Shown here piece by piece: positions 1 through 64,000 of a DNA stretch of 64,000 nt. This DNA is from Blastocladiella emersonii ATCC 22665. Taxonomy: Eukaryota; Fungi; Blastocladiomycota. The DNA is taken from contig JANHCV010000010.1 in assembly GCA_025594325.1 (NCBI GenBank), forward strand, positions 1,426,001-1,490,000, given 5' to 3'. The position numbers and the translations under genes are program-made. Numbering within the stretch: the first letter of the stretch is position 1; the number at the start of each line of letters is the position of its first letter. Below the pieces are notes generated by a model. The model made no database searches. It was not told the DNA's origin and saw only the letters and a program-made list of their open reading frames with translations.

Positions 1-678
1 GACCCGGTCAAGGCGACGCTCACCTACATGCTGGCCGTGCGCGGGTACTGGGAGAGGTTTGTCGGCTGCCGCGACCGCATCGCCAACCTCAACCACTCGG
101 TGATGACCGAGCTCGAGCAGATCGCGAACTATTTCATCGAGTGGGAGAAGATGGTCGACGACCGCGTCGCGCAGGCCGACGGGACCGCGGCCGCGCGCGC
201 CGCTCTCAAGGCCAAGTTCTTCATCCCCGCGACCACGTACACGGTGCTGGTCGAGTCGATCGCCTCGTTCAAGTCGGTCGCGCGCCGGCTGCTCCAGACC
301 GGTGTCTCGCCCGTGGTCCCGGTTGAGGTTTGCGACACGTTCATGAACCAGTTCCTCAAGGACTTGCACGCTGCCACCGCGCCTGCGCCCGTGCCGCAGA
401 TCAAGCACATCCAGGACACGGCCGTCAAGATGCACCGGTTCAACGCGGCGCTGCTGCGCGACGCGGCCAAGAAGAACAGCGTGCCCAAGCACTACGACGG
501 ACCGGCCCCGCTCCAGTTCCTTGTCGCGGCGAGCACGCCCGCCGAGCTCTGGTTCGGGCGCAAGTACGAGAACGACTCGGACGGCGGCGGGACTCGCGGC
601 AAGCAGGGCGGGTCCAGCTCGAACCAGGAGGACGTGCGGCGTGTCTTTGGTACCGCCCGCAGTAACCTCCTCAGCTAG
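1..678 (+). CDS. 3' part of a gene (frame open from base 1); resembles the C-terminal RNase-H-like half of P-element/THAP9-type transposases, catalytic motif degenerate
   Basis: Frame 1 is open from base 1 (DPVKATLTYMLAVRGYW...) to TAG at 676-678 with strong GC3 bias. Segment order MTELEQIANYFIEWEKMV / KFFIPATTYTVLVESIASFKSVARRLLQTG / VVPVEVCDTFMNQFL parallels the P-transposase C-terminal pattern (L..L....WF..W; FL...T...L..TI.S.....+LL..G; QD.LE.FF). Recognised from memory. Confidence 0.55.
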   Translation, partial: DPVKATLTYMLAVRGYWERFVGCRDRIANLNHSVMTELEQIANYFIEWEKMVDDRVAQADGTAAARAALKAKFFIPATTYTVLVESIASFKSVARRLLQTGVSPVVPVEVCDTFMNQFLKDLHAATAPAPVPQIKHIQDTAVKMHRFNAALLRDAAKKNSVPKHYDGPAPLQFLVAASTPAELWFGRKYENDSDGGGTRGKQGGSSSNQEDVRRVFGTARSNLLS

Positions 679-804
679 GAGGGTAAAAACCGACAGCAAC
701 GAAGAGTAATGTCATTCACGACCAATTTGCACAATATCACCTCCTTCTTGTTCATCGACTACGATCCTCGAGCGCTGTGGCGACCCCCGAAACGCGTCTA
801 GTAC

Positions 805-2526
805 CTAGTACGGTTGGAAGATGGCCGGCTCTCGGTCCAAGTACTCGCTGAACAGCTCGCGCAGGGCCTCGCTGGGGCCATCGCGCAAGTAGCCGATCTT
901 GAGTGCACCTTTACGTTTGAGCCCAAGCGCGAACAAAATCATGTACCCGGCCTCGGTGAAGTAATTGCCTGCCACGTGGAGCTTCTCGACCGAATCGGAC
1001 AAGTTGTTGGCAATCTTGATGGCCGAGATGTCCGTCAGCTGGCAGGACGCAAGATTGATTTCCAAGAGCGAGAGCGGAGCGTGTTGCATAATTGTCGCGA
1101 CGCCAACGTCATTGATACCGCACCCGGCGAGGGAGAGGACTTGAAGACGCGGTCCAAGTAGACGCGGAAGCAGCGACCGCGCGTTACAACTCAAGCGAAG
1201 CGGGAATCCGTCAAGGTACAGCGACTCGAGGGCCGGGAAAAAGTGCTCGCCACTCGGCGGCGCGTCTCCGATGATGTCCCAGATGCTTGGGTCAAACTCT
1301 GGCTCGCCTCGAACAGGATCGCTCTGCCGGAACTCGAGGATTTTGAGCGAAGGCCGCTGGCGGCTCGCGAGGGCCGCGATCGCATACACGTTTACATCCA
1401 AGTTGTTGAGGGAAAGCTCCTCGAGCGAGTCCGGAAGTTGAGCAAAAAGGGCCTCCAGGCCGGCCCGCATATCAAGGGTTGGAATATCGTTGAGAAGCAA
1501 TCGTTTAAGCTGCACAGGAAATGATCGGGCGAGTACCCTCACTGCCATCCCTGCAATACGGTTAGAGCTGAGATTCAGCTCCTCAAGTCCCGCGGGCAAG
1601 CAAGCTGCAATGATACCGGTTGTATCGCCATCCATGTTGCATTCTGTCAGGTCAAGTGCCCTGAGGCTGGCGGGCAGCCCGTTTCCGAGGTACATGGCGC
1701 TTGTCCAGTCGAGTGCACAATGTAGGAGTTTGAGCTTGACCAGGGACTGAGGAAGACGCTGCAGGTTGCGCGCAAAATGCGGATGAGTTAGGTCTTCGCC
1801 AAAGATCTCGAGGGACTGGATGGTGCTGGGCAGCGTCAGCGTTGGTTCGGGCGCGCATCGAGACGTGATGCGATTTGAACGAAGGCGCAGCTTGACGAGA
1901 GAAGGCGGAAGCTCGAGGGCACACAAGCGCGGGAAGTCAAGATCGACCATGTCCAGGGTCAAGCGAGTGATGGGATGGCCGGGAATCGCGAGAGCGCGAT
2001 TGAGGTGCTGAATTCCGTGCATGGAGATCCGACGAGCGCAGATGACGAGCTTCGAGTTCCCCGCCATGACTTGCGCGCCAAGTCGTGCACACTCGATGTC
2101 GCCCATTGCAACCTTGCCGCCCGTGACGACCCCAGCGCTAGCCATATCGCGAAGTCGTTGAGCCTCGACGATTTCACCGCGTTCTTCGAGCCACGTGGCC
2201 ACTTTATTACAGCTGTCGGGGAAGACCTGTGGCACGTCCATGATAACAGCGGCCCACAGGGGAAGCGTCTGGTAGGTCAGCGGGAGCCCCGAGTCGCGCC
2301 AAAACTCGAAGACTTCGTAGTGGCGATGCTCGGCCGCCATTTCAAAGGCGGCCACCGTGTGCTGCAACGGATGTCCATGGACGAGCATGTATCGGAGGGC
2401 GGCCGCGCATCCAATGGCACACGCCTCGTCGACCGAACGAGACAGGACGGCCCGGTCAATCATTCGGTAAGTACCTGGAATGAGAGCTCGCGGAGCAACG
2501 CGAAGGTACGGTGCAAGCCCGCTCAT
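805..2526 (-). CDS. Ankyrin-like N-terminus plus RNI-like leucine-rich-repeat protein (573 aa, intronless as read)
   Basis: Long ORF with LxxLxLxxN/CxL repeats (LRALDLTECNM, LEELNLSSNRI, LQVLSLAGCGI, LLEINLASCQL). The N-terminal repeat AFEMAAEHRHYEVFEFWRDSGLPLTY is ankyrin-like. Third positions are less GC-biased than in neighbouring housekeeping genes. Confidence 0.8.
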   Translation of the reverse strand: MSGLAPYLRVAPRALIPGTYRMIDRAVLSRSVDEACAIGCAAALRYMLVHGHPLQHTVAAFEMAAEHRHYEVFEFWRDSGLPLTYQTLPLWAAVIMDVPQVFPDSCNKVATWLEERGEIVEAQRLRDMASAGVVTGGKVAMGDIECARLGAQVMAGNSKLVICARRISMHGIQHLNRALAIPGHPITRLTLDMVDLDFPRLCALELPPSLVKLRLRSNRITSRCAPEPTLTLPSTIQSLEIFGEDLTHPHFARNLQRLPQSLVKLKLLHCALDWTSAMYLGNGLPASLRALDLTECNMDGDTTGIIAACLPAGLEELNLSSNRIAGMAVRVLARSFPVQLKRLLLNDIPTLDMRAGLEALFAQLPDSLEELSLNNLDVNVYAIAALASRQRPSLKILEFRQSDPVRGEPEFDPSIWDIIGDAPPSGEHFFPALESLYLDGFPLRLSCNARSLLPRLLGPRLQVLSLAGCGINDVGVATIMQHAPLSLLEINLASCQLTDISAIKIANNLSDSVEKLHVAGNYFTEAGYMILFALGLKRKGALKIGYLRDGPSEALRELFSEYLDREPAIFQPY

Positions 2527-2847
2527 GGACTCGGGAGTGTCGCCGCTGGATGCGTGGAGGCGTATGGCCTCGGTGAGAATCCGGTCAACAAGCTCAGGAA
2601 CGGCAAGTTTGGGAGAATTTGGCTGATTTCAACGTGTTGCATGGTGTTTGCATCAAGTGATTATTCATTCGATGGCATTTTTGTAAGGGTGGGAAGGAAA
2701 GGGGGAAGCGGGATGCTTTCGGGTCCGCGATGTGGCGTCGTTTGGGGTTTGATCACATGATATCGCAACGCGTCTCGCGGCACGTCTCGCGTTGTTGTCG
2801 TGCGAGGTGTAGGCGTCAAAGGAAGGGAGCGCGGACGTTTTTTTTTC

Positions 2848-3198
2848 CGCATCCTCGTCCTCGACCTGCGCAACCTCAGCGACCCCGTCCAGTCGCTGGC
2901 CGAGCACACAGACACCGCAACGTGCCTCGCGCTCTCGCCGTCGGACTCCACGCTCGCGTCGGTCAGCTTTGACAAGACGGTCAAGCTGTGGAACGTGGAC
3001 TCGGCGACCGCCAAGCTGACGCTCAGCTCGGCGCGCGACCCGGGGCTCAAGGGGCTCGTCGCGTGCGCGTGGTGCCTCGACCACGAGGGCGTCCTTGCCG
3101 TCAGTGGCCACAAGGGTTCGGCCGTGCTCGACCTCGGCGCTGACGACGTGGTCCTCCCGATCACCACGCTTGGCGCCGACTACCCCATTGTGATTTGA
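2848..3198 (+). pseudogene. Headless C-terminal WD40 fragment, PWP1-like
   Basis: RILVLDLRNLSDPVQSLAEHTDTATCLALSPSDSTLASVSFDKTVKLWNV...ARDPGLKGLVACAWCLDHEGVLAVSGHKG...TGA. It begins abruptly after a T-run with no start codon or upstream exon. WD40 is clear; the PWP1 assignment is from recalled C-terminal similarity. Confidence 0.55.
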
Positions 3199-3293
3199 TT
3201 TGATTTGATCGCGTGGCGAGCTCGTTCCCGCACCGCTTGCTTCGCGACCCACCCGCCTCTGGTTCCCAACGAGCGGTTACGGGTCCTTTGTGT

Positions 3294-3394
3294 ATATATC
3301 CAACCTAACTCGTGTGCCTGATAGGTTTCAATTGCTCCCACAGAAACTCAGCTTCGCTAAAGCTACAGCTGAGAATATATCCAACCTAACTCGT
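3294..3394. repeat. Perfect 20-bp direct repeat ATATATCCAACCTAACTCGT (3294-3313 and 3375-3394)
   Basis: Seen directly. The 61-bp spacer contains the inverted pair CTCAGCT...AGCTGAG. Confidence 0.9.
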
Positions 3395-3894
3395 TTTCCG
3401 ATCTCTCATTCCATTCCATTTATTTCCGTTTCTCGAATGAGCGAGCGAGCGAGCGAGCGAGTCCAAGTCCGCGCAATCAAGGACCCTCGCTGTCCGTTAC
3501 GAAGCCGGTTTAGGGATCGACGATGAAAAATCTGTAGGACCTGTACTTATGCCGTAGCACTGCCACATGACAGTGGCCGTGGTGGACTTGTTGGGGATGG
3601 AGCTGCAGGTGTGGTCGGTAAGCGGTGGCGAAGCGGGTGGCACGGGCGGGGTGGCGCAGCAGCGGGACGAGGAGCACTAGCGACAGACCCCCTGCTTGCG
3701 GCTGACCGCTCCACCATCCTCGCTCTCGCATGTCGTGCACTCAAAGCCGTCCAAAAAGATCGACATCTCAAACATTCAGACCTTGAGTATTGGACTACTC
3801 AGACGTCAGCCCTGCAAACGATGCTGGGTCACAGAACAACCCGAATATCACGTCCGACTGTTCCGTGTATTCCATTCCAGTCACACCCCCCCCC

Positions 3895-6240
3895 CTAATC
3901 TCCGTCCTCGCGGACAAACACAAACCCGGGCACCCGCGCGTCGTACGCGTACCTCTCACTCTCGCTCGCGCCGCCACCAGGCCGCTGGACAACGACCACG
4001 GGCCCGTACGGCGCGTTCGCGTCGACCACGAGTTCCAGTTTCACCGCTTCCGCGTCCGCGTCCGCACCCAGCAGCGGCACGACCGAGTCATGCACGACGA
4101 CCCGGCCCAGCCACAGATCGAACACGATGAACGTCCCCGCGCGCGTGATGACGGCCGCGCGAGCCGCGGAGATGCACGCGGCGACCGCTGGGCTGTCGAG
4201 GACGAGTTGGCGCCCGATCGGCATGCCCGACCCCCTAATGACGGGCTGCATGGACGCGACGGGCGGGCCAGAGTCGAGGAGCAGCCTGACGCCGCCGCAC
4301 TTGCTCTCGATGTGGTGTTCTCTCGGATAGCGAGAGGGGAGGAGGAGCGCGGGCGGGTGCGGCGCCGGGCCGAGGTGGTGGTAGATGCCGTGCGCCGGGC
4401 CGACGATCGCGGCGGTGGCGGAGGGACGGCTCGTTGTGGGTCTTGCGCTGGCGCTTGCGCGACCGCGGCTCGAAACGGCGGCCGCGTCGTTGGAATCCGA
4501 CTCGTCCTCGCCGTTGTCGTCGTGGCGCGCGCGTTTCCGCCCCCGCGGGGGCGACGGCGCGCGCCGCGCCGCGGGCCCCGCCGCGAGGTCGGGCAGCGCG
4601 ACCGCCGACGCGTTGCGCGATTGCGAGTCCGACACCAGTACCGGCGCGGTGACCTTGGCGATGAGCGACGGCTGGATACGTTTCCGCCCGTCCTTGGTCG
4701 TCGTGACGCGCTGCGGCGCCTGGAGATGCTCTGCGATCGGGATCGCGGGGAGCGGTGCGGCGGGCGCGTGGGCGACCTGGCTGTGGTCGATAGCCTCGGC
4801 GCGGGTCGGGTCCATGCCGTTCTCGACGAGGCGCGCGTGGAGGACCGCGTCGGGGACGGCGGGCCCACCCAGCAGGTCGAGCGAGGCGGGGAGGCGGACG
4901 CCGACGACGCGGCCCTCGCGCGAGCACGCGAGCAAGACGCGGGCGTCGGGGGACCACGCGAGGTCGGTGACGTCCGAGTCGAAGGCGGCGTCGAGGACGA
5001 GCACGGGCTGCGTCGCGAGCGCCCACACCGAGACTTGCCGGTCGTTGGCGCCGAGCGCGACGACGGGCGTCGGGGTCCCCGTGATACTGTCCTGCACCAA
5101 AACGGGCGCAAATTTCGCGACACAGATGGGCGCCGTGTGGCCGACGAGGTGCAGCGTGCGCGACGCGTGGGTCCACTTGCCGCGCGGGAGGAGCGCCGCG
5201 ACGTGCACGCCGTTGCTGACGGCGTTGGCGCACGCGACGTACGAGCCGTCGGGGGAAAAGGACGGGCGGCGGACGAGCACGGCGGCGCCGCCCGTGCCCT
5301 GCAGGAAGGCGTGGGTCACGCGCGACTCGACGGTCCACGTTTGCGTGTTCCACAGGATCGCGGACCCGTCGTCGGATTGCGAGACCAGGTAGGTGCCGAC
5401 GGGGTCGAAGGCGAGGCCTTTCACGAAGGACGAGTGCTGGCAGCGTGCGACGCGGTCTACGGTGTGTTTGAGCGGGTTAGCGGGGTTCAGGTAGTCGTGG
5501 TGTAGCAGCGTGAGTGTACCGAAGGTGACGCCGTCCCAGATCATGACCGTATTGTCAAGCGAGCACGAGGCGAGGAAGCGGTTGTCGTGGGACCACGCGA
5601 GGTCAATGACGTCGCTCTCCATGGACGGCAGCTTGCGCACGAAGCTGAGGGTCTCGGGGTACGACTTGGCGCCGGCGCCGCCCGACATGAGGGCCGAGAC
5701 CTGGCACGGACGCCTGAACACGAGCGCAGGGGGGTCAGCGAGTGAGTCGAGTTACCGTCCAGCAACGAACGTACTTTTCGAGCTGCCAAACGACGAGCGA
5801 CCCGTCCTCTGCGCCCGAGGCGAGGAAAAAGCCCGTCTTGCTGGCCCAGCGGACGCACATGACGCCGCCGTCGTGGCGCTTGCCGGCGAACAGCTCCTTG
5901 GGGGTGGCCGGGCTGACGCACGCGGCGTGGTCGACGATGGCGTGCAGGCTCCACATGCGGACAAAGTGGTCTATCACACACGAGCTCGTCAAACATCGTC
6001 GCGCGCAGACTCGACGTCGAGCGTACCGCTCCCGCCAGTGACGACGCGCTCGTTGTCGGGGTGAATGTCGATGGAGAAGATGGACGAGCGCTGGTGCACG
6101 GTTGCCGCAGCAGCATTACCAGCGAGCTCCCCGACCGCGGACGGCGTGGCGGTGCCGTGCTGCACAAAGTTGGGGACGAGCAGCTCGACGTCGGCGTGCG
6201 GCGCGTCGGGCGCCGCGGGGATCGAGTTGCGCCGTGTCAT
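3895..6240 (-). CDS. HIR1: Histone chaperone HIRA/HIR1-like WD40 protein, 4 exons (6240-6027, 5970-5775, 5713-5520, 5456-3895), 721 aa
   Basis: SIFSIDIHPDNERVVTGGSDHFVRMW, HDGGVMCVRW, HSSFVKGLAFDPVGTYLVSQSDD, and the B-domain motif QRVTTTKDGRKRIQP. GT-AG introns of 56, 61 and 63 nt; spliced length 2166 nt closes the frame. Confidence 0.9.
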
Positions 6241-6672
6241 GGCGTCGGGGTCAGTTACATGGGGTGCCGGAAGTGACGAGCGGAAGAGAGAGAAGGGGTC
6301 GTCCGCGGAGACTTGCGCGCCACGGTGACGACGCGAACGAACGCGCCCGTCAGCTGAGGCCACGCCGCTCTCTCCTCGCCCTCTCGCCGCGATTATCAGC
6401 TGCTATCGCGGGCAAACGGAGCAGGCAGGGCGGCGCCGCACCTGGATCGCCGCTCTTGTCCGCGCTCGCGAAAGCGTGACGTAGAGGCCGCGGCGGGAGT
6501 CGGACCTCGTGGCTCAGCCGGCGTCTCCCCGCGCCGGTCACCCGGTGTCTCCCTTCCCCCTCCGCCGTGCCTCGCCCTCGCCCGCTGCCTCGGCGTCATC
6601 CCCTTTCCCTCTCCCCTCAGCGATCGCCGTCCGACGCGCGACACGACTCGACTTTGCAACGGATCAACGACG

Positions 6673-8279
6673 ATGCCTGGCTCGCCCGCACTGAGGGCTG
6701 CAGCCCCTGCCGCTTCCGCCCTGCTGGACGTCCCGGACAAGCCGGCGCCAGGCACAACGGCAACAGCGACGCCGACGCCGCGCCGCGGGACCGTGTCGTC
6801 GTACCAGTCCCTGTCGGAGTACGTGACGTCGGCCGCTGCGACGGAAGCCGCCGAGGCGGGCGACGGTGCCGTTGATCCCCTCGCGGACCTCGGCGACTCG
6901 CACCGCCCGTGGTACCAGCGCCGCGCCACGATTGCGTGGCTCGTCGGGTTCTCGCTGTTCGTGGGTACGGGTTTCGGGTGAAGGGGATCATGGGTGGGAT
7001 CAGACGCTGACGTTGCGGGGTGATGAGTAGACATGGTTGTGTACGGCGCCATCGTGCCGATCCTACCCTCGCTCGCGCACGACGAGCTCGATATTGACGA
7101 GGCGTCGCTCGGGTTCCTGTTCGGGTCCTACGGTACTTGACTCTCGCACCCACACCCTCACCAGCGACTGACTCGCATCCCACCGTAGCCCTCGGCCTGC
7201 TCATCTCGACCCCGCCCATCGCGTACCTGTCGGACCGGTACCGCAACCGCAAATGGCCCATGGTCCTGGGCCTCGCGGGCCTGACGGGGACCACCATCAT
7301 GTTCGCCCTCGCGAAAACCTACTGGCAGCTCCTGGCCGCGCGCGTGCTGCAGGGCTTCAGCGCGGGCGCGCCGTGGACCGTCGGCCTCTCCCTGCTCGCC
7401 GACGTGTACCCGAGCGCCGCCCTCGGCAGTGTGATCGGTCCCGTCCTCGCGTGCAACCACGCCGGGTTCCTCGCGGGCCCCGTCATCGGCGGCTGGCTGT
7501 TCCAGTACGCCGGGTACATGGCACCGTTCGCGTTTGCCGCGGCGTTGGCGGCAGCGAACCTCGCGCTCCGGCTCGTCGTGGACGAGTCGCCGCACATGGC
7601 CGCCGCGGCGCAGGGCGAGGTCGAGCCGCTCCTCGCGCACGCCGGGTCGGACGAGACGCTCACGGAAGTCCCGCCGCGCCCCGCGGAACCGCTCGGGATG
7701 CTCGACCTCCTGCGCGGGCGGCCCGTGCAGCTGTCGATCCTCGTGACCGTCGTCGTCGGCGGCATCTTCTCGGGGCTCGAGCCCACGCTCCCGCTGCACC
7801 TCGGCGCCGCGTACCGCCTCTCGCCCAGCGCCATCGGGTCCGTGTTCGTGTCGCTGATCGTGCCGTCCATGTTCACATCCACCGCCGCCGGCCAGCTGAG
7901 CGACCGGTACGGCGGCGGCGCCGTGTTGGCCGTCGGCCTCGCGCTCCTCGCGATCCTGGCCCCGCTCGCCGCGATCCCGCACCTCCCCCTGTGGGGCATG
8001 GTGTGCGCGCTGGTCCTGTTCGGCGGCGCGCAGGGGTTCGCCATGACGCCGGTCATTCCGGCCATGGCGCGGTACGTGGCCAGCAGGGGGAGCAGCTCGT
8101 ACGCGAGCGTGTACGCCAACTTCAACCTCGCGTACTCGGTGGCCATCTTGCTGGGGCCGTCCGTCGCGGGGAACTTGTACGCGAAGCTCGGGTTCGCGGC
8201 CGAGATGTGGATCTTTGCCGGCACGCTCGCTGCGCTGCTTGTGGTGATTGCGGCGGTCGGGGTCAGACACTTTTCGTGA
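6673..8279 (+). CDS. MFS transporter, SLC18/VMAT-like (DHA1 type), 3 exons (6673-6964, 7031-7132, 7189-8279), 494 aa
   Basis: FSLFVDMVVYGAIVPILP, motif-A-like YLSDRYRNRKWPM and QLSDRYG, about 12 hydrophobic segments. Introns of 66 and 56 nt; 1485 nt spliced. Confidence 0.9.
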
Positions 8280-8366
8280 TGGCGAATAGACACTTGTTCA
8301 AGCTTCAGACAAGGCATCAACTCGGAGACACCCGACGCGTCAACGTGGCCCACGGACGCGGCACTC

Positions 8367-8441
8367 GTCCGTCAGCTCTGAGACGCGACGCACGTACGGC
8401 TCGGCTCTAAGGCGCGACACGTCCGTGAGCTCAGAGACGCG
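8367..8441. repeat. Imperfect 21-bp direct repeat (GTCCGTCAGCTCTGAGACGCG / GTCCGTGAGCTCAGAGACGCG) between convergent 3' ends
   Basis: 8367-8387 versus 8421-8441, 19/21 identical. Confidence 0.7.
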
Positions 8442-8693
8442 CAACGCGGCCCAGTGTTGCTGAATCTCGCTCAGAGGTGCTGAGACGAGACGAGTCCCTC
8501 AACTCGAGCATCTGGTGAGAGAACGGGTTTACAGTTAAAAAAGAGGGCAGCGGGGACCACACGCGCTTCCTCCTCCATTCATCGCCACCACCAAATAGTC
8601 AAGAAGTGTTGCTGAACGATCGGGATCCATGCATCATCATCAATCACCACCACACACCACCGGTACCATCAGGCAGGCGCAGCGCAAGTCAAT

Positions 8694-9353
8694 TTAGAAC
8701 TTGAGGAGGTGGGGGATCTGGCCGTTGGTCAGCGAGAAGGTGCCGGCCAGGTACTTGGCGAGGTTGGGGATCTTGGCGACCGTGGCGAGGAGCGCCTTGT
8801 CGACGGCCTTCTGGTCAGCGACGCGCGACGCGGGGAGCGCCGACAGGGCCGACTTGGGGTCGGCGAAGAAAGCCTCAGCCGACTTGGCGGCCTTGGGGGC
8901 GGCGGCCTTCTTGAAGTAGGCGTCGTCGAACTTGGTCACGTCAACGTTCGAGACATCGACCTTGGTCGAGGTGGCGATGACGTAGGCCTGCGACACACGG
9001 CGGATCGGGATGCCGTTGATCTTGTGGGGGCCGGTGACGAGGAGCAGGCCCGAGGCGAGCTGCTTGAGGAAGACCACGCGGCGGCCACGGAAGCGACCGG
9101 CGAGGAGGATCAGGACGGTGCCGGGGGTGATCGAGGCGCGGAGCTTGGCCGTCTTCGGGGCAGCCTTGCGCGACTTCTTGGGCTTGGCGGCGTCCTCGGC
9201 GGGGTAGAACTTGGCCGCCTTGGGGGCAGCGGGCGCGGCCTTCTTGGCGTGCTTGGGGGCAGCCTTGACCTTGTAGGCGCCCTTGAGCTTGTAGACCTTG
9301 GCGGCCGAGTACTTGGTGACGCCGGGGGCGATGAACTCGTTGGAGAAAGCCAT
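8694..9353 (-). CDS. RPL6: 60S ribosomal protein L6 (eL6), 219 aa
   Basis: KLRASITPGTVLILLAGRFRGRRVVFLKQLASGLLLVTGPHKINGIPIRRVSQAYVIATSTKVDV, C-terminal GQIPHLLKF. ATG at 9353 in an AAAATGG context. Confidence 0.97.
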   Translation of the reverse strand: MAFSNEFIAPGVTKYSAAKVYKLKGAYKVKAAPKHAKKAAPAAPKAAKFYPAEDAAKPKKSRKAAPKTAKLRASITPGTVLILLAGRFRGRRVVFLKQLASGLLLVTGPHKINGIPIRRVSQAYVIATSTKVDVSNVDVTKFDDAYFKKAAAPKAAKSAEAFFADPKSALSALPASRVADQKAVDKALLATVAKIPNLAKYLAGTFSLTNGQIPHLLKF

Positions 9354-10235
9354 TTTAACCTCTGCAGCAGACGGGAGCGGCAAGGCAGACGGGTCAGATT
9401 CAGAGGTTCAGCAGGGGGAGCGGGGGAACAGCTGCAAGAGCACACCGCCAAGTCCGCGACGACCACGCGAGCGACGACGCCACCGCCACCAAAAACCGCA
9501 GGAGCAGCGTTCCCCTACCGCGGCCGGAACAGCGGCCGCACGGCGAGAAATTCGACCACCGCACACAAACTCACCAGACAGCTTTTGCCGCAAGGTCGTA
9601 GGTTCACCCCACACCAGCGAGAGGGCAGCCGTCCGGCGAGCCTGCGGCGGTCCGCCAGCGTAGCGGTCGCGAGGTGCGCACGACCATCCAGCATGCAGTG
9701 CGCAGCGGGCGAGCAGAGCTCCAGCCAGGCGCGGGGGTTTTCAGGTGCACGTTACGCCGCCCAGCGTAAAATTCCATGGTGTTGATGCATAGTGGCGTGG
9801 TAACGGCGGGGGCGGCGTAACGGCGTAGTTTCGAGGTGGGGCGGCGTGGCGTCGGGGCGGATGGACAGTCGTGCTCACCGCGGTGGCGGCGGGTGGGCGA
9901 TCGCAGCTTCACCACCACCCAGCTGGCGGCCAGCGGTCCGCCGGGGCGACGGCGTGGTGTGCGGGTGTCGGTCGTCGTCGTCGCGAGTCGTCGTGGAGGC
10001 GGTGTGCAGCAGTTCATTGCAAGCGTTTGCGTACACGCAACGGCTGTGGTTGGGAGAGGGGGCCGAGAATGTGGCGCGACGAAGGGAAAAACTGGTCGGT
10101 GGTGGCTGAACTCGCGAAACGTGAGTGGCGCTCAGCCACTTTTTGGTGGTCGGTCGCTGCGAAGGTCGCTCCTCGCCCTCAGCGTCGTTGCGAACCTGCT
10201 TACGTTAACACTGGAACGAGGGCAGCCACGCTACC

Positions 10236-11885
10236 ATGTATCCAGAGACTCCTCGCACCACGCTGGACGCGACTCTCGCCGGACATGAGATCAAGCCGGC
10301 CGCGGCGGCGCACCTCGCCCAGTTTCGGCTCAGCTGGCGGGGTCAAGCGCTGCCCCGACGATGCAGCCGACGTCTACGCCTTCTCGTCAATCCGCCCCCG
10401 CTCCCTGCTTGGCGTCATCCTGCCAATGTCCCGCGTGAGCTGCGCCGCTCTCGAGCCCGCTATGCCCTCAGTGATCATCCGCCGCGTGTGCCGCGCGGCC
10501 GTTGCGGGTACCTTCCTCGCCCAAGTCCTTGTCCGCTTTTCGCCGCCCGTCGCCGGCGGGAAGCCGCGCAGCTCTAGCAAGGGAGGGCGGCGGCCGCGGC
10601 GGTGCACCAGGCGGGACTGCCGGGTGCAGGTCTGGGCCTGGCTCTGCCGCCAACTGAGCTGCTACGTCGCCTCCGCGTCATGCCGGTGACGCGCGACGCC
10701 ATGGTCCGGGATACCAAGCGCTTCGTCCGCGGCGACGCGGGCGTCGGTGTTGCCGCGTCAAGTGGTTCCTTCGCCTGCTGCGCCTGCACCCGCTCCGCGA
10801 CGACCACGTCCGCAGCGAGCTCATCCCGGCTTCGACCCCGGTGCCGCACATCGTGCCGCAGACCTTGAGCCGGGGCCGCTTTTTCAATTTGCCTTTCGAG
10901 ACCCTCATGTCGGCCGCCGGTCTCGGGGCGCTGGTGTTGCCCATCACCCGCGATCCGCTCGCCACCTGGCCGGCGGTCAACTACGCCGCGCCTGTTGATC
11001 CCGACGCGAACGACATGACCTGGGCCGGTGCGCTGGGGCGTCGCCGAGTACGCGCTCGAGGGCGCGCGCTCGGACAAGATCTACTGAGACTACCTGTCCG
11101 TAACTGCTTCTCGTCCATTAAGCACGACCTGTGCTGGCCGTTTCGCTGCGACACGCCCACAATTAGCCAGCTCAACAGCTTGGTCAAAACGGACGGTTTA
11201 GTGGCGCGGGTGCCGCTGAACCGCGACGGGATGCGCGCACACAAACGTGCGCCGTGGGTACAGTACTGGTCTGGAGTGCGTGTCCGACGCCGAGCCGCTC
11301 GCCCTTGTGCTCGCCGGTCCACTCGTTGAGCTTCATGATCCGCCGCTCGTCTTTGAGCACCGGTTCAATGGCATCTCGGCGACCGAGTTCCACCACAGGT
11401 TTGTGCTACGACTCAAGTCGCGGCGCTTGTGCAAGTCGCGTATGCAGGACGGGCTCGACGGACACGACCAGGCCCGCGAGAAGGCCGCGCACACCCGTTT
11501 GCTCGCCGACACGACCTGCGTCAACGTGGCCGTCCATGAGGCACCGCTCGCCGAGGCGAGGCGCACGGCGCTCGGGCGCCTCGACTTCCTCACGCACAAG
11601 TAGCTCTAGAAGGTGCTCGACGATCTGCTCAGCAACGCGGTCGTGCTCATCGGCCTCCTGTTCACGCATGGCCAGGTCCGCGTTCCTTCCTGTGGTCCCG
11701 TCGTCGTCGCCGTTGAGATCGCGCAGCGGCTGGCGTACCACGGCACCGACGTCCTCTGCGTCGCTGTCGTGAATACATGTGATCGCCACCGTCTCATTGG
11801 CGAGACGCGTTGCGCCGCGCGCTGCGCCACAACGCCACTCGCTTCCTCCAACTCGCGCTGCCCGCTCAGAGTGTCGAGCAACTGA
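10236..11885 (+). pseudogene. Disrupted coding region of unknown family
   Basis: Protein-like, GC3-biased segments in changing frames (TELLRRLRVMPVTRDAMVRDTKRFV; RVKWFLRLLRLHPLRDDHVRSELIP; LVELHDPPLVFEHRFNG; KVLDDLLSNAVVLIGLLF). In-frame TAG stops at 10575, 11601 and 11607, plus frameshifts. Confidence 0.55.
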
Positions 11886-12209
11886 CAGCGCGAACAAGTA
11901 AAGCTGAAAATCATGCAAGATCCTCACAGCAGAGGCTTCACGCGTGATCGCCCTTTGACGCCGAACCGGGCGACCCGCGCGTCGACGCGCGAGACAGAGC
12001 GCGAGACACGGGGGTGACCCGATGCGGCACCGGCGCGACGCGTCGTCGCTGTCTCCACCCCGCCTCTCACCTCTGACGGAATCGCGCCCGCCCTCATCGC
12101 GTTGCACATGCATAGGCGTCCCGCGGGATCGCCCTACCCAGAGAGAAAACATGCAGCCGTGAAGCATCTGAATGCAACGAGAACCTGCCAACTCGCACCC
12201 CTCGACTCG

Positions 12210-15067
12210 ATGCAACCACGCGCTACTACTATGCCCGACGTCCCACCTCGATCGGTGGCGGGGACCGCGACCGCGACGGTAACAGCACAGGGCTACGCGT
12301 CCGCGTACCTTGCCCGCCGGACGCAGCCGCCGACGCCCATGGACGCGTTGACGCGCTCGTCGTCCTCGGGCTCATCGTCCGCGGTCAGCGTCAGCGACAC
12401 GGTCGATGGACTCTACAACCTCGTCAGCGACTCGGCCCACCGCGCCGACGAGGCCGCCGCCGAGCAGTCGCGACGAGCGGGGCTCATTTCCGCGAAGGCC
12501 ATGGCGAGCGCGACCGCGCGGAGGTGCCGGTACGACACCCTAAAACCACTTCAACCCACTTCAGCTCACCGCGATCCCACTCAGAATCATCCAGGAGAAG
12601 CAGGAGCGGCTCAAGCGCGAGCAGGAGGAGCACCGCGTGCGCACGCTGCAGGAGCGCAAGGAGCGATATCGGCGCGTCGTGGAGGCGACGCGGCCCGTCG
12701 CCCCGGCCAAGGCGCCGCCCGAGTCGCGACGGCCGCGACACGTCGTGCAGCGCGAAACGGACGAGTCGCAGTCGCTCGTGCACCAGGCGGCGGCACTGCC
12801 TGGTCATGGTGACGGTGAGCTTCCGACGCTGCCGTCGTCGCTGCCGAGGCCGCGCGTCCCGACCAAGATCCAGTGTACGCGTCGTTCCTCCATCTCGCTC
12901 CCCGACCCGTCTCTCACTTGATGCCGACCCCGTAGACAAGGGCGTATGGGACTCGTCCAAGTCGCTGCGCGTCGTCAAGGGCGTCGCCGTCGAATCCCCC
13001 ACATCCCCGGGCGACGACGCGGACCAGTCTCCGCCAACCTCTGCGTACACGTCGCGCTCGCCGAGCCCCGCTCACCATCACCACTCCGACGGCTACGGCG
13101 CGCCGTCGCCTCTGCCCGCCGCGCCACGACCGCACGAACCCCCGCGGCCACCACCATCCGCCGACCCCGTCTTCTCGCGGCGCGCGCATCCACCACCACC
13201 CGCCGCCATTGCGCGACACCACGACACACGACCGCCGCCTTCCGATCCCTCGCCGACCGACCCGCCACCGCCGTCCGTCGTGACGCCGATCCACGCCGAC
13301 CTGCGCCCGCCGCGGTACGACCCGGGCGACGATTTCAGCGACAGCGACGACGACAACCTCCCAAACGGCCCCGACGGTCTCGGTCTATCCCGCTCCACTG
13401 GCGACGACCCCTCGCGCCCGGGCGGCGGCCGGCTCCGTACGGCGCGCGCGCGGCGAGGGACCACGCTGATCTCGGAGCGCGCGCTGCAGCTGCTCGAGTC
13501 GAACCTGCGGCTCAAGGCGTCGCGCGTGCTGGCCATGTCGACCCAGCAGTCGGCGCGCGCGAGTGCGACGCCGCGGTTGTTGCAGCCGTTCCCGCGGCGG
13601 CCGTCGTCGCGCGCATCGGGCAGTGGGCGCGCGGGGTCCAGGCGGACGTCGCGGTCAGTGTCCCCGACGGCATGGGCGGCGCCGAGTCCCGCGGCGACCA
13701 TAATCGCGGTGGGCGGCGAGCAGGGCCAGCGAAAGCTGCCGATCCCGCTCCCGCCGCCGTCGCCCGTGCCGCCGAAACCGCCGCGGATCGTCGCCGCGCC
13801 TGAGCCAGTACGTGCGGCTAGCGGGTCCGCGTCACGGCGGCCATCGGCGCGGTTCGCGAGCACGCTCGAGATGGTCACCGCCGCGGGCTCGCACCCGCCG
13901 GGGTCCGCGGGGACGTCGCGCCCGGTCCCGCCGCCCGCGCTGCGCCGGTCCTCGGTGTCGTCGAGCTGCTCGACGGGGTCGCGTGCCAACAGCGCGGCGT
14001 CGTCGTCGGCGGCGGCGCGCAACGGGAGCACTACCGACCACTCGGGCCCGCCGCCGCCGCCGTCGCTGCCCCGCTCGGCGCGGCCGCTGGCGCACGACCC
14101 GATCGTACTCGGCCGCGTCGTCGCCAAGCCCGCAGCTGCGGCGCCACCGCCGTCGACGCAGGCCAAGCTCAAAGAGACGCTCGAGTGTCTCGAAGCGTAC
14201 CTGTCGTCCGATACTCCCGCCCCGGTAAAACCCGCGCCGTCGCGTCTCCCCGTGCCCGTCGCGAGCTCGGCGAGCACGTCTCGCGCGTCGTCGAGTCGGT
14301 CGTCGGACACCACCTCGGCGGCGCGGTTCATCCCGGCCCCTGCGACAGTCCCGCCACCGAGCTCGTCGACGGCTTTCTTCATCCCGTTCTGCGAGGACCC
14401 GAAAGACACGGCCGCCGTCGAGTCGGGCGCGCAGATCCTCAAGAAGCTCCCGCGTCCGCGGACCGCGTCGGCGCGCAAACTTGCGTCACGAGCGGCACCA
14501 GCGGCGCACGCGCACGCGTCCGTGTCGCTGCCCAAGGTCCCATCGGCCGAAGCCGTCGACCGGCCACACCTTCACCATCGGCCGCACCACGTCGTCGCTC
14601 CCGCCCACCACCACCACCGGTCCGGCCGACCAGCAGCAGCATCTCACGAGCCGGCGCACCGCCACCCCGGTCTGCCATTCGGCCACACGGCGGCCGTCGC
14701 GCGACACTCCCACCCACACCCGCACGCGCGGCACCGTCGGTCGCGCACGTCGAGCCCATCACGCTCGCGCGACGAAACCGTCACCGACCACCACCACCAA
14801 CCGTACCCAAGCGCCGGCTGCGCGCCAGGCCCGTCGGAAGGCGCCCTCGTCGCGAGCCTGACGCGGCTGTCGGCCGAGATCGAGGACCGGCTCAAGATCC
14901 TCGGCGTGCAGCCGGAGCCGTCGCTGTTTCTCGGGTCCGGGTCCGCGGGGCGGAGCGGGAGCGGGAGCGGGAGCGGCAGTGGGCTGCCAAGAGGGGGAGG
15001 AGGGAAGCTGACGGCGAGCCGGTGCGGCGCGAACGGGAGCGGGATGTTGCTGCAGCCGCAGCGGTGA
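12210..15067 (+). CDS. Large Pro/Ser/Arg/His-rich disordered protein with a short coiled coil, 3 exons (~12210-12523/12529, 12585-12874, 12936-15067), ~911 aa, function unknown
   Basis: Two GT-AG introns join three ORFs in frame. Coiled coil IIQEKQERLKREQEEHRVRTLQERKERYRR. Start could be 12210 or 12231. Confidence 0.75.
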
Positions 15068-15103
15068 GATGATGAGAATGTACAACGTGTATAGACAACG
15101 ACG

Positions 15104-15637
15104 CTACGAGGCAGTGATGCACAGGTACGAGCCCGCGCCGACGAGGGCGACGCCGGCGAGGCTCACTACGAGAGTGAGCGGGAGGTCAGTTAGCGGGTCG
15201 GCGGAGGTGGCAGAGAAGTCGTACCCGGATCGCCCAGGTTCTCGCCCATCAGCCAGCCCGTCACCCACGTCATGGCGAGCGTCAACGAGTTGGTCAGCGG
15301 GCTGACGACTGCGAGGTCTGACTCGCCAGCAGCAAGTTAGCTTGGTCCAGCGCGTGGACCATCGCAGCGACGTACCGGCGTACTGCAACGCGCGCACGAA
15401 CGCAAGCGACCCGCACAGGTTGAGGGCGAGCGGAAGCACATACTACACCACCACCCGGCGCGTCAACTAGCAACCCATCGTCTCCCCACCCTCAGACCAT
15501 ACCCGCCAGCTGGTCGCGAGCCACGCGAGCTCGGCGACCCGGCCCTTGTGCGCGACCGCGTCCACGCCCAGGGCGCCGCGGCGGATCAGCGGCGTGGTGC
15601 AGCCCCACAGGATGCACGTAGTCAGGACCCACTCCAT
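15104..15637 (-). CDS. TMEM234: TMEM234-family small membrane protein (EamA/DMT-like), 4 exons (15637-15503, 15442-15376, 15317-15225, 15165-15104), 118 aa
   Basis: LWGCTTPLIRRG; YVLPLALNLCGSLAF; DLAVVSPLTNSLTL; GVALVGAGSYLCITAS. Introns of 60, 58 and 59 nt; 357 nt spliced. Confidence 0.85.
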
Positions 15638-15823
15638 CGGGCCAGTTGCATGGTTTGTTGAGGGAAGAGAGGATGGGGAGAGCGGGAGCGAGAGCGTGTT
15701 GGTCATGCAGGGCGGCGAGGCGCAACGCGTTCGGTCGGTTGCGTGGCGTTCTCCGCCAAAGTCCCGAAGCTGCCGGCCTCCCAACCCTCGCTCTCTCCTC
15801 CCCTCACCGTTCGCCGACCGACC

Positions 15824-17077
15824 ATGAAGCAGCAGCAAAGAAAGATGATTGATCCCAACGACCCGGCGTCGTTCAACCACCGGTTCGCCCACATCAACGG
15901 GGCGCGGATGCGTGCGTGCCGTCGCTGCTGCGTCGTCGATCCCGCAGCTGACGCGACGTGCTCGCCGTAGACTACGTCGACGAGGGCCCGCAGGACGCGC
16001 ACGCCGTCGTGTTCCTGGTCCATGGCTTCCCTGATGTACGTCCTGCCATGCTGCCGCCCTCGCCAAGCTCGAACTGACCTTCTCCCCGCGAACCAGATCT
16101 GGTTCGGCTGGCGGCACCTGATCCCGTCGCTCACATCGCGCGGGTACCGCGTGATCGCGCCGAGCATGTACGGGACAGGCGAGTCCTCCTTCTCCTACGC
16201 GTCGCGCGACGACCCCGAGTCGCTCTCCCGCTTCTCGCTGCGCTCGCACTGCCGGGACCTCGCCGTCCTCGCCGGCACCGCCATCCGGACGCCGCGGCGC
16301 ACGCACCGTTTCATCTGGGTCGGGCACGACTGGGGCTCATTTCTCGTGCAGCGCATGGCGCTGTACCACGGGCACCTGGTGGACGCGGTGGCCTCGCTGT
16401 GCGTGCCGTACACGCCGCCGCACGCGCGGTACCACAGCACGGCCGACCTCGTCAAGCTGCTGCCGCATTTCGCGTACCAGCGCGTGTTTGACGAGGAGGA
16501 CGTCGATCCCAAAATGGACGCGGACGTCGGGAGGGCGCTGACGGCGTTCTTCCAGGGGTGCGACGGCGACCTCGATCTGCGCGTGCTCAGCGACCTGTTC
16601 GTGTCGGGGGTCAAGGGCGATGCGGCGCGCGCGGCGTTCTCCGCGAAACAGCCGCGCCTCGCGCGGACGTGCGTGATCCAGCAGGACCCGCGCGTGTGGG
16701 CGTACTACCTGTCGTGCTTCTCGCGCACCGGGTTCCACGGCGGGCTCAACATGTACCGGGTGCGCGCCATCAACCACCGCGACGAGCGGGCGCTGCTGGC
16801 GCCGGGGGCGGACGGCGCGCCTGCGGCGACGGGCCGCGCCATCAAGCAGCCGTTCCTGCTCGTCACGGTCGGTCGCGACCCGTGCTTCCCGCCCGACATG
16901 GCCAAGCACCAGGGCGCGTTCCTGCCGCGGCTCTCGGTGCGGCATATCGAGGAGTCCGGGCACTGGGTCGCGCAGGAGCAGCCGGACGAGGTCGCGCGGC
17001 ATCTTCTGTGGTGGCTCGAGGAGCTGCAGCGCGCCGTTTTTGCGGGCAGCATCTACCGCGCCAAGCCGCGCCTGTAA
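15824..17077 (+). CDS. Soluble epoxide hydrolase-like alpha/beta hydrolase, 3 exons (15824-15911, 15971-16035, 16097-17077), 377 aa
   Basis: HYVDEGP..VFLVHGFPDIWFGWRHLIP, nucleophile VGHDWG, GGLNMYR, SGHWVAQEQP. Introns of 59 and 61 nt. Confidence 0.92.
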
Positions 17078-17133
17078 TGGTGTGCTAGGATTGAAGTTTA
17101 TATACTACGCCTTGCGATCACACCCGCCAACCT

Positions 17134-18448
17134 CTACTCGTCGCGCGCCGCGGCCTTGCGCGCGCGCTTCTTGTCGCGGGACACGGCGCGCTGGAGGTTC
17201 TTGCTGGCCTTGGCCTTGACGCGGGCGTAGTCGTCCTTGTTCCCGCGGTGCCCGTCAATGAGCTGCACGCTGCCGTCATCCTCATCGCGGGCCGTCCGTT
17301 TCCGCTTGTTGGTGGCCGCGCGCTTGGACTCGAGGAACCCGATCATCTCATCGACGTGGTTGCGCGAATCGTCGCCGCGCTCGCGGCGCTCAGCGCGCTG
17401 CCCCGGGTGCGTCTTACGCGCAGGCCGGCGCTCCTCCTCGTCCGAGTCCGCGAAATCGGCCATGAGCTCGCGCACCTCGTCGCCCATGGACACGCGCTCG
17501 CGCTGCTTGGCGAGCTTCTTGTCCTTGCGCGTGAGGTTGAGGCGCAGGAAGTTATCTTCCTCGAACGCGGTGCGTTCCGCGAAGTGCGCGTCGATCTGCT
17601 CCGTCGCCGCGCTCTCGACGAGACCCGCGGTGCGGACCTCGGGCGCGTCGCCAAACTCCTCCTCGAGGTCGCGCATCAGGCGCGAGCGCGACGCCGCGGC
17701 CACGGCGCGCTGGTTCACGCGCTGGCGCGCTGCGGCACCGCCCTCCTCGTACCGCACGGGGGCCAGCTTCGGCGGACGGTACACGCCGGCCTTGGCGGCG
17801 GCCGTCCGCTCCTCGTCCTCGGAGTCGCCGCCGTCCATTTCGTCGGCCGCCGCGTCGGCGTCGAAGTCGGCCAGGTTGGGCTTGAACGACAGGGCGTCTA
17901 CACGATGGGAAAGTCAGTGCGGTCCCCATGGAATGTCATGGAATGCTAAGTACCCTTCTGCTCGCCCGTCTCGGCGAGCTTGAGCAGCTTGTCGATGCGG
18001 TACTTGAGCTTGGACTCCATGGGCTTGATCTTCTCGAGCAGCACGCGCGACTCGAGCAGCGCGTCCATGGACGCCCACGCCGCGGGCTCCTGGCCGTCGA
18101 GCTTGGCCGACATGAGGTGGCACAGCGAGATGAGGTACGTGATGATCGATTCTACACCCGCGAGAGCTCAGCATGCGGGTCGTGGTGCGGGAAGGGGAGG
18201 GGGAGGTGTCCGGCGTACGGTTCTTGACCTCGAGGAACGAAAGGCCCTTGGACGTCGGCGCGATCCTACCCCATCAGGAGGGATTAGCATGGTGGCGCTC
18301 CCAACACTCGCTCAAGTGCATACTTCTCATGCACGCCGGGGACCGCGTCGCGGACCTTGGCGGCGGTCGCCTGGATCTCCTTGACGACCGCGAGGAATTG
18401 GTCGGCGGGCGCCGCCGCGGCGGCGCGCTTGACGGATGTAGAATTCAT
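17134..18448 (-). CDS. LCP5: Neuroguidin/Lcp5 (Sas10/Utp3/C1D family, SSU processome), 4 exons (18448-18324, 18265-18219, 18151-17954, 17897-17134), 377 aa
   Basis: TSKGLSFLEVKN, LLESRVLLEKIKPMESKLKYRIDKLL, DALSFKPN, GVYRPPKLAP, FEEDNFLRL. 1134 nt spliced. Confidence 0.92.
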
Positions 18449-18698
18449 GGTGTGTTTCTTCGCGGTGAACGTAACGTAACCGCGATGGTGACGTGGGCCG
18501 AGGTCAGCGGGTGGGGCGCGAGGCGGCGCAAAGTGCGACTGCGGTCACACGGCCTCACCTGACCCGTTGGCGGCGCAACACGCTCTTTCTGTTCAAAATC
18601 GCGGCTTGAGCCCTCCCTCCTCCCCCAACCGACTAGACCACTTCACACCACCCCAGCGCTGATCCGCTGCATGTAACAACCCGTCGCAATCAATCCCC

Positions 18699-19923
18699 AT
18701 GTCGAGCTCCATGGCCGCGACCGCGACCAAGTCGCTCGTGCCGCTAACCCGCTTACAACTGCTGACGCGGCTGCCGCGGTCCAACCACCGTGAGTCAACA
18801 ATCTATATCAAGGGATTTCTACAACAGGGCGAGGACCCCAAGAACTTTGACGAGTGGCTGCAGAGCCATCACCTGCTGGCGCTGTCGCCCAAGCACAACT
18901 GGGTTCGTGCGTCCGATGTGAGTGAGCGCGAAGCGTCGCTGATACCCGAGGGTGTAGGACGGCCTCAGCTTCGGCTACTCGTGGAACTCGGGCGCGCTGC
19001 TGCACCCGGTCACCCTACCCGTCCCCGTCGCGACGCTCGGCACCGTCGCCTCGCGGCTCATGACGCTCGGCAAGCTGACGCCCGCGGGCCTGCTGGGCTC
19101 GCTCGCATTCGACACGACGCTGAACCTCGGCAAGCTCGCGTACCAGTTCCGCGCGGCCTCGAGCGCCGCCGAAGCCGGCGCCCCCGCCCTCGCCGAAACC
19201 CTGCGCCAGCTCCGCTCCGAGTGTGACCACGTGCGCGTCGTCGCGCACTCGCTCGGGTGCCGCCACCTGTGCCACGCGCTCGCCCTCATGCACCCCGACG
19301 AGCGGCCCGACACGGTGCACCTGTGCGCGCCCGCGATGACGAACCAGTTCTTCATGGCGGTCCAGTCGAGCCGGCCGGAACGCGCGGAGGCGGTCGAGCG
19401 CGAGTCGCTCGAGGAGTGGGGCGAGCCTGACGCATCGCCACCAAAACCCGAAGCCGAGTCGTTCGACGACAACGAGCTCGTCCCGCTCGCGCGCCGCGGC
19501 GTGTACGTGTACTGGACGCCGCGCGACTCGGTGCTCGCGGTCCTGTTCCGCGTGGTCGCGCTCGGCGACCTGGCCATGGGCCACATCGGCGTGCAACCCG
19601 CGCCGCCCCCCGGCCCGTCGCCCGAGGCCCTCAGCGTCGCGTTCGCCCACAGCGAGATGGCGTCGCGGCCCAACTCTTCAGGGGTTCGCGACGTGATCCA
19701 TCTCGATCCCGACGGGTTCGCGGTCCCGCCCCCGCCGCTCCCGCCGACCGCCACGCTCGAGTCGATCGACGTGTCGCCGCACTTCGGGTCGGCGGTCCGC
19801 GCGGTCCACTCGGCGTACGCGGCTAGGTTTCATTACTTTGCGCACGAGTACTGGCACGCCAACGAGATCTGGCCGTCGTCGAGCGTGAATCGGGCGGACG
19901 ATGGCGGTGCTAGAAGGCAATAA
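18699..19923 (+). CDS. Alpha/beta-hydrolase-fold protein (DUF726/DUF900-like), 2 exons (18699-18902, 18958-19923), ~389 aa
   Basis: TIYIKGFL, GYSWNSG, nucleophile elbow VRVVAHSLGCR, VYVYWTPRDSVL, C-terminal HSAY. 55-nt intron; start may be 18699 or 18711. Confidence 0.75.
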
Positions 19924-20152
19924 ACTTGACACTTGGACGTGACGGTTATCACAGCGTGACGGTGCATCACACAGGCGCGATTCCAGGGTTTGGGGGGTGG
20001 GTGACATCACCGCGCGTTCATCTCGGCTACGCCACGGTCGCTCCGGCGGAGTTCAGGGCGGCGAGGGATCCCTTCCAACGCCTCCCGCCTCGCCTCTCCC
20101 CTCTCCCCGCATTCGCACTCTATCAATCAAAGTAGCTTATACACACCACGCA

Positions 20153-21416
20153 ATGCAATCGCTCCTCTCGCTCGGCGTGCTCGCCTACGTCGTGCTATCG
20201 ATCCTGGCGCGGCTCAACGTGCCTTTGGTGCCGCACCGTGTGCAGTTTGCCGTCAAGATGACGCACCTGGTCGGGACGGTCGGGCTCGCGTCGACGTTCG
20301 GCATGGTGCTCGGGGTCGTGATTGCGCGCTTCTTCCCCGCGCACCGCGGCGACATCCCCTTCTACGTCGGGCGCTTCTTCTACCACACGGCGGCGCTCGC
20401 GCTCGGCGTCCGCGTCGTCGTCGAGGGCTTCGACGAGTACCTCCTCGACCCCGAGTTCCAGGCCGTCCTCGTCGCCAACCACCAGGACACGCTCGACCTC
20501 GTCGTCATGTCGGCCATGTTCCCGCGCCGGTGCACTGTCATGGTGCGTGGTGCTTATCGGGTTCGCTGCTGTTGCGCGCTGCTGACATTGTTCGTCACGA
20601 TAGGCCAAGAAGAGCCTCGGCCGCATCCCGCTGCTCGGCACCTACCGTGCGTACCCACTCTCCTCCCGACCGAATTCGAACACCACTCACCCTCCCTGCA
20701 CCCCCAAAGTCAAGATCGCCAAGACCTTCTTCATCGACCGCGCCAACTCGACCAAGGACCGCGAGACCATGAACGCGGCCGTCGCCGAGATGAACCGCGA
20801 GCACATGTCCCTGTTCGTGTACCCGGAGGGCACGCGCTCGCACCGCCGCGACCGCACGCTGCTGCCCTTCAAGAAGGGCGCCTTCCACGTCGCCGTGCAG
20901 GCCCAGGTGCCCGTCGTCCCCGTCGTCTTCTCGGCGTACGACGACATGTTCGACACCAAGCACATGCTGTTCCCCGGCGGCACCGTGCACGTCAAGATCC
21001 TCCCGCCGATTCCGACCGCCGGGATTGACCGGGAGGATAAGCTCGCCATCGACGCCCTCGTCGCTGAGACCCGCGATACTATGCTCGACACGCTGTTCCG
21101 CATCTCGGCGCCCGTCCCCGGACTCGCCGCGCCCGACACCCCCGCGAAGCGCGACCGCCGCCGCAAGTCGGTGTCGGTGCCCGTCGCGAAGCTGGCGGTC
21201 AGCTCGGCCCAGATCGATACCCTCGTCATGGACCAGCGGCTCGACGGCGAGGAGGCGTACCTCGACAACTTCTCCCGGTCCGCGTCCCCCGCCAACCCCG
21301 CGGTCCGTGACGCCGAGAACGAGATGCGCGCGCGCCGCGTGTCGGTTGCGTCCGCGGCGGCTGCGGGAGCGGGCCAGGTGGAGGAGGATGGCGTCAAGTA
21401 CGCGGACGCCGACTAG
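20153..21416 (+). CDS. SLC1: 1-acyl-sn-glycerol-3-phosphate acyltransferase, 3 exons (20153-20542, 20604-20646, 20710-21416), 379 aa
   Basis: Acyltransferase motifs VLVANHQDTLD, FFIDR, FVYPEGTRS, LLPFKKGAFHVAVQAQVPVVP. Introns of 61 and 63 nt. Confidence 0.93.
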
Positions 21417-21517
21417 ATTTGTTCTCGAGAGGATTTCCCGACGCGGAAATAGACTACTGGTAGTTCTTTCTGTTGAATCAAAAAGCGCGTGTGCGCGTGT
21501 GTATTGCGGCGGGAATG

Positions 21518-22725
21518 TTACGACGACGGCGGCGGTGGCAGCAGCGAGCCCGCGGGGACCCAGATCTTGACGGACCGGTCGCCGTCGAGCGACCCCGACG
21601 CGATGCGGTGCAGCTCGGGCGAGTAGTCGACGGCGAGGACCGCGTCTACACGCATGACGAATCATGACGAATCAGTTCGCTGCTCGACCGCACTCCCGCA
21701 AAGAACGTACCGCGGTGCCCGACCAGCGTCGCGACGAGCTCGGCCTTCTCGTCCTTGACGTCGCCCTTGGGGATCCGCCACAGGTACACGTTCCTGTCCT
21801 CGGACCCGGACAGCACGTAGTACTCGGCCTCCGGCACGTGCTCGCGGACCGCGAACCCGGCAAACAGGCAGAACCGCTGGTTCGCGTGCCCGGCCATCTC
21901 GTGCAGGACCTCGGCGCGGTGCACGTCCCAGACGCGGACCGTCGAGTCGAGCGTGGCGACCGCGAGATGTTTACCGTTAGACGCGAACCGCGCGCACCCG
22001 ACGGGCGCGTTCTCCGAGTGCACCAGCGTGCGCAGGCACAGCCCCGTGCGCGCGTCCCAGATCCGCACCAGGCCGTCGTACGACGCCGACACGATCAGCG
22101 TCCCGTCGCGCGAAAAGTGCACGCTGGTCACGGGGTCCGAGTGCGCGGGGAGCACCCGCAGGCAGACCCCCGTCGCCGCGTCCCACACCCGCACCGTCTC
22201 GTCGAACGAGCCCGAGGCAAGCAGGTTCGACTGGTGGTTGAACGCGACGCAGAACACGTGCGACGTGTGGCCCTCAAGCACCCGCAAGCACGCGCCCGCG
22301 ACGCCGCCGTGCCCGCCCGTCGCGTTCCACACGCGGATCCGCGCGTCGTCCGACGCCGTCGCCAGGTACACCGAGTCCGCCGACCACGCCACGTCGTTCA
22401 CGCCCTGCACGTGCCCCGACAGCGTGCGCTCGAACCGGCCGTCGACCGCAGACCAGAGCTTGACCGTCTTGTCGGCGGACCCCGAGGCCACCCACCGCGC
22501 GTCGGGCGAGAACTTGACTACCGAGACCGCCTTGGTGTGGCCCTTGAGCGTGTACTGCACCGCCCAGTCGTGCGCGTGCGGGTCCGCGGCGGGAGCGCCG
22601 TTCGCGGGGGCCGGCGCGTCCATGTCCATGGGCTCTGCTGGCGGGACAGCGGGCTGCTGCTGGTGGTGCTCGAGCGGGAGCGCCGCCGCCGCCGCGGTCG
22701 GGTCCATGGGGTTTCCTGTTGTCAT
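21518..22725 (-). CDS. WDR5: WDR5/Swd3-like WD40 protein (COMPASS), 2 exons (22725-21711, 21645-21518), ~380 aa
   Basis: [99 protein letters not shown]. 65-nt intron. Confidence 0.88.
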
Positions 22726-22902
22726 TGGGCGCAGGATGCGGCAAGTTGCATGCAGTCTGGTTTGCGCTCTCGCTGTGAAGTTGGCGAGAAGGTGAGGGGA
22801 GATCGCCGCGACCGACCGGGACGCGGGAACCCCTTTCTCGCTCACACATCATCTGACGCACCCGTCTATCGCGTCACATTGCCTCGCACCTCACATCTCT
22901 AT

Positions 22903-25900
22903 TCAGACCCCGATATCCCACCGCCACAGCCCGTCCCAGTCGACAGGCACGAGCGTCGGGTCGTCGGACGCGGCGCGGCACCGGTCGATCATGACCGAAC
23001 TCGGCCCGTCCTCGGGCATCAGCGACTTGCACTTGCGGAAGTAGGTCAGCGCCGCGTCGAAGTTGCGCTGCCGGTACTCGCCCAGCCCGAGCTCGTAGCA
23101 GATGAACCCGGTGCGCCGGTCGTTGTCCAGCAGGTCGTTGACCCGCCCGATCACGTCGTACACGGGCGACAGCCACGATGCGGGGGACCCGGGCTCGACT
23201 GTATCCGTTGTGATCGAGGACGTTGGCGGGAGCGGGTTGCCGAGCACGCCGTGCACTACACCTTGCTGTATTTGCGTTGAACCAGCCGCCGGCCGCGGCG
23301 CCGCCTCGGGGAACCACATCACATCGACCTCGCGCGTCTCGAACGCCTTCTTGGCAAACTCGTGCGTGCTGCGGTCCATGAGCATCGGCGCCCCGTAGAT
23401 CCGCGCCACCGCCTCGAGCTTGGACGCCAGGTGCACTGGCTCGCCGATCACCGAGTAGTTGGTCGCGTTGCGGAACTGGCACATGCCGCCCGCCACCAGG
23501 CCCGACGTCAGCGCGACCCCCGCCGACACGCGCACGTCCGGGTCCAGCTCTTGCAGCCACGCGGGCAAGAGGACGCGCAGGTGGTCGAGCAGCGCTAGGC
23601 CCGACCGGATCGCACGCGCTGCGTCGTCCGGGCTCGCGATCGGCAGGCCAAAGATGCACGTTACGCGGTCGCTACACGCCGCTCGAGAGTCAGCCTTCAT
23701 CACCGCACAGCTCGACCCGGGAAAACGCACTTGTTGGTCGACAGCACCATCCCGCCATGCATCGCCGCGACCTCGTGCACGGCCGCGTAGTACTTGGCGA
23801 GGAACCCCGTGAGCTGGGTCGCCGACAGCATGAGCGCCGCGACGCTGAACTCGTGCAGGTTGACGAGCAGCACCGTGGCGTTATCGCGCGCGCCGGCCAT
23901 GAGCGACGGGTCGCGCACCATCCCGACCACGCTCGCCTCGCCCTGCACCAGCCGCGACCGCACCTGCGCCACGCGCCGCGAGGACGTCGACGCGTGCAGG
24001 ACCACGATCGCCTCGACCTTCTTCTCTTCTTGGTGGTGATGTCGGTGGGGAAGGTCGTCTTCGACGACCGTCTGCTGCAGGTGCGACGGGAACACGCTGT
24101 AGTCGACGTACACGGGGTCCACGTCCGTGGCGGCCGACCCGCCGAGCAGCGCGGGCCGCATCGGGTACTCGCCGTTGAACCGCGGGGTCCCCGAGGACAG
24201 GCACGACCGCAGGTCCTCGTAGAACACCTCGTGGTGCGTGTCGACCACGGACATCAGCGGCGTGTCCGACTGCGCCATGAGCGCCGCGTGGCACAGCGTG
24301 CCGGCGATCGAGTCCGTCTACAATGACGGCGTGTGAGTTCTGGTGATAGTGCGGGAACATACAAGTGACGTACAATCCACAGGTCCTCGTTGACGCGCAG
24401 CACGATCCCGTCCTGCGACACGAGCGTGTCCGTGGCGAGCGCAAACTTGTTCTCGAGCGCCGTCATCACCTTGGTCGTGTCGTAGGTCCGCTTCGCCCGG
24501 TAGATGAGCACCGCGATCAGCGGCGCGAACGACGCCATGTTGTCCTGGTCCTGCTTGACGAAGAAGCTCGTGTCCGGGAATTTCTACTCTTGTCGTGCGG
24601 GTCAGTCGCCGCGGTATCTTTGGAGACCACCTTTACGTACGTTGGTCGCAACAATCACGCCCGACACCTCGTTCCGGTCGGCCATGATGGGCACCATGAG
24701 CAGGTTACGGATCCGGCGCGAGCGGTACTTTGGGATCGACATGGCGTGCGCGATCAGGACGGGCTCGCCCTGGCGCAGCTGGCGGCGCACCGCGTCGTCG
24801 ACGTCGACGACGCTCAGGTCGAGGTGGATCGCGACGCGCTCGGCGCTGACGAGCTGCGCGACGCTTTTCTCCGCCAACTCGACGAGCTCGTGCAGCTGCT
24901 CGACGCGCGACATGGCCTGGAGATCCGCCAAAATCCGTCTCAGCATCTGGTCGCGCTGGTCGCGGTCGCGCTCGGCCTGCGCCTCCTTGAGCACCAGCGA
25001 CCACGTCGCGAGCGTCGACCGCAGCACAAACTCGTCCTCGACGTCAAAGAACGGCGCCGACGCCGCCGCCTGCTTGTTGGCCAGCTCTAGCACCGCCGTC
25101 ACCCGGCCCGCCTCCGAGACCAGCGCCGCCGAGAGAAAGCACTGCACGCCCTCCGGGTACGCCTCGTGGCACGCGTTCGTGAAGTGCTCGCTCGCCGTCG
25201 CGTGGTACACGTTGAGCATCGGCGACGTCGTCGTCGCGTTGATCTGGCCTGGCGCACCGCCGCCGGTCACGAACGTTGAGTCGCTCGCCACCGAAATCGC
25301 CGCGGCAGCTGCACCCCCGCCCGCTGCCAGGTACTCGTACCCGAAGATCGACGTCGTCGACACGGGCTTCCCGACCGGCAGCCAGTTCGAGCACTCGACC
25401 GCCGCCACCACGCGCCGCGCGACCCCCGACCCGCCGTCGCCCGCGCTCATCGCGCGCTGCGTGCGCCCCGGCCCGCCGCCGCTAATCCCGCCCGCGTCCG
25501 ATTCGCTCGACAGGCTCCCGCCGCGCAGACTCCCGCGCGCCGCGCCCGTTGCGGCGGCGGCCGCGGCCATCCCGGGCATCCCGTCGAGCCCGAGGTTCGC
25601 CATCGCGGCCGCGGCCGCCGCCGCCGCCATGCTCGGCGTCAGGATGCTCGGCGACCGCGAGCTGCGTCGTGACGGCGGCGCGCGCACGCTCGCGCGGCGG
25701 GACATGCGTCGTCCGCCCGCCGCATCCGCGTTGCCGTCACCCGCGTCGGGCGGCACCGCGACCTCGTTGAACGTGTAGATGGCGTAGTACTGCGCGCCCA
25801 GCATCTCGGCGACGGTGCGCATCAGGTGCGCGGCCGCCGCGTGCACGTCGGGTGTCGCCGACGCCTGGTTCAGCGCGCACAGCGTCGCCTCGAGTTTCGC

Positions 25901-27205
25901 GCACCGCGCCGCCGTGAAGGACGCGAGTTGGCGCACGGTCTCGGGGTCTGCGCTCGCCACCAGGTCGGCGTCGGGGAGAGGGCCCGAGACGCCCGTGTGG
26001 AAGCGGGTTGACGTTGTGAGCTTGGACCCGCGCCGCGCCGCGTGCTCGACCGGGTCCGTCACGTCGGGGCGAGGGAACAGCTTCAGGTACATGTTGGCGT
26101 TGGCGACGGTCAGCGGCGCGGGCGGTTTTGGACTGCTGCTGCTGCTGTTGTTGTTGGGCTTCGGGGACGCGTCCTTGCGCGGCGAGCCGGACGACGACGA
26201 CTCGAACGGCGCCACCACGCGCTTCAGCGGCGACGAGACCGGCACGTCCGGGTCCAGCGTGCCCTGCGCCGCGGTCGTCCGCAGCTGGCTCACGGGGACC
26301 GAGACCCGGTTGTGCGACGAGCGCGCCAGCATCGCGTGTGACTCGGTCGTGTGGACGTGCAGCGGCGCGACCGTCTACACTCGTTTGGTACGGTCAGCTC
26401 GCTCTGCTGCTGGTGTGAGAAGCGGACGACGTACCATGGTGCTGAGCCGCAAATGCAGATCCGAGCAGATCCGCTCGACCTGCGACGACCCGCACTGCGC
26501 GAGGATCCCGTGGAGAAACACGTCGCGGTCGTGGTCGCTGAGCCGCGAGAAGGTCGCCCACGCCGACTGGATCCGCGCCGCCGCCACTTGCGGGTCCGAC
26601 AGCATCCCCGCCAGCACGGGGCCCTGCGGCGGGGGCGGCGGTGACAGTGTCATCGTCCCACCGCCACCGTTGGCCTGCCCGTTGTTGCCCAGCAGCGTCG
26701 CGAGCACGCTCGGCGGGCTCGACGACGGCAGCTTGACCGACGGCAGCGCGAGCGCGTCGGCGACTGCGTCCGGCGCGCCCGCCGACGGACGCACGTGCTT
26801 GACCTTGGTGATGCTCGTCTCGTCGTCCAGCACGTCCACCGCGAAACGCAGCCGCACGGGCTCCTGCGCGGCCGCCGCCTGCCGCGACATTCCCCCGCCG
26901 CCGCCGGATGTGGCGCCGGTGCCGCCCTGGTTCGGCCGTGGCCCGTTGCCGCCTGTCGCGAGGTTGCTCCGGCTCGGCGTCGTCGGCCGCACGGGTTTGG
27001 ACGATGCGGGCCGCGGTGTGTCGACGGGACCGGCCGGGAGCCGCGACCGGCGCGACGACGAGCCGCGGACGGCCGGTTTCAGGTCCGACAGCGCGTCTTT
27101 CGAGTCGGCCACGTCGTCGTTGCCGAACAGCGCGACGGCCGGGCCGCGGGTCGCTGCGAGGACGCTCGCCGCGCTTGGTGGCGCGGTCGGCGTGGGCGGT
27201 GCCAT
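22903..27205 (-). CDS. GAF-GAF-PAS-like class III nucleotidyl cyclase-like protein with C-terminal TPR-like tail, 5 exons (27205-26435, 26374-24641, 24583-24374, 24317-23731, 23671-22903), 1356 aa
   Basis: Four canonical introns (60, 57, 56, 59 nt); 4071 nt spliced. GAF signatures (LSAALVSEAGRVTAVLELANK; NLLMVPIMADRNEVSGVIVATNK, DQDNM). Cyclase fold (SAGVALTSG, NYSVIGEPVHLASKLE). Tail YELGLGEYRQRNFDAALTYF..PEDGPSSVMIDRC..WDG. Confidence 0.85.
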
Positions 27206-27424
27206 GGTTGGATGCGATGCGTTGCAGGATGCGTCTATTCAAGATTCATGCGGGCAAGGGTTTCATGGTGGGTGGACTGAGGGAGAGAGACGGAAACGTC
27301 TCCGTTTCGGCGCGACGCGTCGCGCGTCTCTCACGTGATTGATTGACGCGTGAGGGAGCGCGTGTTGGTCCTGTCTGACTGTCGAAAGATTTAGACGATG
27401 CGCAAAAACAAAAGTCTATGATAT

Positions 27425-27889
27425 TCAATAATTTGCGTCTTTCCGCTTGACCCGTCCCCACTCAAGCCCAAAGCGTTCCCAGCACTTCCGCGCCGCTGGA
27501 TGCTCGACTTGAAACGAGCGTAGAGTCCACTTGAGCGGCTGGCCCGACTCGAACCAGAGCTCGAGAATGTCGACACGATTTCGGGACGTAGCGTGGTCCA
27601 GCGCCGCGCTCTTGTACTTGAGCGGTAGCCCCGACTCGTTGAGCCACCACGCGACAAGGTCCTTGTTGAGCCCGCTCGCCATGTCGAGCGCGACGTGGTT
27701 GTAGTAGACGAGGCTCGGCAGGTGCGTGAACCACCACTTGACCACATCGGCGTGCTTGTGCACGCTCGAGATGTCGACGCGGAACGAGTGTCGGAACTCG
27801 TCGCTTGCCTCCTCGCGGAGGAAGGCGACGTTGATCTGGCCAATGGCATCCACGCTGTGCGGGAACCGGGCGCGGACCCAGCGAGACAT
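27425..27889 (-). CDS. Short ankyrin-like repeat ORF (154 aa), possibly a fragment; related to the N-terminus of the 805-2526 gene
   Basis: ALDMASGLNKDLVAWWLNESGLPLKY and ALDHATSRNRVDILELWFESGQPLKW share the W..SG[LQ]PL.[YW] repeat. Confidence 0.6.
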   Translation of the reverse strand: MSRWVRARFPHSVDAIGQINVAFLREEASDEFRHSFRVDISSVHKHADVVKWWFTHLPSLVYYNHVALDMASGLNKDLVAWWLNESGLPLKYKSAALDHATSRNRVDILELWFESGQPLKWTLRSFQVEHPAARKCWERFGLEWGRVKRKDANY

Positions 27890-28032
27890 GGACGCGTCGA
27901 CGTGTCAGTGCGCGATTTGTTCGTTGAATCCCTACGTCCGGTTTCCCACCAAAAGCTGAGGCCGTCGCATCGTTGGAACAAGTTCCCGCGCGAACCACTT
28001 ACGATAATATACTAAACTGTAGAAAAAACGAA

Positions 28033-31000
28033 TCACATATCCACGAACTCCAATTCCGGCTCCTCCGAAAACTGGTCGCACTCCGTCTCGTCAAGACCAA
28101 GGTTCGGAAACGGCGGCAGCAGAAGCGTCCGCTTCATGAGGCGCGCAAGCGTATTGGCGTCGCTGACAGAGAGGTTGAAGCCGGCGAAGTCGCGCGCGAG
28201 TACCTCATCGTTTTTGGGGTCCTGCGTAACTTCGTCGTAAAGCTCTGGTTCCGCGTTGACACGGTTCGATAAGTCAAGGTACTCGAGGAGGGTCGGGACG
28301 AACTGGGCAGGAACGTCAATCTCGAGCAGGCCGATCCCGTTGCTTGTGGAAGCGGTGAGGAAGCGGTCGATCAGCTCTGAGCGAGTCGCGGCCTCGGCGC
28401 GCGCGGCCGACGTGGTGCCTCGAGGTACGAGGACAGCGGCCGTATCAATGACAAGTGTGACACCATAAACCTTGCCATGCGGCGGGAGCGCGTGGTACAT
28501 GAGCCACTTGACGTAAGCCAAAGTCTTGCCCTGGCTGACGAATTTGAAGTTCGGGATCCGGTTTGAAGCAGCCTGCATGATGGTAGCGTACAGGTCCTTG
28601 AGCCAGTTCGCATGCCATTCGCCCAGCGACACGCACTTCGGGCGCTTGGAAGGAAACGGCGTCGAGATTATGCCGAATGAGTCCATTTCCCTCGGCGTGC
28701 GCATCAGGCCAACGCCCGCCATCGCCAGAATATGGTGGAGCTCCGGCGGCGGCAGCGGCTTCTGTCCATGCAGAATGTCGTTAATGGACTGGCGGGTGGC
28801 AATGCGCGGAATGAGCGGGCCGATTCCAAGCGAGGGCGCGACGGTGCCAGCAACGAGATCCATGACGACGGTCACGGACTTGCGCTTCGACTCGAGGCGC
28901 ACCGCTCGGCACGGGCCGGGCATGGAAAGCGTCACGACCTTGCCGTCAACACGAAGCGCAAGCTGGCCGCGGTATTTCGGAAGGTCGGCGGCAGGAACAA
29001 GCGCGACCTTGGTCTTCTTCTTCGAAGCGGGAAGAGTCAAGACCAGGCGCATGGTGCTGTCGTCGCACGAAAGGTGCTCGACGGGCAGCGGCAGCGTAGC
29101 CGCAGGTGCGCGCGCCGCGTCAGCCATGATCCCACGCAGCGGGCCCCACGTATCGCTGAGCGAGACCACGGTCGTCGTGACGGCTGCGTCGTCAAGCGCG
29201 AGCCGCTCACGAGAGATGACAAACGGCTTGAGATCCAACGGCGTGCCGTTCATTTCAATGTCTTGAACAGGGGTGACGGCAAGAGCGAAGCGGGCCTGAG
29301 CACGGAGCGTTGGCGCGTCAAGGATTCCAAGCGGCATGTACCAAGACACGGTAATGCGGTTGTTCGCGCGGTCGTGTTGAGTACGCAAACTTGCGTAGTG
29401 ATAAACTTCGCCGCTCTCAACGTCCATGCCTGCCATGCTGTTTGCGAGGATAACAAGGGCGCCAAGCGGAGGAAGCTCGTGGTCGATCACGGTGAAGGTC
29501 GCGTCGACTCGCAGCGCCTGGGTGCACTGCTTGAAGCCCTGTAAAGGAGAATCGAGAGCGTGAAGCGCGGCCTGCGCGAGCATGTCAAACTGGTTGAGCC
29601 CCACGTCCATGCACTGCGTAATAGCTTTCCACAGCGGCGAAACATCCGGGAACGGGAGCGACGTGTACGGCGTGGAACCAGTCCACACGAGCCGCCGCGA
29701 AGCAAACGCGTAGGGGAGCAGTTTGGGGAGAAACGCGCCGGTCGAAAAGCATCCAGCTACACGCACAATCAACCGATTAATAGAGTTAGTGAAGGATCAA
29801 CACGCAACGGCGGAGACGAGGGCAGACCTTTCGTGTGCTTGCGCGAGACCCCCGTCAACGGGCACCGCTCGGCCATGAGAAGGATCGCGATCAGGTTCGC
29901 GAGGAGCGTAGACGATTCCTGGAGCGCGACAGGAACCGCGGGAGCGTCGACGTGGGCAAAGGTAAAGTCGACGAAGTGCGGGACCCCCTGCCCGTGCCGG
30001 TGGTTGTGCTGGAAGGGCTGAACCTGCGCAAGCCAGTGATCGTCGGCGGGGTTCCCGACAAGCGTGACGCCAAGCGCGGGCGGGAAACCGGTCGGGACGA
30101 TAGCCATAAACTGGAGGTACTCGGTCTGTTGGGGACAGTGGCGCACCGCGTTGGAAGAGTAAGCGTGGAACAGCGACCGCTCGTCGGGATTGGCGAGGTT
30201 GCGCTTGAGGAGCGGTGACCCGAGGACAAGGAGGTTAAGCAGCCCGCACGTGTCCATGACCGTGGACGTGTCGATGACGTTGAAGCGTTCGTCCGGATCG
30301 GCCGCGAGGTAGTCAAGTAGGACGACGGCGTTCTCCTGGACAAACTCGATTTGATGGCGAGAATCGCCGGCAAGCCCGTCACAAAGCGCCGTGCACCACT
30401 CGCCAATTTCGACAAGCATTTCCTTAGCAGTCTGCTTGCCCGAAAGGAAGAAGCCGAGCTGAGGAACAATTGCCTCGATCGGGATCGACTTGCGCGCGAC
30501 GCCGTCCGAAGCGACGGCAAAGAAAGTCGGGTTCGCAACGAGGTCCGAGCCGCGGGTGAAATAAGTACCAGTCTCAACGGCGCGATCAATCTCGCAGCGG
30601 TTCTGCGCCAAGAGCGACGACCTGGTCGCCTGGTCGTACCCGTTGAAAATCGAGGCCAGGGCGGCCCGAACGGTCGCCGAAGCCGTCTTCGAATCACGCG
30701 ATTGGACGACGTCCGGGTCAGGCTTGGCCGATTGAGCGCGATCCAGCCAAGCACGCCAGCACGTCTGGACGCCGTGAAGGGTCGCCTCGTCCCGGACGCG
30801 GAAAGCGGCGTCGGTGTCGAGCCAGTCGATGTCGAGGCAAGCGCGCATCTGGTCGACCCAAAAGCCCAAGGCGGCTTGATCGAGGCGCGCAGAAAACCAA
30901 AGCTGGCTGATCAAGCGCTCGATGTCGCCCACAGAGCGCACCGGGGAGCAAATTGCCTGCAGGATAAGCAGGGCGCGCGCAATCGGCTCCGCGCGAATGT

Positions 31001-31289
31001 CGTTCAGCAAGAAGTGCATGACGGCGGCGGACTCCTTGAGCTCCGCGTCGTGGAACGTGCGCGCGACGGAGCGCAGGTCGTTGAAGCCGCAGAGCAAAGC
31101 CTTGAGCTCGACACTAGCGTCGCTGGCATCATGGTAGAGGAAGATGTCGCTGGCATCATGGTAGAGGAAGATGTCGCTGGCATAAGTATCACGGTAAGGC
31201 TGGAACGGCGCGCCGTCCTCGCGCTCGATAAGCGTCGACGACGCCTGCGTGCGCAGCCGTTGCGCCAAGTCGGAATCTCGATTCGTCAT
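28033..31289 (-). CDS. DUF4470-like (SAM-methyltransferase-like N-terminal) protein, 2 exons (31289-29828, 29756-28033), ~1061 aa
   Basis: ALLCGFNDLRSVARTF...HFLLNDIRAEPIARALLIL and RFNVIDTSTVMDTCGLLNLLVLGSPLL. A 71-nt intron (GTCTGC...CTAAC...GTGTAG) joins two long ORFs in frame; 3186 nt spliced. Confidence 0.72.
31120..31183. repeat. 27-bp tandem duplication (2.4 copies) in coding sequence, repeating DASDIFLYH
   Basis: Unit TCGCTGGCATCATGGTAGAGGAAGATG at 31120 and 31147, partial at 31174. Confidence 0.95.
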
Positions 31290-31988
31290 TTCATCAGCTG
31301 CATGGGATGATAGCTGAGGAGCGAGGGTCGCGACCGCTCGTGTTCGTCCGATCAAGTTCGGTGATCAGGTCACGTTGCGAACAGGTGATTGTCTCACCCG
31401 CGAGACGCGCGCGCGCCCTGCCAGCTCTCCTGGTTGAGCTTGAAGCTTGCTTGAACCGACGCGTGCAGCCATCTCACTTCTCAGATGATGGTGCGCCGTG
31501 TTGCTCCAGCTCGAGGAGCATGTGCGTGACCCGGCCGCTTGTCCGACCTCGCTCAGCTCAGCGCGGGCAGAACGGCCAACCGAGCACGACGCACACGACC
31601 AGCACCATGCGCAACCTGAATCAGTTTGACGACCTTGACTTTTGACTTCAACGACGTGCCGGAAGCTTCACCTTAAGGACAGGCCTTGCGTTTCGGCCGA
31701 TAGTCCGACACGATGTGGTAGTCGATCCCGCGTGATCCATGGCCTTGCGATGTCGCGAAGTTGGTTGAGCGACACGGGCGAAAGTGAGTTTCAAGTTGAG
31801 CCTCACCACACCGACATCCGTCGCTAAACACCGTTGAACCACACGCGACTGGCGCGTGGACCTCAGAAAAGCGTGCGAGAGCAGCGCCGAAAGGGAAAAC
31901 ATGTAGACGAGGGGGTGATGGTGAGGTGGGGTAGACACGGAGAGGGGCACGAGGAGGCAGATCGATACGCGCGAGGAGCGTGGTCGAT

Positions 31989-32972
31989 TTACTGCTTGTC
32001 GGCGGGCTTGGCCTCGATCTTGGGGAAGTCGGGCTTGCCGTCGCCGCTACACATTCAGGAGGGTCGTCAGCAACCGTCGCACCGAACCGGCGATACAAGA
32101 GCCGAACGTACGTCTGCTCCCAGGCGGACGAGTAGTCAAAGTTGCGGAAGGCCTGAGCCATCTCGAGGGGCTCGGCGACGACGCGCTTCTTCTCGTCGTC
32201 GTAGCGGACCTCGACGTAGCCGGAGAGCGGGAAGTCCTTGCGGAGCGGGTGGCCCTCGAACCCGTAGTCGGTGAGGATGCGGCGGAGGTCCGGGTGGCCC
32301 GTGAAGAAGATGCCATACATGTCGTAGGCCTCGCGCTCGTGCCAGTTGGCGCCGGGGAACATGGGCGTGATGGAGGGGACCGCCGTGTTCTCGGCGGCAT
32401 ACGTCTTGATGCGGATCCGCGAGTTGAAGCGCAGCGACAGGAAGTTGTAGACGACCTCGAACCGGTTCTCCTTGGTCGGGTAGTCGACGCCCGCCACGTC
32501 CATGACCTGCTTGAACTGCGCGTTGGTGTGGTCGCGCAGGAACGTCAGGACGGGCAGCACCGCCGCCGGCGCCACGTACACGGTCAGCTCGTCCTTGTAC
32601 ACGGACACCTGCTGGATGTACTTGGGCAGGCACGTCATCAGGTACTGGCTGTACTTGTGCAGCGCGGGCGACGACTCGGTCGGGAGCGAGGCTACGTGCG
32701 GTGGTGGGGACGGTGAGGTGGGACCGCGGCATCGTCGCGAGCGGCAGCAGCTGCCATACCGTAGGCGCGGGCGCCAGCTGCAGCGAGCACGCATAGACGC
32801 GATCCAGACCGGTGTAGTTCATGGTTGTCGATTCATTCCAGTTGGTAATAATACATGTAGCAAGCCGTCAGTCGCCATGGTCCGCAACAGCAGCAGCAGA
32901 AGCAGCACACTCACCGCGGGCGGGCACCAGCGTGGCGCGGACGGCGGCAGACCGGAGGGCCGACGCGAACAT
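31989..32972 (-). CDS. NDUFS3: Complex I 30-kDa subunit (NDUFS3/NuoC), 4 exons (32972-32915, 32777-32760, 32691-32112, 32046-31989), 237 aa
   Basis: [61 protein letters not shown]. Arg/Ala-rich presequence; 714 nt spliced including an 18-nt microexon. Confidence 0.96.
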
Positions 32973-33273
32973 GGTGGTTGGTGGCGTGGAGTGCGGCGAG
33001 TTAGCGGTCGAGCTAGCCGGTATTCTTTTCGTGGGTGCGAGGCGGGCTCGTTAGGATCGCGGCGGCCGCGGGCCGTGGCGGAGCAGCGAGCGATCGGGCA
33101 GGTTTTGAAGAAGTGGTTTGCGCACGTGCCCGCAGCTGATGGGCGCGAATCGCTGGTTTCGTGTGTGGCGCCACGCCGCGCCGCCGCCGCGGGTGAACGC
33201 CCAAGGGCGACGCGCTCGACCACCCCTCCCCTCCCTCCCCTCAGCGCTAGAACGCACACGCAGATCAAGCAAG

Positions 33274-34254
33274 ATGGCGGACTGCGATGACATCGACAAC
33301 ATGGACTTTCTCCCCGAGGAGATGATGGGCGGCGGCCACGGCGGGAGCGCCGGCTTCCCTGCCGCGACGATCGAGGACGTCGAGGACGACGGCCGCGAGT
33401 TCTACGCCGCCAAGCCCTCGGCCTCCTCCTCCTCCACCTCCCGCACGCAGCACCAGCAGCCCCTGTTCGAGCCCGTGAGCTCCGCGCCGTCCGAGTTCTA
33501 CATGCAGCCCCTCGCCTCCTCCTCCTCTTCCTCCTCCAGCGCGCGCCCGATCCCGGCGCAGTCGGCGGCGCAGATCAAGAAGGAGATCAAGTCGTGGATC
33601 TGCGTGTACCCGATCTACTTTGACGCGGCGCGGTCCAAGGCGCAGGGCCGCCGCGTCTCGAGCAAGCTCGCGTACGAGAACCCGACCGTGTACCACATCG
33701 CCAAGGCGCTCGAGCGGCTCCAGTTCCCCGGCGTCGTCGAGGGCGACAAGACGCACCCGGCCGACCAGTTCAACCCCGGACGCGTGCGGACCGTGATCAA
33801 GATGGACGGGCGGCAGTTGCATATGCTCGTCAAGAACCGTACGCACGCGACTTCTCTTGACCGACCGGCTCCGCTGACATGTCCCGCCCGAACCGCGCGT
33901 GTAGGCAGCCAGCTCTTCGCCAAACTCGCGTCGCTGTTCCCCGAGGTGCAGGCCGACGTGGACGAGCTGCTGGCGGCGCGCAAGCGCGAGGAGGAGGCGC
34001 ACGAGGCCATGATGCGCCGCGAGATGGAGCGCATGGGCATGGGCGGCATGCTGGGCCCGCCGGGCGCCGGCGGTATGCCGGGCATGCCCGACATGAGCAA
34101 CCTCGCGGGCCTGCTCGGCGGAATGGGCGGGATGCCCGGGATGATGCCCGGCATGGGCGCGCCACCAGCAGCAGCGGCACCGGCGCCGCAGAGTGCTACG
34201 GCGGCCAAGAGGGCTGCAGGGAAGAAGATCAAGAAAACGGTGGTCCGAAAGTAG
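33274..34254 (+). CDS. SEC65: Signal recognition particle SRP19/Sec65, 2 exons (33274-33838, 33905-34254), 304 aa
   Basis: WICVYPIYFDAARSKAQGRRV, ENPTVYHI, KTHPADQFNPGRVR. In-frame 66-nt intron; Met/Gly/Pro-rich tail. Confidence 0.92.
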   Translation: MADCDDIDNMDFLPEEMMGGGHGGSAGFPAATIEDVEDDGREFYAAKPSASSSSTSRTQHQQPLFEPVSSAPSEFYMQPLASSSSSSSSARPIPAQSAAQIKKEIKSWICVYPIYFDAARSKAQGRRVSSKLAYENPTVYHIAKALERLQFPGVVEGDKTHPADQFNPGRVRTVIKMDGRQLHMLVKNRTHATSLDRPAPLTCPARTARVGSQLFAKLASLFPEVQADVDELLAARKREEEAHEAMMRREMERMGMGGMLGPPGAGGMPGMPDMSNLAGLLGGMGGMPGMMPGMGAPPAAAAPAPQSATAAKRAAGKKIKKTVVRK

Positions 34255-34328
34255 TAGGCGTGGGAGGGGGAGTCGCGAATAGGAGGATGAGTATCACACT
34301 ATTTATTCGTTTTCTCTCGCGCGACAGG

Positions 34329-35790
34329 TCACTCGTCGTCCTCGTCCTCGTCGCTGTCGTACGCCACGAGCTTGGACTTGCTGCTGCTCGCCGCAGGCTT
34401 CGGGGCCTCAGCCGCCGGTGCTGGTGGCGCGGCGGCAGCGGCAGTGGATGTTGGCGCGTCGGCGGTGGACGACGACTCGGTGGCGGCGACCTCGCCGTAG
34501 GTGCCGTAGAACTGGGCGTAGTACTGGGCGTAGTAGGCCTGCTGGATCTCCTCCTCGGTCATGGTCGACGCGGCGGCGGCGGGCTCGGTTGCGTCCTCGG
34601 GCGCGGCAGCAGTGCTCAAACCGTCGGCACCGACCGAGGGCGTTGGTGGGAGCGCGAGCTGCTTCTTGCCCTTCCCCTTCTTGTCCGTGGCGGCCGCAGA
34701 CGACGAAGACCCGGCGCCGCCCTCCTCGATAGCCTTGGTCTGCTCCTCCTCGTAGTACTGGTAGTACTGCTGGTAGATGGGGTTGGCCTCGATGAGCTTC
34801 TTGGCCTCGTCGTCCATGAACTCGGTCTCGCCGGTGCGGGCCTTTTTCGCCACGTAGCCCTCGACAAACTCGCGCTCGCGGCGCTTCTTGGCGTCCTCGA
34901 TCTCGCGCGGGTTCGGGTCGTCGTTGGCCCAGCGGACGCGGACCACCTCGCCGGCGTCGAGGACCTGGTGCTCCATGGCCTCCTTGGCGAACTCAGCGTT
35001 GGCGCGCTTCTCGTACCGGACGAAGGCGATGGTCTTGTCGTAGATGACGTTCAGCTTGTCGAGCGGGCCGAAGGCGAGGAAGTGTTTACGGATGACTTTC
35101 TGTGGGAGGGGGCGTAGCGAGGGGTCAGGGTGGGGTTCGGTGCGGGTGGGATGGGGGAGAGAAGTAGTACCTCGGCGTCGCCCTTTTCGTACGGGTGCAT
35201 GCCGCCAATGTAGAGCGAGCGGCCCTCGCGGTTGAAGCTGCCGACTACACGTTGCGAAAAAAAAGGTGAGTCTCGCGCACCCCACGCGCCACGAACAACA
35301 AAAACGCACCGCCGTTGTTATCGTCGCGCTCGTCACGATGGCGCTCGCGGCCGAAACAGTCCTTCATGGTCTCCTCGGGGTCGTCGGGCAGCGGGATGCG
35401 GTGGAGGTACTCGCACTTGTGCCCCTTGCGGCACGCGCCGCGCGCGAACAGGAGGCAAAAGTAGGTGCGGTGGCTCGGGTTCTGCGTCTTGCGCTTGTCG
35501 GCGAGCGTGAAGCCCGTGTCCTTCGGGACGTTGACGCGGGACGGGGCGCGCTCGCCAAACTCGAAGCGGCCCTTGTGGGTCTGCCCGGTCCACTTGTTGT
35601 ACCAGATGTTGTAGGTGCCCTCGTACACCTTCTGGGTGTCGTTGGCGGCGTCCGGGTCGGCCTGGCGGCGCGCGGGCCGCTTGACCCACTCGGCGACCTG
35701 GGCCGCGATCCGCTTGCGCAGCGCGGCGTCGTCGATGGTCCCCGTGAACCGGTTGTGGTTCGGGATCACGGGTTTGGGCGTTGATGACAT
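34329..35790 (-). CDS. CWC2: Pre-mRNA splicing factor Cwc2 (CCCH zinc finger + RRM), 3 exons (35790-35310, 35244-35171, 35099-34329), 441 aa
   Basis: RPARRQ, GTYNIWYNKWTG, YFCLLFARGACRKGHKCEYLHRIP, DCFGRERH, RSLYIGG, AFVRYEKRANAEFAKEAM, VRWANDDPNP. Confidence 0.95.
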
Positions 35791-36297
35791 GGTGTGGATG
35801 CGTTGCGGGTAGTCGCTGTGGGTCGAGGGAGAGAGGAGAGCGCGTCGAGCAGCAGAGCAAAAGGAGAGGGCGCGAAGAAGCGCGCGGAACGGCGTGGCAG
35901 GCGCCTCAGCTGACGCCGGCTGACCGCGTCGACGCGCAGCGCCCACGGCCGCACGTGGCACGTGCCGTCTCGCCTCCCGCGTCTCACGTCGCGCCGCGTC
36001 GCGTCGTTCCGCACGCATCACCGCCGCCCCCCTTCCATTCCATCACCTCATCTTGCCGCCGCGCACCGTGCATGCGTCACTCGCCGCCGCCGCCGCCTCT
36101 TGCTGCTGATCGGCCAAGATCGGCTCCCGACGCCGCTGCACCGCTACGCATCAGCCGCGCGACACCACGCACCGACTCGCTGCTCTCCCGCGCACCTCGG
36201 CCCGCCCGCACGCCGCCCGCGAGCATCAATTGCGGGATCATCGCCTCTACTGCTGCGCCTCGCCCGCCTGATCGGCCTCTCAACTGAGATCCGCACC

Positions 36298-39200
36298 ATG
36301 GACTTTGCTGCCGCTTCCGCCGCCGCACCGACCTCGCCCTCCACCGCCGCGATCCCACCGCCGGGAACCCGCCCGACGCTCCCGCCCGTCCCCTCGCCAC
36401 CGCTCTCGGCCGCGGCCGCGCGCGCCGACCCGCAGGGCAGCGCCGTGCTCGCCGAAATGTACCAGCACCTCGCCCACACCCAGATGCTGCACGCGAAACA
36501 GCTCAACACGTACCGCCACCAACTCGCCTCCTCGTCGCCTGCGTCCACGAGTCCGTCGGCTGGCGCCGGCGTGGGCGCGGGTGGTGATGCGCCGGGTTCG
36601 CCCCGCACCGCTGCCGCGGCTGCGGTTCCGCCGTCGCAGTCCGTGTCGCCCGTGAGACGAACCGCGCGGCGGAACTCGACGGCCAGCGCGAGCGCGACGG
36701 GGGCGGGGATGGTCCGCGCCGCGTCGTCGCGCGCGTCGTCGGTCGCGTCTACGGCGGCACCTACGGCTACGACGCTGCAGTACTTTCAGCAGCAGCAGCA
36801 GCAGGCCGTGTTGCACTCGCACTCGCACCAGTCCCACCAGCAACAACAGCTGCAGCAGCAGCAGCAGCCCGTCATCATGGTGATGCCCGCCGGGTACTCG
36901 GCGGTCCACCCGCACCACCAGCAGCAGTTCCAGCCCGCACCGCCGACCGCGAGCGACTCTACGCCGCGTCCACCGACCAGTCGCGCCGGATCCGCGCCGC
37001 GTCAGCAGCAACCGGCGCGCCCGACAACCGTCGCCGCCGCCCCGCGCGCGCCGACCGTCGTCCATGCGGCGCCGGTCCTCGCGGCGCCCATGCCGTTCCC
37101 CTTCCCTCCCCAACAACCCGCGACGACGGTCCAGACGACGCGGTGGGCCGCCGTCCCGCGGAAACCCGGCTCCGCCGCGCCCGCGCCGCACACCATCCGG
37201 CTCCCGAACGGCGTCCATTCCTACGTCATCCCCATCATCGACGCCCGCACCAAGCAGCACTGGACCGCGCCCTCGCTCGCCGCCGCGAATCTACAGCAGG
37301 CGGGTGGTGTTGCGGGACAGCAGCCGCGGCCAGGTACGCTTCCTCGCCCTCACCTCACTTCAGACTCCATCGTTGACTCTTTCACCATATATAGGCGCCT
37401 ACTACACCCCGTGGCCACCGGGCGCCGCCAGCGGCGGAATCGCCGGCATCCGCCCGCCGCCCGGCGCGCAACCGCGCATCGTCCACGCGCCGCCCGGCCA
37501 GGTCCCCGCTTGGGGGTACGTCCTCAAGAACGGGCAGCGTATCTACGTCCCCGCGTGTTACGCGCCGCAGCAGTTCCAGCAGCAGCAGCAGCAGCAGCAG
37601 CGCACCGCGGCAGCGGCCCAGGCGCGACCACGCGCCAAGGAGACGCCCGCCCAGCAGCAGCAGCGAGGGCAGCCTGCACGGCCGACCGCACGACAAGCGA
37701 ACGCGGCACAGCAGCAGCCGCAGCAGTCGCAGCATGGCCAGCAGCAGCAGCACGTCCAGCAGCAGCAATCCCACATGGCCGCGCACCCAGCCTCGACTCC
37801 AACTCAGCAGCAGCAGCAGCAGTACGCGAGCTCATCTTCATCGTCGAGCCATCACCACCACCCGCAGCACCATCAGCAGCAGCAACAACAGCATTTCGCC
37901 GCGCAGTACCAGCTCAACGGCCACGGCCACGGGCACGCGTACCCCGCGTCCAGCATGCCCGCCACCTCCGTCTCCTCCGCAGCACCACCGCCCCCCTCCT
38001 CGCACCCGGCGCTCCTCCGCCACACGCTGTCCGAGCCGTACCAGCCGACGTCGACGCTCGACCTCGCCATGATGGAGGCCGCCGCCGCGTCGCGCAGCCA
38101 GTCGCACCCGCCGCCGCCCATCCACCACCACCAGCACCACCAGCCGTCGCCGTTCGGCAACCACGATGCGTTTCGCGGCACGGTCAGCAACAACCCGGTG
38201 CCGTCGTGGCTCGACGATGTCGCGTTCGGCGGCAGTGGCGGCGGGAACGGGAATGCGGACCCGCTCGCGTCATCGGCACCGGGCGGGACCGACCTGCTCG
38301 CGGGCATCGACATGAACGGCAGCGGCGGGATGGGGATGAGCATGTCGTGGCTGCAAAACTCGTCGCTCGCGGACCTGTTCCGCGACGGGTGGAACGCGAG
38401 CGGCGGCGCGCCGTCGGCGACGGATCAGCACGCCGCGATGCGCGATTCCGGGCACATGTCGTCGGGGTCCGGGATGTTGTTCGATTCCATGGCCGCGCCG
38501 ACCGGTACGTCGACGGGTCTCGAGTCTTTCGAGGGAGCGCGACTGACCCGCGTCGAAATGTGTAGTCCCATCCTCGGACCCCTCCAACCCCCCGCTCTTC
38601 ATGTCGCCCCTCACCGCGTTCCTGCGCGACTGCACCCACGCCGCCGAGCTCGCCGACGCCGCCTCGTCCTCCTCCCCCGGCTCCACGTCCATGCACCACT
38701 TCCCCTCGGCCGCCGCACCCGCCGTCCATACCAACACGATGATCCTCGACGACCTCCCGACGCTCGCCAACGCCGACCTCGACCACGCGCAGTTCGTCCG
38801 CCCGCACCACGTCCCGCCGGCGCCGTTGGCGGGCGCGGGCGAGGCCGAGCTCCAGGCCGCGTTTGGGGCGGTCCCTCACCAGCAGCAGCAGCAGCAGACG
38901 TACGCGTACGCGCCCCCGCCGCCGCCGGTCGTGGGGGTACGCGAAGCGACCCCGCTCCCGCCGCCGCCCCCGCTCCCCGTCCTTCCGCCCGCGCCTGCGC
39001 ACGTGCACGCACACCTCGTCGGGGCAAACGGGATGCACACGGGCGACTCGTACCCCGTCGCGACTGCGCCGTCGCTCGTCGCTGCCCCGCCGCCGCTGCC
39101 GCCGCCCGTGGCCAAGAAGCCGCACAAGGTCAAGCCGAAACCCGCGGCCGGCGGATCCGCCTCCGAGCTCACCGCCGGCGCGACAGCGGCGGCGCCGGCG

Positions 39201-40994
39201 CCGGCTAAGAAGGGCAAGAAGTCGGCCGCGCCTGATCCCGACGCCGCGCAGCCCGCCGCGGCCGCGGTCCCCGATTCCGCGGCGCCGTCGGCTAAGCCGA
39301 AACCGAAACCCCGGAAACGGCCTGCGGCCACCGTCGCCGACGCGGATTCCGCGGACCCGGCCGCCGCAGATGGGGGCGGTGGTGGTGGCGACGCGGCGCT
39401 GGCGCTGGCGAAGCCGAAGCCGAAGAAGCGCGCGCGGAAGGCTGAGCCGGCTGCCGTCGAGACCGATGCGGCGGCGGCGCCCATGGGTGCAGTGGATTCG
39501 GCGCCGGTGGACGTCGCCGACGGCGCGCCGCCCGCGAAGCCAAAGGCGAAGCCCAAGGCGACCAAGTCGCGCGCCAAGAAGCCCGCCGCGCCGGCTCCCG
39601 CGCCCATCGTCGTGGTCGACCCGGCGGCGGGCCCGGGTCCCGCGCCGCCGACGGCCTCGCTCCCAGCAAGCCCCTCGAAACCGCTCCCGCACGTCGACTC
39701 GGCCGGATCGCTCGTCCCGCCGCAGCTCCTCCCGCTGCCGATGGTCGTCGCAGCGCAGGACACGGTGGTCGTGGCAGCGGGCGAGCTCGCACCGGTGGAT
39801 GGCGCGCTTCCACCACCACAGCCAGCCGTCGATGCGCCCGCCGCGAAGAAGGTTGTCAAGAAGCGCAAGCCCAAGGACCCGTCCACCTCGACGACCGCCA
39901 CCACCAACGGCGACGCGCACGCGGCCGAGCCCGCCAAGAAGCGCGCGAAGGCCAGGGCCAAGCCGAAATCCTCCGCGCCCGCGGACGTTCTCGACGTGGC
40001 AGCGGTACCTACCCCCGCCGCCCATGCGCCCGCGCCCGCTCCCGCACCGCCCGCGCCGCCCGCCGTGGTCCCGATACCCCTCGCGATCCCGCTCCCGCTA
40101 CACCCGCACCCGGACCCGGTGGCCCCGCCGTCCGTACCCGTGCCCGCCCCGCCGCGCGCCCTGACCGTCCGCTCGCTGCTCGCCCCGACCCCGAAACCCG
40201 CCGCCGCGCTGCACCTCCCGGCGACGGCAACGGCCGCCGACCTCGCGCCTGTGCCGTTCCCTCCCGCTGCTGCTTTCTCCACCGCCGCCACTTCGGCTCC
40301 CGCGTCCGCGACGGCGCCCGTCGGGAACGGCAGCGCGAGCTCGTCGGCCACGTCGCTCGGCGATATCGACGCCATCCTGAGCGAGTTCGACTCGTTCTTT
40401 GCCGGGATCCAGCAGCAGGCGACGAAGACGACCGCGGGCGCTGCAGTCGAGCCCGAGCCGATCGCGGTCCCGGCGCCCGTGAAACCGAAGCGCGCTACGA
40501 AACCCCGTGCGCCGCGCGCTAAGAAGTCGGCGCCCGCTGACCTGCCGCCGCCGGCCGTGACCACCGCTAACGCGCCCGTGACCCCGACCAAGCCCGCCAC
40601 AAAACGCCGTCGCGCTGCGTCGCTCACACCGTCTGCGTTGGATGCAACAGCGGCGGACCGCAGCCAGCTCCGCTCCGTTGAGTCGGCGCCACCGGCCGGC
40701 GTCCCTGCTACGGCCGAGGCCGAGGCGGGCGCGACGCCGCCAAAGAAGAAGTGGCCGCGGACCACCTCCACCTCCGCCGCAACGCCGACCAAACCGTCCC
40801 CCGCGGCAGTCGATGTGCGCGACTCGTCCGACGACCGCGCGTCAAAGCTCGCGCGCGCGCTCGGGCTGCAGCTTGGGCTGTTCGGCGGCGGCAGCGGGGA
40901 CTTGGTCGCCGCCGAGCTCGCGCGGACGCCGCAGGTCGGCGGTGGGGCTGCGGAGGCGAGGGGGATGTGGATGCCCGACGGCGCGGGGACGTAG
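36298..40994 (+). CDS. Very large low-complexity protein (polyQ, Pro/Ala/Lys-rich), 3 exons (36298-37333, 37395-38504, 38566-40994), 1524 aa, function unknown
   Basis: Two 61-nt canonical introns join three ORFs in frame (4575 nt). Multiple CAG tracts and KPKPK/KKRAK clusters; no globular domain recognised. Confidence 0.78.
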
Positions 40995-41424
40995 TGTTGT
41001 AGCGGATCATGTAAATGTGTACAGATATTTTATGTTATTAAAGCTCGTGTGAGTTCGTGTGAGGAGGGAGGGGTGATGGCCATCGACCCGACGCGGTGGC
41101 CACGGACACGTCGGAATGGCCGTGTTTGACGCGGCATGGCCCGCAGCTCAATCATCAAGTCCATAGGGCTCAAACACTTCGTAAGGAATAGAGCCAGAAC
41201 CAAAAATGCGAAAACGCTTCATGTTTATGAAGCTCGTCCAGTCGGAAAGGGTGAGGAAGCAGAGATGGTCATTGACGTGACGCGGCGGCCATGGACGCGA
41301 CGCGACTCGGTGAAGGCAATCGTTGACACCGTGGCACGCGGCGCGTGATGGATCGGAGCCCAATGTTCAGACTTTAAACGCTCAAACAGCAGGATGAAAG
41401 CAAAAAACGCGAACATGTTGGAGC

Positions 41425-43306
41425 TCACTTGAAGCTCGACTGCTTCTGCTCGCGTCTTTGAAGACGGTCGCCAGCGGATGTCTCTTCTTCACCGATCTCG
41501 CTCGCGTGGCCGCTGTCGTTGTCACTGACGACGTTGGCGCTCACGATCGGTCGGAAACCGGGCAGGTAAAGCTCGTCGCCCGCTGGCTCGCCAACCGTGC
41601 CGTCCGTCGCCTGGATCTGCTGCAGGTACTGGAAGAACTGGCCGTACTGGTCCCGTCGACCAGCATGGGTCGTACCGCGCGGCACAAGCGGGACGGTAGG
41701 GAGAAGCAAGCTCGCGCCGTCGTCGCCGACCAGCTGATTCGAGTAGTGGTCGCGGGCCACCATCGCGGCCGAGGACTCGCGCGGAGGAGCAGCGCGCGGA
41801 GCCAGCGACGCGGTCGCGTGAGGCGCGTCTATCGAAGCGACTGGCAACGACGGACTCGCGCTACCGCGACCAAAGACGTTGCGAGATGAGAGTCGCTTGA
41901 ACGCCAGGCCGCCCCGGGTCCGCTTGATAACGACAAACGCACCGCCGAGGACCGCGGCCACCGCGGCGCCGAGGACGAGCGGAACGACTGGAAACGACGA
42001 TGAATCAGGTGGAATGAGAGTCGGCTCACCCGGTACGTGGCCAGCCGAATTGGTCACTTGGGGTGATCGGGCCGCAGGCACGTTCGCGGTCGCAGCGAAG
42101 CCGTACGCCTGAGCGTGCTCGGCGGGGGTCGGCGGGGTAAAGGTCGGCGACCACTGGAACTCGAGGCCAGTGTCGTTCGGGACGATGGTGAGGACGTGCA
42201 GGTCAAGTTGGTCGCTCGGTTCCTACACGGGAGAGTCGTCAGCGTTCGGATTTATTCGTTCCGTTTCCGAGCGATCGTACCGCGACTCCGCCAAAGAAGA
42301 GGATCTGACTCCCAGCAAGCACGGACGCAAACGACCGAATCGACAGCGGCCCTTGGCCCGCGTTGATAATCTTGCCAACGGTCGCCGGACCCGAGCTCGT
42401 GAGTTCAAAGTACTCGATGAACGGCGTGCCGTCGCCGACGTTGATGGCATAGCGCCGCTTCTGGTCCGGAAAAGTGTACACGATGATTTGGTGCCGCGCC
42501 CGGCTGATATTGAGCGAGTGCGGGTACCTGGACCACGTCGACGTCGCGATATCGAACAGCCACGCCTCGGCGCCGCCTGACCATCCGCCCGTCAGCATCG
42601 CGGTCGTCGCGTTGAGGCGGACCATGGCGCCGCCGTTCCGCGCCGACGGGCCGCCGTTGGAGTCCGTCGGAACGCGAAGCTTGCCGTTGGCGCCGAGGAT
42701 CCGCAGCGTGGTGAGGCCCGGCCCGTTCACGCCCAGCAGGCCGCCAAAACAGTACATGGCGTTGTCCGACTCGGACGGCGGCATGGTCGGCCCAAACCAC
42801 TCCTGCACGGGAAGCGCCGCGGCCGACCTCGCACACCCGGTATAGTCCGTGTCGGTCTTGGCATCGAGCAAGCGCACCGTGTTCGCGGGGACACTGTACT
42901 GCACAACGGCCTGGTTGGGCGCCGAGGCGACGCCCGGCGGGCGGGACCAGCCCGACGTGAGCTCGACAAAGTACTCGCCGTCCTTTGCACCCGAGTACAC
43001 GAGCGGGATCAGTCGTGCGGCTGCCACGGGAAGCGCGGGTAGCGAGGTGACGGGTGGTTTGTCGATGGAGAAAGGCTTGCTGAGATTGTAGGAGACGACG
43101 GTGGCTAGCGGCTCGCCGCCGGGCGTGTTCTCGCCGCCAAAGATGTACACACGCTTCAAACTCGGAAAGTAGACGACCGCTGGAGTTGTGACGAGAGCGT
43201 GTGCGGGCAGCGTGACGTGGGCTAGAAAGACCATGAGCGCCGCGAGGAGCGCGGCAAGAGCAAAGCGCCGGGATGAGCCATAAGAAGTTTTGCAAGACTG
43301 CTGCAT
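41425..43306 (-). CDS. Type I membrane protein with kelch-like beta-propeller ectodomain, 2 exons (43306-42281, 42222-41425), 607 aa
   Basis: Signal-like FALAALLAALMVFLAHV; kelch GG motifs (VYIFGG, MYCFGG, MLTGG, ILFFGG); TM helix VVPLVLGAAVAAVLGGAFVVI followed by KRTR. 58-nt intron. Confidence 0.82.
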
Positions 43307-46300
43307 GGTGATGTGCGAGTACTCGTCCGGGGAGAGAGAGCGCGCACGAGGTCGGCGATGATGGGGACACCCGCTCTCGATTTTGCGGTGTGTGAGAAGC
43401 CGGCCCCACCGCATCGCTCGCCAAACGAGGAAGGTCGCATATACCGACCAATGCGGGCGCGCAGGTCGCTTCTCGTGACATGGCGAGGTTTCACAACGCG
43501 TCGCACTTGAAGGACGAGACGAGCATGGTAACAGTTGCGTGACGCAAACGGCAACCTTGGGACAAGCAGCGGCGCGGAAAGCCGACATGTTCAAGGGCTC
43601 CTCCAGGTTGCGGCAAGGCAGTGCGATGGTCAACAGTGGCTAGTGCCGCGGAAGCTTGTGGAACCGACGAAGAAATGGTTCGTGGCGAGAGCAGCGCGGC
43701 TGTTGGAGCACCGAACCTTGGCGCAGGTCGTAGGTCGGAGTGGGCGCAAGCCGGCCCCGCCGCGTCCGGTCAACGACAGCCTCGATCTTCGATCAAGCAG
43801 CGTTTCATTGCAGGGAGTGAGTGTGGTTGAGGAGACCAGTCGAGAGTTGAGTCGGAGGAGAAGGAGGGGAGCGGCGGGCAGCACGGCGGAGGGACTGCCT
43901 CGCCTCAGCGTCAGGTGATGCTTGAACGCGTCTCGCGCCGCGTCTCGCGCTTGAGCCTCCAAGCTCTACCCGTGGCAGAGTCACGTCGCATCTGAGAAGT
44001 GGTGAGGGCCATGAGCGTGCGGGAGTGAGAGTCGGGAGAGCCGAACTTGAGCGGTGAAAGGGCGCGACTCGGCCACGCGATGGCCATCAAGGCGGGACGG
44101 CGGCCATGGTCACGAAGACCCAGACCGCGAACCAGACCAGATCGAACCGTTCTGAGAGACTTGTTAGAGAGAGAGAGAAGACGACCGGGCGACACATATA
44201 AAGTAGCAACGCAAGCATTGTTCCAAAAAAAATGACCCGACCCAGACGCTCGCCGTGGAACCCCACACGGCAAGCGAGCGACCACGTCGAACGACACCCC
44301 CCTGTCCACGCACCGCGCACGCGCCGCGTCGCTCGACGACCACCACCCACCAAACGCCCGCATCGACCTCCGCACCGTCCTTGCGCCAAGTCCCGAACCG
44401 CTTACGCGCGTGTATCATGAGCACGGCGGGGAAGCGGGCCGAGGCACCGGAGACTGGTCGCGTATGGTCCAGCCGCCCGCAACAAAACTGCGTGCACGTC
44501 GATGCGCGGAGCCGCAACTGACGGCGAGAACCCGGACACCCCCAGTCGGGTACGAGTCCGGGCGCAGTTGGTCACGGACGGCTCGAGGCGCTGCACACAC
44601 ACCTCCACCGAATGGCACTGCTCGCGCGCGCGCAGGGCACGCGGGACCGGAGCGGTGCCAGCAGACTGCGACGAGACCAAACGTCTCTTCAGCGAAGGGT
44701 TGGGGAAGTCAGCCGCCCGCCCCCGGGTCGGCGACACTCCTTACTACCAACAACGGCAGCCCGCGGTGCAGTGGATCGGCGAGCAGCGAGGTGTGTGTGT
44801 TGCATGGGGTGGGGATGTGGATCGGAGCGACCGCGACAGGCGGCAGATGCGCGAGAAGAAGTGTCGTCGTCGTACACTTGGGATCGGGTTGCATGGGGCG
44901 GGAGCGGATGAGTGAGCAGTGTAGTGAGGGAAGGCTTGCGGGGTTCTGAAGAGCGAGAGAGCGGGGACGGGACCGGGGCGCGCGATTTGTACGCGGGCCG
45001 GGCCGGGGAGGCGGGGCGAGCGCGGCCGGCGCTGCACGCGCCCGCCCCGCGATTATGAAGGATCCGTTGCGCCAAGTGTGCCTCGTTCGCTGGGTGCCCG
45101 AGCACCGCTTCCGGCGGAACGCTCTCGCGCTCCGAAGCGCGCGCAAAAATGTGTCGCAGAAGAGTGGGAGACGCGTCTTTGCTCACCTGAAAATCACGTG
45201 TGCGTTTGGAGACATTTTTTTTTCGCAAGCAGGGAGACCGCCACACGTGCAGCCAGCACGCCGGTGCCGTCGATCCGCGAGTTTGATGAGAGGAACGAAC
45301 GCCGGTCTCGCAGGAGACGAGCCTGCCCTACATAACAAGTCTTGCTCAAAAAACCCCGGTGATGCGGCTCGGCGCAAGGCTGAGCCGTCACGCACGGCGT
45401 TGAGGGCTAGTTCGGGTCGACATGAGGAAGTGCTCGAACGGTGAGGCCGGGCCTGCCCAAAGTTACCGCCACTGGCCGGAGATCGAGAACGGCCGCTTGG
45501 ACGTTAGTTCAACAGTCGCACAGCGCCGCTCCGGTGGTGCGAGGCCACCGAACAGCGCCTCGCCAGTGAAAAACCGTCGAGAGGACGTCGAGAGGACGTC
45601 GGGGAGGCCAATATCGAGGGTAAAGTGCAAGGAAGAGTTGCTCGGCGTGAGGTCCACGAGCTTCTCAGGGGTTACGCCTGAGAAGCCGAGCAACACGCAA
45701 CATGTTCTGGGACCGAACGTGCGGCCGTCCATGGAATTCGAGGGAAAAGGGCGAGGACGAGGGATTGCATCAAGTGGGCTCGTCCTATTCATGTGCTGCA
45801 TCGCGAGGAGGTCAGTTCAACGGAGCGCGGACGGGATGCGCGGCGGCGTGAGAGTTCTGACGGAGTGGCGTTGCGCGTGGCCGGCGCCGTGGACGCAGCG
45901 CGTCTCGCTGATGGGCAGGAACCCGATTCAATGGCTCAAGTAGAACGAGACAGCACGGCAAGAAGTCTCGGAGGTTTCATGAAATACTCGATCCAACGGG
46001 TGCGGGTAGAGCCAAGCAGGTCCGAGTGAAGAGTCTAATTGAACGTGCCGCTTCGAGGAACATCACGCGGTACTGAGTCCACCGTGCCGCGTCAGCAAGT
46101 CTCAGGAAAGAGGTGAAGACAGCTCAACGATCCATTTTGACCAAGAAGATCAGGTAAATATGACCAACCGACGCGCGCGCCTCACCAGGCTCAGCACGCG
46201 CGACGACTAGTCCGTCCCGACGGCAGCTTAACTGAACAGTTGCTGCAAGTTGTACATGATCTCGCCAAGCTATTCATTGCGTATCGCGAGGGTCGGGGGA

Positions 46301-47850
46301 GAGCGGGGGCGCAGCGTGGGGCGATGAACGGGGAGCGGCGAGAAGTGGCGCAACAGGTGGCGCAACGCGACCGCTTTTGCCATCTGACGGCCCGTGATGG
46401 TCGCTGCCGTTCTCTTGAGACTCTGTCGCGAACTAGGCCATGTATCATGTCATGGGGGACTCGATGCATTCTTGTCCTGTGGGCTAGGCGACCACCTGCC
46501 GGCCCGGACTTGGCTCCCTTGCGGCCGATCTGACGCGGAGTGCTACGCTCGGCGCAAGGCCTGCCGGAAACCGAGCGAGCGCTAGGATCAGGCGAGGATT
46601 ATGCGTGAAGTGGTGTATCAGCCGACCTCGGTGTGTAAGCTGTGCAAGCTTGCTGGCCCTGACCGTGACGCTGGTGCTGGGCTGCTGCTGGATGCACACC
46701 AGTTGCTCTCGATCTACATGGCATCGACTGGTAACCGACGTCAACATTAGTAGGCCATCGATTCTGGCGTCTGATTCGTGACTTCGCTCCCAAATCTCGT
46801 CCGCCGCCATGAATCCTCCTCACGCACAGCTTCAGTCGCAGCGACTTGTTGCGTCGCTTCAAGGGCAGATGCCAGCCAACTTATTTGAATGATGACGGCC
46901 GGTGGTCTCTTGCTTCTTCGTAACCTTGGCCTCGCGCTCACCCACTGCACGCCGCTCGGCGTAGACGCAGCAGCAGCTCAAGCTCAGCACTCAGTCAGTA
47001 CATGGCCTCGAGTGTCTCCGCCTGTGAGCTCGTGTCGCGACGTGTGGAACCAGCGTGATAAGGGAACAGCTAGTTGACGAGGAGCTCTATGACCTGCCCT
47101 GCGCAACGTTCTCGAGGACGTGGATTCCAGTTCTGCCGCGCCGTTCCAGGCGCCGCCCGACCGTCCGCTGAACAGGCTCAACGATGGGCCCGACCCGCTT
47201 TGATCACGCCCGCTCGACGCGGCTACCGGTAATACCCAAGTTGATGCTTCTATTGTGATTCACGCACAATTAGATTGAAATAGTCAATGTTCGAGCCTTG
47301 TCTTGAGATGATACACTCTTACGACGGCCCTGCACCTCAAGTTCCACTCGCTCGAGACGGGACCGCGCCGCCAGACTTTACGCGCCGCGCCACTCACGTG
47401 AGCAGTAACCACGCGCTTTCGGTCGGGCGGTGCGTAAAGTACTTGTACGGTTCGCACGGTATGCAAAGCTTACTGACATGCGTTTGCTGAGCTTAGCAGC
47501 CCGATCATTACGCCCGCTGTCCGAATGCTGCGACGCCATACTTATGCGCAGGACTCGCCCGCGACGACGTTGTGTAAGGTCGAGTTCAAGGCTTTGCGCG
47601 CAACGCCATCGCCATTTTCAAGCATTAGCGGTGCCATCTGCGACTCGAATGAGAGATGGCGGCCGATGACCAATTGCCGTGTCCATCGCTCGCTCGATGA
47701 TTGATCGATGTGCCACTCGGAGCTCGCCTTTGAGCACACTCATTCAACTGGTTTGTCTCGACTGAAGGGGAGGCTGATCAAGTAGACACATGCTATTTAA
47801 ACTATCAGAATCAACAGCAGCAAAGGCCCGACTGATGTCGGCGGCCACGC

Positions 47851-49837
47851 TCAAACGTTCGCGTCGCCACGCTTCGGGCGGCGAGTCGGACTTGGGCTCG
47901 GGCGGGCAGTCCCACGGTCCGCACGCGTGCTCGACTTGTTGCCGGGCTCGACGAAATCGCGGTGGCCGCGCTTCGGGGTCGGAGCGGGCTTCGCTGCGGT
48001 GGCCGTAGCCGTGGACGGGGCCGTGGACGGGGCGCCGGACGTGGGCTTGGACTTGCCGCCGTTGAAGAGGGGGTGTTTGCGGTTGACGCGCGTCACCGGC
48101 TTGATGGGCGTCGAGCGAGGCGGGGCTCCCGCCGTCGACGTGGCCGTTGGCTGGGCGATCGGGGAGCCGTCGATGCGCTGGTTCGGGTCGCCGCCGAGCT
48201 TGAAGCTGAGCGCGGGCAGCGGCTGCTTGCCCGAGGACCAGATGTTGAAGGCCTTGTTGGCAATGACCGAGCGGATGTGGAAGTCGAGCGAGTGCTCGTG
48301 CGCGACCTCGACGTTGATGCCGCCCGACGCGCCCGGCTTGCCGTCGTTCCCCAGACCGGCCTTGCCGCCCGCCGACATGGTCATGCCGAGCGACGAGTCG
48401 AGCTCGAGCGCCAGGTCAAAGATCGGGATGCGCCAGAAACGGAGACCCACGCCGAACGCGGGGATGACGTGCGCCGCGATGCCCGCGCTGACCTGGCCCG
48501 AGAGCGTCGGCGGGTGCGGGCGGAGACGCATGTCGCCCTCGGCCTTGGCGATCGGCTTGCCGAACAGGCCCGTCTTGGACTCGACGCTCCACACGAACGG
48601 GTAGCTGAGCTCGAGGCCCGCCGACAGCTTGAGCGACGCCGCCAGCTCGTACGTGGCGGCCGCCTTGAGGCGCAGCTCGGGCGACATGGAGAAAATGCCG
48701 GGAATGTAGAACGGGGTCAGCGGCAGGACAAAAACCTCGACCGAGAACAGGTCGGCCTTGTGCTCCTTGTGCGCGCGCAGGAACAGGTCGAGGTTGGCGC
48801 CAATGTCGCCCGACAGCGCAACGCGGTACGTCTTGAGCGACGTGATGCTGCCCGTGGCCTCGAGGCTGAACGTCGCGCGGCCGTGCAGCGAGATGTCGGC
48901 GCCGAGCTCGGCCACGGACGTGTTGAGCAGCGAGATGAACGGCTTCAGCGGCTTGCGCTTCTTCTTGTCCCAGTTGACGGCGAGGTCCCAGCTGACCGAG
49001 TTGGAGAGGTCGCGGCGGGCGAGGTTCGCGCCCGACGACGACGGCATGTCGTGCTGCGCGACCTTGAGCGAGAAATCGGCAACCACGTCCTCGACGGCCA
49101 TCTTCTTGGTGGCCAGGACGACCTTGCCGGTGCCGTCAGCGGCGGCCTTGGGCGCGGCCGTGACCTCGCGCGTGGCAATCTCCTCGGCGCCGTCGCACTT
49201 CCACTCGCCGCCGACGATCACGGCCCACTTGCCCTGCGTCTTGGCCCACTCGGCGCTGGCGGCCGCGGCCGTCGCCGCGTCGTTGAAGGTGAGCGTCACC
49301 GACTCGGCCGAGCACTCGACCTTGGTGATCTGCGGGAAGTTGTCGAGGTTGACGGACGCCATCTTGGTGTTGAGGTCGCAGCTCGCGACCATCATGGCCG
49401 GCTTGCCGAACACGTTCTCGCGCGAAGGCACCTCGGCGCCGTACATGGCCTTGACGGTCATGACGGGCGCGAAGCTGTTGCGCTTGACGGGCATCGGGTG
49501 CATCATGTTCATGGCCTGCTTGGCCTTGGTCGCGCCGAGCGCGCTGCCCATGAACTCGCCATTCTACGATCGCGAGTGTGCGTGCGTTGGTTCAGCGTCT
49601 CGTAGTGTTACAGGTGTAGTTGCTCGAGAATAAGCGTACCTCGTGGGCGCGGAGGACAAACTTGTCGTCGGCGGGGTTGGCGGGCTTGCGAATGTACTCG
49701 GCCTCGGGGATCGGGAGAGGGATCTCGCGGGCATTGGCGGCCGAGGTGGCGAGCACAGGATCGGCGGCCGATGCGGCGAGGAGGGCGAGGGTCGCCGTGG
49801 CCACGAGGGCGAGCGAGAGGTTCGTGGTGGCGACCAT
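47851..49837 (-). CDS. Secreted beta-rich protein, DUF7029/DUF7223-like (left copy), 2 exons (49837-49640, 49563-47851), 636 aa
   Basis: Signal peptide MVATTNLSLALVATATLALLAASA; VNLDNFPQITKVECSAESVTLTFND; PLTPFYIPGIFSMSPEL; Pro/Thr/Ser tail. 76-nt intron. Family label recalled, not searched. Confidence 0.8.
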
Positions 49838-52049
49838 GGTTTCTACGGTCTAGCAGCGCGTGCGAGAGATGTAGGCGGTGGTGGAGTGTAGGAGGTTCGA
49901 GGAGGGTTGAAAGACTCAGGTGGGCTCCGGGCGGGCGATCTAGATGCTGTGGATGGAAGAGGCCAGCTCTCTAAGGATGTGCCATGCTTGCCAGGATTGG
50001 AGGCGGGCGGCGCGGCCTCTTTATCGTCCTCGGCCTACAAAACGCTTCAGCGACGACGTGCTCTGTACCGAGTCCAGAAACGGACGCGGCCAAGAACGTT
50101 TGCACGCGCATGACATGCGCAGCACGACGCGTGATGCCAGGCCTGATGCGCGACACCGTTTCATGGGCATGCGGACCCACTCATTGCCCTCTAGCGCCAC
50201 GGCAGCCCGCGTCGATTGTTCCGGATCCGCGCGTACGGCGAGCTGGGCACCAGCATCCGTGCCATCGGGAGCACCAGATACGCCGTCGCGTTGCTTGTGT
50301 TCTCGTGGCGCCAGCCCCAGGCGCATCCGTGAGCGCATGCTGCGAAAACAGTCGAAGCCCGGATCAAAGTCTCAGGATCCTTCTTTTGGCGGCGCCGCCT
50401 CATGGGGCTGTGATCGGACCGCTGATCCGGCCAGGCCCTGCTGAGCCACGCGCCACATCCAGGGGCTCGGAGCCGAACGAAAAGCCTCGGCCACCTGCGT
50501 CTGCGACTCTCCGGGGCTGATATGAATAACCTGGCTGACAAAGACGGTCCAGGTTCAACTGCCGGGTCGTTGGTGCGGCGACGTATTCTGGCGATCCCGA
50601 AAGGGCACGCGGAAGCGCATGGTGACCCATCACGTGTGTGGCGCATCGCGTATCTAAATGCCCATTCTGCGTCTAAGCCAAGCGCGGTCGTTCGAACCGC
50701 ATCCGGTTAATACGCCAGAACTTAGCGTGCGGCCCGGGAATGTCAACAGGTTTGTGCTTCAGTGCTTCAGGGTATCGGAGCGGCTCAAGCCGGCGGTGAT
50801 GGTCGATGGCGCGAGTTCGTCCGCAATCGTGAGCCAGCCGCACTCAATCAAGTCTACGGGGTCGCACTTTTTCGGAGTTTGTAGTCCACTTGTGCATTTT
50901 TGTCGAGTCGCTCGTCGCGCAGCGCGCCCGCGACGTGCGCTGCGTGCCCGACCTCTGGCAGTCGCTCGTCGACTCGACGCCGCCTGCCATCGCATCGCCG
51001 GGCAGCGAGCCGCGCTTGATCCCGTTCCGCCGTGACATTCATTGTGCAACTGCTCGCTGACCTCGGGTACGGTACGGCGCCGACTACCACTTGTTTGACA
51101 TGTGGGTCAAGAACAAAGTAACGAGGGTCACGGATGGACCGCGGTGAATGTATTTGTCGTTCAACACGCTTCCCATACTCGCGACCGCCGGTACCCGTCG
51201 TGCGCTGGCTGGTCCTTGGTCTTCTCGGGCTTCGGCAACCCGAGGCGAGGCGTATTGATGGTGGGCCGACTGCAACGCGAACGACGACGGACAGCTTGAG
51301 TTGAGCTGGGCCGACCGAGGCGGAACGCGGCGAGCGGCGGCGACGGCGACGGCGACACGATGCGATGCGGAAGGACGAGCGGGCGTGTGCTGGTGGCTGC
51401 AGTCGAACCTGGCCGCCGAGGACGAGACCGAGACCGAGACGAGCCGTTGTGCCCGCCATGATCTCGTTGATGGCACTCGCGGACGCTTAATCTTCTTGAA
51501 GGCAAAGGGCCGCCGCCGAGCGACTCGACGATGCGGTACGACAGCATGACCTTGTTGGGTACACGCGCGCTGCGGGACCTTGGTGAATCGAGCTACGCGA
51601 GGGTGAGCGTGAGCGTGAGAGTGAGCTCCTTTGCCCCGAGACGAGAGACAAGTCAGGACGCGGTACCTTGAACGGGCCGCGAAGCACGGCCATGGCCTCG
51701 GCCTGACTCGGGTGCTGCGTGACGTGAAGCTGTCGGCGGCACGAGCAGGTGAACAGGTCGCTGAGCGCGCGCGTCGTCTCGGAACTCGAAGATCATGCAC
51801 GCACGCACGGATGACGATGTCGGTGAAGATGATCTACACGCATGGCAGGCGAGGGTCTCGAGGTGAGCACGCGGTGGGGACCAGTCAAGAGTCGCGGGCA
51901 TCGGTGCCGCGCCGTACCTGCTGCTGCTGATACTTGCGAGGACTCGCGCTTGGGCTTGAACACACGGGTGCCCCACCGGTGCAGAGCGGGCGACGCATTC
52001 CCGACAGCTGGGCAAACGTTGATGGGGTGGTCGCCCACCACCGCCGGGC
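48538..52049. repeat. Left arm of large inverted repeat (part matched within the window; probably extends further left)
   Basis: Reverse complement of 60489-64000. All paired ORFs have coordinate sum 112538 with identical translations apart from one substitution. Confidence 0.97.
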
Positions 52050-52900
52050 AGCGCGCGCGTCGGAATCATGAATGCCGGCGCTCGTCGGCGCGACATGACG
52101 CGGCCCTCGCGACTGAGAAACCGACGCACGGTCTTGGCCTGCTGCAGCTGCGGGTGCAGGTGCAGGTACTGGACTCGGAGAACCACTCGAACCGCGCCGC
52201 GAGCCCGAGGAGTGTCTACACAAGCACAAGCACAAGCGTGAGTTGTTGGACTGCGACGCCGGAAGTTCCGATTGTAGTACGTTACCTTCGTGTGCCGCGA
52301 TGACGTCTGGATTCCGAGTAATCGACGCGGCGCGCGCGCACGGCGTGCACCCGGCCTTGTCCAGCCGCGCCGCCGCCGCGTGCTCACCACGTCCATCGCG
52401 CTCCGCACCACGACCACACACATGACACGCGCGAGGGACGCTACGGAATATAGTGCGGGTTCCACCACGTGTCGGACTAAGAAGTGTTTGAGCCGGGGCT
52501 CCCCCAAGCAGTGCGTACTGGGCGTCGTCCCTCGGCGCGTCATGCGAATGGCCGCAGCGCCGCGCGACCCGACGCGGCGAGCGAGCGGCAGCTGCTGCTG
52601 CTGCGACGTGTACCACCCATGGAGAATCGCCGCCCGAGACGTGCGTGATCGGGTCCGTCGAGCTCGAAGAGTCTACACGAGTACGAGAGTGAGTTGTCGG
52701 ATCGAGCCGCCGCTGGCTGCAGAGCAAAAGTACCTCAGCGCGTCGCGACGAGGAACGGGATCGAGGCGGCCGGCCTACACGATGTGGAGCGCGAGGGTGA
52801 GCGATAATGACCAGATCAAGCCGATCCGAGTCGCGAGCATCGCCGGACCAGCTGTTGCGGTGGAATTGCGGCAAAGTGGAGGTTGCAGTTGCTGGGCGGC
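52050..52900 (-). repeat. Inner, partly diverged inverted homolog of the 58590-59835 modules
   Basis: About 52050-52200 matches 59685-59835 almost perfectly. Further in, only patchy similarity, including the exact 28-mer GTGGTGGAACCCGCACTATATTCCGTAG (52441-52468 on minus). Confidence 0.85.
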
Positions 52901-53699
52901 CGACTCGCGGCTCGCCGAGTCGAGTGCGACGGCTGCGGACTCGGGCGGCCTGCGGATAGCGTGCGTCGAAGCCGCCGGTGCCGAAGCGGGTTGATCGAGC
53001 TGGTTCTGCGGATGCGGTCGATGCGTGGCATGAAGAGAGGGCGGTTGGAACGAGTGCTTCATTGCGAGGAGAGAGACCCGAAGCGAGTTGCGTCGAGTGC
53101 ACGGATCCAGCATCCCCCGCGTCCCGGCGTGCAAGGCGAGCGGTGCATGATACATCCAACGTGCGAGACGTTGCCAAGACTTGCTGGGTTTTCGTTTCCC
53201 GCGCTAGTCGGCTGAATCCAAAAAAGAGGAGACACGCGACGCGTCGGAACGCGTCCCCCGGTCGCGTGACGTGCGAGACACTTTCAACTTCGGGCGCTCA
53301 CACGTGTGCGCCGCGACGGACGCGCTGATCGCTTCCTCTGGCCCAGCTTGACCCACCTGTCCTGTGTGCGGCCGTCGTTGAAACTATCACGAAGCATTGC
53401 ACGGACCGAGTTGAGTCGAGTCCATCGATCGCTCGGCCCCGCTGAGCGGAAACCGCCTCCGTGGATCGTGCGTATGATGAGAGAGGAGCGTGATCTATTC
53501 AACGCGAAGTTTGGCGAGCCATGACGGCCCGCGGCGCGCATGGTGCGTGGAAGACCTTCGGGCCGTGGTGTGTCACGACAAACGCATCCGTGTGGTCGAT
53601 GGCGCGCCCGCACCCCGCGCAGATGGCGGGCGGCAGGGCGGGACTGGGCTGCTCCTGCGCCGCAGCGAGCATGACGAGCTTGGTCTACCATATGACACG

Positions 53700-55458
53700 A
53701 TTGTGAGCGACGTATCCGAGTGTGGGGTCGAGTGAAAGCCGCGTACCGTCATGTTGCGCTGGCGCCCAAGGGACTTGACGACCATGGTGCTCCAGCGGTG
53801 CCGGCGCGCGAGCTGCGCGAGCTCGTACATGAGCAGCGGCGCCGCACGCTCGAGCGCCCAGTCGCTGGGCAGCACGTTGGCGAGCTCGCGAAAGTTGACT
53901 ACGTCCATGTTCTTGACGGCGACCGAACGACATGAAGAAGCTCGAGTATGTGCCGCTACAACCCGGTTAACAGTCAGCGATGAGTCGGACGCGGCGCCAG
54001 GAACAACCCGTACCGCCCCGCCCGTCCATCTTGAGGAACACGTCGACCACGACCTCCAACGGCACCTCCTCGATCTCGCACACCCGGTGCGCGGACGGAA
54101 AAGTCGCCGGTCTCGGTCCCGAGCTGGCGCACGCGCACCATCCGGCCGGCCTTGAGCAGCGCGAGCCCGAACGCAAACTCGTCCGTGGGGACCAACCGCT
54201 CGCGTACCCTGCCCACCATCACCTCGTCGCCCGACCTCGCGACGCTAACAAAGACGGTGCAGGCCGCTGCGTGCGCAGCGATACAGTCGGAGAACGCGAC
54301 GTGGGCCGCGCGGTACTTGTTGAGAAAGCTGGCGACGCTGCCGCCCTCGGCCAAGTACGCGCGGACGAACACGTCGCGCGGCCCGTTCGAGCCCTCGAGG
54401 TACGCAACGAGCACCGCGTGGCCGGAGCGCCGTAAGTTGCGCCTCGTCAAACGTCGGGATCCATGTGCGCAGGACGTGCGACGCGAGAGCCCGGTCGCGC
54501 GCGTGGAGCCACTGGATGTCGGCCACACGTGGTCGGCGGCGTACTCGAGATCGGCGAGCAGCTGCGCGACGGTGCAGCGGACCGAGACCCAGCGCGGCTC
54601 GCTACCCGGTGCCGCGGTCGCGGGCGGCGTCAAGTCGGCGAGCGCGACTGCCACAGGTCGAGCACCCGGCGTACGTTGCCGGCGCACGTCGCCGGCGCGC
54701 TGCGCGACGAGCGACTCGGCAAACACGTGGCCGCGCGCGGCGAGGTTGTCGGCGAGGCGCTGGAGCTCGTCGCTGGAGCTCGTCGCTGGACAGCGAGAGG
54801 TTGCACACGAGTCGCCTCTGCGCCACCACCACCCCCTGCACGCCGCGGTCCGGCTTCAGCAGCAGGTGCAGCCGGGCGACCTCGACGGCTGGGTTCACGG
54901 CATCGGACGTGGACCGCCACACGTCGAGGTACGAGAGCACGAACCGGTTGACGCTTGTGTCCAGCGAAGCACGGAGCGACGCGACGGACGCCGGGTCAAG
55001 CGACGAGGGCTTGCCGCCGCAAAGCTTGTGCATGGCGAAATTGGCTGGGAGGGGCGGACGTGCGTGAGAGTCCGCTCTGAGGAGCAGTGGGCGAAAGGAA
55101 CCGTACCGATAGCTTCAAACGACTCGACCGTCTTGGCCCCGGCGAGGAACGCGGTAATCTTCTTGTTCTCGGGGCCGTACCGCAGATGGTCCGGGTCGGC
55201 CATGTGCATCAGGTACTGCGGCCCGAAGCGGACCTCCTTGAGCAGCGCGAGTGCCGCATCGTCCCACTGACTGGTGCGCGTTGAGCATGCCGAAATGCCG
55301 AACGCGATCTGCGTAACGACGGCGGCGCACGCCTCCTTGGCAGGCAGCGTGGCGCTCGCGAGGTTCAGCGCGACAGACTCCGTGCCTTCCTGCAGCAGGC
55401 GAGGTCGTTGAGGGCAAGGACCACGTCTATGCCACGCGGTGAGGTGAGTCCGCTTCAT
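53700..55458 (-). pseudogene. Frameshifted intron-containing gene of unknown family
   Basis: Protein-like segments in successive frames. 62-nt intron at 55106-55045. A 13-bp tandem duplication (54759-54790) shifts the frame, with further frameshifts near 54530, 54430 and 54130. Confidence 0.65.
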
Positions 55459-56299
55459 CTAGTGGGAGTAAGCTGTGCGTACCGGTGAGAACGGCAATCG
55501 CCTGGGACTCGGGTGGCGCCACGACCTTTGGGACGCGCTGCTGCGTGGGAAATGGACTTTTAGCGCGGGATCAGGACCGTCCACTGCCTCGGCAAGCGAA
55601 ACGTTAGCGTTCGGTCCGACGCAGGACAGAAAGAAAAGTCCGCACGTTGAAATGGTGCGCGATGACGGACCCGTCGAGCATCCCGAGATACACGACGTCG
55701 TCTACGGAGTTGATGGCGATACATCAGCCTCCCGCTGCTTTGAGATACGTGCAGTAACACTGACAGAGTACGTCGAAGCACGTTGTCACGTCGCGGGTGA
55801 CCCGTTCGCTCGGCGCGGCGCGGGTCCCCGCCGGTCGCGCAATGCTGGTCAGGATTGGGACCAGGTTGAACATGGCGCGCTCGAAGATAAGGTTGCAGCA
55901 AGTTGCGGTGGGTCAAAAGACCGATTCATGGAGGGTTCATGGCGGGTCGGACGAGCGACTGAGCGAACAGCGGCGCGACGTTTACAACGCGTCGTCCATC
56001 GCCGTCATTACATAACCGCCTCGTTGCCGGCGAGCCCCTCCAAGATCGTCGAAGACGGCTGTGCCAAGGGGGAAAAATGTCTCCAAGTGTCTCCAAAACG
56101 CGCGCTCGGGAGATTGTCTCGCGCCCACCACGTGACGGCGCGACGCGTCTTCTTCCCGCGTGTCTCCCTCGCTCGTTCCGCCGGAGCACTATTCGCCGCC
56201 AAGCGAGGAGGCGAGTGCGACCCGCGGCCTCTGCTTCTCGTTGCGCCGCGAAACAAGCCATGATACTGACTGCATCGCGCTCGCGGCGGGTTCGCTCGA

Positions 56300-59200
56300 G
56301 TTCACCATGCATCGACACCACTCTGGACAACCACCACCCGCCACCGCTCATACCTCGATCCATGACATCGACTCGAACGAACCGCACCGACGTCGACAGC
56401 CTCAACGACCGCGGTGGACCGCCGCCGTCAGCTCGCTGCCGCCGCTCGCGACGCGACGCGACGAGTAGGGCAGGGCTTTGGCCGGAGGTGCGCAGTCGTC
56501 GTCGTGGCTTGGACCCGCCTCGTCTTGACGCTAACTTCGGGTCCCTCCCGCGTGTAGGCGTGCCGGTTCGCTCCGGTGGTCAGGGACTCCAGGCTATATC
56601 AAGTCCAGCCCGATGATCGTGATCAAGCTGTCGCCACACCTCGCGGGAACCCGATCCTCAGCTTCCTCTGCGTCATGTTCCTCGTCATGATCCCGTTCCT
56701 CGACACGCTCGTCGACAGCTTCGAGTACGTGCCCCGGGAGCTCCGACCCGCGCCCGTAAGACCTACCAGAACCTGACGTAGCGGCTGGGCGCCGCCGACA
56801 TGTCGCACGAGCTGGTCGAGTTTACGCTGTGCTGGGTGGCGGACCGGATCTGGCCCATCGGCGCGTCACACCAAGGTACCTTTGACTCATGAACCAGCGA
56901 CGTAGTGGATTCGCGGCTTACGTATCGTGTGTGTAGATCCTCTGCGAGTGTCGATCCACGCGAGTCTGCCGAGTGCTCGACTGCTCTCCGAGATCAAGCT
57001 CGTGCGGTTCGACCTGATTCAGTCGACGCCAAGGTCGGCAATGCACTCGCGAACCGGGTACGACTGCATCATCCGCACCGGGCTCTCATCGCCTCTGATA
57101 TCATGATCCCCGTCGTCGTGTAGGCGGGTCGGGCTGGTGTTCGACGGCCATGATCCAGACTGGCCATCGAGGCCAAGCTGTCGTCGCTCGCCGGATCTCG
57201 GCCTCAACCTCAACACGCCATCGTGCAACATCACCGTATCCGTCATTGGTCTGCTCAAGCTCATCAAGCACGCGCGCTGCTCGGGCTCGACGATCATTTC
57301 GATTGCATCTCAGCCGACGCGGTGAGTTTTCGCTGCGCTCATCATCATCAAGTTCCCGTCGCGTGTCGTTCATGGTCGCCGTCCTGGCCCAAGTCTCTCT
57401 TCGAGGTTCCACTTCTCTCTCGTACTGCTCAGTGCTGCCGTAATGGGCCAAATCTCACTCGCTGATCCGTGTAGCTAGCTTCTCCGCGCGCGCAAGCTCG
57501 GCGCCATCACCCGGCGAGCGGCGGCCGGCCGTGGTCGTGGGTCGTGGTCGTGGTCGTGGTCATGGCCGGCGCGTATCCGCGTCGTGCTGCGGGCCCGTGG
57601 CGGCGGCCATTCGCTTGATACGCATGATGGGAGCGTAACCCTTGGTACCCACTGCTTGGCAGGTGGTGGGAATAGGTTATTCATGCTATACTCGAAGACC
57701 ATAGCGGCTCTCGCGTGTCTGGCGGGTGGTCGCGGCAGCTCTCGAGTCGGCGACCCAACCCTCGACAAGTGCAGGGCCGCCGTGATCGCGGATCAAGGTA
57801 CTACGTCGTCCGAACATTTCTTCATGACCTAGAAACTCACGTTCCGCTCCCCGGACTAGTAGGTTCCGCAAGCCCCGGCGCGGCATCAGCTCAGCTCGTT
57901 ATCGTGACCAACTCGACGGCTCGTCCGTCGTACGTCGCTGCTGGCAACATCATCGGGTTCGAGTCGCGTCCGGCGCCGAGCGCAGCGCGCATGCACAGTC
58001 GACTGGACCGCAGCAAACATGTGCTCTTCCCCCGACCTTTTCTGCCATCATGAAAGCCCTACTGACACTTGCGCTGGTACCGTGCAGGTTGTTCGAGGTT
58101 TCCGACGCCCCGCTCCTTCAAGTTTCGCTGCATCAGCTCGCGCCACGGCGACGCCAAGGGCGGCGAGTCGAGTCGTTCGTCAAGGTACTCGTTCACTCAC
58201 GCTCGAAACTCCTGCGATCGGACAACTGACGTTAGCTGATCCGTGTAGCTGCTCGAGGACATGATCCTCGGCGCCAGTCGGCCAGCTCAAGCTCGCTTGC
58301 TCGAGTCGTCGTCATGCAGCTGTGTCGTGGTGCGGGATCAGCGGCCACACTCGCTCGACCTGCTGCCCTGACACGCCGTCAAAGTACGCCCTGCCCTCCT
58401 GGCGGCACGTGATGGAAGGTCGGCGAGCTATATCATAGCGTCAAGGCGTCGAGCGACTGGCCGCGGTACGGCGGGTGGGTGACGATGTGGGTGGCGACGT
58501 CCTTCACCGCGAGACGGGGCGCGGCAGCGGCCGGCGAGGAAGCAGTTCACGGTCGCTCGACTTCTTGGCCACGGCCACGCGGCTATGGTCGAGTACTTGG
58601 CTACCGCAGCAAGGTACGCTTCTCCCGACTCGCTCTTGTCGTCGCGATCGGGCAAGGCAACTTACACTCGCTGATCCGTGTAGATTCTCAAGAAGAACAT
58701 CATCATCCGCGCCAGCCTGCTGCCGCTGCTGCTCGCCGCGTCGGGTCGCGTGGCGCCGCGGCCGTTCGCCTGACACGCCCCGAGGGGCGACGCCCAGTAC
58801 ACACTGCTTCGAGCGAGGCCGAGCTCAGCAGGTGGTGGAACCCGCACTATATTCCGTAGCGTTCCTCGCGCGTGTCAGGGCGGGCGGTCGCGGTGCGGAG
58901 CGCGATGGACGTGGCGAGCACGCAGCAGCGGCGCGGCTTGGCTCGAGCTGCATGCAGGTCGAGACTGCTCGCCGCGCCGTGCGGGTTCTCGGGTCGAGTA
59001 CTCGGGATCCGGCCCGGCCGTTGTCATTGCGACACGCGTAGGCGGAGGTACCGTGTTTCGGCCGGCCAGCTGGGCGGCGTCGTCATCGTCGTCGAGATCC
59101 GAGAACTCACGCGCCTCGTCGTGTAGATTACTCTTCAAGCGCGGTGCGGTGCGGTTCCGTTCGCTCGCGAGGACCGCGTAGCCGTGTCGTATCGCGCCAC

Positions 59201-61000
59201 GGCCATCCGACCGGCACGTCGGGGGGCAACGCCCAGTACACACTGCTTCAAGCGTGGTCGAGCTCAGCAGGTGGTGGAACCCGCACTATATTCCGTAGTG
59301 CCCCTCTCGCGTGTCTGGCGGCTGGTCGCGGCGCGGTCGGTGCGGTGCGGTGCGGTACGACGGACGACGCGGCGAACCGCGAGCCATCAAGGTTACGGCT
59401 ACGGCGGCGACAAGGGTACGCTTCTCACGAGTCGCTGTCGGTGTGATGATCGGGCACCAACTCACACTTGCTGACCCGTGCCGTGTAGAGATCCTCAAGA
59501 TGATCAGCATCAGCACCAGCTTGTGTCGCCGCTCGAGTGCTCAGATCCGGCTCTGACATTGCGACACGCCGAGTAGGTACCGCACATCCGTGACTGCTGC
59601 TGACGACGTCGCGGTCCAACAACTCGCTCACTCACGCTCGTCGGTTTTTTTGCTTGCTCGTGTAGACTTTCTCTCCTCGGCTCGCGGCGCGGTTCGAGTG
59701 GTTCTCCGAGTCCAGTACCTGCACCTGCACTCGCAGCTGCAGCAGGCCAAGACCGTGCGTCGGTTTCTCAGTCGCGAGGGCCGCGTCATGTCGCGCCGAC
59801 GAGCGCCGGCATTCATGATTCCGACGCGCGCGCTGTTCGAGTTCGAGTCCGGCGGATCTACCTCATCGGTGACGGCGGTATCAACAAGGGGTACGTACGC
59901 TCATAGCGCGGACATTAAGAAGCCACCGACCGCCCACTCACTTGCGCGCGCCTGACTGTAGACGGATCGGCGGCACTCGATGACTCGACTCGCGTCAGCA
60001 TCAGCCCACGGTCGCCGTCATTCTCCTCATCGGCCATCGGCATCGAGGCCGTCGTGACGTCCGCCGTGGCCACGGCGTCGATCGTCCGCTCGTGGTGGCT
60101 GGTACGCCTCACGACGGCGCAGTAACGCGGTCGCCCGCCGTGGCCGTGGCCGCGACCGCCCCCTTCGCTCGTTCGCTCGCTCGCCTGCGTGTAGATAGAC
60201 GCCCTGGTGCAGAGCCAGAGTACCCGCCCGGCCCTAGAACCCCTCCCTCGACACGCCCCTTCTTTGCTGCGGGGAAACGAGCTCCCGCGCCCCCCGCCGT
60301 AAGCACCGCCCGCACCTCCCCCACCATGCGCTCGTTCGCCGCGAACGCATGGTGCAGCGGGCCCGCTGTGTGGCGCGGTCAGGCAAAAGGGAGCTCGGCC
60401 GTGCGGAGGCGCTAACGAAGGGCGGCGAACCGCGTGGCGGCGCAAAGAGTACGTGGCTGTGCAACGGCCCATGGATGACCCTCGCGGCGCCCGGCGGTGG
60501 TGGGCGACCACCCCATCAACGTTTGCCCAGCTGTCGGGAATGCGTCGCCCGCTCTGCACCGGTGGGGCACCCGTGTGTTCAAGCCCAAGCGCGAGTCCTC
60601 GCAAGTATCAGCAGCAGCAGGTACGGCGCGGCACCGATGCCCGCGACTCTTGACTGGTCCCCACCGCGTGCTCACCTCGAGACCCTCGCCTGCCATGCGT
60701 GTAGATCATCTTCACCGACATCGTCATCCGTGCGTGCGTGCATGATCTTCGAGTTCCGAGACGACGCGCGCGCTCAGCGACCTGTTCACCTGCTCGTGCC
60801 GCCGACAGCTTCACGTCACGCAGCACCCGAGTCAGGCCGAGGCCATGGCCGTGCTTCGCGGCCCGTTCAAGGTACCGCGTCCTGACTTGTCTCTCGTCTC
60901 GGGGCAAAGGAGCTCACTCTCACGCTCACGCTCACCCTCGCGTAGCTCGATTCACCAAGGTCCCGCAGCGCGCGTGTACCCAACAAGGTCATGCTGTCGT
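56300..61000 (+). pseudogene. Decayed multi-exon gene with repeated exon/intron modules (weak ankyrin and ion-channel-like remnants)
   Basis: Many canonical intron-like units (58185-58248, 58614-58683, 59416-59488). Identical 14-mer GCTGATCCGTGTAG at 57461, 58235 and 58670; identical 28-mer at 58832 and 59271. Exon-like stretches are broken by stops and frameshifts. Boundaries approximate. Confidence 0.5.
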
Positions 61001-64000
61001 ACCGCATCGTCGAGTCGCTCGGCGGCGGCCCTTTGCCTTCAAGAAGATTAAGCGTCCGCGAGTGCCATCAACGAGATCATGGCGGGCACAACGGCTCGTC
61101 TCGGTCTCGGTCTCGTCCTCGGCGGCCAGGTTCGACTGCAGCCACCAGCACACGCCCGCTCGTCCTTCCGCATCGCATCGTGTCGCCGTCGCCGTCGCCG
61201 CCGCTCGCCGCGTTCCGCCTCGGTCGGCCCAGCTCAACTCAAGCTGTCCGTCGTCGTTCGCGTTGCAGTCGGCCCACCATCAATACGCCTCGCCTCGGGT
61301 TGCCGAAGCCCGAGAAGACCAAGGACCAGCCAGCGCACGACGGGTACCGGCGGTCGCGAGTATGGGAAGCGTGTTGAACGACAAATACATTCACCGCGGT
61401 CCATCCGTGACCCTCGTTACTTTGTTCTTGACCCACATGTCAAACAAGTGGTAGTCGGCGCCGTACCGTACCCGAGGTCAGCGAGCAGTTGCACAATGAA
61501 TGTCACGGCGGAACGGGATCAAGCGCGGCTCGCTGCCCGGCGATGCGATGGCAGGCGGCGTCGAGTCGACGAGCGACTGCCAGAGGTCGGGCACGCAGCG
61601 CACGTCGCGGGCGCGCTGCGCGACGAGCGACTCGACAAAAATGCACAAGTGGACTACAAACTCCGAAAAAGTGCGACCCCGTAGACTTGATTGAGTGCGG
61701 CTGGCTCACGATTGCGGACGAACTCGCGCCATCGACCATCACCGCCGGCTTGAGCCGCTCCGATACCCTGAAGCACTGAAGCACAAACCTGTTGACATTC
61801 CCGGGCCGCACGCTAAGTTCTGGCGTATTAACCGGATGCGGTTCGAACGACCGCGCTTGGCTTAGACGCAGAATGGGCATTTAGATACGCGATGCGCCAC
61901 ACACGTGATGGGTCACCATGCGCTTCCGCGTGCCCTTTCGGGATCGCCAGAATACGTCGCCGCACCAACGACCCGGCAGTTGAACCTGGACCGTCTTTGT
62001 CAGCCAGGTTATTCATATCAGCCCCGGAGAGTCGCAGACGCAGGTGGCCGAGGCTTTTCGTTCGGCTCCGAGCCCCTGGATGTGGCGCGTGGCTCAGCAG
62101 GGCCTGGCCGGATCAGCGGTCCGATCACAGCCCCATGAGGCGGCGCCGCCAAAAGAAGGATCCTGAGACTTTGATCCGGGCTTCGACTGTTTTCGCAGCA
62201 TGCGCTCACGGATGCGCCTGGGGCTGGCGCCACGAGAACACAAGCAACGCGACGGCGTATCTGGTGCTCCCGATGGCACGGATGCTGGTGCCCAGCTCGC
62301 CGTACGCGCGGATCCGGAACAATCGACGCGGGCTGCCGTGGCGCTAGAGGGCAATGAGTGGGTCCGCATGCCCATGAAACGGTGTCGCGCATCAGGCCTG
62401 GCATCACGCGTCGTGCTGCGCATGTCATGCGCGTGCAAACGTTCTTGGCCGCGTCCGTTTCTGGACTCGGTACAGAGCACGTCGTCGCTGAAGCGTTTTG
62501 TAGGCCGAGGACGATAAAGAGGCCGCGCCGCCCGCCTCCAATCCTGGCAAGCATGGCACATCCTTAGAGAGCTGGCCTCTTCCATCCACAGCATCTAGAT
62601 CGCCCGCCCGGAGCCCACCTGAGTCTTTCAACCCTCCTCGAACCTCCTACACTCCACCACCGCCTACATCTCTCGCACGCGCTGCTAGACCGTAGAAACC
62701 ATGGTTGCCACCACGAACCTCTCGCTCGCCCTCGTGGCCACGGCGACCCTCGCCCTCCTCGCCGCATCGGCCGCCGATCCTGTGCTCGCCACCTCGGCCG
62801 CCAATGCCCGCGAGATCCCTCTCCCGATCCCCGAGGCCGAGTACATTCGCAAGCCCGCCAACCCCGCCGACGACAAGTTTGTCCTCCGCGCCCACGAGGT
62901 ACGCTTATTCTCGAGCAACTACACCTGTAACACTACGAGACGCTGAACCAACGCACGCACACTCGCGATCGTAGAATGGCGAGTTCATGGGCAGCGCGCT
63001 CGGCGCGACCAAGGCCAAGCAGGCCATGAACATGATGCACCCGATGCCCGTCAAGCGCAACAGCTTCGCGCCCGTCATGACCGTCAAGGCCATGTACGGC
63101 GCCGAGGTGCCTTCGCGCGAGAACGTGTTCGGCAAGCCGGCCATGATGGTCGCGAGCTGCGACCTCAACACCAAGATGGCGTCCGTCAACCTCGACAACT
63201 TCCCGCAGATCACCAAGGTCGAGTGCTCGGCCGAGTCGGTGACGCTCACCTTCAACGACGCGGCGACGGCCGCGGCCGCCAGCGCCGAGTGGGCCAAGAC
63301 GCAGGGCAAGTGGGCCGTGATCGTCGGCGGCGAGTGGAAGTGCGACGGCGCCGAGGAGATTGCCACGCGCGAGGTCACGGCCGCGCCCAAGGCCGCCGCT
63401 GACGGCACCGGCAAGGTCGTCCTGGCCACCAAGAAGATGGCCGTCGAGGACGTGGTTGCCGATTTCTCGCTCAAGGTCGCGCAGCACGACATGCCGTCGT
63501 CGTCGGGCGCGAACCTCGCCCGCCGCGACCTCTCCAACTCGGTCAGCTGGGACCTCGCCGTCAACTGGGACAAGAAGAAGCGCAAGCCGCTGAAGCCGTT
63601 CATCTCGCTGCTCAACACGTCCGTGGCCGAGCTCGGCGCCGACATCTCGCTGCACGGCCGCGCGACGTTCAGCCTCGAGGCCACGGGCAGCATCACGTCG
63701 CTCAAGACGTACCGCGTTGCGCTGTCGGGCGACATTGGCGCCAACCTCGACCTGTTCCTGCGCGCGCACAAGGAGCACAAGGCCGACCTGTTCTCGGTCG
63801 AGGTTTTTGTCCTGCCGCTGACCCCGTTCTACATTCCCGGCATTTTCTCCATGTCGCCCGAGCTGCGCCTCAAGGCGGCCGCCACGTACGAGCTGGCGGC
63901 GTCGCTCAAGCTGTCGGCGGGCCTCGAGCTCAGCTACCCGTTCGTGTGGAGCGTCGAGTCCAAGACGGGCCTGTTCGGCAAGCCGATCGCCAAGGCCGAG
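60489..64000. repeat. Right arm of large inverted repeat (runs off the window end)
   Basis: Reverse complement of 48538-52049. Confidence 0.97.
62701..64000 (+). CDS. Secreted DUF7029/DUF7223-like protein (right copy; exon 62701-62898, exon 62975 to beyond the window end)
   Basis: Same sequence as the 49837-47851 gene over the visible part except synonymous GTT versus GTC at codon 2. Confidence 0.8.

Follow-up and report, generated by a model that had tools for sequence, protein, structure and literature searches.

A gene-bearing palindrome in Blastocladiella emersonii with near-identical arms, probably kept alike by gene conversion, and graded edges

Two nearly identical stretches of DNA that face each other across a spacer may stem from an inverted duplication made very recently, or from a palindrome whose arms have been homogenized by conversion, and a locus of the zoosporic fungus Blastocladiella emersonii ATCC 22665 raises the question of which applies. 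A sequence-only reading of the 64,000 nucleotides analysed here (the window; contig JANHCV010000010.1, positions 1,426,001 to 1,490,000) left both options standing. Older inverted homology of graded identity at both arm ends now favors conversion and counts against a single recent copy. It is probable that the locus represents a genuine chromosomal palindrome, derived from an inverted duplication of some age whose arms have stayed alike through recurrent gene conversion between them, with tracts that stopped at heterologies.

Direct comparison, a repeat search and blastn concur that 48538-52049 is the reverse complement of 60489-64000, as had been read from the letters, with one mismatch, no indels and a constant coordinate sum of 112538 across the 3512 matched bases; a 3.5-kb match of this quality cannot be due to chance. 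The expectation that the arms run beyond the window was borne out when flanking DNA of the contig was added past the window end and the arms were followed to their outer ends. The ungapped match extends from the inner edge (52049/60489) to about 40460/72078, and each arm is about 11.5 kb long, compared to the 3.5 kb first noted. The arms differ by one mismatch and no indels in the 11,463 bases compared (at least 99.9% identity), a count that may be slightly too low, since Pilon polishing with 65-bp Illumina reads is in principle able to remove a small number of genuine differences, and a second mismatch is located at 40586/71952. The single difference within the window is synonymous (GTC versus GTT) and sets a CpG against a TpG. 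The spacer length of 8.4 kb first given is right for the near-identical arms, while weaker colinear inverted homology reaches ~650 bp further in and delimits a shorter unique core. The anatomy, gene content and graded identity of the palindrome are direct observations (Table 1). GC content is 0.64-0.65 in the core and the arms, like the surroundings, no telomere motif (AAACCT) occurs in the 81 kb examined, and tRNA and Rfam scans of the window returned no matches.

Table 1. Features of the B. emersonii palindrome, in positions of the window; those beyond 64,000 lie in the added flanking DNA of the same contig.
Feature	Position	Strand	Remarks
Palindrome	contig JANHCV010000010.1		~32 kb; 237 kb from the end of the 1.74-Mb contig
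Left arm, near-identical	40460..52049	none	~11.6 kb
Right arm, near-identical	60489 to about 72078		window part 60489..64000; graded to about 72279
Unique core	52704..59095		~6.4 kb, without further inverted homology
Left outer graded zone	40253..40459		inverted homology to about 72079-72279; identity 93, 80, then 76-78%
Left inner zone	52050..52703		older inverted homology; 96% over 182 bp, then 84, 76, 77%
Right inner zone	59096..59835		older inverted homology
654-bp segment	59836..60488		right side only; arm near-identity ends exactly here
Sole arm difference inside the window	49832 (G), partner 62706		codon 2 of the DUF7029 gene
Secreted DUF7029/DUF7223 gene, left copy (P0001)	47851..49837	-	636 aa; transcribed away from the spacer
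DUF7029/DUF7223 gene, right copy	62701..64000 in the window, on to 64687	+	product identical to that of the left copy
Kelch-repeat gene, left copy (P0005, H9P43_007955)	41425..43234	-	438 aa
Kelch-repeat gene, right copy	about 69304-71113	+	identical; outside the window
Poly-Q gene (1524 aa), 3' end in the left arm	40253..40994	+	~245 codons; gene whole only on the left
Poly-Q gene, right-arm fragment	about 71544-72279	-	outside the window; stop codons precede
Annotated gene model in the spacer	52735-55873	-	534 aa; no Pfam match

The arms exceed the mean HiFi read (10.5 kb) and the contigs were purged and polished, circumstances under which the pipeline (La Jolla Assembler, purge_dups and Pilon) could have produced a fold-back or chimeric join or mis-joined haplotigs, but such an assembly artefact is very unlikely. 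Missed-adapter chimeras have a spacer of zero, whereas the spacer here is 6.4-8.4 kb and unique, and, given the different genes in their flanks, the arms are not alleles. Two physical copies must exist because the four junctions (two inner and two outer) all differ in sequence and the flanks hold unrelated genes. Further, an artefact would not create the decayed palindromic remnants and the one-sided tandem duplication of the core, and the preservation of one variant and of a zone at 96% identity indicates that differences were not collapsed by the assembler. As the mean read is shorter than an arm, the orientation given to the core in the assembly depends either on a minority of the reads, the long ones, or on the single variant.

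Beyond the near-identical stretch, inverted homology continues at both ends with decreasing identity. Moving outward from the outer end, identity falls from 100% through the steps listed in Table 1 as indels appear, and at the inner end a clean 654-bp indel is followed by a 182-bp zone at 96% and then by more diverged homology. In one colinear inverted register there are three classes of divergence: the core of the arms (0.009%), the adjacent zones (2-7%, comprising the 182-bp inner zone and, on the outer side, 60-bp bins at 93-98%), and the distal zones (16-24%), where the weakest homology consists of short blocks (45-70 bp at 76-84%) in 65% GC DNA and the global-alignment percentages of the end zones are inflated by gaps. 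At the core rate, the probability of at least three mismatches in the 182-bp inner zone is 7e-7. A tblastx comparison of the spacer and the arm found only a 188-bp similarity at 75%, already known from blastn. Adjoining the right inner zone there is a tandem duplication of about 438 bp (58736-58898 versus 59174-59336, 82%), with a second match at 58719-58938. Inverted DUF4470 ORFs on either side of the arms (29769-31355, minus strand; 73213-74655, plus strand) were considered as traces of a wider, older palindrome and were ruled out, sharing 43% identity over 135 residues amid unrelated neighboring ORFs.

If one inverted segmental duplication had arisen very recently, and its arms had neither undergone gene conversion nor had time to diverge, the one substitution and zero indels in 11.5 kb would be accounted for, and a right arm that terminates in part of a gene is as expected of a copy. 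Such a duplication is expected to have sharp ends beside unrelated DNA, but colinear inverted homology, at 96% and then 76-84%, lies past both arm ends and implies that an inverted duplicate of greater age was already located there, and the sharp step in identity sits exactly at the 654-bp heterology; we regard this origin as unlikely. A step from 99.99% to 96% at precisely this position is as expected if the heterology ends conversion tracts. The one-sided segment has no target-site duplication, terminal repeats or other copy in the roughly 145 kb examined and is ruled out as a transposon.

From this one sequence we infer a conversion mechanism, its recurrence and the erosion of the converted domain from its edges. 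In this history, an inverted duplication measuring 12.4 kb or more would have arisen long ago, and its arms would then have repaired or copied from each other repeatedly by intrachromosomal, non-allelic gene conversion, and about 11.5 kb, including the two intact gene pairs, would have been kept identical as a result. Conversion tracts would end where the arms mismatch, at the 654-bp indel on the inner side and at the onset of indels on the outer side, and the stretches beyond these ends may have escaped conversion for progressively longer, producing the stepwise divergence. A largely similar pattern would result if an older palindrome had been overwritten by one long, recent conversion or re-duplication in addition to a single intermediate event, and 'ongoing' conversion is therefore not proven.

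The secreted-protein gene recognized from the letters alone is an intact secreted DUF7029/DUF7223 gene, one per arm. Its raw ORF encodes 566 aa, and the annotated product, which was identified via a homologue search and then placed on the contig, has an additional 5' exon; the protein has a confident fold model, yet no solved structure was matched. Together with the Kelch-repeat gene, these models have identical products on the left and the right, both genes of each arm point outward, and codon bias is very strong (GC3 0.88-0.98). Elsewhere in the genome, the cargo gene has paralogues whose similarity to it (77% nucleotide identity) is confined to the coding sequence and which lie outside palindromes, so the identity of the arms is no family-wide property. 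Arm DNA beyond the cargo coding sequence does not recur in about 145 kb of other DNA from the B. emersonii genome.

The outer end of the palindrome lies within the coding sequence of the poly-Q gene, and the right arm is the derived copy there, because the gene, whole on the left, is represented on the right by no more than a 3' fragment. Across the graded part of this 3' end, differences are spread evenly over the codon positions (5:6:6). The outer breakpoint within coding sequence, the stop codons upstream of the right fragment and the even spread of differences argue for a duplication as opposed to a mobile element with defined ends. A transposable element with long terminal inverted repeats, or a foldback element, was considered for the whole structure and ruled out, with outer ends that fade gradually within coding sequence and no recurrence of arm DNA other than the cargo coding sequence in the 145 kb.

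The claim, made from the letters, that the spacer contains only pseudogenes is unsupported, as the public annotation has a gene model there, part of which has strong codon periodicity. The model requires ~1.5 kb of introns, and strong GC3 periodicity is limited to around 54100-54700; two 13-bp tandem duplications occur within it (54666-54698 and 54758-54790). A protein-atlas search with the best spacer ORF gave no lead. Pseudogene content in the inner 2.2 kb of the arms was not confirmed, with no Pfam matches and weak periodicity in that stretch, and Pfam scans of 30 ORFs from the spacer, the inner arm and a 4.6-kb gene-less stretch of the arm returned no matches. In agreement with the earlier reading, the larger ORFs of the arms and the spacer have no recombinase, transposase or integrase domain in Pfam. 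The nearest ORF resembling a mobile element, a weak match to a PIF1-like helicase, is ~3 kb outside the right arm.

The layout, in which homogenized inverted repeats flank a unique and gene-poor core, would also suit a functional structure, whether a programmed switch of the flip-flop type or a centromere built from inverted repeats around a central core, and we know of no characterized centromere in the Blastocladiomycota. The inverted-repeat centromeres of S. pombe, Candida tropicalis and Komagataella have a gene-free core and repeats that bind CENP-A, and there is one per chromosome. In B. emersonii the arms each hold two intact, strongly codon-biased genes, unlike centromeric repeats, and the GC content of core and arms matches the surroundings. 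A programmed invertible segment has a recombinase inside or adjacent, but none was found in the scanned ORFs of core and arms, and with both intact genes of each arm pointing outward, inversion of the core would leave their context unchanged. Taken together, either function is highly improbable. From telomere motifs, the genome paper infers that there are at least 6 candidate chromosomes. Flipping of the spacer between two isomers, proposed in the sequence-only reading, is possible as a reasonable consequence of long inverted repeats; under the preferred reading of a conversion-maintained palindrome, a crossover accompanying conversion would invert the core as a passive by-product and not as a programmed switch.

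The locus is a gene-bearing palindrome of a familiar kind. Large palindromes whose arms are held identical through conversion have been described mainly on sex chromosomes and in a small number of animals. No description of them in zoosporic fungi was found in the literature, and the words 'palindrom' and 'inverted' are both absent from the B. emersonii genome paper. Classically, the arms of a palindrome maintained in this way resemble each other within a species more closely than orthologous arms do between species. As a proxy from within the locus, a single sequence here has signs of long-term maintenance, including near-identical arms, heterology bounds and progressively older flanking homology. 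Knock-outs, expression counts and read mapping are all affected by the two exactly duplicated gene pairs. The reference assembly gives one orientation of the core, which should not be assumed fixed, and the 3' end of a functional poly-Q gene appears to be co-converted with a dead fragment. Tentatively, and with the odds against it, B. emersonii may homogenize palindromes genome-wide, with near-perfect palindromes long-lived via frequent intrachromosomal conversion and cores that flip two ways. If true, the fungus would have a permanent means of correcting or fixing mutations in its duplicated genes, and the eroding edges described here would be internal evidence of an old, recurrent process as opposed to a burst of recent duplications.

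Among known systems, the arms of Y palindromes measure tens of kilobases or more, and those of B. emersonii, at 11.5 kb, are much shorter and belong to a zoosporic fungus and not to a sex chromosome. Both edges are graded in B. emersonii rather than sharp, and while population and cross-species data exist for the Y palindromes, conversion in B. emersonii is deduced from one sequence. Long inverted repeats with gene pairs in Caenorhabditis (C. elegans) have a structure conserved above their sequence, which has been taken as active maintenance (Zhao et al. 2007, PMC1803023); these belong to a different phylum, and the B. emersonii palindrome is known from a single genome. The palindromic collinear gene blocks of Folsomia candida, discussed as substrates of gene conversion in a study that also cites the bdelloid rotifer Adineta vaga, represent several gene-bearing palindromes in one genome of asexual animals (PMC5490193). 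The divergence of those blocks, with a Ks of around 0.2 in the Dscam2 palindrome, is far above that of the virtually identical arms of B. emersonii. In human Y palindromes, arm-to-arm conversion is established at >99.9% identity, with multi-kilobase conversion and rare inversions in palindrome P6 (PMC3723533), and the B. emersonii locus resembles these human and ape sex-chromosome palindromes in its kilobase-scale inverted arms of >99.9% identity, its unique spacer and its genes present once per arm.

Within the window, positions 48538–52049 match the reverse complement of 60489–64000 across 3512 bases with no indels and a single mismatch (49832/62706) by direct comparison, with which repeat finding and blastn concur, upholding the near-perfect inverted repeat with one substitution noticed in the sequence-only reading. 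Addition of the DNA around P0001 (a 636-aa DUF7029/DUF7223 protein) and P0005 (a Kelch-repeat protein) provided sequence up to window coordinate 81113 (window position = record position minus 1,426,000). When the two loci are placed in the same orientation and compared without gaps, 11,463 arm bases from the inner edge outward are identical save for 49832/62706; a second mismatch lies past this stretch at 40586/71952 and differences pile up from 40440 outward, delimiting the near-identical arms. The same reading had guessed that the arms pass position 64000 and had suggested extending the alignment, and the right arm indeed continues, near-identical to ~72078 and graded to ~72279. The palindrome covers ~32 kb in total and is situated 237 kb away from the end of the contig, with no telomere motif near it. 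The window has a GC content of 66% and sparse long ORFs, with no tRNA genes or Rfam matches.

Features of the palindrome and its surroundings, in window coordinates (positions above 64000 lie in flanking DNA)
Feature	Position	Strand	Remark
Left arm, near-identical	~40460–52049		ungapped locus comparison
Right arm, near-identical	60489–~72078		ungapped locus comparison
DUF7029/DUF7223 gene (P0001)	47851–49837	-	left copy
DUF7029/DUF7223 gene (P0001)	62701–64687	+	right copy
Kelch-repeat gene (P0005, 438 aa)			one per arm
Poly-Q gene model, 1524 aa	35962–40994	+	whole on left only
Spacer gene model, 534 aa	52735–55873	-	public annotation
DUF4470 ORF	73213–74655	+	right side
DUF4470 ORF	29769–31355	-	left side; 43% identical to right one

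At the inner edge, the precise point where near-identity ends is a 654-bp segment unique to the right side (59836–60488), for which neither a target-site duplication nor terminal repeats were found, nor another copy in the ~145 kb examined. Inward of this segment colinear inverted homology returns, with 182 bp at 96% identity followed by blocks at 84, 76, and 77%, and continues to 52703/59096; at the core-arm mismatch rate, the probability of at least three mismatches in the 182-bp zone is 7e-7. Also restricted to the right is a tandem duplication whose units recur every ~436–439 bp (58736–58898 vs 59174–59336, 82% identity; also 58223–58269 vs 58658–58704); it has a single-copy left counterpart (52363–52592) and gives the inner homology a second match. 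At the outer edge, identity falls from 100 to 93, 80, and then 76–78% across ~300 bp, with indels appearing and a limit near 40253/72279. The outer-zone differences are evenly spread over codon positions (5:6:6), consistent with the right-hand gene fragment being dead, and they identify the right arm as the derived copy at its outer end.

The sequence-only reading had offered two alternatives, a very recent inverted duplication and a palindrome kept homogeneous by arm-to-arm conversion. At least three divergence classes occur within one colinear inverted register, a pattern that a single fresh duplication cannot produce, while it can be accounted for by an old inverted duplication whose central part underwent repeated homogenisation in tracts that stopped at heterologies. 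The graded edges favor conversion over the very recent duplication, and interpretation as a conversion-maintained palindrome is favored. The interpretation given in that reading is thereby upheld in part; flipping of the spacer, which it expected from crossover between the arms, would be a possible consequence.

From the outside in, each arm holds the 3' end of the poly-Q gene, the Kelch gene, 4.6 kb in which no gene was recognised, the DUF7029/DUF7223 gene, and 2.2 kb in which the coding signal is weak and no family match was found. The Kelch and DUF7029/DUF7223 genes are both intact and transcribed away from the center. P0001 is encoded twice on the 1,735,363-bp contig JANHCV010000010.1 of Blastocladiella emersonii ATCC 22665 (GCA_025594325.1), the product of the main arm gene matching at 100%. 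Within the window the two arms differ by one synonymous change only (GTC/GTT), in codon 2 of this gene, at a CpG. The poly-Q model lacks a Pfam domain and includes long CAG/poly-Q tracts and a direct-repeat family (D1, 36816–37893). Its last ~245 codons are present in each arm, preceded on the right by stop codons, and as the last ~190 fall within the near-identical arm, they would be exposed to conversion from the dead fragment in the other arm. The 4.6-kb stretch (43235–47850 and its right-arm copy; GC 0.61) is unusually long for this gene-dense genome; neither gene models nor Pfam matches fall within it, and its codon periodicity is not clear.

The P0001 family has 154 representatives (E of 0.001 or better). 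The N-terminus of this secreted protein is signal-peptide-like and its tail is rich in Pro, Thr and Ser; its confident AlphaFold model (pLDDT 88.9, pTM 0.84) is nearly all beta with very long strands. Among AFDB clusters, the model resembles many predicted proteins that are uncharacterised (TM up to 0.83). It has no match among solved structures (best Foldseek E value 0.02; VIA-align Z at most 6), and only its C-terminal part bears a faint likeness to beta-barrel translocator domains. Neither DUF7029 nor DUF7223 is mentioned in the literature searched. Three 70%-identical paralogues occur at other loci among housekeeping genes; their similarity to the arms is limited to coding sequence, and none is in a palindrome.

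The claim that the spacer contains only pseudogenes was not established, as the annotated 534-aa model partly has strong GC3 periodicity. This periodicity is confined to the middle of the model, which requires ~1.5 kb of introns and has no Pfam or protein-atlas match. Two 13-bp tandem duplications (54666–54698 and 54758–54790; 2.5 copies each) lie inside the sole strongly codon-periodic part, and the GC3 phase shifts near them. The model may represent a functional gene or one in decay, and its introns may serve to bridge breaks in the frame. A 188-bp stretch per arm (50899–51071 and 61467–61639) is 75% identical to 54540–54723, within the best-coding region of the spacer gene, and suggests that the arms contain a decayed paralogue fragment of it. 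Like the sequence-only reading, a domain scan of the larger ORFs of the core and arms found no recombinase or transposase, and a recombinase switch failed the applied tests, as did an inverted-repeat centromere and a foldback transposon.

The left flank contains ordinary genes (Torus/RRM, SRP19, and Complex1_30kDa), and the right flank a DUF4470 ORF and a 963-aa ORF (75264–78155, +) ~3 kb past the arm with a weak PIF1-like helicase/AAA match (E 1e-4); no link between these two and the palindrome was found. Extension of the palindrome to the DUF4470 ORFs was rejected, the ORFs being distant paralogues only with unrelated neighbors.

The assembly was built with the La Jolla Assembler, followed by purge_dups and polishing with Pilon, from PacBio HiFi reads with a mean of 10.5 kb, such that most reads are shorter than an arm; the core orientation and exact count of arm differences, as assembled, are provisional and deserve a check at the read level. 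Two physical arm copies are hard to doubt, because each of the four junctions has its own sequence, the two flanks bear no relation to each other, and the core is long, unique and carries decayed palindromic remnants. A fold-back artefact failed the applied tests.

The nearest known counterparts are found in primate sex chromosomes, whose palindromes are maintained by conversion (PMC3723533), in Caenorhabditis, with its maintained inverted repeats (PMC1803023), and in asexual animals, which carry palindromic gene blocks (PMC5490193). The B. emersonii genome paper makes no mention of palindromes. The defining criterion of such systems is that arms resemble each other more closely inside one genome than arms compared across species, and it is on structure that the Blastocladiella palindrome is likened to them, having the structural characteristics by which they are recognized.
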